Shown here in pieces: positions 1 through 64,000 of a stretch of 64,000 nucleotides of DNA (position 1 is the first letter of the stretch; each line of letters begins with the position of its first letter). The stretch is from Candidatus Eiseniibacteriota bacterium. Its GTDB lineage: Bacteria; Eisenbacteria; RBG-16-71-46. The stretch is taken from NCBI GenBank assembly GCA_038231135.1, contig JBBRLX010000015.1, positions 1 through 64,000 on the forward strand. Reading direction: 5' to 3'. The notes below the pieces were generated by a model. That model was not told the origin of the DNA. It saw only the letters and a program-made list of their open reading frames with translations, and did not search any database. The translations under genes and the position numbers were made by a program.

Positions 1-248
1 CAGTTGCGGACGTTTCAGCGCAGGGTCAAGGAGTGGCGACGTGCAGCGGCGCGCGAGCTCGTCTTCGCATCGGCGCAGGGTGCGGCATAGATACCGGCGC
101 GCTCACGCGGCCGAACTTTGCGGCCCTCTGATCGGCGCCAGCGAGGTGATGCACCGCAACCTGCCTCGCTGGTAACATTCTCAACTGAGGCAACACGTTC
201 CGGGAAAAGTAGTTGTCGCCCATCAAGCGAGCATACGGAGCGATACCC

Positions 249-2684
249 ATGGACCGCAAACAACTGTTTTTGGAGATGTATGCCGCCAAGACCGAGAGCG
301 AACTCGACGCAGTTCTTGCGCAGTACCCCGCGACCGCGGATCCCGGTAATTGGCACGCTTACGGTGACAACGAGAGCAACTTCGGTGTCGTCGAGAACCA
401 GCAGGCGTCGCCCATCCCAGCGCTGGTCGAGAAGCTCATCAACTCGATCGACGCAATGCTGATGCGGCGCTGTCTTGAGGCGGGCATGGACCCACGATCT
501 ATCGGTGCTCCACAGTCGATGCAAGACGCAGTCTCACGCTTCTTCCCAAACGCGAGGAGTTGGGACCTTTCAGCGGAGCGCAAGCGCCAGGCCGAGTGTA
601 TCCAAATCGTCGCAGACGGCCCGCGCGGAGACACGTCACTCACCATCTACGATGACGGAGAAGGGCAGCACCCTGCGGACTTCCCCACCACGTTCCTCTC
701 ACTTCTTCGGGGCAACAAGAACGAGATCCACTTCGTTCAGGGCAAGTACAACATGGGTGGCGCCGGTGCAATCGCGTTTTGTGGCAAGAAGCGCTACCAA
801 CTCGTCGCCTCCAAACGCTACGACGAGTCGGGCCTCTTTGGATTCACGTTGGTACGGCGCCACCCCGTGTCGCTTGCGGAGCGCACAAACAGAAAGAATA
901 CCTGGTACGAGTACCTCGTGCTAGATGATCAGATTCCAGCGTTCGCGATCGACCAGCTCGATCTCGGGTTGTACGGCAGGCGCTTTACGACGGGCACAAT
1001 CATCAAGCTCTACTCCTACGACTTGCCGGCAGGAGCACGGTCCGTCATATCTCGCGACTTGAACCAAAGCATAAACGAGCATCTCTTCAGCCCGGCCCTG
1101 CCGCTGTACACGATCGACAAGCCTGAGCGGTACCCAAAGGATCGCAACCTCCAGCGCGAGCTGTACGGCCTGCAACGGCGCCTCGAAGAGGACGGCGAGA
1201 AGTACATTGCCGAATTCTTCTCAGACACGCTGACTGATCATGCCATGGGCCGGGTGAAGATTACCTGCTACGTCTTCCGCCCCACCCTTGCCGACAAGAG
1301 TGCAAGAGAGAGTAAGGAGAGCATTCAGCGCGAGTTCTTCAAGAACAACATGGCCGTCATCTTCTCCGTTCACGGCCAGGTGCATGGGCACTATACGTCC
1401 GAATTTATTACGCGATCTCTCAAGCTGCCCCTGCTCAAGGATTACCTGCTCGTCCATGTTGACTGTACCGACATGCAACTTGAATTTCGCAACGAGCTAT
1501 TCATGGCGAGCCGCGATCGACTCAAGGACGGTGAAGAGTCGCGCACGTTGCGCCACAATCTGGCGGACATCCTGCTCAAGGGTCGCCTCAGCGAGATCCA
1601 TGACGCTCGCAAGAATGCAATTAGCGTCGAGAGTAAGGATGCGGACGATCTACTCAGAAGTTTTACTCGCGACCTTCCGCTTCAGAGCGAGCTCGTTCGC
1701 CTGCTGAGTCAGACCTTCAAGCTTCGCGATGGGTCCGGAGGAGGTCCGAGCAAAGCAGACAAAGCGCGGCGACAGCGGACGAGCAAGCGCGAGGATCCAG
1801 TGTTCCACCCGCAACGCTTTCCGTCATTCTTCAAGCTGCAGAAGACACTGCGCGGCGGTACAAGCATTCTCAAGGTGCCACTGGGCGGCGACCGGACCAT
1901 CAAGTTCTCGACCGACGCTGAAGATCAGTACTTCGACCGAGTGAGCGAGCCTGGGGACTTGAAGATCGCCGTATTGGGGGTCGAGACGAATACGGCGAAC
2001 GGCGGCACCAAACCGGGTCTGCCGAAGCAACCAGACGACTTGCTGAACGTCGTGAGGTCGAGTCCACATCGAGGGACGATTCGAGTTGTCGTCAGCCCGA
2101 CTGACGAGGCACGCGTTGGCGATGCCGTCAGGATTCGCGCACAGCTCAGCGGTCCCGGTGCCACCTTCGAAGAGATCATCCTAGTAAACATCACAGATCC
2201 TGAAGCGAAACAACCGAAGTCGGAACCGGGGAACGATGAACCGGAACGGCCGCTGGGATTGCCGAGGCTCGCGCTAGTCTATCGTGACGTAGGCAAGGGG
2301 CCGATCACCTGGGCCGATCTTGAGCAGCAAGGTATAGACATCGACCACAACGTGGTCATGCATCCCTTGGTCGATGGTGATTTATTGACTACTATCTACG
2401 TCAACATGGACAGCCGAGTGCTGCTCAAACACCGATCCAAGCTTTCAGCCGAGGCGTCCATCACGCTCGGCGAGCGACGCTACATCTCGTCCGTCTATTT
2501 CCATACGCTGTTTCTGTACATGATTACGCGTAATAGGCAGTATGAGATTGTGCGGCCTCGAAGTGATGCCGTTGTGCCTGAGTCTATCGATCTCACTGAG
2601 TATCTTAAGGACGTGTTCCAAAGCTACTATGCCGAGTTCCTTCTGAACTTCGAGGTCCAGCAACTTCTAGCAGCGTTGGAATGA
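249..2684 (+). CDS. GHKL-family ATPase (MORC/sacsin/TopoVIB-like N-terminus) with long uncharacterised C-terminus
   Basis: Bergerat-fold motifs EKLINSIDA (N box), IYDDGEGQ (G1), GKYNMGGAG (G2), GTIIKL (G3); ATG 249 preferred over TTG 213. Confidence 0.75.
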   Translation: MDRKQLFLEMYAAKTESELDAVLAQYPATADPGNWHAYGDNESNFGVVENQQASPIPALVEKLINSIDAMLMRRCLEAGMDPRSIGAPQSMQDAVSRFFPNARSWDLSAERKRQAECIQIVADGPRGDTSLTIYDDGEGQHPADFPTTFLSLLRGNKNEIHFVQGKYNMGGAGAIAFCGKKRYQLVASKRYDESGLFGFTLVRRHPVSLAERTNRKNTWYEYLVLDDQIPAFAIDQLDLGLYGRRFTTGTIIKLYSYDLPAGARSVISRDLNQSINEHLFSPALPLYTIDKPERYPKDRNLQRELYGLQRRLEEDGEKYIAEFFSDTLTDHAMGRVKITCYVFRPTLADKSARESKESIQREFFKNNMAVIFSVHGQVHGHYTSEFITRSLKLPLLKDYLLVHVDCTDMQLEFRNELFMASRDRLKDGEESRTLRHNLADILLKGRLSEIHDARKNAISVESKDADDLLRSFTRDLPLQSELVRLLSQTFKLRDGSGGGPSKADKARRQRTSKREDPVFHPQRFPSFFKLQKTLRGGTSILKVPLGGDRTIKFSTDAEDQYFDRVSEPGDLKIAVLGVETNTANGGTKPGLPKQPDDLLNVVRSSPHRGTIRVVVSPTDEARVGDAVRIRAQLSGPGATFEEIILVNITDPEAKQPKSEPGNDEPERPLGLPRLALVYRDVGKGPITWADLEQQGIDIDHNVVMHPLVDGDLLTTIYVNMDSRVLLKHRSKLSAEASITLGERRYISSVYFHTLFLYMITRNRQYEIVRPRSDAVVPESIDLTEYLKDVFQSYYAEFLLNFEVQQLLAALE

Positions 2685-3165
2685 TGGCCCGCCGGCTCAC
2701 GGGCCCTGCGGCAGTCTCCGCTGTCTACTTGTCGGTCATCCACCCGGTCCCATCTGGGGCGCTCATCGCGCATTTCTGGCGCGGAGAGACGGATGTGCAG
2801 ACTGTCCTATAGTCTGCGCGGCCAGACCGGCGAGGACCACAGGTGATTCGGTCTGCTCAATGAGCACTGAATCGACCCGCCCTCGAAGTGAAACTGGATG
2901 ACCGGCCATTCGATCAAACGGTCGATTGGCCGATCCGAAGCAAGCCGAGGGAACATCGACAGAACGCGCAATCCAGACATGACGCCCTGACGGTCTCGTA
3001 ACACATGCCATTGCAATCGATTAGGCGAGCAGTCGCCCTTGACAGCGCGACGAGGACGTGGAAAACTGACCAGCATGTATTCTTCTATCCTCCGCCCTAC
3101 GAAGTCGCCAAAGCTCGGCCGGGAGTCGCTACCGACGAATGGTCCGCTCATTCGAGGACATTGAA

Positions 3166-4761
3166 ATGCCAAATCCAGGAACCGACAACCCTTCACCAGC
3201 GCTCACCCCTCTGCCCAGACACGCGTCGGGTCTTGTGCGCGATTTCGCTTTATGGGACACGTTCGTTTTCAATACGATCGGATTTGCGCTCGGTTTTGTA
3301 ATTGTTCTTGTTCCGGGCCTGCTGGCGAGCACGTTTCCAAGCGCTGACGTACGTCTTGTCCTCGTCTTTGGCACAATTCTGACTCTTTTCAATGGTCTCG
3401 TCTACGGAATGTTTGGCGCGGCAATGCCGCGTTCCGGAGGAGACTATGTCTTCATCGGCCGCGTTCTTACTCCAGCCATCGGATTCATCTCGAGTTGGGG
3501 ATTCACGTGGTCCCAGCTGCTCGGTCTGGGCGTGTACGGGGCCTGGACCATTACGAGTGCTCTCTCCCCCGCACTCATCTCCTTCGGCAATGTGACTGGC
3601 CATCCGGCCCTGACTAATGCTGGCACAGCGGTGGGACAACCCGTCTGGGTATTCGCCCTCGGCACGCTTACGCTTCTTTCCGTCGGCCTCGTACTGCTTC
3701 GGGGAACACGCGTCTTAGTGCGACTTCTAGATGGACTTTTCGTTGTCGCAATAGCCGGAACAGTAGCCATGGGAATCGTCCTTTTTCGCGCGCAACACGC
3801 CGACTTCATCGTCGGACTCCCGAATTTGATGCGCACCTTGGGTCACCCCGAGCTAACATATGGTGGGATTCTAGCGCTTGCAGCGGCTCATGGCTGGGTT
3901 GCCCCTAGCGCTACCGATACCTGGCTTGCTTCACTCAAGGCCCTACCCATCGGGTATTGGGTCTTTGTTGGCTTCACGTTCTCAGTATATGTCGGCGGCG
4001 AAGTCCAGGAGCCACAGCGAACTCAGATTCGCGCCATCCTTGCAGCCCTTTTCTTCGGGTTCATTAGCTACTTCTTCTTGCTCGGCCGCTACTACGACGT
4101 CGTCGGAAAGGATTTCATCAACGCCGTCACATATCTACAGGGGGTACCTCACAGTGGATTACCGGATGGACTTTCCCTCACAGTGTTCTTGGGGGCATTG
4201 AGCCACAACTGGTTCTTGCATGCCCTCATCAATCTCGGCACGGTGATCTGGTTCTACCTTCTGCTGTATGTAATGGCTGCCGTATGCGTTCGGAACCTAT
4301 ATGCGTGGGCCGCCGATGGCTCTGTGCCGCGTAGCTTGGCCCGTCTGGGACGTGGCGGCCCCATCACCGCAACTTTCATCGTCATCGGGATTGCGGTACT
4401 CATGGCAGCGCTGCAAGCCTTTGCTGGAGTAGGCGTTGTGAACTATATAGCCCTGTTTAGCCTTTGCTTTCTTGTCGCGGGGATCGCGGCAATGCTTTAC
4501 CCCTATCGACGGCGGGAACTGTTCCAGAACAGCCCTGCGATGGTCCGCTGGCGCGTTCTCGGACTGCCGCTCATCGTCATCGCAGGGGCTGTTAACACGA
4601 TTCTCTTCGCCGTAGTCCTATGGAGTTCACTTACGAATCCCGGATTCAGCGGGGTACGCGGATTGATTCCAACGATCCTGGTCCTTGCCGTCTACCTGTC
4701 GGGAGCGGCTGTATTCGCGTGGTCGAGGAGACGTACTGGTGAGCTGCCCGAGGCATCGTGA
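3166..4761 (+). CDS. APC-superfamily amino acid permease
   Basis: About 12 hydrophobic segments; AMPRSGGDYVFIGR motif; SD GAGGA before ATG 3166 (alternative start 3139). Confidence 0.9.
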   Translation: MPNPGTDNPSPALTPLPRHASGLVRDFALWDTFVFNTIGFALGFVIVLVPGLLASTFPSADVRLVLVFGTILTLFNGLVYGMFGAAMPRSGGDYVFIGRVLTPAIGFISSWGFTWSQLLGLGVYGAWTITSALSPALISFGNVTGHPALTNAGTAVGQPVWVFALGTLTLLSVGLVLLRGTRVLVRLLDGLFVVAIAGTVAMGIVLFRAQHADFIVGLPNLMRTLGHPELTYGGILALAAAHGWVAPSATDTWLASLKALPIGYWVFVGFTFSVYVGGEVQEPQRTQIRAILAALFFGFISYFFLLGRYYDVVGKDFINAVTYLQGVPHSGLPDGLSLTVFLGALSHNWFLHALINLGTVIWFYLLLYVMAAVCVRNLYAWAADGSVPRSLARLGRGGPITATFIVIGIAVLMAALQAFAGVGVVNYIALFSLCFLVAGIAAMLYPYRRRELFQNSPAMVRWRVLGLPLIVIAGAVNTILFAVVLWSSLTNPGFSGVRGLIPTILVLAVYLSGAAVFAWSRRRTGELPEAS

Positions 4762-5573
4762 GTCTTGAGGGCGACCCACTACCTAGGACATTCCAGTCCA
4801 GCATGACAACCGCAGCCACATTGCTACCAGAGGCTCTTGCGCTCATACAAAACGCAGCAGCGGAGGGTATTGAGCTGCGCCTCTTCGGCAGTCTCGCGAT
4901 CTGGCACCACTGTCCTCGCGCACGTCAATTTGCACAGGCTCGCTGGAACCGAGGCATCGTTGATATCGATCTCGCTGGCAGATCCTCGCAGCAAAGCAGC
5001 GTAGAATCACTTCTCGTCCGCTGGGGATTCGAATTGCACCCGGGCGTTCGATCGATGCCCGATGCAGCTCGCACCGTTTTCCGCGGGCGTGGCGGTGGAC
5101 TTCACGGGGACATCGCCTACGGTCGACTGCGCTTCTCTCACGACCTTCTGATAGAACCTCGCATATTATGCGATGCCCCGACTTTGCCAGTCGCTGAACT
5201 TCTACTATTGAAGCTCCAAATCGTCGATTTTGCGCAAAGGGATCTCTTGGATGCTGCCCAACTTCTCGCCGATCACGAAGTCGCGGACGGAGATTGCGAC
5301 CGAATCAATTTGCACGCAGTCCTGGCATCTGTTCTTCGCGATTGGGGGCTTGCTCACTCTCTGGATCGGAATCTTCTGATACTGCTTAGCGCTGCTCAAG
5401 AAGGGAGCCTTGGGACCTTGCCCGCTGAGGCGCAAGGGCGAGTGATTGAGCGGGCGACGCTTCTTCGTGATCGACTGCAGAGTGCTCCGAAGCCGTTCCG
5501 CTTCCGCATCCGCGCACGTCTTGGCGAGCACGTCCGATGGTATAACCGCGTCAACGAGGTGGGGCCGTGGTAA
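4758..5573 (+). CDS. Uncharacterised protein with nucleotidyltransferase (Pol-beta-like) signature
   Basis: LRLFGSLAI...VDIDL (hGS...DxD), later LLKLQI and RDLLD; GTGA overlap with the permease stop. Confidence 0.6.
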   Translation: MSLEGDPLPRTFQSSMTTAATLLPEALALIQNAAAEGIELRLFGSLAIWHHCPRARQFAQARWNRGIVDIDLAGRSSQQSSVESLLVRWGFELHPGVRSMPDAARTVFRGRGGGLHGDIAYGRLRFSHDLLIEPRILCDAPTLPVAELLLLKLQIVDFAQRDLLDAAQLLADHEVADGDCDRINLHAVLASVLRDWGLAHSLDRNLLILLSAAQEGSLGTLPAEAQGRVIERATLLRDRLQSAPKPFRFRIRARLGEHVRWYNRVNEVGPW

Positions 5574-6532
5574 GGGCGCACACCGATTGGCGCCTGCTCT
5601 TTGTGACGGACTTGCACGGTGCCGAGCGCTGCTTCGAACTTCTCTTAGAACAACTAGCAACCCGCCGCTTTGATGTCGTCGTTGTCGGAGGCGATGTAAC
5701 GGGGAAATTGCTTGTCCCGATCGTTCCAACTGCGCACGGACAATCCGCAGCACATTTCAAGGGCGCCACAGTCCAACTTACTAGTCCATCTGAGACAAAT
5801 ACATTCGTCACGCGCGCCGCAGCTACAGGAGCATATGCATACCCGTGTACTTCCGGGGAGTACTTGCGGCTCTTGAACGACATGCCTTACCGCGAGGCGA
5901 TAATTCAACGCCTGATTGACGATCGACTCGCACGATGGCTAGGCCAATTGCAACGAGTCGCGCGAGCCACTCATATCAAGGTCATTTTCAACCTCGGCAA
6001 CGACGACTCTCTGTCCTGCAATGCTCTGTTTCCTCTAAACAACGTTGAGCTGGCCGAGGGTACTGTAATTGAATTGCTCAACGGGATTAGCATTGCGTCA
6101 TGCGGATATGCCAATGACACGCCATGGCACTTGCCGCGTGACGAGCCCGAGGACAAACTCCACCAACGCCTTCAGACTCTAATCGCTACAGTTGAAGACA
6201 AAGCCCGCCTTATTTGCAACTTTCACGCGCCTCCCTACGCCTCCGGGCTCGACACGGCCATTCTCCTGGAGCCGGATCTTCGCCCCCAGAGTGGAGGCTT
6301 CGGGCCTCTGCGCGGCCCTGTTGGCTCACATGCTGTTGACCGCGTTATTCGTGAGATGCAGCCTTTGCTGGGGCTTCACGGTCACATTCATGAGTCCGCT
6401 GGTCGAGCACGACTTGGACGCACCGTGTGTCTAAATCCAGGGAGTGAATATGAGGCCGGCATTCTGCGTGTCGCTGAATGTGACTTTGAAGGATCCTCTC
6501 TGACACGCGCCTCACTTAAGTCACTTCTGTAG
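5567..6532 (+). CDS. Icc-related calcineurin-like metallophosphoesterase
   Basis: Motifs DLHG, GGDVTG, GNDD, FHAPP, GHIHE, NPGS; overlaps the upstream stop. Confidence 0.88.
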   Translation: MVRAHTDWRLLFVTDLHGAERCFELLLEQLATRRFDVVVVGGDVTGKLLVPIVPTAHGQSAAHFKGATVQLTSPSETNTFVTRAAATGAYAYPCTSGEYLRLLNDMPYREAIIQRLIDDRLARWLGQLQRVARATHIKVIFNLGNDDSLSCNALFPLNNVELAEGTVIELLNGISIASCGYANDTPWHLPRDEPEDKLHQRLQTLIATVEDKARLICNFHAPPYASGLDTAILLEPDLRPQSGGFGPLRGPVGSHAVDRVIREMQPLLGLHGHIHESAGRARLGRTVCLNPGSEYEAGILRVAECDFEGSSLTRASLKSLL

Positions 6533-6851
6533 ACGATGCCGCTGTTGTAAACTCGTCGAAAGTGGGCACAAGCCGAATATCTAGCCGCCCAGCTTCATCG
6601 GCAACCCCGTCCCAGTGCTGCCCTAAACTCCAGTGTCTAACTTGACCAAAGATGCGAGCAAATTCGACGACCGGAGTCGGCCGCACCGTCCAACCCACGA
6701 ATCGTCCTTCCTCAAGTACGATTTCTTTCTGACTAAATCGGTCTCGGACCATCTCTGCAAGGTCTAACACCTCACCCCGCTCAGCGTCAGCATCATGTCC
6801 CCACAGAGTATTATGTTCGTGCTCATCTTGTACGATTGTTCTACTTCCCAC
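6516..6851 (-). CDS. Hypothetical protein (~111 aa)
   Basis: GTG 6851 overlaps the end of the upstream ORF; globular-looking composition; no recognised motif. Confidence 0.4.
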   Translation of the reverse strand: MGSRTIVQDEHEHNTLWGHDADAERGEVLDLAEMVRDRFSQKEIVLEEGRFVGWTVRPTPVVEFARIFGQVRHWSLGQHWDGVADEAGRLDIRLVPTFDEFTTAASSTEVT

Positions 6852-8553
6852 CCCAAAGCCCACGGGCCTCTGCGAACGAGGCCCCGCCAAATAGATCGAC
6901 CATGCGCTTTCTGAGAACATGCTTCACATCGGGGTCTGCCGACAAAGTCAGCGCCCCACTTTGGATCATTCTTGGAATCAGCAAACTCCATCGTGTCGTG
7001 AAGCTCCGATGCCTTAGCCTTTTCTCAAATAACCACCAGCGCGCGAGGCCCAAGGGCGAGAGCGCTGCCTTCTCGCCACTCCCTCCTGGTCGCACATCCA
7101 GTGGTATCCACTCTTCCGAGAGAGACGCGCTTCTAAGCTTGAACGATGGCACTTCCCATTGCATCTCCACGTCCGGAGGAGCCACCTCCACCGACTTCCA
7201 TGTGAGATGGATCCACAATCGCTCCTCATTCTTGCGGGGCTCCAGATCGAAGATGCACGCGATGGAGAGAGCATCCACCAGCATCCTGAACATTGGCACT
7301 GCCAAGACCCACCCGAGTGTTCTGGGGAGCCTCATACTTCTCGTCTTGAAGAGTGGCGTGGCCGTCTCGTTTGGCAGCTCGACCACTACCCGCTCCGACC
7401 ACCTCGGCGACACTTGCCCACGAACAGGTGTCTGTCTCCTTTTTCTGACAAGCAGGTAACTCTCTATCCACGGCAATGACCGACTTGTGTATTGGAAAAT
7501 CTCCAGCGCTCGCTCTTCGCAACCGTTGGCGTCGATCACTAGTAGTGTTCTCGCCGCGTCCTCCAGCCAGGCCAAATCTAGCGTCTCGTGTGGAAACCGC
7601 CGAGACCGCATCGCGATTTCCGACCGAAGGGCTTCTTCACAGCCTTGAGGCGTGAACAGGGCAGGAGTCCATGCCATCCACATCTGGCTGTTCACCGCTT
7701 CCACGGTTGCTGCATGCGGTGAAAGGCAAATTCGGTATCCGTTGAACGGTGCGGGACTGGCCCCCTGCTCCCTGATAGACTTGAGCCGATATTTGAGGAC
7801 GCCGAGAAACAACGCTGCCGCGAGTGTCGCGTGGGGATCGGAAGCAACCGAAGAGTGCAGCTCCGAGAGTCGCAACAATGCGTCGACCTTTGAATTTCCA
7901 TCAGGAGTACGAGCAATGTTGTTTCCGAGCGCTTGGAGTGAGCGCAGGCTACTTGAGCCTTGACTTCCGACGCGGCTCTCGATTTCACGGCAACGGATCG
8001 AGAATGCAAGCGCAGCGCTCGTGGCTTTGCCTGCGAGCTGCGTCTCGTCCGCCTCCACTGGCCAGGCATCGTGGGCTACGACGTGCTGCAAGTACCTGCG
8101 CACTCGCTGAACGGTTTCCGGATCCTCACACAGGCATCCTCCCACTCTCCGCTCAAGAGGCGGGGCGACGACCGCAACGGATCGCGGGCACTGCTCCCAA
8201 GACAGACCGAACGCCCTTCTAAACTCCCCACTCCATCCATTGCCAGGTACAATTGCTATCCGCGGCCAATGCACCGCATCCTGATTGGCGGCGTCGGCAT
8301 TTAGGAGCGCAATTCTCGCGGTATCTACATCGTCCCGATCGATGCCTGACGAATCAGCCGCATCCCTCGCTACCCAAATCAGCACCGCGCGCCGTTGTGC
8401 CGTGGGTGTCGGCGTAGATGTAAACCACAATACCGCGGAGGAAACTGAGGGCGTCTCCGCCATTTCTCTCAGCAGAACGCATGACTTTGTGCCGCTTACG
8501 CCTTGCCTTCGCTCGTCCTCCGCGAATGGACACCGGATACAGGCCGTTGGCAT
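6841..8553 (-). CDS. Hypothetical protein (~570 aa)
   Basis: Long ORF with SD GGGAGG before ATG 8553, 13 nt after the upstream stop; no recognised family. Confidence 0.7.
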   Translation of the reverse strand: MPTACIRCPFAEDERRQGVSGTKSCVLLREMAETPSVSSAVLWFTSTPTPTAQRRAVLIWVARDAADSSGIDRDDVDTARIALLNADAANQDAVHWPRIAIVPGNGWSGEFRRAFGLSWEQCPRSVAVVAPPLERRVGGCLCEDPETVQRVRRYLQHVVAHDAWPVEADETQLAGKATSAALAFSIRCREIESRVGSQGSSSLRSLQALGNNIARTPDGNSKVDALLRLSELHSSVASDPHATLAAALFLGVLKYRLKSIREQGASPAPFNGYRICLSPHAATVEAVNSQMWMAWTPALFTPQGCEEALRSEIAMRSRRFPHETLDLAWLEDAARTLLVIDANGCEERALEIFQYTSRSLPWIESYLLVRKRRQTPVRGQVSPRWSERVVVELPNETATPLFKTRSMRLPRTLGWVLAVPMFRMLVDALSIACIFDLEPRKNEERLWIHLTWKSVEVAPPDVEMQWEVPSFKLRSASLSEEWIPLDVRPGGSGEKAALSPLGLARWWLFEKRLRHRSFTTRWSLLIPRMIQSGALTLSADPDVKHVLRKRMVDLFGGASFAEARGLWGGK

Positions 8554-8566
8554 CCTGACTGCCTCC

Positions 8567-10183
8567 CTAGCTACCCTTTTTGAGCACAATCACAAAGGGC
8601 GACCGCCCATCGGTTTCTTGGTATATGCCCTCGTATCCGCGCCATGCCACAGCCTCGGCCTCCACGATCACTATCCTCTTTGCTCTTCCCAACAATTCCT
8701 CAAGCATCTGATACAATTCAGCATGAAGGTGTTGCTTCTCAGCGCTGTCCGGGCCATCAAATCTTAGTACCAGACCGTCAGGTGTCCGCGTGACGTGTGG
8801 AGCTGTCGCACTCGCCTTGCCGGACATCCCCACCCGCGTAAGCCACGCCAACAGCTCCAAGAAGTAGTGGGACGCTGTATCTATCTCCGGTGGATCGCAC
8901 TTGCCCGTTAGCACCCAGACGGCCTCGTCATTCCCTTCTTCCAGATACTTGCGCAGCGTTGCGCTCTCGAGCTCGCCGCCACCCCCAATACTTTTCCATG
9001 TGCCGTTTGATCCGACCCAGATAGCTAGTCTTAACTGAATCGAGTTGACTTTGATCTCCCGCAATAGGTTTGCCACATCCATCGTGGCTCGGGCAATGAG
9101 AAGCGTCTCCTTCGCACGGAGCACACTGTCATCGGGCTCTTCACCAAATGAGCCTCGGTATACGTCGAGGTGTGATCGGAGTTCGTCGGCCTCATGCATT
9201 GCTGATGCACGCATCTCTTGGTCCGTCCCCGCTAGGTCCTCGAGCAAATCCCTGATCCTCGCGTCGGTGATGATGGATTCGTGGGGACTTTCCGGGAGCA
9301 ATCGGTGGTGCAGACGCGGGCGCGTCGTCCCCAACTCAGAGGCGAGATCCTCAAGCGCACGCCGCAACGTATGGTCCAACCTCTTAAGGCGCTCGCGCCG
9401 CTCCGCGATCAGCCTGTGTTCGCGGCGCAGATCCATGTTCCAAGTCCACACGTGCACCAGAAACGCGCTTCGGAGAATCTGGCGATGCCGCGCCACTTGA
9501 GCCGGCAGGACTGACGGCTTATACCGATAGCCGTACATTGCCCACTGATACGTCTTGAACGTCGTGCCCGCCGGAGGCTGGCTTGTTAGCACTCCTAATA
9601 CCGTCTTAGCGTCAAGGCATGTTGTATATGGCTCTAGGCTTGACCGACCGCCGCTCGCACCAGGCGATTGCGTGCGCAATACAAACCCCTGCACGCTTGC
9701 GCACGACATGAGTGCACCTTTCGCCTTGGCGTCAATAGGCAATACGTCACCAATCGGCTTGTCAGCGTCGAAAGCCCAATCTCTCGCAATCGCTTCCTCG
9801 CGGCCGGGCGCGGCGATTGCCGCGTCCGCTCCAGTCATCGATGCACGCTCAAGGGAGGCCGAGCCGCGTTCTATTGTTCTGTTAATATCACATCTATAGT
9901 GTAATAGCGCGCCCTCGTCTGCAATCATTGTCGTTCGCGCATGGGGCTGGTATGAGTAGAAGCACAACACTGCTTCAATGGCATCGAGTATCTCGTGAGG
10001 CAATGACGCGAGCAGTCCCCGCTGATACTCCGACATGTGGTACGAGGGAGATGCTGAAAATAGCGACTCGTGCAGTGCGAGGTACGTTGGATCCAACACA
10101 CGTCCCTCAGACCAGCGAGCGGCATTGGTATAGAACTCTCCGAGGAGTTCGTCTTCTCTGGCAACCTTGGTGTCATGCTTCAT
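8567..10183 (-). CDS. Hypothetical protein (538 aa), possibly a highly divergent sensor-kinase-like protein
   Basis: Long ORF; central coiled coil ending in an H-box-like LKRLDHTLRRAL; canonical N/G boxes not seen. Confidence 0.65.
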   Translation of the reverse strand: MKHDTKVAREDELLGEFYTNAARWSEGRVLDPTYLALHESLFSASPSYHMSEYQRGLLASLPHEILDAIEAVLCFYSYQPHARTTMIADEGALLHYRCDINRTIERGSASLERASMTGADAAIAAPGREEAIARDWAFDADKPIGDVLPIDAKAKGALMSCASVQGFVLRTQSPGASGGRSSLEPYTTCLDAKTVLGVLTSQPPAGTTFKTYQWAMYGYRYKPSVLPAQVARHRQILRSAFLVHVWTWNMDLRREHRLIAERRERLKRLDHTLRRALEDLASELGTTRPRLHHRLLPESPHESIITDARIRDLLEDLAGTDQEMRASAMHEADELRSHLDVYRGSFGEEPDDSVLRAKETLLIARATMDVANLLREIKVNSIQLRLAIWVGSNGTWKSIGGGGELESATLRKYLEEGNDEAVWVLTGKCDPPEIDTASHYFLELLAWLTRVGMSGKASATAPHVTRTPDGLVLRFDGPDSAEKQHLHAELYQMLEELLGRAKRIVIVEAEAVAWRGYEGIYQETDGRSPFVIVLKKGS

Positions 10184-10302
10184 GCTTTGGCTTCCATAAT
10201 GCCCTTACGCACGTGGCTCTCATCTCGCCCGCCATGGGCTTCCGTGACAGTCGTTCTTGCCCACAACATGCATCATTTAGCGACATCACAACGTGCCGCG
10301 CA

Positions 10303-11823
10303 TTATGAGGGCGACGACTGAGGTACTTCAGCCAGTGTATCACCATGATCTGCTGCCAACTGAACAAGGCGGTCAATATCCTCTTGGCCGGTGCGCGGAT
10401 TGACAAAACAGGCGCGCAAATAGAGGCGGTCCCCGAGTTGCGCTGTGGAGATAAAGTACTCGCCTGAACGCTGAAGCAAGTCCGCAATGCTTCCGTTGAC
10501 GACGTTCAGCCGCGTGTTGGGAAGTTGCCGGTCTAGGTGCGGCAACCCCCTGACTGGATTATAGCGAAACGTCGCTATGCTGAGTCCGGTCGGACCCAAT
10601 TCGAGTTGCTTGAAGTCACGAACGCGGCGCGCAAGGTAACTAGCATTCGCAATGTCCAGCGCGACTGCTTCCCGACAGCCAGCCGTCCCCAGCAACCGAA
10701 GAATGACCCACACTTTCAGCGCGCTGGCTGGGCGGCTGTTCTCAGGTCCGAACTCTGCCAGATCGTCGTGGTCCTTCGATCGTGACAAGTCTTCCGGCAC
10801 GCCAACGCCTGGATAGTAGTAACTCGGACGCGTCGAGAATGTCGATTGCAGCAGTCCTGATCGCCTTATGAATGCACATGCCGCCGGGATCGGAGCATAC
10901 ATCCATTTTTGGGGGTCCATGGTAACCGAATCCGCCCTTGCGAGCTGGTGCAGGTCCTCCGGGACATCCTCTACGCAAGCGGCTGTGGCACCATATGCCC
11001 CGTCTACGTGGAGCCACACCGATTCTTCAGCAGCAATCTCCGAGAGAACTCGAATGGGATCGACGGCGCCTGTGCCCACGGTCCCGGCCGTTGCGAGAAT
11101 CAAGAAGGGCCACCGATCATTCCTGCGATCGTCTGCGATGAGGGCCCGAAGGGCATTCGTCTCCATTCGGAGATCCCCATCTGTCTCCACCCAGCGTATT
11201 GAGTCAGTACCGAGCCCCATGAGCCGCACCGCGCGAACCAACCACCGATGCGCCTCACGAGTCGCGTAGACGGTTGGCCGAGGTCGATTCCTCGGCATGT
11301 TCCCGTCCTTGAGGACGTCCCAATCAGTTGCCTGGGCGCGAATTGCCACGTGTAGACATGCCAAGTTCGCAGCCTCGCCCCCGCCGAGGAAGATGCCTTC
11401 GGTGGCTGGACTTAGCCCAATGAGTTCTCCAAGCCATCGCAACGTCTGCCTTTCGATCAGGGTCACGAGTGGAGCGATACGCCAGAGGGCCACGTTCTGC
11501 CCGAATGAAGATGCAATTAAGTCGGCCAGAGCTCCAGCTGGCGATGGTGCTGAAGTAATGTACGCATTGAATCGTGGATGCCCATTCAATGTTGCGTATC
11601 GCTTGAAGAGATCAAGAACTTCCGAGAACACTTCTTTCGCGCCCTCGCGATTCTTGGGAATGTTCGCGAACCACCGATCAGACGTGAAGAATGGATCCTC
11701 AAAGTTTGGGGTAACTGGGCTGGCACGGAGGTGTCGGAGGTGCTCAGCCACTCCACGCACGAGCTCGACTCCGATCGAAGAGAATTCGTCCGGTCCCAGA
11801 AAGGTTGTCGATTCATTTTCCAT
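10303..11823 (-). CDS. Group II PLP-dependent amino acid decarboxylase (DDC/GAD family)
   Basis: HPRFNAYI, ATAGTVGTGAVD, WLHVDGAYG, DSVTMDPQKW (PLP lysine). Confidence 0.92.
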   Translation of the reverse strand: MENESTTFLGPDEFSSIGVELVRGVAEHLRHLRASPVTPNFEDPFFTSDRWFANIPKNREGAKEVFSEVLDLFKRYATLNGHPRFNAYITSAPSPAGALADLIASSFGQNVALWRIAPLVTLIERQTLRWLGELIGLSPATEGIFLGGGEAANLACLHVAIRAQATDWDVLKDGNMPRNRPRPTVYATREAHRWLVRAVRLMGLGTDSIRWVETDGDLRMETNALRALIADDRRNDRWPFLILATAGTVGTGAVDPIRVLSEIAAEESVWLHVDGAYGATAACVEDVPEDLHQLARADSVTMDPQKWMYAPIPAACAFIRRSGLLQSTFSTRPSYYYPGVGVPEDLSRSKDHDDLAEFGPENSRPASALKVWVILRLLGTAGCREAVALDIANASYLARRVRDFKQLELGPTGLSIATFRYNPVRGLPHLDRQLPNTRLNVVNGSIADLLQRSGEYFISTAQLGDRLYLRACFVNPRTGQEDIDRLVQLAADHGDTLAEVPQSSPS

Positions 11824-11855
11824 GGTCTGTCGGGCTCGCAGGTTGACTCGACTAA

Positions 11856-12883
11856 CTAGCTTAGCGCTGCAATGAAAGAATCTACATCTTCACGAGAGGT
11901 TGACCACGAACACATGAAACGTGCGCCCCCTCCGATGAAGACGTAGTACTTCCATCCGCGTTGACTCAGCTGGGCGTGAAGCTGGGGCGCCATTTCAACG
12001 AACACTGCGTTCGCTTCTACTGGATGAAGGATCCGAACGCCCTTTACCTGGGCGATTTGCTCTGCCAAGTACTTCGCCATGTTGTTTGCCCGTTTCGCGT
12101 AGTCCAACCATACCCCGTTCGTTAGCGCGGCAACCCACGGAGCTGCGAAATAGCGCATCTTGGAGAAAAGGTGTCCAGCCTGCTTGCAACGGTATCCGAA
12201 GTCCACCGCCGCGTCTTGCGCAGCCTTGCTTTGGATGAAAAACACGACTGCCTCTGAGAGTCCAAAGCCGTTCTTTATCATACCGAGACTTAGAACGTCG
12301 ATTCCCCGTTCCCACGTGATCGCCTTCGGTTCGACGCCGAGGGAGGCCACTGAGTTGGCAAACCGAGCGCCATCCATGTGCAGAGCAAGGCCATTCTGTC
12401 GCACCGCTTCGGATATAGCTTCCAGTTCCGCGGGTGAGTATACGGTCCCCAACTCTGTTGCTTGGGAGATGCTTACCACGCGCGGCTTGGGGTAATGAAT
12501 GTCCGTGCGCTTGTGCGCAATGCGTCCAATTTCCATAGGGTCGAGCTTCCCATGGTCACCACCACCCAAGAGGAGCTTTGTGCCGTTGGAGAAGAACTCG
12601 GGTCCACCGCATTCATCAGTCTCAATGTGCGACGATTCGTGGCAAATTACGCTGTGATACGAATTGCAAAGACTCGACAGTGCAAGCGCATTCGCTGATG
12701 TCCCCGTCGGAACGAAAAACACTTCGCAATTTGTGTCAAATAGCTCGCGAACAGCGTTCGCCGCCTGCTCAGTGATGACATCGGTACCGTATGAGGGATG
12801 TAGCCCTGATTCGCACTGAGAAGTGCTGTTGTGGCTTCTGGCGTCATCCCAGCAGTGTTGTCGCTCGCGAATTGCACATTCAT
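11856..12883 (-). pseudogene. ltaE: Low-specificity L-threonine aldolase split by a 1-nt frameshift near 12795
   Basis: N-terminus MNVQFASDNTAG (ATG 12883, SD GGGAGG) lies in one frame; the rest (PSYGTD...TGTSANAL...LHMDGARFAN...KNG) lies in another. Confidence 0.85.
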
Positions 12884-13539
12884 TTTCGCCTCCCGCCCGG
12901 TTCCCCAGTTTGAGACGTCCTAGAGCCAACACCCTCTCAGATGCGCTCACTCGTCCTCGCAACTTCCGCGGTCGCCCCGTCGAGACGAGACGCCGGGCCG
13001 ATACGCTCATTACGGATGACCATGTCAGTGAACTCATCCGCGAGGCAACACGCCTGCGCAGGCCGGGTCACACTGCCCGACTTTCGCGGGGCCAAATTCC
13101 TCCGAGTCGCTCTCTGGTCCGGACCTTCGAGCTCCTCACGCCAGTCTATCCTCGGCGATCGCGATCAGCACACTCTCACTGGAGTACTTACGACGTGAGC
13201 ACCTCGCCCGTCAATCGTGCGAGAATCTGCGCGTCCCGGTCTGATTCAGATCGGGCATCCGGCGGGGGGCAGAGTGTCCGGCTTGCCACCTGGCGCGACT
13301 CAAGGGCGAGGACTGGACGCAAGAGTCAGCTGTTCCCACGAAGGCAGCGGTAGGACGTAAGCGATCCTGATGAACCTGCTGATGACGACGAAGGCCGCCG
13401 ACATACGCCCCTCGCGACTGCCTTCGCGATTTGCCGCTGCGCATCTCGACCGGCACCGACGTGGAACAGCTGGCGCCCCAAGGTTGGACGCAGCACCGCG
13501 AGGCGAAGGTAATCGGCAGCTGCCGGGCGCTCATCCGGT

Positions 13540-13640
13540 AGCTCGGCGCCACTGCTTTGAGACGGCCCGTCCAGACGGGCGCAAGACGATGGTTATACCA
13601 TTTTGTCGACGCTAGTCGGCGCAACGGTCCATGCACGCGG
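13540..13640 (+). pseudogene. Possible decayed C-terminal remnant of a tyrosine integrase
   Basis: GRKTMV / YHFVDASRRN in adjacent frames resembles the GHxxxxMTxxYxH tail and ends at putative arm-site repeats; weak. Confidence 0.25.
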
Positions 13641-13642
13641 TC

Positions 13643-13662
13643 TGGTACCAATCTTGGTACCA
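13643..13662. repeat. TGGTACCA x2 (12-bp period), putative integrase arm-type sites
   Basis: tggtacca-atct-tggtacca, about 130-150 bp from the tRNA-Ser fragment. Confidence 0.5.
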
Positions 13663-13792
13663 CTCAACCTCCCCAACCGGCCATTCGTGTCCCTTCCTGT
13701 CCCCAAAACGAAGGAGCCCCAGCAGGTCATAACCCACTGAGGCTCCATGATTTTCTTCACTATCGGACGCTGCGGCGATTTCTGGCCGTTCA

Positions 13793-13834
13793 GTTTTCAA
13801 GACCGGCGCCTTAAACCACTTGGCCGTCGCGTAC
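13793..13834 (-). pseudogene. tRNA-Ser(UGA) 5' fragment (D arm plus anticodon loop only)
   Basis: Minus strand GGCCAAGTGGTTTAAGGCGCCGGTCTTGAAAAC; no variable arm, T arm or acceptor 3' strand follows. Confidence 0.7.
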
Positions 13835-14080
13835 AACCTGCGAGGTTGAATGGCCCCCTGAGCAGCCGACTCGGCGATGCTCCGGGGTCCAGGTGGTGTT
13901 GTAGGAAGAACCACCCGCATCCGAGCAGCGCTCAAACGACTCACCGTTTTTGCGAAGCGTGAACTCAGCGGTGTCCTTTTCGGCGTCCGACGGATCGTAG
14001 AGCGCGAACAGCGTGCCGGCGCATACTGGACATTGGGCGGTCCTGTCTTCCTGAATTCTCAACGCATTTTCTGTTCTCAT
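13811..14080 (-). CDS. Small hypothetical protein with CPVC motif
   Basis: 89-aa ORF between the two tRNA fragments; weak SD AGGGA. Confidence 0.3.
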   Translation of the reverse strand: MRTENALRIQEDRTAQCPVCAGTLFALYDPSDAEKDTAEFTLRKNGESFERCSDAGGSSYNTTWTPEHRRVGCSGGHSTSQVVRDGQVV

Positions 14081-14092
14081 GAGTCCCTGCCG

Positions 14093-14112
14093 TGTGCCGG
14101 TTTTGTGCCGGT
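14093..14112. repeat. TGTGCCGGT x2 (11-bp period), putative integrase arm-type sites
   Basis: tgtgccggt-tt-tgtgccggt, about 140-160 bp from the tRNA-Tyr break point. Confidence 0.5.
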
Positions 14113-14252
14113 CTCAACATCCCCACGCGGCCGGAGTGGTCCATTTCTGGCCACTCGAGCTCAAGTAGGCGACAACGCAAAAGTCACTGCAGCGACGATA
14201 CTTCAGCGGAATTCCGGTGAATGAGCGGGGCCGCCCGAGTAGGAGCAAATCT

Positions 14253-14293
14253 GATTTACAGTCTGCTCCCTTTGGCCGCTCGGGCACCCCTCC
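14253..14293 (-). pseudogene. tRNA-Tyr(GUA) 5' half, interrupted 2 nt after the anticodon loop (att site)
   Basis: Minus strand GGAGGGGTGCCCGAGCGGCCAAAGGGAGCAGA-CTGTAAA-TC, then AGA instead of TGC; no T arm downstream. Confidence 0.88.
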
Positions 14294-14339
14294 AGGAAAA
14301 CCGGTGTCCCACGCCGTCTTCGAGACACCGGCAAAGCCA

Positions 14340-14412
14340 AGCTGGCGAAGGGACTTGAACCCCCAACCACCTGATTACAAATCAGGTGCTCTACCAGTTG
14401 AGCTACGCCAGC
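14340..14412 (-). tRNA. tRNA-Thr(UGU)
   Basis: Full cloverleaf: acceptor GCTGGCG/CGCCAGC, anticodon arm CCTGA-TTTGTAA-TCAGG, T loop GGTTCAAGTCC; CCA not encoded. Confidence 0.97.
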
Positions 14413-14440
14413 AGCTCCTCGACGACCGCGTGGCTCCGAC

Positions 14441-14935
14441 TCAACCCTTGTACGGAGGCACTGCCAGCGACCGGACGTGCTTCAGCACGGCCTTGATTTC
14501 CTCGTCGCTCAGCACGGTTCCCCACGCCGGCATGGGCCCCTTGCCGTTGCGAATCACCTCGAGCAACTGAGCGTCCGTGCGGCCGTTCATGTACGAGCCG
14601 TCCGTGTGGTTGCGCGGATGCGGATTGAGGCTCGCCGCGGCCGGGCCGTCGCCGTGGCCCGTCGGGCCGTGGCACAGCTGGCAGCGTGAAGCATACACCG
14701 TAGCGCCGAGGTCCCCTGCGGCCGCCGTGCCGCCGGGAGCGGGCGTGGTCGCCTCCGGCGTCGAGGCCGAGGGGGCGGGCGTGGTCTGCGTGTTCGTGGA
14801 CTGGTCCGTGTTGCTTGCCGACTTGTTGCCACAACCGACGAGAGCTGCGTTACAGAGTGCCGCCACCGCCAGCACTGCGGCGAGAGCGGTCACGGGGCGG
14901 GCGCGAAACGCGCTTGTTGCGGAAAGGTTTTTCAT
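14441..14935 (-). CDS. Monoheme cytochrome c lipoprotein
   Basis: Lipobox ALVGC, low-complexity linker, CQLCH heme motif, GKGPMPAW distal Met. Confidence 0.9.
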   Translation of the reverse strand: MKNLSATSAFRARPVTALAAVLAVAALCNAALVGCGNKSASNTDQSTNTQTTPAPSASTPEATTPAPGGTAAAGDLGATVYASRCQLCHGPTGHGDGPAAASLNPHPRNHTDGSYMNGRTDAQLLEVIRNGKGPMPAWGTVLSDEEIKAVLKHVRSLAVPPYKG

Positions 14936-14942
14936 GGGCTGC

Positions 14943-14972
14943 ACCATAACATCACCCCGTCACAACGCTCAA
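14943..14972 (-). promoter_or_regulatory. Putative sigma70 promoter for the cytochrome c gene (probably leaderless)
   Basis: TTGAGC-18nt-TATGGT with extended TG; ATG 14935 begins after a 7-nt gap from the -10. Confidence 0.5.
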
Positions 14973-15057
14973 CCCTTGGGCCCGCCGAATCACGCGGGAA
15001 TCGAAGGAATCGGGGGCGGGCGGCCGTCGTTCGGCCCAGGACGATCCGGCCACAATC

Positions 15058-15524
15058 GAAAAGGCAGCTCGCAGTGGACGTTGCGTCTTTCGACCTGGCG
15101 TCCTCTGGAGCTGCCTCTTCCCGAGAGTACAGGGAGTGACCGGGATAAACCCCACTGTGCTCCCGGCTTCGTTGACCGGGCGTATTTGGTTTTTTTGCGA
15201 AACTGCGAACACTAACTACTGACTTGCTACGGGTCGACCGACTGAGCTGCTCTCACCCCCTTCTTCGAGTTTCCTCCGAATCGGAGGATGTTGCTCATGG
15301 TCGGGTTACGAGCCTGGGGCACCCTCTGCTGCCCCAATTTGCGACAACTTTCACATCCGATTTTTTGATCTCAGGGCGATCTTTGTGGGGGTCACCTGGG
15401 TAAGCGAGCCCGATGGAGGTGCAGGACCTGACTCGCCTGCCCCAGGTCAGTGCCTCCGTCCCCTGGGAGGCAGTTCCCCCGCTACATCTACAGATTTGCT
15501 GTGCTGACTGGTCCCGTATCCGAA
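15058..15524 (-). ncRNA. Candidate sigma54-transcribed structured non-coding RNA (~465 nt)
   Basis: Series of hairpins; G-U pairs and a GAAA tetraloop work only on the minus strand; ends in a long stem with UUUU; no SD-led ORF. Confidence 0.6.
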
Positions 15525-15534
15525 GACTCTGCAG

Positions 15535-15550
15535 AGCAGGTCGCATGCCA
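15535..15550 (-). promoter_or_regulatory. Sigma54 -24/-12 promoter
   Basis: TGGCATGCGACCTGCT: GG-N10-GC in the TGGCA(C/T)-N5-(T/C)TGC(A/T) context. Confidence 0.75.
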
Positions 15551-15668
15551 CGCGCATTGCAATGTCCTGAACTGTGTCATGGCACAGCTGTAATCATCTG
15601 TATTACATCGTGTTAGTGGTATGTATCAGAGTGAGGCGACGGCGCTCGTCGGGTGATCTCCAGCACTC

Positions 15669-15774
15669 GGAGTGTTACGGGGGAGGTAACACTCCAAAGC
15701 GGGTAATTCCGTTCCAACTGGCTGGAGCGGATTCGATTACACCAGTGTCACCGATCTGTAACGGGGTAACACTC
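15669..15774. promoter_or_regulatory. Putative enhancer (UAS) sites for the adjacent sigma54 activator
   Basis: Perfect palindrome GGAGTGTTAC-N7-GTAACACTCC (15669-15695), with GTAACACTC repeated at 15766-15774; 120-225 bp upstream of the -24 box, separated from it by an AT-rich tract. Confidence 0.7.
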
Positions 15775-15826
15775 GAACGGGGTACAGATTGAGCGGGAAG
15801 GGTACGGCGGAGAGAATTCGACCGGC

Positions 15827-18250
15827 TTACCGCGACAGGTCGATATTCAGGCGCTTGATGCGCGCGTACAGCGTCTTGCGGCTCACGCCGAGGAGTTCGG
15901 CGACGCGGCTCTTGTTGCCGCCGGCTTCAGCGTAGGCGGCGAGAATCGCCGAACGATCGTCGACCGGCACCGCGGTCAGCACCGGCTGCGGCTCGTGCGC
16001 GAAGAACGGCAGCAGAGTCGCGGCCTCGAGCAGGCCCTCGCCGGCGTGCAGTGCGGCCACCCGCTTCATCACGTTCTCGAGCTCGCGCACGTTGCCGGGC
16101 CACGAATGCGAGGTCAGCATCGACTCCGCGCCGGGGGTCAGCCGCGGTCCCTCGATGCCTCCGTAGAATGCAAGGAAATGCCGCGCCAACGGCACGATGT
16201 CGTGGTGGCGCTCGCGCAGCGGCGGCAGCTGGATCTCGATCTCGTTGAGCCGGAACAATAGATCGCGCCGGAACATCCGCTCGGCGTCGCTGCCGCGAAG
16301 CACGCGGTTCGTCGCGGCGATCAGCCGCACGTCCGCACGCCGCACCTGGGTCTCGCCGAGCCGCAGGTACTCGCCGCTCTCGAGGAATCGCAGCAGCGTG
16401 ACCTGCACGTCGTGCGGCAGCTCGCCCACTTCGTCGAGGAACAGCGTGCCCCCATTGGCGGCTTCCACGAGTCCCATGGCGTCGGCGTGGGCGCCGGTAA
16501 ACGCGCCCTTGCGATGGCCGAACAGCTGCGACAACGCCAGATCCGCGCGCAGCGCGCCGCAGTTGACCGCCAAAAACGGCTTGTTCTGGCGCTGCGACAG
16601 CGTGTGGATCGTGCGGGCGACGAGTTCCTTGCCGGTGCCGGTTTCGCCGGTGACGAGCACCGACAGTTCGGTCGCAGCGGCCCGCCGCGCCAGCGTCTCG
16701 ACGCGGCGCATCTCGGGCGAGCAGGCGACGAGGCCGGGTGCCCGGTGGCGGCGTCCGAGCAGCGAAGCCGGACGCGCGGGTGCCGGGCCCGGTCCGTTCT
16801 TGAGCAGCTCGCTCAGTTCGTCCTCGGCGCGCTCCAGCCAGTAGGGCGTGCTGAGCGTCGCGAACAGCGCGCCCGCCCGGTAGAACCAGCGGCGCGCTTC
16901 GGCGGGATCCGAGCAGGAGTGACCGAGCTCGAGCAGGGTGCGGCCCTGTTCGTAGGGTTCGTGGCAGGCGGCGAGCAGGGTCGCAGCCCGGCGCCGGTCC
17001 TCGAACGCCGCGTCGGTCTGGCCGCGCAGCGCGGCGACCGCTCCCGACGCGCGGTACGTGAGCGCGTATTCCATGCGATCGTCGATCTGGCGCGCAAGTC
17101 GCTGGGCGCGCCGGCACGCGGCATCCGCGGCATCGGCGTTACCGAGCGCCACGAGCGTCTCGGCCCGGCGGCGCTCGAGCTCGACCACGAGGTCGCCCTC
17201 GGGGGCGATGCGTTCGGCCATGGTGAGCGCCTGGTCGTAGCGCTCGATCGCGCGATCGTGGCGGCCGCGATCGTGATCGAGTTCGCCGAGGAATTCGAGC
17301 GCCAGCACTTCCTCGCGCTGCGCCGACTGACTGCGCGCGCGCTCGAGCGCCTCGAGCAGCATGCTCTCGGCCTCCACGAACCGGCGTTCGAGCCGCGCCA
17401 CGTTGCCGAGCCCGATCGCCACCGTGGCGAGCCGCAACTGGTCGCCCACCTGCAGGTAGATCTGCCGGGACTGGCCGAAGCATTCGCCCGCCAGGTCCCA
17501 GCGCCCGCTCTTCTGGTGCACGATGCCGAGATTGATCAGCGCGTTCGCGCTCTCGGCGAACCGCCCGTGGCGCCGGCGGATCTCGAGCGCGGCGGACAGG
17601 TGCGCGATGGCGGCGGACCACTCGCACAGGTTCTTGTGGATCAGCCCCAGATTGTTGCGCACGTAGGCGGTGCTTACTTCGTCACCCACGCGCCCGTAGA
17701 GCACGATCGCCTGCTCGTAGTTCTCGCGGGCCGTGGCGGGGTCCCCTGCGCGATAGGCGATGCGCCCGAGCAGGTTGAGGCCCTGGGCCATGAGTCCGAG
17801 GTCCGCGGCCTGCTGCGCGAGCGCGAGCCCGCGCTCCGCGCTGCTCCGGGAGTCCACGAGGCGGGTGAGCCGGAACAGCGCCTCAGAGCACAGCAGGTGC
17901 AGGCGCGCGCGGGTGGGCACCGAGTCCAGTTGATCCTCGGTGCTCAGCACCTCACGGCAGTGCGCGAGCGCCGCCTGGCAGTTGCCCTGCGCGAGCCGGC
18001 ACGAGATCGCCTTGCTCTCGAGCACGGCACGCTGGACCGCCGGTAGCAGACGAGCCTCCGGCAGCGACAGCAGGCGGTCGATCGTCTCGAGCGCCGGCAC
18101 GTAGCTGTCGGCCTGCATGTACAGGTCGGCGAGCATCCCCAGGTCGGAGATGCCCGCACCCGCGCCTGCCTGACGAGCCAGCGCCAGTCGCTCTTCGAGC
18201 GACGCAATTCGATCGTGTTCGTATCCCGGCACGACGGATCTCCGGTCCAC
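15827..18250 (-). CDS. Sigma54-dependent enhancer-binding protein with N-terminal TPR array and C-terminal Fis-type HTH
   Basis: GETGTGKE, GAFTGA, LFLDEVGE, WPGNVRELEN, GNKSRVAELLGVSRKTLY; about 480 aa of TPR-like repeats; no receiver domain. Confidence 0.95.
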   Translation of the reverse strand: MDRRSVVPGYEHDRIASLEERLALARQAGAGAGISDLGMLADLYMQADSYVPALETIDRLLSLPEARLLPAVQRAVLESKAISCRLAQGNCQAALAHCREVLSTEDQLDSVPTRARLHLLCSEALFRLTRLVDSRSSAERGLALAQQAADLGLMAQGLNLLGRIAYRAGDPATARENYEQAIVLYGRVGDEVSTAYVRNNLGLIHKNLCEWSAAIAHLSAALEIRRRHGRFAESANALINLGIVHQKSGRWDLAGECFGQSRQIYLQVGDQLRLATVAIGLGNVARLERRFVEAESMLLEALERARSQSAQREEVLALEFLGELDHDRGRHDRAIERYDQALTMAERIAPEGDLVVELERRRAETLVALGNADAADAACRRAQRLARQIDDRMEYALTYRASGAVAALRGQTDAAFEDRRRAATLLAACHEPYEQGRTLLELGHSCSDPAEARRWFYRAGALFATLSTPYWLERAEDELSELLKNGPGPAPARPASLLGRRHRAPGLVACSPEMRRVETLARRAAATELSVLVTGETGTGKELVARTIHTLSQRQNKPFLAVNCGALRADLALSQLFGHRKGAFTGAHADAMGLVEAANGGTLFLDEVGELPHDVQVTLLRFLESGEYLRLGETQVRRADVRLIAATNRVLRGSDAERMFRRDLLFRLNEIEIQLPPLRERHHDIVPLARHFLAFYGGIEGPRLTPGAESMLTSHSWPGNVRELENVMKRVAALHAGEGLLEAATLLPFFAHEPQPVLTAVPVDDRSAILAAYAEAGGNKSRVAELLGVSRKTLYARIKRLNIDLSR

Positions 18251-18273
18251 GATGAACGTTGGTCAGCCGGTGA

Positions 18274-18612
18274 TCAGAAATGGAACCAGTAGTTCCGGCT
18301 TCCGATCCACACGGCGTAGAGACGCCACACCATTGCGCTGCCCGCAATCCGGCCGTCACCCACGGCTTGATTCCGGTAGGTCGTGCCACCACGCGACAGC
18401 CCGCCCACACGGATGCCCTTGCTGCGGCCAGCTCCGTCCGGAACGTCTGGGTCGCCCATCCCCGCAGACCCGCCGCCGTCGCTGCCGCCATCCTGGGGGG
18501 TGCCCATGACGGGGTCGGCGGAGGCATGGCGTGCCACCATGGATGAGCTCGCGAGGCACATACCCAGCGCGAGGATGAGGGTCCAATGCCGATTCATTGA
18601 GAATCTCGACAT
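18274..18612 (-). CDS. Small secreted protein / putative signalling pro-peptide (112 aa)
   Basis: SD GAAGG; Sec signal ending ASA; Gly/Asp-rich segment with GDPDVPD; aromatic C-terminal tail; stops 23 nt before the activator gene. Confidence 0.7.
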   Translation of the reverse strand: MSRFSMNRHWTLILALGMCLASSSMVARHASADPVMGTPQDGGSDGGGSAGMGDPDVPDGAGRSKGIRVGGLSRGGTTYRNQAVGDGRIAGSAMVWRLYAVWIGSRNYWFHF

Positions 18613-18752
18613 GTAAGCCCTTCCGTTGAACATCGAACACATTTCACCGGTCTCGGTGCGAATGAGCGAAAACCCCACTTCTGCAGCAGGATCGAAGGTT
18701 GGATACGGGTGAGCCTTCGAACTCGCGTCACAAGGGGGGATTTCGTTCTCTG

Positions 18753-18781
18753 AGGCTAGTCCTCGTATACGGACATGGCAA
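18753..18781 (-). promoter_or_regulatory. Putative sigma70 promoter for the peptide-activator operon
   Basis: TTGCCA-17nt-TAGCCT. Confidence 0.5.
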
Positions 18782-18813
18782 GGACGAACTATCCTTGACA
18801 ATCCCGGGACACG

Positions 18814-20208
18814 CTATGGCCGCTTGATCTTGGGGCCGCCGGCACCGTCCTCGACCGTCACACCATGGTCGAGCAGCCGTTGCCGGAGCTGGTCGGCCTG
18901 TTTCCAGTCCTTCGACTTGCGCGCCTGCTCCCGCTGCTCGACCAGCTCGAGGATCTCGGGCGACCAGTCCTCCTCCGCTTTGGGGCCTTTCCAGAACAGG
19001 CCGAGCACCTGCCCCAGCCGCAGCAGCTCGCGGGCTCCCGAGCGGGCTTCGGGGGTGCGCTGCTCGTCCAGCGCCCGGTTCACGGCCCGCGACAGGTCGA
19101 ACAGGCAGCCGATCGCCTTGGCGGAGTTGAAATCGTCGTCCATCGCCTCGCCGAACGCCGCCTCGGCCGCCTGCGTGGCCTCGGCCATGGCGCCGGTGGG
19201 CGGCGGGGCGTCTTCCACGTTCCAGACCTGGGAGCGTTCGAGGGGCGCGCGCAGGCGCTGGAACGCCACCCCCGCCTCGTCCAGCCGCTCCTGGCTGAAG
19301 TCGATCGGGCTGCGGTAGTGGGTCGAGAGCAGGTAGAACCGCACCACCTCGGGGTCGGTTTGGGCGGCGATGTCCTCGATGAAGAACAGGTTGCCCGTGC
19401 TCTTCGACATCTTCTCCCCGCCCAGATTGACCATGCCGTTCTCGCACCAGTAGTTGGCGAACGGCTTGCCGCTCGCGGCCTCGGACTGGGCGATCTCGTT
19501 CTCGTGGTGCGGGAAGATCAGGTCCTGCCCGCCTCCGTGGATGTCGAGCGTGTCGCCGTACAGCGTCATCGCCATCGCCGAGCACTCGATGTGCCACCCC
19601 GGGCGCCCCGGTCCCCACGGGCTCGGCCACGCCGGCTCCCCCTCCTTCGCCCCCTTCCACAGCGCGAAATCCAGCGGGTCGCGCTTCGCCTCGCCCGGCT
19701 CGATGCGATAGCCCTCGCGCATGTCGTCCACCTTCCGACCCGACAGCTTCCCGTAGTCGGTCCGGCTGCGGACGTCGTAGTACACGTCGCCACCCGCGGC
19801 GTAGGCGTGGCCCTTCGCGATCAGCGTCGCGATCAGCGCGTGCATCTCGCCGATGTGCCGGGTCGCGCGCGGATAGTCCGTCGCCCGCTTGATGTTGTGC
19901 AGGTCGGCGAACTTGAGGAAGGCGTCGATGTTGCGCTCGCTCACGGCCTTGTAGTCCACGCCCTCGGCGTTCGCGCGCTCGATGATCTTGTCGTCCACGT
20001 CGGTGAAGTTGTAGGCGTACCTCACCTGGTAGCCCAGGTGCTCGAGGTAGCGGCGCATCACCTCGCCCGACAGCGAGGCGCGGATGTGGCCGACGTGCGG
20101 CTTGTTCTGCACGGTCATGCCGCACACGTACATGCGCACCTGGCCCTGGGTGACCGGCACGAACTCGCGCTTCTCGCGGGTCAGCGTGTCGTAGATCCTG
20201 AGCGTCAA
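18814..20208 (-). CDS. cysS: Cysteine--tRNA ligase
   Basis: MYVCGMTV, HVGH, PGWHIECSAM, KMSKS; TTG start with SD GGGGAG. Confidence 0.97.
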   Translation of the reverse strand: MTLRIYDTLTREKREFVPVTQGQVRMYVCGMTVQNKPHVGHIRASLSGEVMRRYLEHLGYQVRYAYNFTDVDDKIIERANAEGVDYKAVSERNIDAFLKFADLHNIKRATDYPRATRHIGEMHALIATLIAKGHAYAAGGDVYYDVRSRTDYGKLSGRKVDDMREGYRIEPGEAKRDPLDFALWKGAKEGEPAWPSPWGPGRPGWHIECSAMAMTLYGDTLDIHGGGQDLIFPHHENEIAQSEAASGKPFANYWCENGMVNLGGEKMSKSTGNLFFIEDIAAQTDPEVVRFYLLSTHYRSPIDFSQERLDEAGVAFQRLRAPLERSQVWNVEDAPPPTGAMAEATQAAEAAFGEAMDDDFNSAKAIGCLFDLSRAVNRALDEQRTPEARSGARELLRLGQVLGLFWKGPKAEEDWSPEILELVEQREQARKSKDWKQADQLRQRLLDHGVTVEDGAGGPKIKRP

Positions 20209-20260
20209 GAGCTCCCCCTGGTTCGTTGAGTTCGGGCTGGTCCCGAGCCCGCTGTGGTTT

Positions 20261-21151
20261 TCAGGCCGCGGGCGCGGGTGGTTGCGCCGGCGGCGGCGCG
20301 CCCCCGGTGTCGGCGCCGCGCCGGGTGCCGATGCCGGTGTCGGCGAGCGCACTGTACAGGCGGCCGCGCAACTCGCGCGCCGCCTGCTGCGCCACGGCTC
20401 CCGGTCGCGCCCGCAGCACGGTTCGCACCGTGGCCTCGTGACCGGTCACGGATTCTACGCCCCACAGCTCCGCCGGATCGAGCAGCCGCTCGCGCCACGC
20501 GGGGTCGGCGTTGAACTCCGTGAGCACACGGCGGCACACCTCCATGGCGCGATCGAGATTCTGCTGGTCCGTGATCACGACGTCCACCGGGATCCGGTTC
20601 CAGTCGCGGCTGCGGTTCGTGACCACGCGCATCTCGCCGTTCGGCACGAAATGCACGTAGCCGTTGAAGTCGCGCAGCACCGTGGACCGCACGGTGAGCT
20701 CCTCGACCGTGGCGGGCTGGCCGTTGATCTCGATCAGGTCGCCGACCGAGTACTGGTTCTCGATCAGGATGAACACGCCGGCGATCATGTCGCGGACCAG
20801 CGACTGCGACCCGAACCCGACCGCGACGCCGACGATGCCCGCGCCCGCGATCAGCGGCTTCACGTCCCAGCCCAGGATCTGCAGCAGGTGAATCGCCGCG
20901 GCCACGACCACCACGGTGGTGACGAGGCTGCGCATGATCTGGGCGAGCGTGCGGGCCCGCTGCAGCGACTGATGGGTGCCGTGGCCGCGCCGGCCGATGA
21001 ACCGCTCCAGCCGGCCGACGACGAGGAACAGCAGGCGCTGCAGCACCAGCGCCACGGCCAGCGTGGCGCCGATGCGAAACGCGATCTCGATCAACTGCGC
21101 CGGTTCCGGCAGCGTGTACGGCATCGGGTGCGGCGGCGCGGGTGCGCTCAC
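20261..21151 (-). CDS. Small-conductance mechanosensitive channel family protein
   Basis: AGAGIVGVAVGFGSQSLVRD, ENQYSVGDLIEI, VPNG. Confidence 0.92.
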   Translation of the reverse strand: MSAPAPPHPMPYTLPEPAQLIEIAFRIGATLAVALVLQRLLFLVVGRLERFIGRRGHGTHQSLQRARTLAQIMRSLVTTVVVVAAAIHLLQILGWDVKPLIAGAGIVGVAVGFGSQSLVRDMIAGVFILIENQYSVGDLIEINGQPATVEELTVRSTVLRDFNGYVHFVPNGEMRVVTNRSRDWNRIPVDVVITDQQNLDRAMEVCRRVLTEFNADPAWRERLLDPAELWGVESVTGHEATVRTVLRARPGAVAQQAARELRGRLYSALADTGIGTRRGADTGGAPPPAQPPAPAA

Positions 21152-21207
21152 CTAACGCCCCGGCGGCGGCCCGGCGGCCGGCGTACGACGTGCGCGCGCG
21201 CCTGCGC

Positions 21208-22269
21208 TCACACGAGCCCGTCCACGGTCTTCCGGTCGAGCCGCTTCACGAGCGCCACCAGCAGCTTCACCGTCTGGTCGAAGTCGCGCCGGTCGATGAT
21301 GCTGACATGGCTGTGGATGTAGCGGGCCGCGCAGCCCATCGAGATCGACGGCACGCCGTCGGCGTTCAGGTGGATCCGGCCGGCGTCGGTGCCGCCGCGC
21401 TCCACCGATTCGAACTGCAGCGGGATACGCAGCTTCTTCGCCGTGTCGACCGTGAGGTCGAGCAGCTTGCGGTTGGGGATCGCGCTCGAATCGTAGATCA
21501 CGATCAGCGGGCCGCCGCCGAGCTTCTCGTCGCCCTCGGTGCCCGGGGTGTCGTGCGCGATGCCCACGTCGAGCGCGATGCCGACGTCGGGGTTGATGCG
21601 GTGCGCCGACGTCTGGGCGCCGCGCAACCCGACCTCCTCCTGCACCGTGGCGACGGCGTACACGGTGTTGGGATGCGTGCCGCGCGCCAGTTCCTTCACC
21701 GTCTCCGCCGCCAGCGCGCAGCCGAGGCGGTTGTCCCACGCCTTGGCCAGCATCAGGTTGGGGTTCGCCATCAGCGTGAACGACGAGTCCGGCAGGATCG
21801 GGTCGCCGGGCCGGATGTCGAGCTGCTTCTTCACGTCCCAGTCCGACGTGGCGCCGACGTCGATGTACATCTCGCGGATCTCGAGCACGCGCTTGCGATC
21901 CTCCTCGCGCAGCTCGTGCGGCGGCTTCGATCCCACGACGCCGAGCACGTCGCCCTTGCGGGTACGGATGATCAGCCGCTGCCCGAGCACGACGTGGCCC
22001 CACCAGCCGCCGAGCGGCAGGAACTTGACGAAGCCGTCCTTGGTGATCGATTTCACCATGAAGCCGACTTCGTCGAGGTGCCCCGCCAGCATGACGCGGG
22101 GTCCCGCGCCGGTGCCCTTCTTCTCGCAGATGAAGCTGCCGAGCCGGTCGCGGCTGATCGCCCCCACGCCCTTGAGGTGCCGCTGCATCACCGCCGCGAC
22201 GTCGGATTCCGCGCCGGGTGCGCCGTGCGCCTCGACGAGCTGCTTCAGAAACTCCTGGGTGCGATCCAT
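21208..22269 (-). CDS. M42-family metallo-aminopeptidase
   Basis: GHLDEVG, KAWDNR, VQEEVGLRGA, GGTDAG, RYIHS. Confidence 0.93.
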   Translation of the reverse strand: MDRTQEFLKQLVEAHGAPGAESDVAAVMQRHLKGVGAISRDRLGSFICEKKGTGAGPRVMLAGHLDEVGFMVKSITKDGFVKFLPLGGWWGHVVLGQRLIIRTRKGDVLGVVGSKPPHELREEDRKRVLEIREMYIDVGATSDWDVKKQLDIRPGDPILPDSSFTLMANPNLMLAKAWDNRLGCALAAETVKELARGTHPNTVYAVATVQEEVGLRGAQTSAHRINPDVGIALDVGIAHDTPGTEGDEKLGGGPLIVIYDSSAIPNRKLLDLTVDTAKKLRIPLQFESVERGGTDAGRIHLNADGVPSISMGCAARYIHSHVSIIDRRDFDQTVKLLVALVKRLDRKTVDGLV

Positions 22270-22309
22270 TCGGTCCCCTCCTGTGAGCGTACGCAGCAAT
22301 CGGGTCGTT

Positions 22310-23344
22310 TCAGCAGCCTGCGGCGCCCTCGCGAACCCGACGGTGCCGCCGGTGCCAGTCGTCCGCCGCGAGTTCCAGCATGCGGGCGACGAGCTGGTCG
22401 TAGCTCAGCCCGTGCGCCTTCGCGGCCATCGGCACCAGGCTCGTCGGCGTCATGCCGGGAATCGTGTTCACTTCGAGGCACCATGCGCGATTGTCCGGAT
22501 CCAGCCGGAAATCCGAGCGGGCGGCGCCGGCGCAGCCGAGCACCTGCACCGAGCGCAACCCCAGGTGGCGGATGTGCGCGGCCAGCGGCTCCGGCAGGTC
22601 CGCCGGGCAGAAGTATTCGCTGCGGCCCGCGGTGTATTTGGATTCGTAGTCGTAGTGGCCGCCCGGCGGCCGGATCTCGACGATCGGCAGCACCTCGTCG
22701 CCCAGCACCGCCACGGTCAGCTCGCGCCCCGGGATGAACTGCTCGACCAGCGCCTCGTCCCCGTATTCGAACGCCAGCTCGAGCGCGTCGGCGACGTCGT
22801 CCGGGCGGCTCACGATCGTGAGGCCGAAGGTCGAGCCCTCCCGGTTCGGTTTCACCACGATCGGCCAGCCGCCGAGCGCGGTGGCGTCGATCACCGACTC
22901 CCGCTCGCCGAGTCGCACGAGCTGCCAGCGCGGCGTCGGAATGCCCGCGTGCTCGAACACGCGCTTCGCCATCGCCTTGTCCATCGCGAGCGCGCTCGCG
23001 AGCACGCCCGAGCCGGTGTACGGCCGCCCGGCGAGCTCGAGCAGCGCCTGGATCGTGCCGTCCTCGCCCTCGCCGCCGTGCAGCGCGATGAACACGACCT
23101 CGGCGCCGCCGAACGCCGCGGGGTTCGCCACCGCTGAGACCGACGCTTCCGGGAGCCCCCGTACTTCGGCGATCGTCATGGCGCCCGACTCCTCGTCGCC
23201 CGCCGGCAGCAACCGGCCGTTCGCGGCGTCGATCGCCAGCACCTCGTGCCCCAGCGTGCGCAGCGCGTTCGCGATCCCGCGCCCGGTGCGCAACGAGATC
23301 TCCCGCTCCGCCGACCGGCCGCCCATCAGCACCGCCACCTTCAT
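22310..23344 (-). CDS. ddl: D-alanine--D-alanine ligase
   Basis: GGRSAEREIS, LHGGEGEDG, YDYESKY, EVNTIPGMT. Confidence 0.96.
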   Translation of the reverse strand: MKVAVLMGGRSAEREISLRTGRGIANALRTLGHEVLAIDAANGRLLPAGDEESGAMTIAEVRGLPEASVSAVANPAAFGGAEVVFIALHGGEGEDGTIQALLELAGRPYTGSGVLASALAMDKAMAKRVFEHAGIPTPRWQLVRLGERESVIDATALGGWPIVVKPNREGSTFGLTIVSRPDDVADALELAFEYGDEALVEQFIPGRELTVAVLGDEVLPIVEIRPPGGHYDYESKYTAGRSEYFCPADLPEPLAAHIRHLGLRSVQVLGCAGAARSDFRLDPDNRAWCLEVNTIPGMTPTSLVPMAAKAHGLSYDQLVARMLELAADDWHRRHRRVREGAAGC

Positions 23345-24966
23345 CCGCGTGTCCTTTCGCGACTCCAGGCGGCCGCCAGCACGAGATCGGTGTCGCAGCG
23401 CTCGCGCCCACGAAATTCGACGATCAGCGGCAGCTCGGGACCGTGCGTACGTCCGGTGAGCGCCACGCGCACCGGCTGGAACAGTTCGCGTCCCTTGCGC
23501 CCCTGCTGCTGGCCGACCTGCTGCAGCGTGGACTTAATCGCATCGGCATGCCAGTCCGCAAGCGTGCGCAGCGCGGCGGCGAACGCGGCGCACACGTCGG
23601 CGGCGCCGGGCGCCGACAGCGCCGCCTGCCCGTCGGCGTCGAGCTGGCCGAGATCCGGCGGATCGAGCAGCGCGACCGACAGCTCGACCGGCACGTCGGC
23701 GAGCGTCGCGATGTTGCCGTGCACCAGCTCGAGTGCCCGCTGCTGCACGGGCCGCGGCAGCGCGCCCGCGAGCGCCGCATAGTCCTCGGCCCAGATCGCG
23801 GGCGACGGCGACGGCTGCGCGGGCGGCGCCGTGGGCGCGGCTCCCGCGGGAGCGGTCCCGAGTTCGCGCTCGATCCAGTCCAGCAGCCGGGCGCCGTCCG
23901 CGTGATGCAGGTAGTGCGCGTTCACCCACTTTAGCTTGTCGGGATCGAACACCGATCCGCTGGCGCCGACGCGCGCCAGCGTGAACGCCTGGAGCAGCTC
24001 GTCGCGGCTCAGGATCTCGCGGTCATCGCCCGGATGGAACCCCAGCAGCGCGAGATAGCTGAGCAGCGCCTCGGGAACGTAGCCGTCGCGGCGCCAGTCG
24101 CCCACCGCGACCGCCGCCTCGCCCGAGCGCTTGCTCATCTTGGTGCGATCGCGGTTGAGGATCAGCGGCACGTGCGCGAACAGCGGCGGCTCGAGCCCGA
24201 ACGCCGCGTACAGCATGAGCTGGCGCGGCGTGTTCGCGAGATGCTCCTCGGCGCGGATCACATGCGAGATGCGCATGTCGTGGTCGTCCACGACGCACGC
24301 GAAGTTGTAGGTCGGCAGCCCGTTCGAGCGCATCAGCACGAAGTCGCCGACCATCCCTGGCGGGAACCGCACCTCGCCACGCACCAAATCCGGTAATACC
24401 ACTTCCGAGGCCGGCACCTCGAACCGGATGCTGGCGGCGAGGCCGCTGCCGATGCGCGCCTCGCGCTCGGCCCCCGTCAGCCGCCGGCAGCGGCCGTCGT
24501 ACTGCGGCGGCTGTCCGGCGGCGAGCGCCGCCTGGCGGCGGTCCTCGAGCTCGGCGTCGGTGCAGAAGCATGGATACGCGGCCTCGCGGGCGAGCAGCCG
24601 GGTGACGCGCTCCCGATAGAGCTCGAACCGCTCGCTCTGGCGATAGGGGCCATGGGGGCCGCCGCGATCGGGGCCCTCGTCCCAGTCGAGGCCGAGCCAC
24701 GCGAGATCCCCCAGCACGCCTGCCTCGCTCGCGGACGTCGAGCGCGCGACGTCGGTGTCCTCGATGCGCAGCACCATCACGCCGCGCGCCTGCCGGGCGA
24801 ACAGCCAGTTGAAGTACGCCGTGCGGGCGCCACCCACGTGCAGCCAGCCGGTCGGGCTGGGCGCGAACCGCACCCGCACGTGGCGGCCGGCCTCGTGGCC
24901 TCCGCCCGGCGCCGGCAGTGCCGCGGGTTCGCGCGGTCCCGGCCGGGCCGCCCCGGGCTCCGTCAC
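23341..24966 (-). CDS. gltX: Glutamate--tRNA ligase
   Basis: RFAPSPTG, HVGG, LRIEDTD, KMSKR. Confidence 0.96.
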   Translation of the reverse strand: MTEPGAARPGPREPAALPAPGGGHEAGRHVRVRFAPSPTGWLHVGGARTAYFNWLFARQARGVMVLRIEDTDVARSTSASEAGVLGDLAWLGLDWDEGPDRGGPHGPYRQSERFELYRERVTRLLAREAAYPCFCTDAELEDRRQAALAAGQPPQYDGRCRRLTGAEREARIGSGLAASIRFEVPASEVVLPDLVRGEVRFPPGMVGDFVLMRSNGLPTYNFACVVDDHDMRISHVIRAEEHLANTPRQLMLYAAFGLEPPLFAHVPLILNRDRTKMSKRSGEAAVAVGDWRRDGYVPEALLSYLALLGFHPGDDREILSRDELLQAFTLARVGASGSVFDPDKLKWVNAHYLHHADGARLLDWIERELGTAPAGAAPTAPPAQPSPSPAIWAEDYAALAGALPRPVQQRALELVHGNIATLADVPVELSVALLDPPDLGQLDADGQAALSAPGAADVCAAFAAALRTLADWHADAIKSTLQQVGQQQGRKGRELFQPVRVALTGRTHGPELPLIVEFRGRERCDTDLVLAAAWSRERTRG

Positions 24967-25442
24967 GGAATCTCCACCATGGCGACCGCCATCGCGGCGA
25001 GCCCCTCGCGCCGTCCGATCGCGCCGATCGACTCGCTGGTGGTGGCCTTCACCGACACCTGGCCGTCGCCGATCTGGAGCGAGCGCGCGATGTTGATGCG
25101 CATGGTGTCGCGCACCCCCGCGATCTTCGGCTCCTCGGCGAGCAGCATCGCGTCCACGTTGACGACCGTGGCGTCGACGCCGTTGAGCAGCGAGCGGATC
25201 AGCCGCAGCAGCTCGATGCTCGACACGTCCCGCCAGCGCGGATCACCCGGCGGAAAGTGCTTGCCCAGATCGCCCAGCGCGGCAGCGCCGAGCAGCGCGT
25301 CGCCGATCGCGTGCGACAGCACATCGGCGTCGCTGTGCCCCTCGAGCCCCCAGTCGGTCTGGAACTTGACCCCGCCCAGCACGAGCATGCGGCCCTGGGC
25401 GCGGCGATGGATGTCGTAGCCGATTCCGACGCGCAGCGGCAT
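24963..25442 (-). CDS. ispF: 2-C-methyl-D-erythritol 2,4-cyclodiphosphate synthase
   Basis: GIGYDIH, GHSDADV, VKATT. Confidence 0.96.
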   Translation of the reverse strand: MPLRVGIGYDIHRRAQGRMLVLGGVKFQTDWGLEGHSDADVLSHAIGDALLGAAALGDLGKHFPPGDPRWRDVSSIELLRLIRSLLNGVDATVVNVDAMLLAEEPKIAGVRDTMRINIARSLQIGDGQVSVKATTSESIGAIGRREGLAAMAVAMVEIP

Positions 25443-25443
25443 G

Positions 25444-26124
25444 TCAGTGCCTCGCCTGAGTGGACGCGAGCCAGCTCTCGGCGAGCGCGAGGTCGGCGGG
25501 CATCGTGATCTTGAAGTTGAGCGGATCGCCGGACGTGATGCGCACCGGCCGGCCGAGCGCCTCGACCAGACCGGCGTCGTCGGTCGCGATACCGTGGGCC
25601 CCGGCGTGCGCCTCCTCCAGCCAGTCGCGCCGGAACACCTGCGGCGTCTGCACGCGCCACAGCCCGGCTCGCGGCACCGTGGCCTCGACCTGCATGAGCC
25701 GGACCCGCTTGATCGTGTCGTCGAGCGGCACGGCGGCGATCGCGGCGCCGTGCTCGAGCGCCTCGCCGATGCAGCGCGCGATCAGCGCCGGCGTCACCAG
25801 CGCGCGCGCGCCGTCGTGCACCACCACCATGTCGAACTCGCGGGGCAGCGCGGCGAGCCCGCGCGCGACCGAATGCTGGCGCTCGGCACCGCCCGCGCAC
25901 CAGCCGACGACGCGATCGGCCGCGAGCCCGGCGGCTGCCAGCGCGGGCTCGAGCTTCTTCGGATTGCCCACGACCACGATGCCCGCGATCGCGGGCGTGC
26001 GCTGCAGCGCCTCGAGCGCCCAGGCGAACAGCGGCCGGCCGGCAAGCGGCGCCAGCGCCTTGTCGACGCCCGCGGCCAGACGCTCGCCACGTCCGGCGGC
26101 GAGCAGCAGCGCGCCCACACTCAT
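25444..26124 (-). CDS. ispD: 2-C-methyl-D-erythritol 4-phosphate cytidylyltransferase
   Basis: AAGRGER, VHDGAR, QTPQ, TDDA, NFKIT. Confidence 0.95.
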   Translation of the reverse strand: MSVGALLLAAGRGERLAAGVDKALAPLAGRPLFAWALEALQRTPAIAGIVVVGNPKKLEPALAAAGLAADRVVGWCAGGAERQHSVARGLAALPREFDMVVVHDGARALVTPALIARCIGEALEHGAAIAAVPLDDTIKRVRLMQVEATVPRAGLWRVQTPQVFRRDWLEEAHAGAHGIATDDAGLVEALGRPVRITSGDPLNFKITMPADLALAESWLASTQARH

Positions 26125-26197
26125 GCCACGTCCACGACGCGGCCCCGCCCGGCGCTCGCGCTCAGCGGCCGCGCCGGGTTCGATCCCGCGGCCGCCG

Positions 26198-27646
26198 TCA
26201 TCGGGCCGTCCCCGCCGCGGCCGGCTCCGGGGTGCGGCGCGCGCCGAGCACGAGATCGATGCACTCGCGCACGTGCACCGCGGAGACGATCTCGACCCCG
26301 GCGACGCGCACCTCGGACGCCTGCGGCGCGGGCACCACCGCGCGCACGAACCCGAGCTGCGCGGCCTCGCGCACGCGCAGCTCGAGGCGCGGCACCCGGC
26401 GTAACTGCCCCGACAGCGACACCTCGCCCACCAGCAGCGTGCGATCGAGCACCGGCCGCGCGAGGAACGACGACGCCACCGCGAGCGCCACGCCCAGGTC
26501 GGTGCCCGGCTCGTCGAGCTTGAGCCCGCCCGTGACGGTGACGAACACGTCGTGGCGGCCGAGCTTGAGCCGTACACGCCGCTCGAGCACCGCGAGCAGC
26601 ACCGCGAGCCGCTTCTGATCGAGCCCGCTCGTCACCCGCTGGGGAACGCCGTAGAACGACGTCGACACCAGCGCCTGCACCTCGACCAGCAGCGGGCGCG
26701 TGCCTTCGAGACTCGCGACCACCGCCGAGCCCGGCTCGGGGCCGCGGGTCTCGGACAGGAACGCGGCGCTGGGGTTCGCGACGCCGGCGAGCCCCGACTC
26801 CATCATCTCGAACACGCCGAGCTCGTGCGTCGAGCCGAACCGGTTCTTCGCGGCGCGCAGCGTGCGGTAGTGCTGGTAGCGCTCGCCCTCGAGGTAGAGC
26901 ACGGCGTCGACCATGTGCTCGAGCACCCGCGGGCCGGCGACCGCGCCGTCCTTCGTGACGTGGCCGACGAGGAACACGCTGGGACCGCCGCTCTTCGCCA
27001 GGTGCATCAGCGCGAGCCCGCATTCGCGCACCTGCGTGACCGAGCCCGGACCGCCGTCGAGGTCGGCGCGCGACAGCGTCTGGATCGAGTCCACGATCAG
27101 CACGTCGGGCTTCACCGCGGCCGCGGCCTCGAGGATCGCCTCCACGTCGGTCTCGCACAGGATCAGGAGCGAAGGCGGAATCGCCCCCACGCGCTCGGCG
27201 CGCATGCGGATCTGCTCCTCGCTCTCCTCGCCCGACACCACGAGCACCGATCGCCCGGCGGCGCCGATCGCCATCGCGAGCTGGAGCAGCAGCGTGCTCT
27301 TGCCGATGCCGGGATCCCCGCCCACCAGCACCAGCGAACCCGCGACGATGCCGCCGCCGAGCACGCGATCGAACTCGGCGACCCCGGTGGGCTCGCGCGG
27401 CGTGTCGCGGACCGTGACGTCGGCGAGCGGCCGCGGAATTTTGGGACCGCCGCCCGCGGCGGCGGCGGCGCCGGGCGCCCAGCGGGCGCGCGTCCCCGTG
27501 CCGGCGGCGCCGGCGGGCGGCGCCTCGACCGCGGTGTTCCACTCGCCGCACGCCGTGCAGCGGCCGAACCAGCGCGACGCGTCGTTGCCGCACTGCGAGC
27601 AGTAGAAATGGGGCTTTGCGGCCTTGGCCGGCTTCGTGGATTTCAT
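26198..27646 (-). CDS. radA: DNA repair protein RadA/Sms
   Basis: C4 zinc finger, GDPGIGKSTL, KNRFG, Lon-like C-terminus. Confidence 0.97.
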   Translation of the reverse strand: MKSTKPAKAAKPHFYCSQCGNDASRWFGRCTACGEWNTAVEAPPAGAAGTGTRARWAPGAAAAAGGGPKIPRPLADVTVRDTPREPTGVAEFDRVLGGGIVAGSLVLVGGDPGIGKSTLLLQLAMAIGAAGRSVLVVSGEESEEQIRMRAERVGAIPPSLLILCETDVEAILEAAAAVKPDVLIVDSIQTLSRADLDGGPGSVTQVRECGLALMHLAKSGGPSVFLVGHVTKDGAVAGPRVLEHMVDAVLYLEGERYQHYRTLRAAKNRFGSTHELGVFEMMESGLAGVANPSAAFLSETRGPEPGSAVVASLEGTRPLLVEVQALVSTSFYGVPQRVTSGLDQKRLAVLLAVLERRVRLKLGRHDVFVTVTGGLKLDEPGTDLGVALAVASSFLARPVLDRTLLVGEVSLSGQLRRVPRLELRVREAAQLGFVRAVVPAPQASEVRVAGVEIVSAVHVRECIDLVLGARRTPEPAAAGTAR

Positions 27647-27684
27647 TTAGTCCCGGGCGGGGCAGGTGCCGCGCGCGGCGGCCA

Positions 27685-28578
27685 TCAGAAGATGCTGATC
27701 TTGAGATACTTTTTCGGATTCCGCTTCACGTCCTCGATCAGCGACTGGAGCGACTTCACCGAGCTGTTGAGCTCGTTGTACAGCTGCTCGTCGTTCACGA
27801 GCTTGCCCAGCGTGCCGTGCCCCTTGTCGACGCGCTCCGCCACCGACTGGATCACGATGCGCAGCGAATCGAGCCGGGAGGTCATGCGGTCGAGGTTCGC
27901 GGCGGCGTGGCTGAAGTGGTCCAGCGATTCCTTGAGCTGGGCCTCGCGATCCGACGTGAGGTGCTTCGTGGTCGCCGACGCGGCGGAGAAGTTCTGCAGC
28001 GTGGAACCGAGCGCCTTGCGGTTCTCGCTCACCATCTCACGCAGCTCCTCGCTGGTCTTGGAAAAATTGCGCACCGTATTCGACAACCGGTCGTCCCGGG
28101 CCAGCGAATCGGCCATCCGCTTGAACTGCTTCGAAACCGATCCCACCGCGTCGACCGTGCCGCCCATCTGGCCCATCATCTCGCCGGGACCGGGCTCGAA
28201 GACTCCCTGCACGATCTCGCCGGGCGCATACGGCCGCCCGGTCATGAGCAGGTCGATCGAGATCTGCCGCTCGCCCATCAGGCCCACGTTGCGGATCGCG
28301 ACGCGCGAGTCGGTGGTGACCACCACGTCGCGGGAGATCTGCATGTCGACCTCCACGTGGTCGCCGACCAGGCGCACGTCCTTCACCGCGCCCTTGCGCA
28401 GCCCGTTCACGTCGACCGGCGCGCCCTTGGCGATTTCGCCGGCCTGCGAGAACTGCACGCGGTAGACACGCGAGTCGTGCTGAATCGACCAGTCCTTGAG
28501 CCATGCCACGCCCAGGATCATGATCAGGATCGCGCCCACGACCGTGAGGCCCACCTGGATTTCGGTCCTGCGACTCAA
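27685..28578 (-). CDS. mlaD: MCE/MlaD-family protein
   Basis: N-terminal TM, MCE domain, helical tail with GTLGKLVND; TTG start with SD GGAGG. Confidence 0.9.
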   Translation of the reverse strand: MSRRTEIQVGLTVVGAILIMILGVAWLKDWSIQHDSRVYRVQFSQAGEIAKGAPVDVNGLRKGAVKDVRLVGDHVEVDMQISRDVVVTTDSRVAIRNVGLMGERQISIDLLMTGRPYAPGEIVQGVFEPGPGEMMGQMGGTVDAVGSVSKQFKRMADSLARDDRLSNTVRNFSKTSEELREMVSENRKALGSTLQNFSAASATTKHLTSDREAQLKESLDHFSHAAANLDRMTSRLDSLRIVIQSVAERVDKGHGTLGKLVNDEQLYNELNSSVKSLQSLIEDVKRNPKKYLKISIF

Positions 28579-28663
28579 GTGCACTCCTCCCTGGTTCCGT
28601 GCGCCCGCCCGGCGGCGGCGCGGGCACGGCAGCACGCATCCTGCGCGACCCAACGTGTTCGCA

Positions 28664-29410
28664 TCATACCGGCTGGATCGGTCCGTCGCTCGACCCGTCC
28701 ATGAACTGCTTCAGGTACGGGTTGTCGGTGTGACGGGCCTCGTCGGCGGTGCCGGAAAATACCACCTTTCCCTGGTACAGCATCGCCATGCGGTTCGCCA
28801 CCTTGAACGCGCTCCCCAGGTCGTGGGTCACGACGAGCGAGGTGACGTTGAGCCGCTCCTGCAGATTTCGGATGAGCAGGTCGATGACGTCGGCGGTGAT
28901 CGGATCGAGGCCGGTCGTGGGCTCGTCGTACAGCATGAACTGCGGGTCCATCACGATCGCCCGCGCGAGCCCGACCCGCTTGCGCATGCCGCCCGACAGC
29001 GACGACGGCTTCGAGTTCTCGATATTCTTGAGCCCGACCCACTCCAGCCGCTCCGCGACGCGCTGGGTGATCTGCTCCTCCGTCCAACGCTTGTGCTGGC
29101 GGAGCGCGAACGCCACGTTCTCGCCGACCGACATCGAGTCGAACAGCGCCGAGCCCTGAAACAGCATGCCGAACCGCCGCCGCACCACGTTGAGCTCGCT
29201 CTCGCGGCGGCCGACGATCTCCTCGCCGTCGACCTGGATCGAGCCGGCGTCGGCGTCCATCAGGCCCACGATGTGTTTCAGCAGCACGCTCTTGCCGGTG
29301 CCGCTCGGCCCCAGCACCACGAGCGTTTCGCCGGTCTTGATGTCGAGATCGACGCCGTCCAGCACCTGTCTCGTGCCGAGCCGCTTCTTGAGACCGCGGA
29401 TCTCGATCAT
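28664..29410 (-). CDS. mlaF: MlaF-type ABC ATPase
   Basis: GPSGTGKS, LSGGMRKRV, YDEPTTGLDP. Confidence 0.93.
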   Translation of the reverse strand: MIEIRGLKKRLGTRQVLDGVDLDIKTGETLVVLGPSGTGKSVLLKHIVGLMDADAGSIQVDGEEIVGRRESELNVVRRRFGMLFQGSALFDSMSVGENVAFALRQHKRWTEEQITQRVAERLEWVGLKNIENSKPSSLSGGMRKRVGLARAIVMDPQFMLYDEPTTGLDPITADVIDLLIRNLQERLNVTSLVVTHDLGSAFKVANRMAMLYQGKVVFSGTADEARHTDNPYLKQFMDGSSDGPIQPV

Positions 29411-29459
29411 CTCGGTCCCCGCTCAGCCGGACACGGCACGCCGGACGGGTTCGTCACGG

Positions 29460-30179
29460 TCAATCCCGGAAGATGACGCGGAACAGCACGGTCGCGAGCA
29501 CGTAGTCGGTGACGAGCACCAGCACGCACGACGACACCACCGCCTTCGTGGTCGCGCCGCCCACACCCTCGGCGCCGCCCTCCGTGGCGAAGCCGAAATA
29601 GCAGCCCATGGTGGCGATGATGTTCCCGAACACGAACGCCTTGAGCAGACCCGACATGATGTCCTTCATGAAGAAGAAATCCTTGAGCCCCTGGACGTAG
29701 GTGGCGGGCGGCACGCCCACCGACAGCACGGCCACCACGAAGCCGCCGAACACCGCGATCGCGTCGGCGAACACGACGATCACGGGCAGCATCAGCGTGG
29801 CCGCGATCACGCGCGGCACGATCAGCACGCGGATCGGGTTCACGCCCATGGCGCGCATCGCGTCGATCTGCTCGGTGACCTTCATGCTGCCGAGCTCGGC
29901 GGCAATCGAGGCGCCGACGCGGCCGCCCACGACGAGCGCCGTCAGCACCGGGCCGAGCTCGATCACCGTCGAGCGCAGGATGACGGCGCTCAGGAACTTG
30001 AGCGGCACGACCGCCGTGAACTGATACGCGGCCTGCACCGCGGCGACGGCGCCCGTGAACAGTGCCACGACGATCACCAGGCTCAGCGAGCCCACGCCGA
30101 TCGCGTTCATCTGCTCGAGGATCAGGCTGAACGGCGGGACGCGGCCGAGCGACGACCGGACCATGTCGCCATACATCAT
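29460..30179 (-). CDS. mlaE: MlaE-type ABC permease (start uncertain)
   Basis: ELGPVLTAL, AELGSMKVTEQIDA, GGAEGVG. Confidence 0.92.
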   Translation of the reverse strand: MMYGDMVRSSLGRVPPFSLILEQMNAIGVGSLSLVIVVALFTGAVAAVQAAYQFTAVVPLKFLSAVILRSTVIELGPVLTALVVGGRVGASIAAELGSMKVTEQIDAMRAMGVNPIRVLIVPRVIAATLMLPVIVVFADAIAVFGGFVVAVLSVGVPPATYVQGLKDFFFMKDIMSGLLKAFVFGNIIATMGCYFGFATEGGAEGVGGATTKAVVSSCVLVLVTDYVLATVLFRVIFRD

Positions 30180-30265
30180 CGTGACGCGGCCGACGAGGGC
30201 GGCACCCTCGAGCGCACGGTCGACGATGAGCGAGGCTCCGCCATTGCGGGCGACCGACGTCGAGC

Positions 30266-32209
30266 TCAAAAGTCGGGCTCCGTCTCGCCCGGCATCATCG
30301 GGCTGTAGGGCACGAACTTCGTGCACTCGCGCAGGAACGTGAGATCGATGTCGCCGGTGGGGCCGTTGCGCTGCTTGGCGATCAGGATCTGCGCCTTGAG
30401 CGGCTCGGGCGTGTCGCGCTTGTAGACCACTTCGCGGTACACGAACATCACGAGATCCGCGTCCTGTTCGATGCTGTTGTGGGCGACGATCCCGTTCGCG
30501 ACGAAGTTGTGGCTGCCCGGCACCGTGGCATCGAACACCTCCTCCGTACCCACCGGCTCGATCGAGGCGATCGCGTCCCACACCACACCAACGGGTGCGG
30601 CGAGGGGCGCACTCGCGAGCAATGTACCACCGGCCCCGGCGCCCTGGGCAGCGCCCCCGAACGACCCGGTCGCGATCGTTGCGGCCGGCGCCACGGCGTA
30701 ACGGGCGGCGGAGCCCGCGGCCGCCGGCGTGATGGCGAGGTTCGTTCCCGGCGCGAGATCGCCCAGCGCCTTCCAGCCGCCGGGCGTCATGAACGGGTGA
30801 TTGGCGCTGGCCGTGACGCACCGCCCGGAGGCGAGCCGCAACTCGAACACCGGCTTCTGGCCGTTCGAGAACACGTGGGTCATCACCCGGCGCTCGAGGC
30901 CGCCGCCCGGGACCATCGACCACACCGGAATGCCGCGCTCGCGCCGCTCGAACAGCTCGCGCATCGTGACTTCGGTCCCGTCGGCGCGCAGCACGCGCGT
31001 GGCGCCGGTCAGGCAGCCGGACTCGCGCAGGTCGGACAGCTGCGGGCGGCCGGTCTTGTCGCGGGTCTCCACCGCGCGCGACAGCTGCGACAGCGCGATG
31101 ATCGGCGCGTTGAGCTCCTTCGCCAGCGCCTTGAGATTCCGCGTGATCTGCGAGATCTCCTGCACGCGGTTCTCGGACTGGCCGCTGGAGCGGATCAGCT
31201 GCAGATAGTCGATCACCACGAGCCCCAGCCGGCCCTCGGACTTGAGCCGGCGGCACTTCGCGCGGATCTCCATGACCGTCACCATCGGCGAATCGTCGAT
31301 CACGATCGGCGCCGACTGCAGCAGCCCCGCCGCGGTGGTGAGCCGCGGCCAGTCCTCGTTCGCGAGGTAGCCGTTGCGGACCTTGTGGAGCGGCACCTCG
31401 CTCTGCGAGCACAGCAGGCGCTGCACCAGCTGCTCCTTGCTCATTTCGAGCGAGAAGATCGCCACCGGCACCGCGATGCGGTTGCGCTCCCGTGGGATCG
31501 CCGCGTTCTCGGCGATGTTGAGCGCGAAGCTGGTCTTTCCCATCGAGGGGCGGCCGGCGATGATGATGAGGTCGCTGGCCTGGAACCCGGCGGTCTTCTG
31601 GTCGAGATCGTCGTAGCCCGACGGCACGCCGGTCACCGACGCCTTGCGCTCGAACAGCTGCTGGATGTGCTCGAACGCGGGCTTCAGCAGATCGCGCAGC
31701 GGCACGAACCCCTGCCGCACGCGCTGATCGGTGATCTGGAAGATGCGCTGCTCCGCGCGATCGAGGATCTCGGTGGTCTCCTCGCCCGCGGAATAGCACT
31801 CCTGCTGGATCTCGTTCGTGCTGTTGATCAGCGAGCGCAGGATGAACTTGGAGTGCACGATCCGCACGTGCTGCTCGAGGTTCGCCGACGTGGTGCCGGA
31901 CTCGAACAGCTGACCGATCGCCGCCGGCCCGCCGATCGCCTCGAGATCGCCGCGCTTGCGCAGCTCCTCGGTGAGCGTGACCACGTCCGGGCGCTCGTTG
32001 CGATTGTAGAGCGCCACCACCGCCGCGAAGATGCGCTGGTGCGCCACGCGATAGAACGCGGTGGCGTCGATCAACTCGATCGCGCGGCCCACCGCCTCGG
32101 GGTCGAGCAGCACCGCCGCCAGCACGGCGCGCTCGGCTTCGATCGCCTGGGGCGGAACCGGTCCGCCGGAAACGGGGGGCGATGTCGATCGCGACAGGGT
32201 CTCGGTCAC
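30266..32209 (-). CDS. dnaB: Replicative DNA helicase with intein
   Basis: GRPSMGKT, IDYLQL, LSQLSR, DLRESG|intein|SIEQDAD, KQRNGP. Confidence 0.97.
   Translation of the reverse strand: MTETLSRSTSPPVSGGPVPPQAIEAERAVLAAVLLDPEAVGRAIELIDATAFYRVAHQRIFAAVVALYNRNERPDVVTLTEELRKRGDLEAIGGPAAIGQLFESGTTSANLEQHVRIVHSKFILRSLINSTNEIQQECYSAGEETTEILDRAEQRIFQITDQRVRQGFVPLRDLLKPAFEHIQQLFERKASVTGVPSGYDDLDQKTAGFQASDLIIIAGRPSMGKTSFALNIAENAAIPRERNRIAVPVAIFSLEMSKEQLVQRLLCSQSEVPLHKVRNGYLANEDWPRLTTAAGLLQSAPIVIDDSPMVTVMEIRAKCRRLKSEGRLGLVVIDYLQLIRSSGQSENRVQEISQITRNLKALAKELNAPIIALSQLSRAVETRDKTGRPQLSDLRESGCLTGATRVLRADGTEVTMRELFERRERGIPVWSMVPGGGLERRVMTHVFSNGQKPVFELRLASGRCVTASANHPFMTPGGWKALGDLAPGTNLAITPAAAGSAARYAVAPAATIATGSFGGAAQGAGAGGTLLASAPLAAPVGVVWDAIASIEPVGTEEVFDATVPGSHNFVANGIVAHNSIEQDADLVMFVYREVVYKRDTPEPLKAQILIAKQRNGPTGDIDLTFLRECTKFVPYSPMMPGETEPDF
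30476..31015 (-). mobile_element. Mini-intein (180 aa) in DnaB, no homing endonuclease
   Basis: Starts CLTG, block B ASANHPF, ends FVANGIVAHN before Ser+1. Confidence 0.93.
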
Positions 32210-32293
32210 GGCGGATCCTTCCGGTGCATCACACAATGTCGTTCGACGGTTCGCGGCCGCTTCACGCCGGTGGGCGGGGGCCTCGCGGGGGCG

Positions 32294-33253
32294 CTACCTT
32301 ACACCCTGGGCCAGGTATTCACGAGCGAGAAGCTGCATGTCCTCCCACACCGGGCGTTTGTAATTGGGGTTCCTCAGGCATGCCGCCGGATGGTAGGTGA
32401 CGATCAGCTTGGCGCCCTGATAGCGGTACACCTTGCCGCGCAATCCCGCGATCGTGCCTTTCACGCCGACGAGCAGCTCGGCCGCGAATTTCCCCAGGCA
32501 GCAGATCACGCGCGGCTTCAGAACTTCGAGCTGGCGGCGCAGATAGGGCGAGCACATCTCGATCTCGTTCGGCAGCGGATTGCGGTTCTCGGGCGGCCGG
32601 CACTTGAGCACGTTGCAGATGTAGACCGAATCGCGGTCGAGCGGGACGCCCGGAATGAGCTGCTTGTCGTCCATCCCCTTGATGATCTGGGTCAGCAGCT
32701 GGCCGGCGCGCCCCACGAACGGCTCGCCCCGCGCATCCTCGTCGGCGCCCGGCGCCTCGCCCACGAACACGATGCCGCTGCGCGCCGAACCCACGCCGGG
32801 CACGGCGTTCGTCCGGGTCTCGCACAGTCCGCACTTGCGGCACGCGCGCGCGGTCGCGGCGATCTCGTCGAGCACCGGCAGCGCCGCCGCGTGATACGCC
32901 ATGCGCTCCGTGACGTCGATCGAGTGGAGCTCGGGATGGACGGGCGGGAGTTGGAACGTGGGCGTGGCGGCAACGGGCGCGTCTGCAACGGCCGCGGCCG
33001 CGACGGGTGCTGCGAACAACGACGAGGAATCGGTCGCGGGCGCCGGCCGGGGCGCGGTCGCAGCGATCGTCGCCACCGCCGGCGCCGCCGCCGCCCGCGC
33101 TTCGATCCGCGCCGTGAAGCGCGCATCCAGCCGGGCGACCGCCGCCGACTGATTCAGCAGTTCGCCGGTGCCGGCGCTGCGCTCGCGTTCGAGGTAGCGG
33201 CGCAGCGTGGCCGTGATGTCGGCCAGCTCCTCGTGAGGATTCCGTTCGCTCAT
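32294..33253 (-). CDS. Family-4 uracil-DNA glycosylase with N-terminal extension
   Basis: [30 protein letters not shown]. Confidence 0.93.
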
Positions 33254-34539
33254 GTGCGCTGCCCTTTCGCGGCCCGTGTGCGGCCCGCGCCACCGCGCGC
33301 CGTCCGGGTGCCAGGCTTCAAGCTCCGCAGCTCGAGGATGCGCGCGAACACGAGGTCGGCGACCTCGCGTTTCGACATCTCGGGCAGCCGCTTCGCGGAC
33401 CTGGCTTCGACCAGCGTGACCTTGTTGGTGTCGCCTCCCAGGGCGTCGGCGGGATCGTTCAGCACGATCACGTCCACCCCCTTGGCGCGGAGCTTCGTGC
33501 GCGCGCGGCGCACGCCGTCCGAGGTTTCGAGCGCGAATCCTACCAGCACCTGGCCCGGCCGGCGCGCCGCGCCGATCGCGGCGAGGATGTCGGGGTTGGG
33601 CTCGAGCTCGAGCGTGCGCGTTGCATCGGCGCGCTTGAGCTTCTCCCGCGCCGGCTTCGCGGCCCGGTAGTCGGCGACCGCCGCGGCCATGACGACGGCG
33701 TCCGCGCCCCGCGCCTCGGCCGCCATCGCGGCCGCCATCTCGATGGCGGTGCGCACCGCGATCACGCGCACGCCGCCCGGCGGTCCGACATCCGTGGGAC
33801 CCGTGACGAGTGTGACCTCGGCGCCGCGATCGCGCGCGGCTTCGGCGAGCGCCATTCCCATGCGGCCGCTCGAGCGGTTCGTGAGCACGCGCACCGGATC
33901 GATCGGCTCCTCGGTGCGACCGGCGCCGACGAGCACGCGCACGCCGGTCATCGAGCCGCGATACGCCAGCGAGCGTTCGACCGCGTCCGCGATGACGTCG
34001 ATCTCGGCCAGCCGCCCGGGTCCGACGAGTCCCGAGGCGAGCGGCCCGTCCGCCGGGCCCACGAGGATCACTCCCCGGCGCCGCAGCACGGCGAGATTCT
34101 CGACCGTCGCCGGATGGCGCCACATCTCGACGTCCATCGCCGGGCACACGATCAGCGGCACGCGGCACGCGAGCGCGATCGCGGTGAGCGCGTCCGGCGC
34201 TTCGCCGTGCACCAGCCGCGCGATCAGGTTCGCCGTCGCCGGAGCGATCACCAGCGCGTCCACGGCCTCGGCGAGATCGACGTGCCCGACCTTGCCCCCC
34301 ATGCGCGCGCGCACGCGATCGGGCAGCTCGAATCGCGGCGCCTGGTCACCCCACAGGCTCGTGACCACCGGGTTCCCCGACAACGTCTGGAACGTGAGCG
34401 GCGTCACGAACTCCGTCGCGGCGGGCGTCATCACCACCACGACGTGAGCCCCGCGCTGGCGCAGCCGTCGCACCAGTTCGCAAGCCTTGTAGGCGGCAAT
34501 GCCGCCGGACACGCCGACCAGCACGGCGCGTTCCGACAA
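33250..34539 (-). CDS. coaBC: Phosphopantothenoylcysteine decarboxylase/ligase
   Basis: GGIAAYKA, APATAN, PAM, NRSSGRMG, AAVADY, GFALET. Confidence 0.96.
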   Translation of the reverse strand: MSERAVLVGVSGGIAAYKACELVRRLRQRGAHVVVVMTPAATEFVTPLTFQTLSGNPVVTSLWGDQAPRFELPDRVRARMGGKVGHVDLAEAVDALVIAPATANLIARLVHGEAPDALTAIALACRVPLIVCPAMDVEMWRHPATVENLAVLRRRGVILVGPADGPLASGLVGPGRLAEIDVIADAVERSLAYRGSMTGVRVLVGAGRTEEPIDPVRVLTNRSSGRMGMALAEAARDRGAEVTLVTGPTDVGPPGGVRVIAVRTAIEMAAAMAAEARGADAVVMAAAVADYRAAKPAREKLKRADATRTLELEPNPDILAAIGAARRPGQVLVGFALETSDGVRRARTKLRAKGVDVIVLNDPADALGGDTNKVTLVEARSAKRLPEMSKREVADLVFARILELRSLKPGTRTARGGAGRTRAAKGQRT

Positions 34540-34570
34540 CGGCGCCGTCCGTGGCGATGGGGACCCGCCG

Positions 34571-34771
34571 TTACTCGGCGTCTTCCTCGTAGCCGTAGGG
34601 CACCTCGTGGCGGATCGTGCGTTCCAGTGCCACTGCCGTCACCTTGCCCTTGAGCGTTTCGTTCGTGCGCCGCTGCCATTCGTTGAGGCGACGCGCCTCG
34701 CGCGCGGCGACGATCGCCAGCTCGTACTTGCTGTAGCCGGGAGGCGGAATCAGGGATGCCAGTTTCGTCAT
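34571..34771 (-). CDS. rpoZ: RNA polymerase omega subunit
   Basis: SKYELAIVAAREARRL; gmk-rpoZ-coaBC synteny; SD AAGGAG. Confidence 0.85.
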   Translation of the reverse strand: MTKLASLIPPPGYSKYELAIVAAREARRLNEWQRRTNETLKGKVTAVALERTIRHEVPYGYEEDAE

Positions 34772-34774
34772 GCG

Positions 34775-35464
34775 TTACTCCTTATGGGTATGGGCAGGAG
34801 CGCCCGGCTGCACGCGCAACCGTGACACGCGCGTCCGCTCCGCGTCGACGATCGCGACCAGATGCTCGAGGGCGCGATCGATGTGATCGTTGACTACGAT
34901 GTACTGGTACTCACGATACTGCGTCAGCTCGGCCGGCGCAGCCTCGAGCCGGCGCTCGACCGCCTCCGGCGTCTCGGTGTTGCGGCCCAGCAATCGCTGC
35001 CGCAACGCGTCGATCGACGGCGGATAGATGAACACCGACACCGCGTCCGGCCGCACGCGGCGGACGCTGGCCCCACCCTGGACGTCGACATCGAGCACCA
35101 CGACGCGGCCGTCGCGGACTCCCTGATCCACCATCTCGGCCGGCGTGCCGTAGAGATGCCCGTGCACTTCGGCGGTCTCGAGGAACAGCCCGTGTTCGCG
35201 GCGGTGCAGGAACTCCTCGCGCGTCACGAATTCGTATTCCACCCCGTGAACCTCGTTTGGCCGCTTCGGCCGCGTCGTGGCCGAGATCGAGAACACGCAC
35301 TCCGGCCGCGCCACGGTGAGCCGCTCGACGAGCGTGCCCTTGCCCGCTCCCGACGGGCCCGACACCACGAACAGGAACCCGCCCGGCTCGAATTGGAAAC
35401 CGCGGTCGGCGGCGGAGCCGCCTGCAGGCCGCGAATCGGGCCGCGAATTGATGTCGGCGGCCAT
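34775..35464 (-). CDS. gmk: Guanylate kinase
   Basis: SGPSGAGKGT, TTRPKR, YGT, DVDVQG. Confidence 0.95.
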   Translation of the reverse strand: MAADINSRPDSRPAGGSAADRGFQFEPGGFLFVVSGPSGAGKGTLVERLTVARPECVFSISATTRPKRPNEVHGVEYEFVTREEFLHRREHGLFLETAEVHGHLYGTPAEMVDQGVRDGRVVVLDVDVQGGASVRRVRPDAVSVFIYPPSIDALRQRLLGRNTETPEAVERRLEAAPAELTQYREYQYIVVNDHIDRALEHLVAIVDAERTRVSRLRVQPGAPAHTHKE

Positions 35465-35472
35465 GGCGGCGA

Positions 35473-36351
35473 TCACTCGACGTTCTGCACCTGCTCGCGC
35501 AGGCGCTCGATTTCTTCCTTGATGACGATCACCGCACGCGTGATCTGCACGTCGTTGGACTTGGAGCCGATCGTGTTCGCCTCGCGGTTCATCTCCTGCA
35601 GCAGGAAGTTGAGCTTGCGGCCCGCCAGCTCGCTGCCCTCGATCAGCGATCGGAACTGGTCGATGTGGGCGGCGAGGCGGACGCATTCCTCGGTGCAGTC
35701 GAGCCGGTCGACCATCAGCGCCACTTCCTGCGCGATACGGATCGGGTCCATCTCCACGTCGCCGAGCAGCAACTGGACGCGGCTCGTGAGCCGCTCCTTG
35801 GCCTCGACCGGGCGATACGGCGCGCGCACGCTGACGAGGTCGAGCTGTTCGCGGATCAGCGTGAGGCGCTGCTCGAGATCCCTGGTCAGCGACTGGCCCT
35901 CGCGGGACTTCATCGCCTCCATGTTGTCGCACGCCAGGTTGACGACGTTCCTGACCAGCGACCACGTCTCCTCGTCCGACATCGCCGTGTGCTCCCACGT
36001 GAACACGTCGGGGAGCTGGGCCAGCGTGCGCATGTCGAGCCCGCTCGCGAGCTGATAGCGCGAGCGCAACTGCTCGAGCAGCGCCACGTAGCGGTCGGCG
36101 ACCGCCTCGTTGACCTTGAGCACCTCGCCCGACTCGCCGACGCCCGCCCACGTCACCGTGATGTTGAACTTGCCGCGCGAGAACCGCTCCTGGATCAGCT
36201 GCCGGACCTGGTCTTCGAACAGGCAGACGATCTTGGGCCCCCGCAGGGAAACGTCGCAGAACCGGTGGTTGACCGAGCGGATTTCGGCGGTCATCCGCTG
36301 GCCGTCACCCTCCACGTCGGCGGACCCGTAGCCGGTCATGCTGCGAATCAT
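35473..36351 (-). CDS. yicC: YicC/YloC-family endoribonuclease
   Basis: MIRSMTGYG, SVNHRF, GRKLNFLLQEMNREANTIGSK, EQVQNVE. Confidence 0.95.
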   Translation of the reverse strand: MIRSMTGYGSADVEGDGQRMTAEIRSVNHRFCDVSLRGPKIVCLFEDQVRQLIQERFSRGKFNITVTWAGVGESGEVLKVNEAVADRYVALLEQLRSRYQLASGLDMRTLAQLPDVFTWEHTAMSDEETWSLVRNVVNLACDNMEAMKSREGQSLTRDLEQRLTLIREQLDLVSVRAPYRPVEAKERLTSRVQLLLGDVEMDPIRIAQEVALMVDRLDCTEECVRLAAHIDQFRSLIEGSELAGRKLNFLLQEMNREANTIGSKSNDVQITRAVIVIKEEIERLREQVQNVE

Positions 36352-36467
36352 GCGGACTCCTGGAGTGATGGGATTGCGGGGGTTGGGCGGCCGGTCCCCG
36401 GGGTGGCCGGTGCCGGACTGCCGGACCATACAAGGTAGGCGAGGCCCGGCTGCGAGTCAACGACCGG

Positions 36468-36923
36468 TCAGGACGAGTCCGAATCGTCCGCGGGCGGTCG
36501 AAACAGCCCTTCCAGCTTGCGGCGGGCGGCCGCTTTCGGGTCCTGCTCCGGGCGTTCGGGAGGCTTCCCGCCGCCGAACAGGTTGTCGAGCTTCTCACGC
36601 GCCGTGCGGGTCGCGTCGGGGGCCGCCGCCGTGCCCCCGAACAGCGCTTCGAGCTTCGCGCGTGCGTCCGCGGGCGACTTGCCGGCCGGCCCCGCGAACG
36701 GGGCACGACTGAAGTAGAAGAATTCGCAGAAGTTCCGCCGCGCCTTGTCTTCCACGAGCTCCGCTTCCGTCTCGCGGCAGGAGTTGTTGCGGGACGTGTC
36801 GTAGTGCCGGCAATTGCGGCAGCAACGCAGGTCGCGGCCACACGACGCGCACTCCGCATCGCGCGGGATCGGCTCGTCGATCGTGACCGGCGCGCCGCAG
36901 TTCTGACATTGGAGCGAGGGCAT
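36468..36923 (-). CDS. Cys-rich (zinc-binding) hypothetical protein
   Basis: CxxC..CxxC..CCxxC..C..NFCEFF, then repeated ARxKLExLF helices. Confidence 0.8.
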   Translation of the reverse strand: MPSLQCQNCGAPVTIDEPIPRDAECASCGRDLRCCRNCRHYDTSRNNSCRETEAELVEDKARRNFCEFFYFSRAPFAGPAGKSPADARAKLEALFGGTAAAPDATRTAREKLDNLFGGGKPPERPEQDPKAAARRKLEGLFRPPADDSDSS

Positions 36924-36990
36924 TCGGAAAGGCTAGCACAACGCCGGTGGCCGTTTGCCCGGGCCTCCGGCATTGCCTAGCGTGCGGGGC

Positions 36991-38031
36991 ATGACCTCCC
37001 CTGCCGATCCCGATTCGCGAGCCCTGGGGCCCGCATCCGACCCCGCGCGCGAACGCGCTGCCGCAATCGTGCGCGCGCTCAAGACGTATGCGAAAAAGCT
37101 GACCCGCAAGCTCGAAGCCATTCGCGGCGACCTGGCCGAGGCCCAGCGGGCCCCGGAGTTCCGCCGCGCCGGCGAGGCGCTGCTGACCTACATCAACCAG
37201 GTGCCCGCGCGCGCGGCCCGGGTGTCGCTACCCGATCCCGCGGACCCAGCGCGATCGCTCGAGATTGCGCTCGACCCCATGGTGAAGCCCCAGGTGAACG
37301 CCGCGCGGTACTTCAAGCGCGCCGCCAAGGCCGAGCGCGGCATGGAGGAGATTCCGCCGCGGCTTTCGGCGCTGGAGACACTGATCGGGTCGCTACGCGG
37401 GTTGATCGAGAGAGTGGACGCCACGCTGGCCGCCGGTGCGGCCGCGTCCCCGCTCGATGCGGCGCTGCTGCGGGAGCTGGAGAACGCGTTCGACCGCATG
37501 CCCCCCAACGCGCGCAAGGAAGCCGGCGTGCCACCGCTACGCGGCGCGAGCGCAGTGGCCGCGGCGGCCGCGAGCGCGGCCGAGGCTGCGGCTTCGGGCA
37601 CGCCCGCCAAGTCAAAACGCGACCACACGCTGCCTGCCAAGCTGCAGCCGCGGCGGCTGCGGACCGCCGAGGGCTGGGACGTGCTGATCGGCCGCAACAA
37701 CGAAGGCAACGACCACCTAACGGTGCACATGGCGCGCCCCGAGGACTACTGGTTCCACGTCCACGGCACGCCCGGCTCGCACGTCGTGCTGCGGCGCGGC
37801 AAGGGCGCCGACGAGCCCTCGAAGCAGACCCTGCTCGAAGTCGCCGCCTGGACCGCGTACTACTCCAAGTCCGCAACCGCGGGCACGGTGCCTGTGATCT
37901 ACACGCTCAAGAAGTACGTGCGGAAGCCGCGGAAGGCCCCGGCAGGCACGGTGACATGCGAGCGCGAGAAGATGCTGATGGTGAAGCCGAAGGAGCCAGG
38001 GAAAGAGGCGTTGGCGGATGGGGAGGGGTGA
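36991..38031 (+). CDS. NFACT-R domain protein (RqcH/FbpA C-terminal half)
   Basis: IALDP...NAARYFKRAAK; IGRNNEGND, WFHVHGTPGSHVVL, KYVRKP. Confidence 0.85.
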   Translation: MTSPADPDSRALGPASDPARERAAAIVRALKTYAKKLTRKLEAIRGDLAEAQRAPEFRRAGEALLTYINQVPARAARVSLPDPADPARSLEIALDPMVKPQVNAARYFKRAAKAERGMEEIPPRLSALETLIGSLRGLIERVDATLAAGAAASPLDAALLRELENAFDRMPPNARKEAGVPPLRGASAVAAAAASAAEAAASGTPAKSKRDHTLPAKLQPRRLRTAEGWDVLIGRNNEGNDHLTVHMARPEDYWFHVHGTPGSHVVLRRGKGADEPSKQTLLEVAAWTAYYSKSATAGTVPVIYTLKKYVRKPRKAPAGTVTCEREKMLMVKPKEPGKEALADGEG

Positions 38032-38077
38032 TGAGGGCACGGTCGCCCTCAACAAACTCGATCTCCGAACGAAGCCG

Positions 38078-38968
38078 TCAATGAACTTCGTCGCCCATGG
38101 ATGAGGTGCCCGTTGGCTTGCCGGGCACCGCTGAAAGCACAGTCGGCGTCAACAAGCACGAGCCTCGTATTGATCCGGGCAACACGTAGAAATGTGCGTC
38201 CTTGGTGAATGAAAAGACTCGGAACAACCGGAATTGATCAGCCTTCTCCTCTGATACACGAATCTCGTTCCGAGTAACCAGAAACGGGTACGGCTTGCCC
38301 CAGTTCGTCGTTTTCACCTCGATGAACACTTCGCGACCTCCAGGTTCGAATGACTGGATATCGTATCCGGCTCCGTCGCCGTCAATGTGCGCAGTCCAGT
38401 GAACTCGCCTGGCCAGATCATCTCTTCCTAGCCGCGAAAGCCTGTTGCGCTCGATCTCCAGGATGAATTGCTCCCCCAGGTGTCCCAACTTGCGGTTGGC
38501 AGCGTCCCGTTGAGTAAAGTCGATTTGTCTAATGCTTCGTGGCGCCACATACCCTGATGGCTTCTCTCGAACTACTGGTTCGGGAGGGGTCACCTGCCGG
38601 TCGGGTTCCGCAAGCTCTGTGGCGGCCCTGACCGCCGGCATTCGGTCAGCGACAGTCTCCATCAACGCAACCAACGCAGGGTCGTGATCGAGATAATCCA
38701 CCACAGCTCTTGCCAAGAGTTGCTGAAGATTTCCGAGGGGCTTATAGCCTTCAATGAAGGGGAGGTTGAGATCGAACAGCACTGCACTGATGTTTTCGTG
38801 CTTTAGTTCGATCGCCCCATCGCTTCGACCCTCCAGGATCTTGGCCAAGTGCCGACGATGATCCGACTTGTTGTACTGCTGACCAACAAGCTCCTGTCTA
38901 AACATATCGAAATAATCGGCGACCGTTGCCGCAACCTCGGCGTCACTCCAAGGTTTACCTGTCGCCAA
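38078..38968 (-). CDS. DUF3883/NOV-type PD-(D/E)xK nuclease-domain protein
   Basis: GHLGEQF, DGAGYDIQSF, FIEVKTT; lower GC than its neighbours; TTG start. Confidence 0.85.
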   Translation of the reverse strand: MATGKPWSDAEVAATVADYFDMFRQELVGQQYNKSDHRRHLAKILEGRSDGAIELKHENISAVLFDLNLPFIEGYKPLGNLQQLLARAVVDYLDHDPALVALMETVADRMPAVRAATELAEPDRQVTPPEPVVREKPSGYVAPRSIRQIDFTQRDAANRKLGHLGEQFILEIERNRLSRLGRDDLARRVHWTAHIDGDGAGYDIQSFEPGGREVFIEVKTTNWGKPYPFLVTRNEIRVSEEKADQFRLFRVFSFTKDAHFYVLPGSIRGSCLLTPTVLSAVPGKPTGTSSMGDEVH

Positions 38969-39034
38969 TTGATCCCCCGTCGATGCTCCGGCCGTGGAAG
39001 TGTGGCTTGGCGTCGCGTTCGCAAGTTGAGAATC

Positions 39035-40996
39035 TCACAGCCTCCCGCCTCTCCTCCGCTCGTCCCCCGCCCTCACCGTCCACCCCACCCGATCCGCGTA
39101 CTCCAGTAGCGGCACCGAATACTTCCGGCTCACGCCGCCGAGATCCTTGAACGCCGCCATGCTCAGCGAGTCCGCCGCGGCGAAGTGCGCCGCCAGTTTC
39201 GCGCGCAACGCCTCCAGCTGCCGCGTCGTGTACGTCAGGTCCTGATTCACGCGTACGAGCCGGCCGAGGAACACTCCGAGCGTCATCACCTCGCCGGCTG
39301 CGACGCCGAAGCGTTTCTGCCAGATCGCGTTGTCGGGCACCGACAGTCCGGCGGCCTCGAGCTCGGCTTCGACGTTCTCGACATCGGCGAGCGTCTTGGG
39401 CGGTGGCTCCCACGGCACGTCGGTGGGGCGCACGCGGTCGGTACGCAGCTCCAGCACGCCGTCGGCGACCAGCGATTCGAACACGGGGTCGAACAGCGCG
39501 GGTTCCATGCGGCCGCGCATCGCGCTCTTGAGATCGCCCTTCGCGACTCCGAAGCGGGCGGGATGCGTGCGGGCGTACGTGCGCACCTCCATCTCGACGT
39601 GACTCCGGGCCTCCTGCCAGCGGGCGCCTCCTACCCATCGACCTGCCACTGGCGTCACGACCTGCCCCGCGGCAGCCAGTCGCCCGAGCGAAGCTTCCAC
39701 GTCGGCCTCGCGCTCCGACAGATTCTGCGCCAGATGCGCCATCGCGACGGGCTTCGGCTCCTCCGCCAGCCGCTGCAACAGGCGCTGCTCGAGCGATCCG
39801 GTCTCGTGCATCGCTAGCTGCTCGATGCCGGCCTCCTGCCTGCGGCGCTTGCGGCCGACGGGCTCGATTACCGTGCCGCCGCCAACGGTGCGACTCGGCG
39901 AATACGTGCGGATCACGAAGCGGTCGCCGCGCGCGGCCACGGCGGGGCGCTCGAGGCGGAGTTGCGCGAGCGCGCTCTGCCCGGGCCGCAGTACGAGCTT
40001 GCGCTGTTCGCCCTCGCCCTGCTCCTCGCCTTCCAGCAGCAGCAGCCGGCCGATGATCTCGCTCGCGCCCAGATGGAACCGCACGCGCCGCCCGGACGGC
40101 CAGGCCCTGGGCACATCAGGCAGCAACTCGAACCGCACATCGAGAATCTGTGATGCCCGCAGGCTGTCCGGCGCCACGAGCCAGTCGCCGCGCGTCACCT
40201 GCTCGCGCTCGATGCCGTGGATCGCGATCGCGGTGCGCTGGCCGGCGCTCGCAGCGTCCACGGTGTGGCCGTGCACCTGCACGCGGCGCACGCGGGTCTC
40301 GCGGCCCGAGGGCAGCAGCGTCAGCGTGTCGCCGGTGTGGATCGTTCCGCGCCACAGCGTCCCCGTCACCACGGTGCCGAAGCCTTCCACGCTGAACACA
40401 CGGTCGATTGGCAGCCGGGCGGGATCGGCGCTCGAGCGGTTCGCGGCAGCGGCAAGCTGGCGATCGAGCTCGGCGAGCAGCGCGTCCGTGCCCTCGCCGG
40501 TGACGGCGGAAAACTCCACGATCGGCGCCGTCGCGAGCGGCGAGTCCGCCAGCAGCGCCTGCACGTCGCGCTTCACCAGCTCCGTCCAATCGTGGTCCAC
40601 GAGGTCGCGCTTCGTGAGCACCACGATGCCGCGCGCGATGCCGAGCAGCTTCACGATCGCGAAGTGCTCGCGCGTCTGCGGCATCACGCCTTCGTCGGCA
40701 GCGATCACGAGCAGCACCAGGTCGATGCCGCCCACGCCCGCCAGCATGTTCTTCACAAACCGCTCGTGGCCGGGCACATCGACGATGCCGACGCGCACGC
40801 CCGCGGGCGTCACCAGTGGCGCGAACCCCAGGTCGATCGAGATGCCGCGCTGCTTCTCTTCGGGGAGCCGGTCGGTGTCGATCCCGGTCAGGCGCCGGAC
40901 AAGCGCGGTCTTGCCGTGATCGATGTGGCCGGCGGTGCCGACCACGGCGAGGCGGGTGGTGGCGGACGTAGGGGTTCGAGGGGTGACGGAGGCCAT
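39035..40996 (-). CDS. selB: Selenocysteine-specific elongation factor
   Basis: [24 protein letters not shown]-terminal winged-helix motif [11 protein letters not shown]. Confidence 0.95.
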
Positions 40997-41595
40997 TACC
41001 GTCGACCGCGCTCGAATTCCGGCAGCGCGGTGGCTCCGGCGGCCGTCACCCAGCAGTGCATCCCGAGGTGAGCGAGGCCGGCGGCGGACATGATCGCGTC
41101 GTATTCTGCGGCGGTGCGGTGCTGCAGGTCGCTCACGTTGCCCACGATGTCGTCCTTGTCCGTGAACATCTCGAGGAACGCGACACCGTGGAGCAGCCCG
41201 GCCAGCGTATCGAGCCCTGCTCGGAGCTCCGAGGTCGGGATGTAGTAGAGCGCGCCCGCGCACACGATCAGGTCGTAGGGGCCGCGCAGCGCGAGCTTGC
41301 CCAGGTCGCCGAACCGGCCGCGCTGGATGTTGCGCTTGCGTCCGTAGCGCGCGACGGCGTATTCGCTCACGTCGACGCCCTCCCAGCGGGCGGCGGGTCG
41401 CAACCGCTTCACCACGGGCTGCCAGTGGCCCTCGCCGCAGCACACGTCGAGCACGTTGCGCACCGGGCGCTCGATCAGCAGCTCCGCGGCGTCGATCGTA
41501 AACCGCACGCGGCGCTCGATCTCGGCGCGCGTGAACACGCGCGTGCGCGGCGAGCGGTACCAGCGGTCGAAGTAGGCGCGGTCGTAGGCGGGCAC
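40996..41595 (-). CDS. Class I SAM-dependent methyltransferase
   Basis: VLDVCCGEG, GVDVS, YDLIVC; stop overlaps the selB start (TAATG). Confidence 0.85.
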   Translation of the reverse strand: MPAYDRAYFDRWYRSPRTRVFTRAEIERRVRFTIDAAELLIERPVRNVLDVCCGEGHWQPVVKRLRPAARWEGVDVSEYAVARYGRKRNIQRGRFGDLGKLALRGPYDLIVCAGALYYIPTSELRAGLDTLAGLLHGVAFLEMFTDKDDIVGNVSDLQHRTAAEYDAIMSAAGLAHLGMHCWVTAAGATALPEFERGRR

Positions 41596-41702
41596 GATGG
41601 GCTCCGATAGGAAGAGCGCGCCGCAGAGATCTGCGACGCGCTCAGGATACAGGAACCGGGGTGAATCGACGGCCCGCGCGCAGGCGGCAGTTCGGGCCGG
41701 TG

Positions 41703-43019
41703 CTACTCCGAAACGCGCTCCACGCTGGCGCCGAGGCCCAAGAGCTTGGTGTCGAGCGACTCGTACCCGCGATCGAGATGATAGATGCGCGAGATGCGCG
41801 TCTCGCCGTGGGCGACCAGCGCGGCGATCACCAGCGCCGCGCTCGCGCGGATGTCGGTGGCCATGACCGGCGCGCCCTGCAGCTGGTCCACGCCCTTGAT
41901 GGTCGCGATGTTGCGATCGAGCCGGATGTCGGCGCCGAGCCGCGCCAGCTCGGGCACGTGCGTGAACCGGTCGAGGTACACGGTGTCGGTGATCGTGCTG
42001 GTGCCGTCGGCGACCGAGCACAGCGCCATCATCTGCGCCTGCATGTCGGTCGGGAAGCCGGGATAAGGATCGGTGACGATGGTGAGCGCCCCCGGCCGCC
42101 TGGGCCCGGTGAGCGTGACCTCGCGCGTGCCGATCAGCACCTCGCAGCCGCAGGCTTCGAGCTGCTCGAGCGTGGCGCCCAGGTGTTCGGGTTCGCACTC
42201 GCCCAGCGTGATCGAGCCGCCGGTGATCGCGGCCGCGGCGAGGAACGTCGCGGCTTCGATGCGGTCGGGAATGATCGCGGTGTCGATCGGCTGCAGCTCC
42301 TTCACGCCGTGAATCGTGATCGTGCGCGAGCCCAGACCTTCGATGCGCGCGCCGCACTGGTTGAGCACTTCGCCCAGCACGGTGATGTCGGGCTCGAGCG
42401 CGACGTTGCCCAGCGTGGTCGTGCCCTCGGCGAGCGTCGCGGCCATCATCAGCTGCGCGGTGGCGCCCACCGACACCACCGGAAAGTCGTAGCGCGCGCC
42501 CTTCAGCCTTACGTTGTGGCCGACGATGTAGCCGTGATCGATCTCGAGTTCGGCATTCAGCGCCTGCAGGCCTTCGAGGTGCAGGTTCACCGGACGCGGA
42601 CCCCACGCGCAGCCACCGGGCAACGACACCCGCGCCGCTCCCCAGCGCGCGAGCAGCGGCCCCAGCACGTAGATGCTGGCGCGCATGGTGCGCACCAGGT
42701 CGTACGGCGCCTCGAGGCCGTTGGCGTTCGTGGTGTCGATCGTGCACGTGTGGCCCTGGAACGTGATGCGGGCGCCGAGCACCTCGAGCACGCGGGCCAT
42801 GGTGCGGGTGTCCGACAGCAGCGGCACGTTGCGCAGCGTGTGTACGCCGGGCGCGAGCAGCGTCGCCGCCATCACCGGCAGCGCCGCGTTCTTCGCACCG
42901 CTGATGTCGACGCGGCCGTGCAACGGCCGGCCGCCGCGAATGACGAATGCATCCATGTGCTGGTCCCGGATCGCTAAGTCGTGGGAAGGCGTGTGAGCTG
43001 CGCTGAGGGAGACATCCAT
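41703..43019 (-). CDS. murA: UDP-N-acetylglucosamine 1-carboxyvinyltransferase
   Basis: SGAKNAALP, LPGGCAWGPRP, PGFPTDMQ, HLDRGY; alternative start 42956. Confidence 0.97.
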   Translation of the reverse strand: MDVSLSAAHTPSHDLAIRDQHMDAFVIRGGRPLHGRVDISGAKNAALPVMAATLLAPGVHTLRNVPLLSDTRTMARVLEVLGARITFQGHTCTIDTTNANGLEAPYDLVRTMRASIYVLGPLLARWGAARVSLPGGCAWGPRPVNLHLEGLQALNAELEIDHGYIVGHNVRLKGARYDFPVVSVGATAQLMMAATLAEGTTTLGNVALEPDITVLGEVLNQCGARIEGLGSRTITIHGVKELQPIDTAIIPDRIEAATFLAAAAITGGSITLGECEPEHLGATLEQLEACGCEVLIGTREVTLTGPRRPGALTIVTDPYPGFPTDMQAQMMALCSVADGTSTITDTVYLDRFTHVPELARLGADIRLDRNIATIKGVDQLQGAPVMATDIRASAALVIAALVAHGETRISRIYHLDRGYESLDTKLLGLGASVERVSE

Positions 43020-43426
43020 GGTGCCGTCCTTCCGGATCGCCCGCGGTTCCGTCCGCTGGGTGTGGGGGAGTTCGTGCTCAGGTGGCGCCAGATCAGGAGC
43101 AGGCCGGGCAGGGTCGTCCCGCTGTCGCGATTATCGGCAGGCGATTGCAGCAAATCAACCTCCGGTTCGAAATTGGATGCCGAATCGTGGGTGAAATGCC
43201 CCGTGTCCGGTACCACATCCTGACGCCGCGAGCGTCATGACGCTCGTCATGGTGCACCGGATTTGCACCCCCTTGATGGTGCCGGCAGCGAAGCTTGGAA
43301 CGAACGCTCGATTCCGGCGTATCATCATCGGGAACGCTTCCCACTGTTGAGCCCGACTGATCCGAACACTACCCCGGCGCGTGCACCGATGCCCGCCGGC
43401 CGGCGACCCCTGGAGATTCCGCGTCC

Positions 43427-44374
43427 ATGTTCCTTGCGACCCTCGCGATGCTCGCCGCCGTTTCGGCCCCGGCCGCCATCCCCACGCACACCCAGTACCC
43501 GCCCCAGGTCGCCGACCAGATGATCAAGAAGATCTATACCGACCGGGACCAGGCGGAAGCCTGGATGCGCCAGGACCCGGAGTCCTACCTGGCCGCCATG
43601 CAGCGCAAGGATTTCGCCGGCAGGACCTCGCTCACGATCGGGCGCGCCGAGGACAACGACATCCGGATCGACAACGACCTCATCAGGCCACACCACCTGA
43701 GGGTCACGGTCGTAGGCGACTCGTTCCACGTCCAGGCGCTGGACGACAGCGCCCGGTTCCGCGTGGAGAACGAATACGAGACGCGTGACAGCACGCTCGG
43801 GCCGTCGACGATCGGAATCGGCAAGGTTGGTTACATCTGGGGGCGCTTCCATCTGCGACTGTCGCATCAGAACTATCCGGCGCTCATTCTGTTCGACGGC
43901 TTCAGCGACCGATTCAAGCAGTATCACGGGCTCAAGCACTTCCCGGCCGATCTAGGCTATCGCTACGTGCTGCCGCTCGTGCCGAACCCGCATCCCGACA
44001 CGATCCTGATCGCGTCGACGCGCGGCGGGAAACGACCGGCGGTGCGGCTCGGGTGGTTCGATTTCAAAGTCGGTGCCAAACCCTGCCGGCTCACTGCGTT
44101 GCACGTGATCGAACCCGGGATTCCCGCAGGCAGCATGGTGGTGTTCTTCCGCGATGCGACGAGCGGCAAGGAGACCTGCGCGCTGGGACGTTATCTCGAG
44201 GCGACGAAGCTCGGCGCCAGCGGGCACTACCTGCTCGACTTCAACACCGCCACGAACCCGGCGTGCGCATTCTCGGACCTCTACAACTGCCCGATTCCAC
44301 CGAAGGAGAACACGCTCAAAGCGGCAATTTTGGCGGGTGAGAAGGATATGCACTACGCGACGGCCTGGAAGTAG
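43427..44374 (+). CDS. Secreted DUF1684-family protein with FHA-like segment
   Basis: Signal peptide; TIGRAEDNDIRI; LDFNTATNPACAF...CPIPPKENTL...AGEK. Confidence 0.85.
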   Translation: MFLATLAMLAAVSAPAAIPTHTQYPPQVADQMIKKIYTDRDQAEAWMRQDPESYLAAMQRKDFAGRTSLTIGRAEDNDIRIDNDLIRPHHLRVTVVGDSFHVQALDDSARFRVENEYETRDSTLGPSTIGIGKVGYIWGRFHLRLSHQNYPALILFDGFSDRFKQYHGLKHFPADLGYRYVLPLVPNPHPDTILIASTRGGKRPAVRLGWFDFKVGAKPCRLTALHVIEPGIPAGSMVVFFRDATSGKETCALGRYLEATKLGASGHYLLDFNTATNPACAFSDLYNCPIPPKENTLKAAILAGEKDMHYATAWK

Positions 44375-44450
44375 CGCGCGGGTCGCGCCGGGAACCCGTT
44401 CGGCGGGTTTGAGTGGTTTGGTTCGTTGCCAACATAGCAATTTTCGCGTT

Positions 44451-45356
44451 TCAGCCTTCCTCCCGCCACTGCTGCGGCGCGATCGCCGGACCGTGCTCCC
44501 GCCGCGCTACCAGGATCCGCGGGCGGCCGGTGAGGTCGTCGCGCAGCTCGACCTCGCTCCAGTCGTGGGCACCCTCGAGCCAACCGGCGACCTCCGCGGC
44601 GCGGCGCTCCGACAGCTCGAGCGCCAGCAGGCCATCGGTCACAAGGTGGCGCGGGGCCTGATCGATGATCTCGCGTAACGCCTCGAGGCCGGTCTCACCG
44701 GAAAATAGCGCCGCGTGCGGCTCGTGGTTGCGGACCTCGTCCGGCAGGTCGTCCCATTCCGTGGTCGCGATGTAGGGCGGGTTCGACACGATCGCCTCGA
44801 ACCGCTCATCGCGGGCGATGGCATCGAACCAGTCACCCGCGGTGAACGTCATGCGATCCACGAGGCCGAGCGCCACCGCGTTGTCGCGCGCCAGCGCGAG
44901 CGCCTCGGAGCTCGCGTCGGTCGCCCATACGCGCGCCTGGGGCAGCTCGTGCGCGATGGCGAGGGCGATCGCGCCGGAACCGGTGCCGAGATCGAGCACC
45001 CGCGGCGTGGGCCACCGCGTTACCGCGCGGCGCAGGATGCCGAGTACGACCTCGACCAGCAGCTCGGTCTCGGGACGCGGCACCAGCACGCGCGCGTCGA
45101 CGGCCAGGTCGATGCCGCGGAACGCGGCGCGGCCGGTGATGTACTGCACGGGCTCGCCTGACAGGCGGCGTTCCAGCCACGCATCGAGCCGCTGGAGATC
45201 GTCTCCCGCCAGCACGAGCGCCGCTCCAAGGCGCAGGTCGTTGCGACCGACGCCGAGCAGCCGGCTCAGCAGCTCGTCGGCGTCGGTGGCGGGAATGCGG
45301 TGCTGCGCCAGCCGGAGCTTCGCCGCGCTCAGCGCGTCACCGAGGGTCGTGGGCAC
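44451..45356 (-). CDS. prmC: Release factor glutamine methyltransferase
   Basis: EPVQYI, VPRPETE, LDLGTGSGAI, SNPPY. Confidence 0.95.
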   Translation of the reverse strand: MPTTLGDALSAAKLRLAQHRIPATDADELLSRLLGVGRNDLRLGAALVLAGDDLQRLDAWLERRLSGEPVQYITGRAAFRGIDLAVDARVLVPRPETELLVEVVLGILRRAVTRWPTPRVLDLGTGSGAIALAIAHELPQARVWATDASSEALALARDNAVALGLVDRMTFTAGDWFDAIARDERFEAIVSNPPYIATTEWDDLPDEVRNHEPHAALFSGETGLEALREIIDQAPRHLVTDGLLALELSERRAAEVAGWLEGAHDWSEVELRDDLTGRPRILVARREHGPAIAPQQWREEG

Positions 45357-45434
45357 GGCGGCAGCATACTCCGGCCCCACGACGACCGCCTCCGTCACCG
45401 GGCGCGCGGCGGCCGCGCGCGCCGGCAACGGAAC

Positions 45435-45713
45435 TCAATTCTCGATGAAGAACGTGTCGAAGAACATGTATCCGCAGGTCGCGATCGCGCCCGCGACCGT
45501 GCCCGGGAACACCATGCCGCCCATCAGGGCGCGGCTGAACAGCCCGCATCCCACGGCGGCGTACACGCCGGCCAGCGTGTCTCCGACCGGAGGTTCGACC
45601 GGCGTCACCACTTCAGGCGCCGTGACGGAGGCGGCGTGAGCGTGGCCCGGAACCACGCTCCACGCTCCTGCCAGACCGAGCAACAGGAACAACAACGCGA
45701 GACGTCGTTTCAT
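45435..45713 (-). CDS. Small secreted hydrophobic peptide with Cys pair (92 aa)
   Basis: SD AAAGGA; signal peptide ending AHA; C-X23-C in a Gly/Ala-rich region. Confidence 0.7.
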   Translation of the reverse strand: MKRRLALLFLLLGLAGAWSVVPGHAHAASVTAPEVVTPVEPPVGDTLAGVYAAVGCGLFSRALMGGMVFPGTVAGAIATCGYMFFDTFFIEN

Positions 45714-45743
45714 GGAGTCCATTCCTTTCGTGCGGCCGAGCGA

Positions 45744-45881
45744 TCAGCCGTCCATGGTTTGAGCGATGAGCATCGAGCATCCGATCGCGGCGAGAACCAT
45801 TGCCAGCGTTCCCGCTGCGAACACGATCGAGATCGCGCATGCCGAGTAGGCCAGCACGCTCCCCCATCCGTTGACGACCAT
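45744..45881 (-). CDS. Small hydrophobic peptide with Cys pair (45 aa)
   Basis: Strong SD GGGAGG before ATG 45881; MVVNGWGSVLAYSACAISIVFAAGTLAMVLAAIGCSMLIAQTMDG, C-X19-C. Confidence 0.6.
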   Translation of the reverse strand: MVVNGWGSVLAYSACAISIVFAAGTLAMVLAAIGCSMLIAQTMDG

Positions 45882-45928
45882 GGGTCCCTCCCTGAGGTGA
45901 ACCGTGCGGGGGACTGAGCGGCACCGCA

Positions 45929-46405
45929 TCACGGCGCCGATTCGAATCCCGGCGGCAGCGTGCGCAGGTAGCGCCCGCCGCCGTCGAACACCAGCACTTC
46001 GCCATACACCCGATGCCCCCAGCGGCGTCGCCACGTATCGCGGACGTCCCACCACATCCCGTCCACCACCACGTTCGCGAACGCGGGCGCCGCGGGGAGC
46101 TTCGGAGTGTCGACCAGCAGGATGCCGAGCCGCGTCCCGGATCCCCGCGGCAGTGCGGCCGCGGCGCGCGCCAGGTGCTGCCGGCAGTGCGGGCACAATG
46201 GATTGACCGCGATCAGCCACAACTCACGCGCGCCGTCGATCGCGGGCGGCGGGCCCACGGCGACGAACTGGGCCGGTTCGAACCGCGGCTCGCTCCAGGG
46301 CGCCATGCGGTCGTGCGCCCACGACAGACCCAGCGCCAGCACGAGCGTTGCGCACACCGCGACGAACAGCAGCGGCAGGGAGCGACGTCCCCGGGCGGGC
46401 GTCAT
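45929..46405 (-). CDS. Membrane-anchored thioredoxin-like protein
   Basis: N-terminal TM, LIAVNPLCPHC, VLVFDGGG; ATGA overlap with the upstream gene. Confidence 0.7.
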   Translation of the reverse strand: MTPARGRRSLPLLFVAVCATLVLALGLSWAHDRMAPWSEPRFEPAQFVAVGPPPAIDGARELWLIAVNPLCPHCRQHLARAAAALPRGSGTRLGILLVDTPKLPAAPAFANVVVDGMWWDVRDTWRRRWGHRVYGEVLVFDGGGRYLRTLPPGFESAP

Positions 46406-47043
46406 GACAGCGGGCTCATGCCGCGCGCGAGATCGAGACCCCACCACAGCGCGAGGCGGGTCACGAGCCAGCCCGCGAGCGTGACCAGCAACGGGAGCCC
46501 GATGCTGCGGCCGGTCTCGCGCGCCTGCGCCCATGCCGTCAGCGCAATGCGCAGCAACGCGCACAGCCCGAACGTCGCGAACGCCCCGCCCAGCGCCGAG
46601 GCGTGAGCACCCGGAGCGCTCGCGAGTCCCGCCCCCAGCACCGGCGCGAGCCACCGGGCGAGGCCCGGGGCGGCGTCGCGGATCAGCATCTGCAAGGTGT
46701 CCGATCCGGCATCGATCAGCGATAGCGACGCCACGACGACGAAGAAGCGCGCGAACCGGAACCCCGCGCCGAAGCTGCGCCACCAGGCCCAGTAGAACAG
46801 GGATTCGCAGCCAACCGACGCGAACCGTCCAAACACCGAGCTAGCCGCGAGCCACCCCAGCGACATTGCGGGCGCGCCGCTCGCGCCCATCACCGCGTCG
46901 AACCCCGCCTGGTCGATCTGCCGCCGGGTGACGGCCCACCAGACCCCACCGATGCCGAGGAGCCACAGCACCGAAACCAACTTGTGACCCGGCCCCGTTC
47001 GGATTCGGGGCGCGGTCGCTTCGAACGTCTGCGCGTAGTGCAT
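46402..47043 (-). CDS. Multi-pass membrane protein (Yip1-like topology)
   Basis: SD GGAGG; about 5 hydrophobic segments. Confidence 0.7.
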   Translation of the reverse strand: MHYAQTFEATAPRIRTGPGHKLVSVLWLLGIGGVWWAVTRRQIDQAGFDAVMGASGAPAMSLGWLAASSVFGRFASVGCESLFYWAWWRSFGAGFRFARFFVVVASLSLIDAGSDTLQMLIRDAAPGLARWLAPVLGAGLASAPGAHASALGGAFATFGLCALLRIALTAWAQARETGRSIGLPLLVTLAGWLVTRLALWWGLDLARGMSPLS

Positions 47044-47280
47044 GACGTCGTTCCTCCCGGAGGAATGACGGGGGCATGCACCCGCAGTCAGAGCACGGCG
47101 TGTGCCGGGAATGAGGCGGCGCCTCAGCGCGGCGCGATGCGATACCGCGGGAACGACATACGCGGCAAGAGGTGCAAACGCCGCGCCCCGGTCACCCGAC
47201 GACAGGCGTCGCCGCGTGGACACGCCCGCCCACGAAGTGGACGCCTTGAGTGCAGGCAAGTGTCACAACAACCACGTGCC

Positions 47281-47479
47281 GCGATGCCGTTCGGGGTGAG
47301 GTTCCGCAGGCGGGGACCGAGCGCAGCGCGGGAGTGCAGGGATGCACGGAGCGCTGCGCGAGTAGCGAGGACCCGCCAGGATGGCGGGGGCGAAGCGTCC
47401 CCGCCGTAGGAATCCCACCCCGAACGGCATCGCTGCTCAAGAGCAACCGCCGGAGGAACTTCACCCCCAACGGCATCGC
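47281..47479. repeat. MITE/REP-like element with 25-bp inverted repeats and an extra right arm
   Basis: 47281-47305 is inverted to 47409-47433 and to 47455-47479 (2 mismatches each); internal hairpins. Confidence 0.7.
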
Positions 47480-47493
47480 AGCTCGAGCGGAGC

Positions 47494-48567
47494 CTAGACT
47501 TCCGCTCCCAAAGCCGCCAACCGCTCCGCGATATCCGCCACGATCAGCGCATCGGACAGCTCGGCGAGGTCGCCTTCCATCACCATCGGCAGGTTGTGCG
47601 ACGTGAAGTTGATACGGTGATCCGTAACCCGGCTCTGCGGAAAATTGTACGTGCGGATCTTGGCGCTGCGGTCGCCTGTCGACACCTGCGACTTGCGCTG
47701 CGCCGCGTACTTCGCCTGCGCCTCCTGCAGCTTCAAGTCGTAGAGCCGCGCCCGCAGCACCTTCATCGCCTTCGCGCGGTTCTTGATCTGGGAGCGCTCA
47801 TCCTGGCACGTGACGACGAGACCCGTCGGCAGGTGGGTGATGCGCACCGCAGAATCGGTGGTGTTGACGCCCTGGCCGCCGGGGCCGCCGGCGCGATACA
47901 CATCGACCCGCAGGTCCTTCTCGGCCACGTCGACGTCGACGTCCTCCACTTCGGGCAGCACCGCGACCGTCGCGGCCGACGTGTGGATGCGCCCCGACGC
48001 CTCGGTGGCGGGCACCCGCTGCACGCGATGGACGCCGCTCTCGAACTTCATCTGGCGGTACACCCCCTCGCCCGAGAGCAGGAAGATGACCTCTTTGTAC
48101 CCGCCCACGCCCGAATCGCTCGCGCTGATCATCTCCTGCTTCCAGCCGCGCCGCTCGGCGAACCGGGTGTACATCCGGTACAGCTCGGCGGCGAACAGCG
48201 ACGCCTCGTCGCCGCCGGTGCCCGCGCGGACTTCGACGATCACGTTCTTGTCGTCGTCGGGATCGGGCGGCAGCAGCATCCGGCGGAGCGCGGCCTCGAG
48301 CGACTCGCGCCGGCTGTGCAGCTCGGGCAGCTCGGCCCGGGCCAGCTCCGACAGGTCGGCATCCCCGGTGGCGATCGCGGCCTCGTCGTCAGCAATCGTC
48401 CGCTCGACGCTGCGGTACTCGGCGAGCGACCGCATGGTCTGCTCGAGCCGCGAGCGCTCGCGGGACAGGTCGCGGAGCCGGCGCGGATCCCCGGTGACTT
48501 CGGGATCGCTGAGCAGCGCCGTCAGCTCGGCGTAGCGGGTTTCGACTTTCTTGAGGGCGTCCCACAT
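47494..48567 (-). CDS. prfA: Peptide chain release factor 1
   Basis: VPAT specificity motif, [11 protein letters not shown]. Confidence 0.97.
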
Positions 48568-48652
48568 GGTGGCGGCTTGGGCGTAGGGAGTGAGGTTCGC
48601 GGCCGCTCGGGACCCGCCGGCTCAGGAGCCGGCGGCCGCGGCGCGCGGGCCG

Positions 48653-49705
48653 TCACTGCACGAACGCCACCTCCGAGTCCGTGCCATCCGCGGCCAGCTC
48701 GAGCGCCACGACCTTCTCGTCGCCGCGCACCTGTTCGAGCGCCGCGATCGCGACCGCGCACATCTCGAGGTCCGGCTCGCGCGTGGTGAGCCGCTGGAAC
48801 TGGAGCCCGGGCCAGATCAGCGCGCGGATCAGCGGCTGCTGCGAATGCCGGCCCGAGATGCGGATGAACTCGAACGCCACGCCCGCGATCAGCGGCATGC
48901 ACGCGATGCGCAGCAGGTGATCACCGATCCCGCGCGGGCGGCCGATGAACGTGAACACCACGATGCTCACGATCACGATCAGGAACAGGAACGATGTGCC
49001 GCAGCGCGGATGGAACCGCGAGAACGTCTGGACGCTGGCGGGCGTCAGCGGCGCCCGGTTCTCGAGCGCGTGGATCGCCTTGTGCTCGGCGCCGTGAAAC
49101 CCCAGCACGCGTCGCATCTCCTTCCACTGGCTGATGAGCAGCAGGTAGAGGATGAACGCGATCAGCCGGAACAGGCCGTCGACCAGCCCGAATCCGATGC
49201 GGTCGCGGAACCCGAGCCAGCCGGTGAGCCGTGCCGGCAGCACCACGAACATGAACAATCCAACCGCGAACGAGACCGCGAGCGTGAGGACCTGCGCCGC
49301 GCCGCCGAGCCCGCTGCTGCCGGCTGCCGCGGACGGGCGGGACATCGGCAGCGGCACCACCGGCAGTGGCACCGCGGGCGATGCGGGCACGCCGATCGCT
49401 TCGGGATGTTCGGGGTGGCCCGCGTGCCCCGCCGGCGCGGCCGCTGCCGAGGGTGACTCCTTCACCGCCTCATCGGCGCTGAAGTTGAGCGCGGTGATGC
49501 CCAGGTAGAGCGTCTCGAACAGCGACACCGCCCCGCGCACGATCGGCAGCCCGAGCAGTTTCACGCGTAGCGTGATCGACTCGAACCGCCGCTCGAGCAT
49601 GCCGATCGAACCGTCGGCATGCCGCACGGCGACGGCCACGCGCGAGGGTGAGCGCATCATCACGCCCTCGATCACCGCCTGGCCGCCGACCGGCAGGAAC
49701 GGCAT
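48653..49705 (-). CDS. DUF1385-family membrane protein
   Basis: GGQAVIEGVMM, HGAEHK, HPRCGTSF; rpmE-DUF1385-prfA synteny. Confidence 0.92.
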   Translation of the reverse strand: MPFLPVGGQAVIEGVMMRSPSRVAVAVRHADGSIGMLERRFESITLRVKLLGLPIVRGAVSLFETLYLGITALNFSADEAVKESPSAAAAPAGHAGHPEHPEAIGVPASPAVPLPVVPLPMSRPSAAAGSSGLGGAAQVLTLAVSFAVGLFMFVVLPARLTGWLGFRDRIGFGLVDGLFRLIAFILYLLLISQWKEMRRVLGFHGAEHKAIHALENRAPLTPASVQTFSRFHPRCGTSFLFLIVIVSIVVFTFIGRPRGIGDHLLRIACMPLIAGVAFEFIRISGRHSQQPLIRALIWPGLQFQRLTTREPDLEMCAVAIAALEQVRGDEKVVALELAADGTDSEVAFVQ

Positions 49706-49708
49706 GTT

Positions 49709-49993
49709 CTAGGATTTCGCGGCTGCGGGCGTTGCGGCTTCGGGCGTTTCGGCTTCGGGAGTCGCCGTGGCGTCCTTCTTCTCGTAGCGCTTGCGGAACC
49801 GCTCGACGCGCCCCGCCTTGTCCACGATGCGCTGCTTGCCGGTGTAGAACGGATGGCAGTTCGAGCAGATGTCGAGATGGACCTTGCCGTCCGAGGTGCT
49901 CGGCGTGATCGTCGTGCGCGTCTCCCACTCGAAGTTGCAGCCGTAACAGTGGAATGTGCGCAGCACGTACACGGGGTGAATGCCTGCCTTCAT
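49709..49993 (-). CDS. rpmE: 50S ribosomal protein L31 (zinc-binding type)
   Basis: MKAGIHP, CYGC, CSNCHPFYTG, GRVERF. Confidence 0.96.
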   Translation of the reverse strand: MKAGIHPVYVLRTFHCYGCNFEWETRTTITPSTSDGKVHLDICSNCHPFYTGKQRIVDKAGRVERFRKRYEKKDATATPEAETPEAATPAAAKS

Positions 49994-50301
49994 CGGAATT
50001 TCCTTTCGAGCGCCGTCGAATGCCACAGGGACTGTCCTATGACCCGAAACGGTGGCGTGCCCGGCCGCCGGATGGTCCGGCGTGTGGGCCGCGGGTTGAA
50101 GCGGTTGAGGAGTATGCCACAGCGGGTTGCAGGGCCGCCAGCGACCAGGCGGTCGGGTGCGTCCCGGACCCTCAGACGCGCGCGCTGCGGTTTCGATTCC
50201 CGGCTTTCCACAATTTCGCTGGACACGCGTCCGAAATTGACTAAAATACGAATCTGGTCATTCGTTCAGTCCCGATTCCAGGAGATCCGGACGTGCGCAG
50301 C

Positions 50302-50946
50302 GTGAACCCGGTGCCCGAAACCTCCGAGCGCATCCTCGACGCCGCCGACCGGCTGCTCGGCCGGTTCGGTTACCGCAAGACCACGGTCGAGGATCTGGCG
50401 CGCGAGGCCGGGATCGGCAAGGGCACCGTCTATCTGTCGTTCGAGAGCAAGGAGAGCATCGCGCTCGCCTGCATCGATCGCATGGTCGACCGGCTGCTCG
50501 GCCGGCTGCGCGCAATCGCCGTCACCCCGGAATCGCCCGCGCGCCGGGTGCGCGCGATGCTGATCGAGCGGGTCATGCACCGGTTCGACTATGCCGCCCA
50601 GCATTCCACGAGCGTGGAGGAGCTGGTGGCGTCGCTGCGCCCCCGCCTGCTCGAACGCCGGGCCGGCTACTTCCGTGCCGAGGCCGAGCTGCTGGCCGCG
50701 GTGATCACCGAGGGACGGCGCACGGCCAGCTTCCTCGTTTCCGACCCTCACGAGGCGGCCTACGCGCTGGTACTCGCCACCAACGCGCTGCTGCCTTACA
50801 GCCTCGCCGTTCACGAGCTCGGCCGCCGCGCGGATATCGAGCGGCGGGCCGGGCACATCGCAGAGCTGTTGCTGCACGGGCTCGAAGGCGGCGTGACGGG
50901 TACGGCACGCCGCCGCCCCCACGCCCGCGAAAGGACTTCGTCATGA
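50302..50946 (+). CDS. TetR/AcrR-family regulator
   Basis: ILDAA...GYRKTTVEDLAREAGIGKGTVYLSFESK. Confidence 0.92.
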   Translation: MNPVPETSERILDAADRLLGRFGYRKTTVEDLAREAGIGKGTVYLSFESKESIALACIDRMVDRLLGRLRAIAVTPESPARRVRAMLIERVMHRFDYAAQHSTSVEELVASLRPRLLERRAGYFRAEAELLAAVITEGRRTASFLVSDPHEAAYALVLATNALLPYSLAVHELGRRADIERRAGHIAELLLHGLEGGVTGTARRRPHARERTSS

Positions 50947-52142
50947 GATCCGCTGCCGTTTCCACCGCGCGACTCGACTCCCGGTTCCGCCGGCACGTGG
51001 CGGCCGCCATGGCGTCGGCGCTGTTCGCCGCCCTCGCGGCGAGCCGCGCCCACGCCCAATTCAACTTCCCATCTCCCGACCAGGCCGACATGAAGATCGA
51101 CGCGGCGACGCGCGCCGCGGTCGTCGAGAGCCTGGCGACGCAGGTCGACCGGCGCTACGTGTTCCCGGACGTCGCGAAGCGAACCGCGCTCGCGCTCCGC
51201 AGCCGGCTCAAGAAGGGCGATTTCAACGCGATCACTTCAGCGAAGGAATTCGCCGATTCCCTCACGGCCACGCTGCACGCCGTGGGCAAGGACCGGCATT
51301 TTCATACGTTCTACTACGATCGCGCGCTGCCGCCCGACGCGTTCGCCCGCGGCGAACCGTCGGCCGCCGAGCGCGCGATCGAGGAGCTGAACGCGCGGCG
51401 GTTGAACCACGGCTTCGAGCGGATCCAGCGGCTCGCCGGCAACGTCGGCTACCTGGAGCTGCGCTCGTTCGACGGCTCGCCCGAAGCGGGCGCGCTCGCC
51501 CAGGCCGCGATGACGCTGCTCGGCAATTCCGACGCGCTGATCGTGGACCTGCGCCGCAACGGCGGCGGCGACCCCAACATGATCATGCTGCTGATGAGCT
51601 GGCTGTTCCCGGCCGACGACCGCGTGCATGTGAACGACTTCTACGAGCGCGAGGGCGGCCGCACCGAGCAGTTCTGGACGCTGACGTCGCTGCCCGGGCC
51701 ACGCTACGTGGACAAGGAGGTGTACGTGCTCACGGGATCGCGGACCGCGTCGGCCGCGGAGGAATTCGCGTACGACGTGAAGAGCCTCAGGCGGGGCACG
51801 GTGGTGGGTGAAACGACGGCGGGCGGCGCGAATCCCGGGGCCATGGTCCGGCTCAACGACCACTTCGCGGCGTTCATCTCCGACGGTCGCGCGGTGAACC
51901 CGGTGACGGGCACCAACTGGGAGGGCGTGGGCGTGGCGCCCGACGTCCGCGTGCCGGCCGGGGACGCGCTCAAGACCGCACACCTGGCGGCGCTCACGAA
52001 GCTGCTGGACAAGGCCTCCGACCCCGAGCGCAAGGCCGCGCTCACGCGGGCGCTGGACCAGGTGACGGCGACGCCGCCGGAGCCGCTCGACATGGGCGGC
52101 CCGCCCAACGGCCAGCCACGGCGCGTGGTGATGGGCCGCTGA
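50943..52142 (+). CDS. Secreted S41-family peptidase
   Basis: Signal peptide, [26 protein letters not shown]. Confidence 0.92.
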
Positions 52143-52184
52143 AGCGGCCGCCGGGGCTGACTCGGATATCCCGGCCACGGCTGC

Positions 52185-52230
52185 AAACAAACGACGCGAC
52201 CGCCTGCGAATTCTGCGGGCGGTCGCGTCG
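52185..52230 (-). terminator. Intrinsic terminator after rho, possibly bidirectional
   Basis: 16-bp GC stem followed on the minus strand by TTTGTTT. Confidence 0.7.
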
Positions 52231-52263
52231 AGCGTTCGGGACCAAAGGGTCGGTGGCAATCTC

Positions 52264-53577
52264 CTACGAGTTCATGCTCTCCAGGAACTTCTTGTTCGTC
52301 TTGGTGTCCGACAGCTTGGAGATCAGGAATTCCATCGCCTCGACCGAGTTCAGCTCGTTCAGGAACTTGCGCAGGATCCACACGCGCTGGAGCGTCTCGG
52401 GCGTCATCAGCAGCTCTTCCTTGCGGGTGCCCGACTTGTTGATGTCGATGGCCGGGAAGATGCGCTTGTCCGAGATCTTGCGGTCGAGCACCAGCTCGGA
52501 ATTGCCGGTGCCCTTGAACTCCTCGAAGATCACCTCGTCCATGCGCGAGCCGGTGTCGATCAGCGCCGTGGCGATGATCGTGAGCGAGCCGCCGCCCTCG
52601 ATGTTGCGCGCCGAGCCGAAGAACCGCTTGGGCCGCTGCAGAGCGTTCGCGTCGACGCCGCCCGACAAAATCTTGCCGGAGTGCGGCACCACGGTGTTGT
52701 GGGCGCGCGCGAGCCGGGTGATCGAATCGAGCAGGATCACCACGTCACGCTTGTGCTCGACGAGCCGCTTGGCCTTCTCGATCACCATCTCGGCCACCTG
52801 CACGTGGCGCTCGGCGGGCTCGTCGAACGTCGACGAAATCACCTCGCCCTTGACCGTGCGCTGCATGTCGGTGACTTCCTCGGGGCGCTCGTCGATCAGC
52901 AGCACGATCAGCATCACTTCCGGATGGTTCTCGCTGATCGCGTTCGCGATCTTCTGCAGCAGGATCGTCTTGCCGGCCTTGGGCGGCGACGTGATCAGCG
53001 CGCGCTGGCCCTTGCCGATCGGGCACAGCAGGTCGATGATCCGGGTCTCGATGCAGCGATCCTTGGTCTCGAGCGACACCTTGTCCTGCGGGTAGAGCGG
53101 CGTCAGGTTGTCGAACAGGATCTTGTCCTTGGCCGCCTCGGGACTCTCGAAATTGACCGCCTCGACGCGCAGCAGCGCGAAGTACCGCTCGCCTTCCTTG
53201 GGCGGGCGCACCTGCCCGGACACCGTATCGCCGGTGTGGAGATCGAACCGCTTGATCTGCGACGGCGACACGTAGATGTCGTCGGGACCGGGCAGATAGT
53301 TGTAGCTCGGCGCGCGCAGGAAGCCGTAGCCCTCGGGCAGGATTTCGAGCACGCCCTCGGCGAAGATCAGCCCGTTCTTCTCGGTCTGGGCCTCGAGGAT
53401 CTTGAAGATCAGCTCCTGCTTGCGGAGCCCGCTCGTGCCCTGGATGTCGAGCTCCTGGGACAGATTGAGGAGCTCCGCCATGGTCTTGCCCTTGAGCGTG
53501 GTCAATTCCATAGTCTGCGCGCTGGTCGTCAGGACCGAGGTGGGTATGGGAGTTGCGGGTGTGATCTGCGTTTCCAT
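52264..53577 (-). CDS. rho: Transcription termination factor Rho
   Basis: [38 protein letters not shown]. Confidence 0.98.
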
Positions 53578-53891
53578 CGCGTCTCGCCTCTGAGGTTGGG
53601 CGGTACTGCTCCTGCGCAGGCCTGATGGCCGTGCAGCCCTGTTGGGTGGGATGGGTCGGGCTCGGGGGTCCGGAACGACCAGGAACGTTGCTGCCTTTGG
53701 GGTGACCTGCGAGTGGTATCTGCGTACGAGGATCGGTGGATTCGCACCCGCCGAATCTTGGATTTTGGAGCCGTTGGAACTGGAGCCCTGTCGGATGGTC
53801 GTCGCGAAATCGAAGAGGACCCGGGGTGGATCAAGGGTCGCTGAGGACCAGCCGATCAGGTCGCAAGCGGCGCGAGCCACTCACGAAGCCA

Positions 53892-53920
53892 AGGTTATGC
53901 GCGGCCCTCACACTTGTCAA
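53892..53920 (-). promoter_or_regulatory. Sigma70 promoter of rho
   Basis: TTGACA-17nt-TAACCT. Confidence 0.7.
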
Positions 53921-54058
53921 GATATTGTATCGGCGGCGGCATCCGCCCTGTCGAGGAGTTTGCCATCTGCAATACCGTTGAGATGCGAAACGATCGATCG
54001 GGATCGATCCCGGCTTCGGGGGGCGGCCCGGTTCCGCTCGAAGTCGTTGTAATTGAAT

Positions 54059-54228
54059 GGGCTTGGCGTCCATGCCGCGATTGGCATGGACGCTGCAATA
54101 CATCTCGATCGAGCGGGGCGCGTGAGCCCAAGTCCTACCCAGCCCAGCCTGCCATCTCCGGACCGGCTTCCACTCTGCTCGACTTCCTGACGGCGCCTCG
54201 GCCATCCGGCCGGGGCGCTGAGTTTTTT
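54059..54228 (+). ncRNA. Candidate small RNA with its own intrinsic terminator
   Basis: 11-bp perfect hairpin 54066-54093; plus-strand terminator 54192-54228 ending in T6, although both flanking genes are on the minus strand. Confidence 0.5.
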
Positions 54229-54244
54229 GCTGACGAGGGCCCCC

Positions 54245-54916
54245 TCAGGGGATCGCGCGCTTCAGGGCGAGCAGCACCCGCACCGACACCGGGTCCACCG
54301 AGCACCCGTGGGGCAGCGAGTCGGCGGAGGTGATCGCCTTCACCGAATCCGTCCGGCCTTCGAGTTGCACCGGCTTGAGCCTCACGCTGTCGAGCCGTGC
54401 CACCTCACGATAGGGGCCGTGCACCAGCACCCGGGCGGGATCGGTCGCGTACCGGCCGTCCCACTGCCAGCCCGGGCGCGGCGCACCCGTCACCCGGATC
54501 GCGAGTGGCAGGTTCCGCGCCAGCTTGCACTCGATGTCGAGCGCGATCACCCGCGAGCTCGCCATGCGCTGCACTTCGAGGCCCTCGTCGTGCATCAACG
54601 GCAGGTCCTCGGGCACCACGGTGCGCTCGTAGTGGCCGGGCCCCACGCCGGCGAGCGACACCTTGAGCCGCGGTTCGGTGAGCCTCAGGCGGATGAGCTG
54701 TTTCCCGGTGCCGCGCAACTCCGCGCGCACCGGCTCGGGGGGCGGCCCGCTCAGCGCCAGCGTGTCGGCGAGATCGGTGATCTCGAGCGGAAAGCTCACC
54801 AGCATCGCGGCGGGGCGCTCGGTGTACACGTGCAGATAGAGCGCGATCGCGAGCAGCAGCGCGACCAGCTTAACGCCCAGGTTCTCGAGCAGCACGCTGC
54901 GCAGCAGGGTGAGCAT
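54245..54916 (-). CDS. YbbR/CdaR-like protein
   Basis: ENLGVKLVALLLAIALY N-terminal TM followed by two YbbR-like repeats. Confidence 0.8.
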   Translation of the reverse strand: MLTLLRSVLLENLGVKLVALLLAIALYLHVYTERPAAMLVSFPLEITDLADTLALSGPPPEPVRAELRGTGKQLIRLRLTEPRLKVSLAGVGPGHYERTVVPEDLPLMHDEGLEVQRMASSRVIALDIECKLARNLPLAIRVTGAPRPGWQWDGRYATDPARVLVHGPYREVARLDSVRLKPVQLEGRTDSVKAITSADSLPHGCSVDPVSVRVLLALKRAIP

Positions 54917-54965
54917 CGTCTTAGTCCCTAAGGTCCGAGCATCTCGATCAGGGGCTCGGAGGTCA

Positions 54966-55715
54966 TCAATCCTCCCCATCCTCGAACCGTACCCGGGCGA
55001 GGATCACGGTGATGTTGTCGTGGCCGCCGCGCGATTTCGCGAGCTCGATGAGGCCGCTGGCTGCCGCGCCCAGGTCGACCTGGCGCGCGTGATCGAGCAG
55101 CTCGGCATCCTCGACGAGCCCGTGCAGCCCGTCCGAGGACAGCAGCAGCGTGTCGCCGTTCGTGAGCACCACGGTGCCGGTGTCGATCTCGACCTCGGGT
55201 CCCACGCCCAGACTGCGCGTCACCACGTTGCGACGCGGATCCACGCGCGCCTGCTCGGGCGTCAGGTGCTGGAACTCGACGAGCTGGGCGACCAGCGAAT
55301 GATCGCGCGTGAACTGCCGGATCCCGCCATCGCGCACCAGATAGGCGCGGCTGTCGCCGACGTGGGCAAACACCGCCGCGCGCGGATGCACGACCACCGC
55401 GGTGCAGGTGGTCCCCATGCCGCGGCGCTCGGGATTGGCGACGCTGTCCGCGTGCACCAGGGCGTTCGCCCCCTGGACCAGGTCGCGGAGCGCATCCTCC
55501 CCGGCCGCCGCCGCGATGGCGCGGCTGCCGGCGATCACGTGGTCCACGGCCAGCAGGCTCGCCACCTCGCCGGCACGGGCGCCGCCCATGCCATCGGCGA
55601 CGACGAGCATGCACGCCGGCGATTCGCCGCTGCCGGCGCACCAGACGGCGTGATGGTCCTCGTTCTGCGAGCGCTTGAGGCCGATGTCGGTCATGGCGTG
55701 GATGTCGGTGAGCAT
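54966..55715 (-). CDS. PP2C-type Ser/Thr phosphatase (Stp1 family)
   Basis: NED, VADGMGG, MGTT, HVGDSRAY, SSDGL, GGHDNIT. Confidence 0.94.
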   Translation of the reverse strand: MLTDIHAMTDIGLKRSQNEDHHAVWCAGSGESPACMLVVADGMGGARAGEVASLLAVDHVIAGSRAIAAAAGEDALRDLVQGANALVHADSVANPERRGMGTTCTAVVVHPRAAVFAHVGDSRAYLVRDGGIRQFTRDHSLVAQLVEFQHLTPEQARVDPRRNVVTRSLGVGPEVEIDTGTVVLTNGDTLLLSSDGLHGLVEDAELLDHARQVDLGAAASGLIELAKSRGGHDNITVILARVRFEDGED

Positions 55716-55823
55716 GATGGTCGCATTCTGTCGGTTGCACGACTCGAATTCAAACACTGCCGGACGCGCGAAGGGCGGGCTCGATGGCCCGCCCTCCGGT
55801 GCTGCCGTGTCCGTGAACGACGA

Positions 55824-58800
55824 TCAGCGCAGCGTGACGATCTTGCGATGGAACGTGTGGCCGTCCACGTCCATCAGGGAATAGTAGACCCCCGGCTGGA
55901 CCGTGCGCCCGTGGTCGTCGGAGCGATCCCAGCGCACCGAGTGCATGCCCGGCGCCAGCCGGTCGTCGACCAGCGTGCGCAGCTTGCGTCCGCCGATGTC
56001 GTAGATCGACAGCCGCACCGAAGCCGTGGCGGGCAGGCCGAACACGATCGTCGTCGACTGCTGCACCGGGTTCGGCGCGTTCTGCCGCAGCTCGATTTCG
56101 CGCGGCACGGCCGGCCCCACCGCGGTGAGCGCGTTGCCGTTCACGTGGATGTCGAGTGCCCGCGCGCTGCCCCAGTTGCCCGCCGCGTCGCGGCCGCGCA
56201 CCCACAGCCTGGTGTTGCCGGCGTTGACGCCGCTCACCGGGATCGTGGCGGTCACGGCTTCGGACGACGTCGTGAAGCCGCCCGTCATCGCGTGACCCGC
56301 GCCCGCCGGAGCCGGAATCGCGCCGGAGCTCCATTCGGCCGCGGTCACGTTCGAGCCGCCCTGCAGCACGTCGGACAGCGTGGCCGCGATCGAGCTGGTC
56401 GCGGTGTTCACGATCGGGTTCGGATTGACCTGGATCGAGCCCGCGACCACCGCCGGTCCGGTCCCGTCGCCGCCGGCGTGAACGATCGAGAACACCGCGT
56501 CGCTGACGTCGAACCCGCTGAGCGCCGGCGTGCCGTTGTCCTTCACCCGGATGCGGATGCGTCCCGACGCCGTGTTGCCGACGCCCGCCACGTTCCAGTT
56601 ATAGGGGCTGGGGCCCGCGCTCGGCGTCACCGTGACCCACGACACGCCGTTGTCGGGCGAATACTCGATGATGCGCGACGTGATCGTGGCGCCGTCCGCG
56701 GCTTCGGTCCAGGTGATGTTCACCGCGGGCGCGCTGATCACCTCGCCCCCGTTGGGCGACCCCACCGTCACCGTGGGCTTGTCGCGGCCCATCAGCCAGG
56801 TGAGCGTGCGGTGCAGCACGTCGCGGCGCACCGCGCTCGACGGATCCAGGTTGAAGTCGATGTTGGTCCACTCGAAGAACATCGCCTCGAGCCGCGTTGC
56901 CTGGCCGCCCCACTTCGCGGCGCCGGCCGAGCCCACGGGTGTCGGGCTCTCCCAGCGCACGCCGGCCGTCGCGGGGGACCCGTCGCCGCTCAGCCACGAT
57001 CCGAACGCGTCGCCGGCGGCGGTCACTTCATCGCCCGACGCGCCGGCGCGGGGCTCCTGATAGGGGAGTCCGGCGGTATAGGGATCGCTGATCGGATCGC
57101 CGCTGACGCCAATCACCTGCGTCCAGGCCGGCGGATCCGCCACGAACGTCGAACGCAGCGAGTTCTGCAGCCACGCCTGGCGCTGCGGGGTGTAGTACGG
57201 CGACGTCGGCTCGGCGAGCGCCCAGCCCAGATCCTGGCCTTCGATCGCGAACCGGCCGCCGCCCGCCAGGTACTGGTCGATCGAGTCGCGCGCGGCGTCG
57301 GACACCGGCGGGTACTGATCGAGCCCCGGCTGCCACCACACCACGTCGTAGGACCGCATGCCGCTCGTGAGATTGCCGACCGCGGGATTGTCCGCGAGCG
57401 TCCCCGACCAGGTGTCGTAGAACCAGCCCAGCTCGTTGAGCGCCGCGTCGTACCGCTGCGGGCGCTCGAACGGGCTGGCGTTGTAGACCACGAGCAGGTC
57501 GCCGGGCGGCCGGACGGTGAACCGGTAGTGCTGGCCGCCGTTGTCGTCGCGCGTGACGTTGCCGTTCAGGTCCTGCGACTCGACGTCGAACAGGTAGGTG
57601 CTGCCGGGAGTGAGACCCGTGATCGTCTCGCCATGGGCGAGCGTCGCCACCGGATCGAGCGGCGTCGAGCTGCCGAGCGCCGCCGTGGTGCCGTAGTAGA
57701 CGCGCGAGTTCGCGTTGGTGTTCGTGGTCCAGACCACGGTGGTGGCGCCGGTGCCCGCGCTCTGCGCCTGCACGGCCGTGATCAACGGCGGATAGAACGA
57801 CACTGCCGCGGTCTGCGTGACGTTCGCGACCGGGTTCGCGTCGTGATAGGTGGCGGTGATCACGTCGCCGTTCGACACCTGCACGAAGCCATCGCCGGCC
57901 GAGCCGACGTTGGGCGACAGCGTCACCGTGCCCGAATAGATCCCGTTCGCGCCGGACAGGTTGACGGTCTCGCCCGTCGCGTCGGTGGACGACGTCACGG
58001 TGATGGGAACGGTCGCCGCGCCGTTGGTGTCGGTGACGCGCAGTTGCACCGTGCTGCCGGACCCGTAGGAGGCGCGATCGAGCGCGACCGCGCCGGCGTT
58101 GGTGCCGACGCCGCCCGTGATCGTCAGGCCGAATGGCTGCGGACCGACGGGCACGTTGTTGCCGTCCACCTGGATCGTCCAGACCCCCGGCGCCGGTGTC
58201 TTGACGAGCACCGCCTCTTCGACGTTGCGGCTGTCGTAGGTGCCGCCGGTCACCGAGAAACCGGCCGAATACGCGTTGCCCTTGTAGGTGACGACGCCGT
58301 TCGTGACCGTCAGGTTGAGGTCGTTCACGAGCTCCACGGCCGCCGACGGGTTGCCGGGGTAGTCGGTCCAGCACAGCGTGACCTCGAGGTTCGTCGAATC
58401 GTTGACCACGTTCACGTGGTACTGAATCGACTGCCCGTTGCCGAGGCCGGCCGTCTGGTCGACGAGCAGCAGCCGGCGCTGGTCCCGGCCGCCAATGCCA
58501 CCCCCGAAGTACAGCACGCTGTCGGCGCACACGCGCCCGTAGCCGATGTTGTTGTCGGGGGCGTTGAGTCCCGCGGGCGAGGTGATGGAGTTGACGCCGG
58601 AATTCACCACCATCGACTTGAGCAGCGCGGCCGACGGCGAGAAGCCGTTCGCGGGCGTCTTGAACCCCGTCGGGTACCAGCCCTCCGTGCAGTACTGGCG
58701 GATCAGGGCGGTCATGCCGGCGGCCGCCGGCGATGCCATCGAGGTGCCGGACAGCCCGGCGTAGTTGGCCGGCCCGTTCTGCGCCGAGGTCACGACGGAC

Positions 58801-60575
58801 GCCGGAGCGCAGATCGTCGGCTTGCGCCGCAGGTCCGCAGTGGGCCCGCGGCTCGTCGTCGTGTAGAGCGAGTTCTCGTTCGCGATCGAGCCGTTCTTGA
58901 CGCCGCCGACGCTGACGCAGTCCTTGGCGGACGCCGGTGAGCCGACGGTGCCCGACGTGGACGAATTGCCGTTGGAAAAGAAGATCAGGTAGTCGGGGTG
59001 ATTCCACATGAACTGATCGACGTTGTAGGAGTCGATCGTGTAGGCGCCCATCACCGCCGAGCCCCATGAATTCGTGGAGATGCGCGCGGCGCCGCCGGCG
59101 TTGCCGGTGTAGGACGGCTGGAACAGGTCGTTCAGGTCGGCCGGCGGTGCCAGGCCGTTCGCCAGCGCCGTGCCCCCCATGTCCGAGTGCCAGATCTTCG
59201 CGAACTTGGCGACCCCGTCGAATCCGGAAAACGGCGGCGTCAGGTCGTTGCCGGCCAGCGTGCCGCTGGTGTGGCTGCCGTGAAACGACGCCCCCGCGTG
59301 GTCGCCGAACTCGATCGCGGGATCGTCCGAGGCGCGGTCGTACTCGATCACCTTGCGATGCGTGGGATAGGCGCCGAACGTCGTCAGCGGCACCGCGGGG
59401 TCGTTGTAGTTCTCGTGCGTCAGGTCGATGCCGCTGTCGGCGTGATGGAGCACCTGGCCTTCGCCGTGGAGACCGAGATCCCACAGCCGCCGGTTGCTGG
59501 TGGAGCCGGTCTGCACCTCCCACTGCACGGAGGTGTTGTCGACCGTCGGCTGCACGTAGGGCTCGATCCACGCCACGTCGGGATGCTGCGCGAGCTGCGC
59601 CACGGCGCTGCCCGGCAACATGATCCGGGCGATCTTGTTGATGCCGTTGTCCGAGGTCTTGAGCACCCGGCCGCCGACCGCCACGGCCGCCGCGCCGATG
59701 GCGCCGAGGTCGCCGTCGGCGAACGCCAGCACTTCCATGGTGCGCGGCGCGTCGGACTGGAGGTCGACCCGCCCGCTGATCTTGTACGCTGGCTGGAAAT
59801 TGCCGACCCAGGCGCCGGCGTTGTCCAGCGTCACGCTGCCCTGCGGCTTGAGCCGCACGAGGAACGTGTGATCGGGGACGTATGCCACGATTGTGCCGCC
59901 CGACTGCAGCACGCGCTGGCGCACCGCTTCCGGGTCGCCGGCGCCGTAATACATGAGGTAGGTACGGGTCGCGGTCACCGGCTGGTTCATCGCGCGCATG
60001 GCGGCCGGCAGCGCCGGCTCGCCGCGGGACGGATCGATCGTGTAGCCCGCCGCGAGGTGGATGCGATCCGCGGTCCGGTCCACGACCGGCGTGAAGCTCG
60101 TGATCGGCGAGGTCTCGAGATAGGGCGTGGCCGCCAGGTGATTCTCGAACTTCGGCGTCACGCGCAGCGAACGCGTCTCGCTGAACGTCAGCGGTCCGCC
60201 GCGGGTGACCGCGGTGCCGACCGCCCAGTAGAACCGCTGCTCCGCGTCGAACGATTCCTTGAGGTCGTCGAACGACGCGATCGGCTTCGCGAGCTCGAGC
60301 ACGCGGAACCGGTCGCCGTCCGGGGTGCGGGTCCAGGCGCGCGCATCGAACGGCGCGCTCGAGACGACCAGCACGTGACGCATGGCGCCCGACGGGGCCA
60401 GCCAGGCGAAGCGCAGGCCGCTCGCGGACGCGACCGCCCCGGCCTCGGGACCGACGAGCCGCGGTTGCAGCGGGTGCCCTGCGGGCAGGGCCGCCAGCGC
60501 GCCCCCGGCGAATGTGAGGGTCAGCGCGAGGGCGCCGAACAGCGTGAACCGCGCTCGACTGGAGCCGCCGATCAT
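55824..60575 (-). CDS. Large secreted S8 (subtilisin-like) serine protease with C-terminal FlgD-type Ig domain
   Basis: SD GGAGG, signal peptide, catalytic triad ADSGID / HGSHTSG / GTSMAS; tail QNAPNP...IYDIGGRKLR...PGVYY. Confidence 0.93.
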   Translation of the reverse strand: MIGGSSRARFTLFGALALTLTFAGGALAALPAGHPLQPRLVGPEAGAVASASGLRFAWLAPSGAMRHVLVVSSAPFDARAWTRTPDGDRFRVLELAKPIASFDDLKESFDAEQRFYWAVGTAVTRGGPLTFSETRSLRVTPKFENHLAATPYLETSPITSFTPVVDRTADRIHLAAGYTIDPSRGEPALPAAMRAMNQPVTATRTYLMYYGAGDPEAVRQRVLQSGGTIVAYVPDHTFLVRLKPQGSVTLDNAGAWVGNFQPAYKISGRVDLQSDAPRTMEVLAFADGDLGAIGAAAVAVGGRVLKTSDNGINKIARIMLPGSAVAQLAQHPDVAWIEPYVQPTVDNTSVQWEVQTGSTSNRRLWDLGLHGEGQVLHHADSGIDLTHENYNDPAVPLTTFGAYPTHRKVIEYDRASDDPAIEFGDHAGASFHGSHTSGTLAGNDLTPPFSGFDGVAKFAKIWHSDMGGTALANGLAPPADLNDLFQPSYTGNAGGAARISTNSWGSAVMGAYTIDSYNVDQFMWNHPDYLIFFSNGNSSTSGTVGSPASAKDCVSVGGVKNGSIANENSLYTTTSRGPTADLRRKPTICAPASVVTSAQNGPANYAGLSGTSMASPAAAGMTALIRQYCTEGWYPTGFKTPANGFSPSAALLKSMVVNSGVNSITSPAGLNAPDNNIGYGRVCADSVLYFGGGIGGRDQRRLLLVDQTAGLGNGQSIQYHVNVVNDSTNLEVTLCWTDYPGNPSAAVELVNDLNLTVTNGVVTYKGNAYSAGFSVTGGTYDSRNVEEAVLVKTPAPGVWTIQVDGNNVPVGPQPFGLTITGGVGTNAGAVALDRASYGSGSTVQLRVTDTNGAATVPITVTSSTDATGETVNLSGANGIYSGTVTLSPNVGSAGDGFVQVSNGDVITATYHDANPVANVTQTAAVSFYPPLITAVQAQSAGTGATTVVWTTNTNANSRVYYGTTAALGSSTPLDPVATLAHGETITGLTPGSTYLFDVESQDLNGNVTRDDNGGQHYRFTVRPPGDLLVVYNASPFERPQRYDAALNELGWFYDTWSGTLADNPAVGNLTSGMRSYDVVWWQPGLDQYPPVSDAARDSIDQYLAGGGRFAIEGQDLGWALAEPTSPYYTPQRQAWLQNSLRSTFVADPPAWTQVIGVSGDPISDPYTAGLPYQEPRAGASGDEVTAAGDAFGSWLSGDGSPATAGVRWESPTPVGSAGAAKWGGQATRLEAMFFEWTNIDFNLDPSSAVRRDVLHRTLTWLMGRDKPTVTVGSPNGGEVISAPAVNITWTEAADGATITSRIIEYSPDNGVSWVTVTPSAGPSPYNWNVAGVGNTASGRIRIRVKDNGTPALSGFDVSDAVFSIVHAGGDGTGPAVVAGSIQVNPNPIVNTATSSIAATLSDVLQGGSNVTAAEWSSGAIPAPAGAGHAMTGGFTTSSEAVTATIPVSGVNAGNTRLWVRGRDAAGNWGSARALDIHVNGNALTAVGPAVPREIELRQNAPNPVQQSTTIVFGLPATASVRLSIYDIGGRKLRTLVDDRLAPGMHSVRWDRSDDHGRTVQPGVYYSLMDVDGHTFHRKIVTLR

Positions 60576-60906
60576 GGATCCTCCGGGCAGAGCCCTGGCG
60601 CCGGTCGTCGTTCTGCGGCCGCAGAACGACTTCAGGGGCAAGGCTTTGGGGGTTTCTGGGCTACGGTGGCGCCGCGCCGGGACCGGGCAACGGGTTCACC
60701 AGCGCCGCGACTGAGCAAGGGGATTATGTCAGATGCGGAGGCGGCCCGGGAGCATGACTTTTCGGGGACCCCGCAATGAAATAACCGGGAAATCGTCCGA
60801 TGGCTGGGGATCCCGCAACGCTGGCCCCGCGAGGGCGGGCGGGCCACACGGCCGGTAACGGCCGACGCGCCTGCCGCGACGGGTGCGGGCGGGGGTGCGG
60901 CCGCCA

Positions 60907-62325
60907 TCAACGGGCGGCGCGCGCCTCCTGGCGCATCAGGTGGATCGCCAGGCCGTCGGCGTCCTCCGCGGCTTCCCCGATCGCCTCCATGAGCGTCGGA
61001 TGAGCGTGGATCGCCTGGGCCAGATCCTTCACGTTCAGGTCGGCGGCGATCGCGAGCGAGCATTCGTGGATCAGCTCGCTGGCCCGGTAGCCGATGATAT
61101 GCGCGCCCAGCACCTGGTCGGTGCCGGCGTCCCCAACGATCTTCACGAACCCGGTGGTCTCGCCGTCCGCGATGTTGCGGCCATGGGCACGGAACGGGAA
61201 CCGCCCGATCTTCACCTGCCGCCCCTGCTCCTTCGCCTCCCGCTCGGTGAGCCCGACGCTCGCGATCTCGGGGATCGTGAACGTGGCCGCCGGGACCGCG
61301 CGCCAGTTCGTCTGCGCCGTGTGCCCCGCGATGATCTCGGCGGCGGCCTTGCCCTGCGCGGACGCGAAGTGGGCGAGCTGGCGGATGTCGGTGACGTCGC
61401 CGATCGCGAAGATGCCCGGCACCGAGGTCTGCAGCCTGTCGTTGACGGCAATCTTGCCGCGGTCGCCGCGGGCGACGCCGAGCGCTTCGATCCCCAGGCC
61501 GTCGGCATATGGGCGCCGGCCCGTGGCGACGAGCACGGTGTCGACTTCCACCGTCTTGCCGCCGGCGAGCGTGAGCACCACGGAGCCGTTGGGGCCGTCC
61601 TTCATGCCGTCGACCTTGGTGCCGAGGTTCAGGTCGATCTTCTGCTTCTTCATCTCGCGCTCGAGCAACTGCGCGATCTCGTCGTCCTCGGCGGGCACCA
61701 GCCGCGGCAGCATCTCGATCAGCGTCACCTGGGTGCCCAGCGCGGCGAAGAAGCACGCGAACTCGCAACCCACCACGCCGCCGCCCAGCACCGCCAGCCG
61801 CTTGGGCTGCTTCGTCATCTCGAGCGCCTCCTTGCTGGTGATGACGCGCTCGCCGTCGAGCGCGAACCCGGGCGGCATCGTGGCGTAGGCGCCGGTGGCG
61901 ATAATCACGTTGTCGGCCGTGATCTCGGTGGTCTTGCCGGCCGCCGTCACCACGATGCGGTTCGGATTCGTGAGTTTCGCGGCGCCGGCGTGGATGTCGA
62001 CCTGCCGGCCGACGAGCAGCGTCTTCACGCCGCCCGTGAGCTGCTTCACCACCTTGTTCTTGCGTTCGAGCAGCACCGGCCAGTTGATCTTCGGCTCGCC
62101 GACGTCGATGCCGAACTCCCTGGCCCGCCGGATCTGCTCGAACAGATGGGCCGTCATGATCCAGGCCTTGGTGGGGATGCAGCCCCAGTTGAGACAGGTG
62201 CCGCCGAGTTCGTCCTTTTCGACGACGGCGGTATCGAGACCGAGCTGGGCGGCGCGGATCGCCCCGACATAGCCGCCGGGACCGGTGCCGATGATGACAA
62301 CCTTGTAACGTTTGGATTCGGGCAT
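60907..62325 (-). CDS. lpdA: Dihydrolipoyl dehydrogenase
   Basis: GTGPGG, GGTCLNWGCIP, GGGVVG, HAHPTLME. Confidence 0.96.
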   Translation of the reverse strand: MPESKRYKVVIIGTGPGGYVGAIRAAQLGLDTAVVEKDELGGTCLNWGCIPTKAWIMTAHLFEQIRRAREFGIDVGEPKINWPVLLERKNKVVKQLTGGVKTLLVGRQVDIHAGAAKLTNPNRIVVTAAGKTTEITADNVIIATGAYATMPPGFALDGERVITSKEALEMTKQPKRLAVLGGGVVGCEFACFFAALGTQVTLIEMLPRLVPAEDDEIAQLLEREMKKQKIDLNLGTKVDGMKDGPNGSVVLTLAGGKTVEVDTVLVATGRRPYADGLGIEALGVARGDRGKIAVNDRLQTSVPGIFAIGDVTDIRQLAHFASAQGKAAAEIIAGHTAQTNWRAVPAATFTIPEIASVGLTEREAKEQGRQVKIGRFPFRAHGRNIADGETTGFVKIVGDAGTDQVLGAHIIGYRASELIHECSLAIAADLNVKDLAQAIHAHPTLMEAIGEAAEDADGLAIHLMRQEARAAR

Positions 62326-62384
62326 GGGGCGAGTTTTCGACGGAACGCGGCCGGATGTCAAACCGCCGCGGCGGCGCTTCGCCG

Positions 62385-63188
62385 CTACTGCGTCAGCGGC
62401 GGCGCCGCCCGGCCGGTCTTCTTCTGGATGCGCTTCACGGCGTCGATCAACGGCTGCTGCATCTCGGTGGGCGGGCTGCTCTCCATCGCGCGGTGGTAGT
62501 ACTTGAGCGCGGCGTCGTCCTCGCCGCGATGCTCGCTCACGATGCCGAGGTTGAACAGCGCCACCGGCTGGTGCGGGTCGCGCTCGAGCGCCAGGTGGAA
62601 ATGCCGCTCGGCTTCGTCAGCGTTGCCGAGATTGTAGTAGCACACCCCCTCGTCCACGATCGACGTGGCGAGGCTGGAATCGCGGCGGATCGCCGCCCGA
62701 TAGTGGACGATGGCTTCCGACCAGTTGCCGGTGTCGTACAGCACGTCGGCGAGGCCGACCTGCGCCTGCACGTTGGTGGAGTCCTTGGCCAGCTCGGCCC
62801 GCATCTGGTCGGCGCGCTTCTGCTGCCCCTCGCGCGCGCCCTCGACCGGCTGCTGCTGGCGGTCGAGGTTGACCTTGACCGCCAGCCACACGAGCGCCAT
62901 GGCGGCGAACGCCGCAAACAACAGCCAGAGCGACACCACCTGAGGATCGGACCGCGGCGGACGGCGCTGGGGCCGGCGCGGCACGATCGGGATCCCCGGT
63001 TCGGACGAGGCGCTGCCGGCCTGGCCGTCCGTGGGGCCGGGAGCGCCGGATGCGCCGCCTGCGGACGATGACTCGGACGGGGGATCGCTGCCCGGTGCCC
63101 CTGTCAGGGGAAAGCCACAGTGCTCGCAGATCGCGGCGCCGGGCACATTTCGATGTCCGCAGTCGGGACAGACGTTCGGGGAATCCAT
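62385..63188 (-). CDS. Zinc-ribbon / TM / TPR protein
   Basis: CPDCG...CEHCG, single TM, C-terminal TPRs. Confidence 0.85.
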   Translation of the reverse strand: MDSPNVCPDCGHRNVPGAAICEHCGFPLTGAPGSDPPSESSSAGGASGAPGPTDGQAGSASSEPGIPIVPRRPQRRPPRSDPQVVSLWLLFAAFAAMALVWLAVKVNLDRQQQPVEGAREGQQKRADQMRAELAKDSTNVQAQVGLADVLYDTGNWSEAIVHYRAAIRRDSSLATSIVDEGVCYYNLGNADEAERHFHLALERDPHQPVALFNLGIVSEHRGEDDAALKYYHRAMESSPPTEMQQPLIDAVKRIQKKTGRAAPPLTQ

Positions 63189-63278
63189 CGCGGCGATACT
63201 AGGTGCGGGCCCGCGGCGCCGACAAGCGCGCGGTTCGGTTGCTCCCACCGGGAGCGGGTGATAGCGTCCTAGGCTTCC

Positions 63279-64000
63279 ATGCGAATCCCACGGTGGTTCC
63301 CGCTCTGTGCCACGCTCTGTGCCACGCTCTGTGCCACGCTCTATCTCGTCCTTCCCGGCCTGGCGAACGCGGAGCAGGCGCATGTCACGCTGCTTCATAC
63401 GACGGACCTCCACGGCGCGCTGACCGGCTGGGACTATGCGCGGGATCGCGCCGCCCACGGCGGCCTCGCGCGCATCGCCACGCTGGTGCGGGCCGCCCGT
63501 GCCGAGGGCACGCCCACACTGCTGGTCGACGCCGGCGACGCCACCGAGGGCGGCATCGAGACGCCGTACCGGATGGGTCCGCAGCGCCACGTCGATCCGA
63601 TGGTCATCGCCATGAATGCGCTGGCCTACGACGCCATGACGGTCGGCAACCACGAGTTCGATCGCGGCTTCGCGGCGCTCGAGCGCACCCGCAGCGCCAC
63701 CAAGTTCCCGTGGCTCGGGGCGAACGTGCTGGCGCGGGGCAGCACCCGGCCGTTGTTCGTGCCGTCGATCGTGAAGCAGGCGGGCCCGCTGCGCATCGGC
63801 ATCATCGGCATCTGCACTCCCGCGGTGCCGCGGTTCCTAGACTCCACGCTCGTGGCGGGCGTCCAGTTCGGCGATCCCGTCGCTGCCGCGCGGCGCGAAG
63901 CGACCCGGCTCCGCAAGCAGGAGCGCTGCGACGCGGTGATCCTGGTGGCGCACACCGGCCTCGAGCGCGATCCGGTGACCGGCGTCGAGCGCACCGGCGA
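63279..64000 (+). CDS. Secreted 5'-nucleotidase / 2',3'-cyclic phosphodiesterase family protein (runs off the window; absent from the ORF track)
   Basis: Translated by hand: TLLHTTDLHG, LVDAGD, YDAMTVGNHEFD, FPWLGANV, AHTG. Confidence 0.9.
   Translation, partial: MRIPRWFPLCATLCATLCATLYLVLPGLANAEQAHVTLLHTTDLHGALTGWDYARDRAAHGGLARIATLVRAARAEGTPTLLVDAGDATEGGIETPYRMGPQRHVDPMVIAMNALAYDAMTVGNHEFDRGFAALERTRSATKFPWLGANVLARGSTRPLFVPSIVKQAGPLRIGIIGICTPAVPRFLDSTLVAGVQFGDPVAAARREATRLRKQERCDAVILVAHTGLERDPVTGVERTG
63301..63342 (+). repeat. 12-bp tandem repeat (CGCTCTGTGCCA x3.5) in the signal-peptide coding region
   Basis: Directly visible; encodes LCAT x3. Confidence 0.9.

Follow-up and report, generated by a model that had tools for sequence, protein, structure and literature searches.

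A conserved Eisenbacteria gene cassette comprising a small predicted exported protein, a TPR-sigma54 activator and a predicted non-coding RNA

The DNA analysed here, a window of 64,000 nt, carries a gene cassette that is fixed in Eisenbacteria. On the minus strand it runs in the order promoter, leader, pro-protein gene, activator gene, two enhancer-like sites, -24/-12 box and RNA region (Table 1), and all the parts claimed in a preliminary description of this DNA were found where that description had placed them. The observation is real and conserved. An invariant 18-nt motif of the RNA occurs at 78 GTDB loci, and a TPR-sigma54 activator lies just upstream of it at 73 of these. A signal-peptide ORF with GDPD, 101-129 aa long, is present at 61 of the 62 GTDB loci having upstream DNA, which is the unbiased count of GDPD ORFs. 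A metagenome replicate of the coupling gave 46/47 and 22/22, the latter for adjacency of the small ORF and the activator gene. The preliminary description had put forward synteny for checking: the small ORF, activator, palindrome and -24/-12 box stand together at nearly all loci of both collections.

The association of a small secreted-type ORF with a TPR activator extends beyond this locus. In this genome such an ORF lies upstream of 3/3 scorable TPR activators compared with 0/16 other sigma54 activators. Of 206 genomes in the phylum, 204 are matched by the TPR-domain profile. Among paralogous or distant activators, 15 of the 16 that could be scored have a secreted-type ORF of the acidic-Pro kind upstream, and a further set gave a secreted-type ORF at 25/25 loci, with clade-specific motifs (GDPD, GEPD, GGPDD, SPDETL and KGDGDG). 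These counts of breadth apply within the phylum, a search of wider representatives being dominated by generic TPR proteins. Matches in the ESM Atlas were confined to unnamed Eisenbacteria clusters, the viral contigs searched for phage occurrence gave 0 matches, and a literature search found no description of the cassette. The host is a diderm as claimed earlier, its genome encoding rpoN, LpxC and Omp85.

One soil metatranscriptome (word share 0.15) contains a 468-nt contig across the small ORF and the activator start, and a 474-nt contig from a relative that matches 15110-15197. These were not counted as evidence of expression, because the contigs do not show strand or ends and could derive from DNA.

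Table 1. Positions of the cassette features in the window.
Feature	Position	Strand	Basis
sigma70-type operon promoter, TTGCCA-17-TAGCCT	18753..18781	-	sequence; conserved position; homologue consensus TTGAC/TAGCCT
Structured 5' leader	18613..18745	-	predicted folds
Leader loop motif CCCGTATCC, predicted target of RNA 5' tail	18701..18709	-	complementarity, compensatory changes
Predicted exported pro-protein, 112 aa	18274..18612	-	sequence, homologue alignment
GDPDVP codons	18439..18456	-	G53, D54, P55, D56 and P58 invariant in 52/52 aligned pro-protein rows, which had been chosen for GDPD
Activator ribosome-binding region, predicted second target of RNA core	18240..18255	-	complementarity
TPR-AAA+-Fis sigma54 activator, 801 aa	15827..18232	-	Pfam; 807 aa from upstream GTG 18250
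Distal enhancer-like site, TGTYAC / GTRACA half-sites, ~-220	15744..15774	-	predicted; binding inferred
Proximal palindrome GGAGTGTTAC-N7-GTAACACTCC, ~-140	15669..15695	.	predicted activator binding site
AT-rich tract, possible IHF-type bending site	15589..15626	.	AT peak at -60
sigma54 -24/-12 promoter, TGGCA-N7-TGC	15536..15550	-	GTDB and metagenome conservation
Predicted non-coding RNA, ~467 nt	15058..15524	-	fold, conservation; ends inferred
RNA 5' tail GGATACGGG, complementary to leader loop	15513..15521	-	complementarity
Exposed CACCTCC anti-Shine-Dalgarno-like loop	15415..15422	-	51/67 RNAs; unpaired 0.76
A-rich stretch and invariant core AATACGCCCGGTCAACGAAG	15167..15195	-	invariant alignment columns
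Covarying hairpin, second CCCGGT in loop	15121..15166	-	covariation
3' stem-loop, short U-rich end, probable terminator or processing stem	15058..15120	-	covariation

The sigma70-like promoter reported ahead of the 112-aa ORF has a counterpart in homologues, where a TTGnnn-16/18-TAnnnT promoter was matched in 49 of the 50 loci scored, at the same place (in one, L154, the match lies elsewhere). A simple sigma70 scan of the region returned 0 sites, so this promoter is not among its output. Folding of the leader predicts a long hairpin at about 18745-18667, with a median span of 90 nt in 48 homologues and often followed by a U-rich stretch; 20 of the 48 have at least 5 T where the stem closes at its base. 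The loop motif, lying some 90 nt ahead of the first gene, has a mean unpaired probability of 0.76 compared with 0.39 for the whole leader (52 loci).

Beyond the activator gene, the GG-N10-GC box described earlier is kept in 72 of 73 GTDB loci, one having CGGCA in place of the consensus -24, and in 46 of 47 metagenome loci. The perfect palindrome, with its 10-bp arms and 7-nt spacer, is likewise present as described and is the sole TGTTAC-N4-12-GTAACA site in the 4.09-Mb genome. Across 72 loci half-site matches cluster at -220 (41) and -140 (35); the distal enhancer-like site was absent from the preliminary description. The AT-rich tract noted downstream of the activator gene appears across loci as an AT peak at -60, with an IHF-like match in 37/72 loci against 3/72 in a control made without AT matching. 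The presence of rpoN in the genome, together with a -24/-12 promoter and predicted upstream dyads, is as expected for a bacterial enhancer-binding protein (bEBP).

The predicted RNA ranges from 297 to 543 nt in 67 homologues. Its fold has a z of -3.44 (mean -4.5 across 23 homologues), and the 3' hairpins covary, with 94% of cells paired, two-sided changes at 13 of 20 pairs and a covariation score reached by 0/500 shuffles, which supports the structured RNA output proposed earlier. The region had also been called ORF-less; short ORFs are in fact present, although none is conserved (lengths 0-107 aa in 67 homologues). A hidden peptide was rejected, as an ATG near an SD-like element occurs in 11/65 only and no frame is conserved. 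A search of Rfam gave no match, and the RNA is neither 6S nor tmRNA, the genome's genes for which lie elsewhere; it is a family absent from Rfam. The terminator scan of the region did not list the 3' stem-loop. No base of the core varies in an alignment of 68 rows chosen by the 18-mer, and a core 17-mer is found in 30/30 loci retrieved by protein search, independent of the motif. The second CCCGGT copy is present in 73/73 GTDB loci and 117/120 of the metagenome set.

The tail of this RNA is predicted to pair with the leader loop of its own operon, a pairing that is new here and strongly supported because compensatory changes have arisen at least three times. Matched natural variants of the two sides are GGATAC/GTATCC, GGGTAC/GTACCC and AGATAC/GTATCT. 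The match is 9-12 bp between two genes 3.2 kb apart, and complementarity of at least 8 bp is seen in 50/61 loci and in 0 controls. Most one-sided changes preserve G-U pairing; one-sided mismatches occur at three metagenome loci. In free-energy shuffles p<0.05 was reached in only 14/50 loci, and the predicted accessibility of the 5' tail is no higher than that of the rest of the RNA (0.35 and 0.34, respectively). The preliminary description had missed this complementarity. Similar pairing in RNAs of other lineages was rejected, the best matches being 7-9 nt, scattered and unconvincing (14/20 loci listed).

More weakly supported is a putative pairing of the RNA core over the activator ribosome-binding site. 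The modal letters there over 48 loci, TCGTTGACC-GG, are the complement of the core. The match is seen in one family, and family f3 keeps the core without it; for core complement the activator start region ranks 238 among 2482 start regions in this genome.

Searches with the seed and the core complement found no trans mRNA target. The CCCGGU seed was rejected as acting on the pro-protein ribosome-binding site, from which GACCGGG is absent, and genome-wide GACCGGG occurs at 5/1720 crude start regions, much as control 7-mers do. Family f2, which is without the RNA, has the 10-nt core complement just as often. In five relatives, among the subset of hits listed, 60 core-complement sites fell in 59/60 stretches, mostly opposite the coding strand of genes, and had no common untranslated target. 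Three individual candidates were also rejected: the csrA leader (GACCGG in 1/30 leaders, the site here lying upstream of a candidate promoter that we take to be sigma28-like), a coding site in hpf (in 1/10 parsable loci of 30 retrieved), and the leader of a cytochrome c gene, which at many loci does not follow the RNA, tRNA-Thr standing there instead. That the CCCGGU seeds are duplicated and invariant implies additional targets or a partner protein, which the analysis did not find.

The preliminary description gave the activator as 807 aa, beginning 23 nt after the small ORF. The activator stands; its start most likely lies at GTG 18232, giving 801 aa and a gap of 41 nt, because GGAG is found 7 nt upstream, the arrangement is conserved and the public gene call P0001 has 801 aa. 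The domains are as claimed: Pfam lists the TPR array, Sigma54_activat (E 1e-61) with GAFTGA, and HTH_8, and no receiver. GAFTGA is present in 51/52 orthologues (GAYTGA in 1), and the Walker A/B motifs of the AAA+ domain and the C-terminal HTH are those of a bEBP; the NCBIfam bEBP models all match the AAA+/HTH part only, below cut-off. The TPR superhelix is modelled with a pLDDT of 93.8. Conserved basic/Asn residues (R161, K200, N234, K241, R280, R354, R355 and R394) lie on its groove-forming A helices, as do many conserved acidic residues.

The protein encoded by the first gene matched no Pfam or NCBIfam family. By eye and hydropathy it resembles the Sec-signal protein described earlier, with a basic N-region, a hydrophobic core and A-S-A at 30-32; a predicted signal peptide (1-32) is followed by a Gly/Pro-rich linker, GDPDxP at 53-58 and a basic amphipathic C-terminal helix. 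Among orthologues the 12-residue hydropathy of the signal region is 1.97-3.18 and there is no lipobox.

We tentatively favour, at somewhat below even probability, a circuit in which the exported small protein yields a peptide that acts through the TPR activator on the RNA, which feeds back on the operon leader. The pro-protein would be exported by Sec and cut after Ala32, releasing a short acidic peptide around GDPDxP. An oligopeptide ABC transporter would import the peptide from the periplasm; five SBP_bac_5 peptide-binding proteins are encoded in the genome. In the manner of NprR or PlcR, the peptide would bind in the TPR groove and relieve inhibition of the AAA+ domain, as knowledge of the bEBP family suggests, and the sigma54 promoter would open, turning on the downstream RNA from the -24/-12 box. 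Its tail on the leader loop and its core on the activator ribosome-binding site would both be expected to dampen the operon, compare Qrr and luxOU. Sec export in a diderm reaches the periplasm only, and no route across the outer membrane for the peptide was identified in the analysis.

Intracellular TPR peptide receptors have been described for Firmicutes and their mobile elements. As in the RRNPP systems Rap-Phr, NprR-NprX, PlcR-PapR and AimR-AimP, a gene for a small precursor, predicted to be of Sec type, here adjoins the gene of a cytoplasmic TPR regulator. The excerpted text of PMC10075063 gives 21-50 aa for validated RRNPP propeptides and, as criteria, a Sec-exported propeptide of 10-100 aa, a receptor of 250-500 aa with TPRs, and adjacent genes. 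The cassette has the TPRs and the adjacency (61/62; 22/22) and departs from two of the five criteria, both of them lengths. Its receptor, of 801 aa (TPR part ~480 aa), bears an AAA+ sigma54 domain and a Fis HTH at the C-terminus, and its precursor, 101-129 aa in 51 orthologues, has an internal motif and a C-terminal helix; further differences are a diderm host outside Firmicutes and an sRNA as predicted output. NprR chains are weak profile matches to the TPR array (E 4e-6 and 6e-6) and are no closer to it than generic TPR proteins. Against the peptide reading, the precursor is longer than validated ones and a simple pheromone does not need the conserved C-helix. The GDPD motif is invariant across the order and common to paralogues, which fits a processing site no less well than a specific signal.

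An unlikely but substantial alternative is that the cassette monitors the envelope or secretion of a single cell, the small protein staying at the inner membrane through its signal anchor and/or C-terminal amphipathic helix and holding or releasing the activator as PspA does PspF. GDPD would then be a periplasmic cleavage or stress-sensing site and not a ligand, with promoter, RNA and feedback unchanged. The conserved basic aromatic C-helix (F or R at the end in 39/51), the unusual conservation of R3, F4, N7, R8 and W10 in the signal N-region, and translational coupling in one operon, suited to a 1:1 partner, are consistent with this. In a mirror-tree test of the ligand segment, moreover, the signal peptide and the C-helix both track the TPR N-half (0.42-0.54, explicable by shared ancestry), more than do the GDPD flanks, which were not singled out (partial r up to 0.17). 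However, cleavage is predicted from the A-x-A-type site, with Ala32 in 42/52, the polarity of the C-helix is mostly too high for a membrane span (19-residue hydropathy 0.14-1.49), and paralogues have the acidic-Pro motif but not the C-helix sequence.

In a further, improbable reading the small protein gives no signal to the activator with which it is co-expressed and is exported as the product or substrate of, for example, a GDPD-reading protease or modifying enzyme, with the TPR array sensing another protein. No direct link between the small protein and the activator was found in the analysis, the invariance of GDPD fits an enzyme recognition site, and structurally the array is best matched by generic protein-binding superhelices such as LGN and OGT; yet the pairing of ORF and activator is kept in paralogues and distant families despite changing neighbours, and the small ORF is absent from non-TPR bEBPs. 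Least probable of all is a CsrB- or CrcZ-like role of the RNA, chiefly as a protein sponge, the complementary 9-mers being an inverted DNA binding site at two promoters: the RNA is long, with an A-rich single-stranded stretch and a duplicated motif, csrA is present in 59/61 genomes of the order and no trans mRNA target was found, but GGA is not enriched over shuffles (10.3 vs 10.9 per RNA; ANGGA 1.5 vs 2.3), so that the many GGA in loops of CsrB/RsmZ-type RNAs are not seen, neither Hfq nor ProQ was found in the genome (93% complete), the leader motif lies within the loop of a predicted hairpin, and G-U pairs survive most one-sided changes, as RNA pairing predicts.

The circuit that we favour also has partial parallels among sigma54-driven sRNAs, which have been described under kinase-fed response regulators. 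Here the TPR array is the only input domain, and the N-terminal receiver of NtrC, LuxO and CbrB is absent. The preliminary description compared the locus to LuxO; the likeness of a sigma54 activator predicted to drive an sRNA holds, although two other systems are closer. As the excerpted articles describe, the sRNA gene of both cbrB-crcZ (Pseudomonas, PMC5113210) and nla19-pxr (Myxococcus, PMC5568312) lies directly 3' of the sigma54 activator gene behind a -24/-12 promoter, as here, their activators being the kinase-fed regulators CbrB and Nla19. CrcZ is long, as is our RNA, and sequesters Hfq (excerpts of PMC5113210), which was not found in this genome; neither crcZ nor pxr resembles the RNA in sequence or Rfam. 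For LuxO-Qrr (Vibrio), excerpts of PMC2632942 describe an sRNA that pairs with its activator's mRNA as feedback, as predicted here, LuxO being phosphorylated via membrane receptors of small-molecule autoinducers and Qrr needing Hfq; the predicted feedback here sets a 5' tail against a leader loop, with a possible second site.

In its geometry the predicted pairing resembles hok/sok and IS10 RNA-IN/OUT, known for loop-tail antisense recognition, in which a single-stranded 5' end meets an exposed loop. The leader hairpin with its frequent U-rich stretch is also as for antisense attenuation of the pT181 type. Those RNAs are cis-encoded and fully complementary, whereas the match here is of 9-12 bp with a gene 3.2 kb away.

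Taken across the phylum, the favoured circuit would amount to diderm peptide quorum sensing, a possibility that we hold with more doubt than the circuit itself: each TPR-sigma54 activator would read its own exported, processed and re-imported acidic peptide and fire a dedicated Hfq-independent RNA, here with tail-loop feedback, possibly by attenuation, and covering of the activator ribosome-binding site. A cassette uniting TPR peptide sensing with a sigma54 sRNA would bring sigma54 activation an input of a new kind. Almost all genomes of this uncultured diderm phylum contain the cassette, and through it cell or envelope signalling would become approachable for the first time in these bacteria of soil and sediment.

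The preliminary description had proposed a peptide-sensing circuit, and every element that it listed was found on the minus strand (Table). Pfam searches likewise gave the activator its claimed TPR array, GAFTGA-bearing sigma54 AAA+ domain and Fis HTH, and no receiver domain. Its length, given as 807 aa, is more likely 801 aa from a GTG start, on the basis of a GGAG 7 nt upstream, the conserved arrangement and a public gene call of 801 aa. Residues 1-485 model as a TPR superhelix (pLDDT 93.8); by fold it lies nearest to TPR proteins that bind peptides generically, LGN and OGT among them, and NprR gives only a weak profile match. The helices assigned to the groove, by TPR numbering rather than from coordinates, carry conserved basic residues and an Asn, together with conserved acidic residues. 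The pattern of the palindrome occurs nowhere else in the genome, which encodes rpoN, LpxC, Omp85 proteins and csrA and carries 6S and tmRNA at other sites. Neither Hfq nor ProQ was found in this genome (93% completeness).

Table. Features of the cassette, its surroundings and related loci in the source genome (G000; contigs C1, C14, C15 and C23).
Feature	Location	Strand	Remark
Leader motif CCCGTATCC	18709-18701	minus	
Small ORF	18612-18274	minus	112 aa
Activator start (likely)	18232	minus	GTG
Palindrome	15695-15669		
Non-coding RNA	15524 (predicted, near)-15058	minus	467 nt; ends in 3′ stem
RNA 5′ tail GGATACGGG	15521-15513	minus	
Hexaloop hairpin	15303-15314		CTCGTA(C/A)CC
SD-like element	15252-15262		GGGGTGA
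Invariant A-rich core	15167-15195		
tRNA-Thr	14340-14412		
Broken tRNA-Tyr	14250-14292		
Putative integrated element	1-14250		GC around 57%
csrA	G000:C1:164849-165200		
Paralogous TPR-sigma54 activator	G000:C15:76562-80025		outside window
Paralogous TPR-sigma54 activator	G000:C23:26192-28998		
Secreted-type ORF, no GDPD	G000:C14:73579-73860		93 aa

A protein search returned 30 loci, all with an identical 17-mer downstream of the activator and 29 with the GDPD small ORF upstream, the remaining one lying at a contig end. Using the RNA motif as query, a GTDB scan gave 78 loci. Five of these, with neither the activator nor a second CCCGGT, are apparently chance matches. In the remaining 73 the activator is always found upstream. 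The TGGCA-N7-TGC box is present in 72 of the 73 (CGGCA in the last), and the small ORF is intact in 61 and frameshifted in one of the 62 scorable loci, 11 stopping short of it. In metagenomes, some of whose records overlap with the GTDB set, activator and box were found in 46/47 loci with sufficient upstream DNA and GDPD in all 22 that were long enough. The proposed synteny of small ORF, activator and box is nearly universal in both collections, with the counts measuring conservation rather than independent trials since the genomes are kin. The relatives are Candidatus Eisenbacteria, and among the matches listed exact copies of the core are confined to two families of this order. Five loci with the full cassette (L102, L123, L134, L138 and L139) are titled Terriglobales, Saccharimonadaceae, Verrucomicrobiia, Udaeobacter and Limnocylindria; as the four present in our tree nest within the Eisenbacteria clade, these titles are probably mislabels rather than signs of transfer. 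One genome (G012) carries two copies of the cassette (L012 and L149), with the activator frameshifted in one.

The RNA, 297-543 nt long in 67 homologues, folds better than its shuffles (z = −3.44; mean −4.5 in 23 homologues) and has no match in Rfam. Two 3′ hairpins covary across 68 aligned 3′ regions: 94% of cells pair, against at most 56% in slid controls, two-sided changes occur in 13 of 20 pairs, and none of 500 shuffles reached the covariation score, although deriving the structure from that very alignment biases the result in its favour. CCCGGU appears twice, in the invariant core and in a hairpin loop. Since GGA is not enriched, the RNA is not CsrB-like. The hexaloop hairpin is conserved in 53/67 homologues and is a possible pairing partner for the 5′ tail of the same RNA; the SD-like element is present in 65/67, with no conserved start codon behind it.

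The 5′ tail is the reverse complement of the leader motif of the operon. Perfect matches of at least 8 bp were found in 50 of 61 loci (three further loci were dropped because the promoter was not findable), whereas reversed leaders reached 8 in 0/61 and an internal RNA 16-mer in 0/59. Predictions place the leader motif in a long hairpin's loop, unpaired (0.76 versus 0.39 for the leader). One pair is A:T in 34 and G:C in five of the 39 strict-motif loci, with no discordant case, and in L135 and L137 a second pair has changed in tail and leader alike. In a quick tree built from 51 activator rows, double changes occupy three separate places, namely L135, L139 and a subclade of family f3. Tail and leader sides are lost jointly in L088/L097, L107/L151 and L116/L158, and where only one side differs a G-U pair is mostly retained. 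Metagenomes matched by at least 8 bp in 12/14 scorable loci; eight more inspected by hand gave two concordant variants, two standard pairs, one loss of both sides and three one-sided mismatches. Against this, energy-based shuffles were significant in just 14/50, and the tail is predicted to be partly paired inside the RNA. We judge it likely that the tail pairs with the leader.

There is a weaker candidate for a second site, where the modal letters before the activator's GGAG are complementary to the core (48 of 61 loci, those with an SD found). The duplex averages −15.4 versus −9.8 kcal/mol, with p < 0.05 in 31/48, but the site ranks only 238 of 2482 start regions in this genome, and f3 keeps the core without the match. 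A search for further targets of the RNA found none.

The pairing of small ORF and TPR activator extends beyond this cassette. In this genome a secreted-type G[DE]PD ORF precedes all three TPR activators with upstream DNA, the fourth lying at a contig end, and none of the 16 other sigma54 activators. Of the phylum's 206 genomes, 204 give a TPR profile match, the hits having been inspected in part. Among 20 paralogous or distant loci an acidic-Pro ORF lies upstream in 15 of the 16 that could be scored, and a secreted-type ORF is present in each of the 25 loci of further sets (two of them duplicates), its motif varying by clade. Several paralogous or distant loci have their own sigma54 box followed by a different non-coding element.

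The C15 and C23 paralogues each follow an ORF of secreted type, 95-96 aa long, with GEPD or GDPD. Downstream of the former lie a sigma54 box of CGGCAC type and a non-coding stretch beginning GGAGGGGGGGGACCTCC, which resembles the starts in loci L208, L209 and L211. In families f2 (L036, L037, L039) and f18 (L195, L199, L201, L205), activators that look orthologous precede sigma54 boxes and then unrelated, lineage-specific conserved non-coding elements, a duplicated motif in f2 and another in f18; the eight loci scanned gave no Rfam match. The C14 ORF resembles the small ORF of the cassette in build, with a signal, Gly-rich linker and aromatic basic tail. The gene directly upstream of it is another sigma54 activator, apparently with a split frame.

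Two other regions were noted. Following tRNA-Thr, tRNA-Tyr ends abruptly past its anticodon arm, and GC is lower beyond it than on the other side (around 70%); the low-GC segment is probably an element integrated into tRNA-Tyr and holds genes of the threonine-aldolase-like and PLP-decarboxylase kinds, plus two large ORFs that Pfam does not recognise. The csrA gene lies behind a TCAAG/TAAAG-N15-GCCGATA promoter, conserved in most of 30 leaders, which we take to be sigma28-like. It is followed by a short ORF resembling, by eye, the FlgM C-terminus, near a FliA-like gene. According to the available part of PMC13443453, Eisenbacteria CsrA is predicted to be rarely functional in that study's assay.

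The small protein, which measures 101-129 aa in 51 orthologues, belongs to no Pfam or NCBIfam family. A basic N-region and a hydrophobic core are followed by a linker rich in Gly and Pro, the GDPDxP motif, a second, variable linker and, at the C-terminus, a basic amphipathic helix; the predicted cleavage site has Ala in 42/52. A mirror-tree test singled out no segment of it as ligand, and binding by the TPR array is something we infer. The main alternative, somewhat less likely, is that the small protein stays associated with the membrane as a partner through which the cell monitors its own envelope or export; the transcriptional and RNA steps would be unchanged.

In the titles and abstract openings searched, which covered few subscription journals and no supplements, no account of the cassette was found, and look-ups for the RNA or its leader pairing gave no match. 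A term search of PMC12316311, which surveys sigma54 regulons, gave a single mention of TPR, in a different context, and none of Eisenbacteria. An sRNA gene placed after its activator is a known layout (PMC5113210 and PMC5568312, as far as available), as is sRNA feedback onto the activator's mRNA (PMC2632942, likewise). The cassette would work like an RRNPP pair wired to an output of the cbrB-crcZ, nla19-pxr or LuxO-Qrr type, but both propeptide and receptor differ in length from the RRNPP signature in the accessible part of PMC10075063, so by that signature it is not a member.

Collectively, the cassette is real and conserved, apparently undescribed so far, and its RNA is a new family. That the activator drives the RNA is, in our judgement, very likely, and contact between the RNA and its own operon is well supported. 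We hypothesize a peptide-signalling step: in the reading that we favour, though tentatively, the small protein would be exported and processed to an acidic peptide, which would be re-imported and bound by the TPR array, leading to sigma54-dependent synthesis of an RNA that may feed back on the operon.

Follow-up and report, generated by a model that had tools for sequence, protein, structure and literature searches.

A structured RNA gene under sigma-54 control lies on the minus strand of a Candidatus Eisenbacteria contig, at positions 15524-15055 of the 64,000-nt stretch of DNA analysed here (the window). Read from the sequence, this region is a transcription unit of ~470 nt without a credible ORF. 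It is a genuine RNA gene, uncatalogued and specific to its lineage, and the kind of regulator to which it belongs is already known; our confidence is high for the gene as well as for its promoter and fold. Direct observation covers the promoter and the palindromes upstream of it, the covarying folds, the terminator and an activator gene that is strictly adjacent. As to function, we favor, with middling confidence and from sequence comparison, a stand-alone non-coding RNA that would regulate through base pairing, with a feedback loop like that of Qrr and LuxO, on targets that are candidates at this stage. An earlier note, made from the letters of the window, had proposed a sigma-54-controlled structured RNA, ~465 nt long and stand-alone, that could not be assigned to a known family. 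The promoter, the covarying fold and the conserved terminator bear out this proposal, and the Rfam scan that we ran agrees that the RNA belongs to no catalogued family. At the gathering threshold, Rfam 15 found only tRNA in the window, and at E-values up to 10 over positions 14900-15850 it returned three chance matches of 12-15 bits, against thresholds of ~50.

The gene order on the minus strand is cysS, a gene for a sigma-54 activator with a TPR domain, two inverted repeats of the TGTTAC...GTAACA type, the sigma-54 promoter, the RNA, a cytochrome c gene and tRNA-Thr. The 5' end of the RNA (15055..15524) was predicted from the promoter spacing, and its 3' part is matched at 15055-15200 by R1, a covariance model that we built from the 3' core. 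Downstream of the RNA and outside it are the cytochrome c gene (14441..14947, minus strand; Pfam Cytochrome_CBB3, 6.5e-15) and tRNA-Thr(UGU) (14340..14412, minus strand; Rfam), the first gene of the tRNA cluster that trails the RNA in relatives.

The RNA is confined to a narrow part of the phylum. When 40 relatives were searched with BLAST, the region turned up in two families, the window's own (f1; 22 of 24 genomes) and a second one (f3; 9 of 10 genomes), but in none of three genomes of a third (f2) and none of three genomes from three further families. An 88-nt core (15197-15110) is 83-96% identical across 19 other genera, and an exact 20-mer from the core occurs at 72 loci in species-representative genomes, nearly all titled Candidatus Eisenbacteria. 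R1, run over 150 genomes sampled from the phylum, matched 51/59 f1 genomes and 6/6 f3 genomes, against 0/85 genomes from 15 other Eisenbacteria families. There is usually one copy per genome, with two in G012. Among the eight f1 genomes without a match, the activator is cut by a contig end in four (G071, G148, G153 and G056, where the contig stops 360 nt past the activator stop codon), three also have no activator ortholog (G015, G090 and G151) and one holds activator fragments only (G145). For comparative work 92 loci were fetched, which gave 71 unique full-length RNAs of 309-553 nt (median ~458), a length counted from the end of the promoter 16-mer to 4 nt beyond the terminator and hence ~14 nt longer than the RNA itself. 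Seven of these are short forms of ~310 nt, which lack the whole 5' domain (~190 nt) and have a different terminator.

The sigma-54 promoter TGGCATGCGACCTGCT (GG-N10-GC; consensus TGGCAC-N5-TTGCW) is present at 15550-15535 on the minus strand, as the earlier note had described. A TGGCAY-N5-NTGCN element was found 180-453 nt ahead of the conserved 20-mer in all 92 loci; it fits the strict pattern in 84, and the remaining eight read TTGCG. The genome from which the window comes (4.09 Mb, 93.45% complete) has an rpoN gene and seven strict sigma-54 promoters. In 68 of the 71 unique sequences, GGATACGGG stands at a fixed 13 nt past the promoter, which the usual sigma-54 spacing would place at about +4 to +12 of the transcript. 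Further upstream are the repeats expected of activator sites. The proximal one, the palindrome TGTTACCTCCCCCGTAACA, lies 141 nt before the promoter (15673..15691, minus strand), and a distal site-like repeat, TGTTAC...GTGACA (15746..15771, minus strand), is degenerate in this genome; in relatives, a TGTYAC-N6-9-GTRACA palindrome occupies the distal site, ~210 nt before the promoter. Such palindromes at about -139 and/or -210 were seen in 58 of the 71 unique loci, and the strict form has a single match in the entire 4.09-Mb genome, at the RNA locus.

The gene next upstream (15827..18232, minus strand) encodes a sigma-54 enhancer-binding protein of 800 residues with an N-terminal TPR domain (Pfam TPR_12 and other TPR families, Sigma54_activat at 1.3e-61, AAA_lid_14 and HTH_8). 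Its frame is open to 18250, and the likely GTG start at 18232 was placed by aligning 21 orthologous 5' regions, 20 of them from relatives. The sequence 5' of this GTG is a leader, because one ortholog (L159) gains or loses a single nucleotide between GGAG and GTG. In 92 of the 92 loci (16 duplicates among them), the gene that immediately precedes the RNA on its own strand encodes a homolog of the activator, 49-100% identical. Orthologs, defined by the N-terminal 500 residues at E<=1e-80, are confined to f1 and f3, the families that hold the RNA, and distant TPR-activators of other families in the phylum (31-36% identity) have no such RNA downstream. The activator thus appears to be dedicated to the RNA, which would be its main or only direct output. 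That the RNA depends on the activator for its expression we infer from adjacency only.

The region folds better than shuffled sequence on the minus strand (z = -3.15, 0/100 shuffles as good) and less markedly on the plus strand (z = -2.04, 3/100), and many of the G-U pairs are compatible with the minus strand only, as had been pointed out. RNAalifold gave a poor consensus for the whole-length MAFFT alignment, for the 5' domain (16 pairs only) and for the middle region, where 15204-15300 showed no clear structure. The helices were therefore judged in another way: they were set by hand from one sequence, and their pairs were then counted across the homologues. In the 3' domain, 28 pairs were 93.7% paired over 71 sequences, with double changes at 19 pairs; slid controls were 40-55% paired, and 0/500 shuffles reached any of five measures. 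In the 5' domain, 41 pairs were 79.1% paired over 45 sequences, against 33-48% in slid controls, and 191 double-change cells were counted against 88 in shuffles, with 0/500 shuffles reaching the observed value. By these pair counts, the helices of both domains covary among homologues, as the earlier note had asked to see, to an extent that 0/500 shuffles equal.

The 3' domain is made up of an unpaired A-run with an invariant 21-mer, a 16-bp hairpin and the terminator. The A-run and the 21-mer AAAUACGCCCGGUCAACGAAG (15167..15197, minus strand) are unpaired in the consensus; the columns of the 21-mer are invariant in 71/71 sequences, and it holds the first CCCGGUCA motif and is our proposed seed S1. 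The covarying hairpin that follows (15121..15166, minus strand) has double changes at 13 of its 16 pairs, and its loop AUCCCGGUCA (15146-15137) holds the second CCCGGUCA motif, S2. The predicted helix GGGAGCACAG/CTGTACTCTC is present in it, inside 15166-15121. The RNA ends in an intrinsic terminator (15058..15120, minus strand), a long stem and then UUUUC, which is 93-97% paired with double changes at 6/12 pairs and has a variable distal stem; this is the terminal stem GAAGAGGCAGCTC...GAGCTGCCTTTTC already noted at 15120-15058, and the GAAA loop that was singled out there proved to be specific to the window's genome.

Three covarying helices could be recognized in the 5' domain. The hairpin TGCCTCC/GGAGGCA with loop CAGGGGAC is present at 15472-15451 (minus strand) and corresponds to a hairpin with a conserved NGGGGA loop, which has double changes at 8/10 pairs and is 64.5% paired in a structure-free alignment. 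A 17-bp helix (15394..15447, minus strand) surrounds the conserved loop GCACCUCCAUC (15422-15412), which we take to resemble an anti-Shine-Dalgarno sequence; it has double changes at 11/12 and 5/5 pairs and includes a conserved GCACCTCC block. The hairpin GGGGCA/TGCCCC at 15335-15316 (minus strand), with double changes at 5/6 pairs, precedes CUCGUACCC, the partner in a proposed closing helix, P1. Its 5' strand would be 5' GGAUACGGG (15513..15521, minus strand), at the fixed 13 nt past the promoter (68/71), and its 3' strand CUCGUAACCC (15303..15312, minus strand), as paired by RNAalifold. The P1 pairs (GGAUACGGG with CUCGUACCC) are invariant, such that covariation is uninformative either way; where P1 would be, the short forms carry a local hairpin, UACGGG...CCCGUA, which fits P1.

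Between the two domains, the hairpin CCTCCG/CGGAGG is present at 15287-15274 (minus strand), and other genera have, by eye, a hairpin of different sequence at the same place. Two conserved blocks follow on the minus strand, GGGGGUGAGAGCAGCUC (15244..15260), which reads AGGGGUGAG or, in some lineages, AGGGGGGAUGG, and AGUAGUUAGUGUUCGCAG (15204..15220), seen in the homologue alignment. Some of the features proposed from the single sequence had to be given up. The CTGAC/GTCAG hairpin clashes with the covarying helix ACCTGGGG.../...CCCAGGT. The 3' arm of the CCCGG/CCGGG hairpin varies without compensation and belongs instead to a 12-bp helix with CTCTCGG. The first CAAAAAA run (~15368), like the GAAA loop, is specific to the window's genome.

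RNA libraries were searched for signs of transcription. Contigs from four metatranscriptome runs, of four studies, matched solely at 15110-15489 when 14900-15900 was searched; some of them were 310-395 nt long and ran into diverged sequence on the 5' side of the RNA. When 10000-21000 was searched at >=92% likeness, all long pieces (>100 nt) fell in the RNA and were near-identical to it (X1, 113 nt with 3 differences; X2, 104 nt with 1 difference; X3, 168 nt with 1 difference and 1 gap). The neighboring genes gave merely patches of 30-50 nt, which are conserved motifs from other organisms. In one RNA library the contigs reached a depth of 193, which says little about abundance. Such contigs carry no strand or end information, DNA carry-over is possible and gaps in the flanks are not equivalent to silence; they are supportive of transcription, short of decisive.

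Two readings would deny the region its standing as an RNA gene. It could be the 5' leader or a cis-regulator of the downstream cytochrome c gene or tRNA cluster: the RNA, cytochrome c and tRNA-Thr share a strand, cytochrome c trails the RNA in 48/92 loci, family f3 included, and a sigma-70 scan of 14300-16000 returned 0 sites, so that no sigma-70-like promoter was found ahead of cytochrome c and the earlier statement that the next gene has its own promoter did not hold up. However, the terminator is conserved, covarying and followed by a U-run, and downstream content differs between loci. The other 44 of the 92 loci have no cytochrome c match, although some of these end early downstream, and in many loci tRNA-Thr or tRNA-Tyr genes begin 95-220 nt past the terminator. 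The RNA is not a plain cytochrome c leader, because about half of the loci lack the downstream gene and have tRNAs instead; the RNA-library contigs also never bridge into the flanks, a weak point. We consider a leader role very improbable, in keeping with the earlier opinion that the RNA is unlikely to be just a 5' UTR. That the region encodes one or more small proteins is hardly credible. There are ORFs of 86, 83 and 23 codons on the minus strand, but the two longer ones have no Pfam match, and the shortest sits in the hairpin 15274-15287, whose sequence differs between genera. The most conserved core has 1-nt indels, and substitutions respect base pairs instead of codon positions. The 1-nt core indels and the unconserved 23-codon ORF therefore make a hidden small protein unlikely.

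The favored reading, that of a base-pairing riboregulator, starts from the repeated motif. Every RNA carries CCCGGTC at least twice, against 0.09 expected, and the two CCCGGUCA copies lie one in the unpaired invariant 21-mer and one in a hairpin loop. In the proposed scheme, the TPR-domain sigma-54 activator would bind the two palindromes and switch on the RNA, and the two exposed invariant CCCGGUCA copies would then base-pair with mRNAs close to where ribosomes bind. Stability or a further input may come from the 5' domain, which is large and variable.

One of the two best candidate targets would be the activator's own mRNA, on which pairing over the Shine-Dalgarno sequence could provide negative feedback. 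Here GACCGGAG (18240..18247, minus strand), a candidate feedback site that overlaps the activator Shine-Dalgarno sequence, is complementary to CCGGUC in both RNA motifs. It is exact in 17/20 f1 activator leaders, sequences that are mutually related, and in the window's genome it occurs at -25..-1 of 4/4852 crude gene starts. The bases 5' of GACCGGAG vary, yet they often lengthen the match to one motif copy. For example, the match to either copy, as extended by the flanks, is 13 bp in L156 and L166, 10 bp in L159 and 9 bp in L153 and L160. With UUUCGUUGACCGG, two genomes reach 13 bp to the 21-mer and two more reach 10 and 8 bp; with (A)GUGACCGG, four genomes reach 8-9 bp to the hairpin loop. 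A pairing score of at least 8 was reached by 8 of 20 activator orthologs but by 5.1% of gene starts in general; for the window's own activator, the match is 6-8 bp only.

The other candidate would be a 5' UTR (G000:C2, ~182265-182320, minus strand), that of a conserved lipoprotein gene whose product of 686 residues has no Pfam family and no assigned function. Its leader was second-best in the genome-wide duplex scan. The UTR is conserved over 17 genera, including the element GAC(U/C)GGGCGU, complementary to ACGCCCGGUC, and the gene follows the RNA in its distribution over families (f1 16/18, f3 8/9, f2 0/3). Predicted duplexes in f1 are of -20 to -28 kcal/mol, with 14/17 in the top 0.3% of the genome background, but those in f3 are weak (-13 to -25). 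A scan for GAYYGGGYGY before gene starts gave matches with the look of a true leader in the lipoprotein only, and perhaps at C38:29715. Since it was picked from a scan, the lipoprotein leader is a lead rather than a result. In the genome-wide duplex scan of the window's genome, real seeds did no better than shuffled ones (S1 minimum -28.4, against -24.5 to -29.1), and among exact complements of six conserved segments in the genome the longest were 13-14 nt, which is the chance level. Both targets thus rest on conservation, because the duplex scan and the exact complements stay at chance. Two other matches were dropped: a 14-mer in a gene at C1:169782, MinD/FlhG-like by our reading of its translation, lies in unrelated coding sequence, and a recurrent GGCGTGACCGGGAT in relatives falls in unrelated coding genes, where it spells GVTGI/M codons.

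There are also observations that weigh against base pairing. The RNA, at ~470 nt and with many conserved loops, is bigger than one would expect of a pure antisense RNA; nor did the window's genome (93.45% complete) yield Hfq, hence there is no obvious chaperone. Moreover, GACCGGAG was absent from all six f3 activator leaders, though the f3 RNAs keep both motifs, and the f3 lipoprotein duplexes are the weak ones.

Size and conserved loops suit other kinds of RNA. It is unlikely, to our mind, that this is a large structured RNA of some other function, such as ligand binding, catalysis or an RNP, in which the conserved loops would form a tertiary core. The range of ~310-550 nt, the many invariant blocks between covarying helices, the possible long-range helix P1 and the GCACCUCC and GGGGUG blocks, which by eye could pair with each other, are all what such an RNA could have. 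However, the seven short forms do without the whole ~190-nt 5' domain, which makes it dispensable for a core function, the most conserved stretch is unpaired and outside helix junctions, and a sigma-54 promoter that is dedicated and inducible is what regulators typically have. Rather unlikely is that the RNA sequesters or scaffolds a protein, with the two CCCGGUCA motifs as sites for a dimeric RNA-binding protein. Models for this exist in the CsrB/RsmZ RNAs, which bind CsrA, and in CrcZ, which binds Hfq. The motif is repeated, invariant and at exposed positions, the RNA is large with several conserved loops, and the depth of 193 would point the same way were depth a better measure of abundance. 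CsrA is present in the window's genome, and a FliW-family match was found neither beside csrA nor anywhere else in that genome. On the other hand, the motif copies are only two, and no candidate partner protein was found. The GGA motifs, which had been read as a sponge signal, occur no more often than in dinucleotide shuffles (10.35 per RNA, against 10.97), ANGGA is depleted (1.39 per RNA, against 2.33 in shuffles), and A-rich Hfq-type AANAANAA motifs average 0.35 per RNA where Hfq itself was not found. Co-occurrence of CsrA with the RNA is not specific, for CsrA is present in 132/151 genomes of the phylum, families without the RNA included. Of the earlier description as a regulatory or protein-sponging RNA, the protein sponge in its usual forms, with a CsrA or Hfq signature, is not supported. 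An elaboration of the base-pairing reading, which we regard as a long shot, would have two modules: a core of ~200 nt whose twin CCCGGUCA seeds act on the activator mRNA and envelope genes, and the ~190-nt 5' domain, evolving separately and bearing the conserved GGGGA and anti-Shine-Dalgarno-like loops, as a sensor or docking platform. If true, the RNA would integrate a second signal beyond relaying the sigma-54 activator.

Known sigma-54-dependent sRNAs offer points of comparison. In Vibrio, the gene qrr1 adjoins luxO, and the Qrr RNAs, ~100 nt long and Hfq-dependent, feed back on luxO mRNA. Transcription of Qrr sRNAs is driven by sigma-54 and an enhancer-binding protein, and they have an invariant pairing region (PMC3730234). 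In the Eisenbacteria RNA, the counterparts are the unpaired 21-mer that never varies and a candidate site on the activator mRNA. Unlike Qrr, it is ~470 nt long, comes from a genome in which Hfq was not found, and has an activator with a TPR domain in place of a receiver domain; neither sequence nor Rfam relates the two. If pairing and feedback hold, it is Qrr that the RNA would most resemble in its working. The gene order and size are matched by crcZ, which is ~400 nt and directly downstream of cbrB. CrcZ and CrcY of the Pseudomonadaceae are described as having an RpoN promoter and CbrB-dependent transcription (PMC5113210), and CrcZ as sequestering Hfq via several A-rich motifs (PMC4063720). 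In contrast to CrcZ, the Eisenbacteria RNA has few AANAANAA motifs, its genome yielded no Hfq, and it has no Rfam match. A third arrangement of this kind is known from the soil bacterium Myxococcus xanthus, where the gene for Pxr, a much shorter sRNA, lies beside the sigma-54 regulator gene nla19; the adjacency of sRNA gene and sigma-54 activator gene is the same, but Pxr is unrelated in sequence to the Eisenbacteria RNA, which has no Rfam match. GlmY/GlmZ of enterobacteria depend on sigma-54 and GlrR and are encoded near the regulator, with GlmY acting by protein mimicry on RapZ; the likeness lies in a sigma-54-dependent sRNA near its regulator, and there is no sequence relation. With no Rfam match, no Hfq found and different motifs, the Eisenbacteria RNA belongs to none of the Qrr, CrcZ, Pxr and GlmY families.

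A literature search on non-coding or structured RNAs of Eisenbacteria found nothing relevant. Candidatus Eisenbacteria has no cultured member, and this RNA is a first well-supported regulatory RNA for the phylum. It comes with a complete predicted circuit, in which a sensor-activator, its binding sites, the promoter, the RNA and candidate targets can all be named. The pattern of one sigma-54 activator with one adjacent RNA is familiar from Proteobacteria and Myxobacteria; here it is seen in a distant lineage, and with a TPR input domain. The covariance model could be used to annotate the RNA family in metagenomes, and the hypotheses set out here are suited to a heterologous host.

Downstream of the RNA, relatives carry genes for tRNA-Thr, tRNA-Tyr, tRNA-Gly and tRNA-Thr consecutively, with a gap of ~300–370 nt separating the Thr-Tyr-Gly cluster from the further tRNA-Thr (for example at loci L003, L004, L006 and L009, among others). 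In the window, a likely terminator (14295–14335, minus strand; CCGGTGTCTCGAAGACGGCGTGGGACACCGGTTTTC), made up of a GC-rich hairpin with UUUUC behind it, lies immediately 3' of the tRNA-Thr. This terminator is followed by a partial tRNA-Tyr (14253–14294, minus strand), where neither ARAGORN nor Rfam called a tRNA, and which consists of the 5' half up to the GUA anticodon loop before breaking off. Because the relatives keep the full row, the window genome seems to have undergone a rearrangement or insertion at tRNA-Tyr. Many of the relatives' contigs end 1.2–1.4 kb past the RNA, suggesting that a repeated or duplicated gene lies at that point.

The RNA itself occurs in a second copy in genome G012 (locus G012:C6:891226–894456). 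The activator homolog beside this copy matches the query in two separate pieces (residues 3–283 and 332–500), and thus may possibly be a broken copy. A conserved non-coding stretch (...GGAACGAGGTCAGG...CAGGCAGGCG...), found downstream of distant homologues of the TPR activator in other Eisenbacteria families (loci L107, L109 and L110), has what we take to be a resemblance to SRP RNA.

Elsewhere in the window's own genome, G000, csrA is located ~3.3 kb from the strict sigma-54 promoter at C1:168255 (region G000:C1:164849–168270), one among seven such promoters in that genome; the ORFs adjoining csrA had no Pfam matches. The lipoprotein gene (G000:C2:180205–182320, minus strand; locus L127/L128), a candidate target of the RNA through its 5' UTR, encodes 686 residues without a Pfam family. 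Its 5' leader, which is kept across 17 genera, includes a conserved promoter-like element, TTGACG-N17-GCTAGC.
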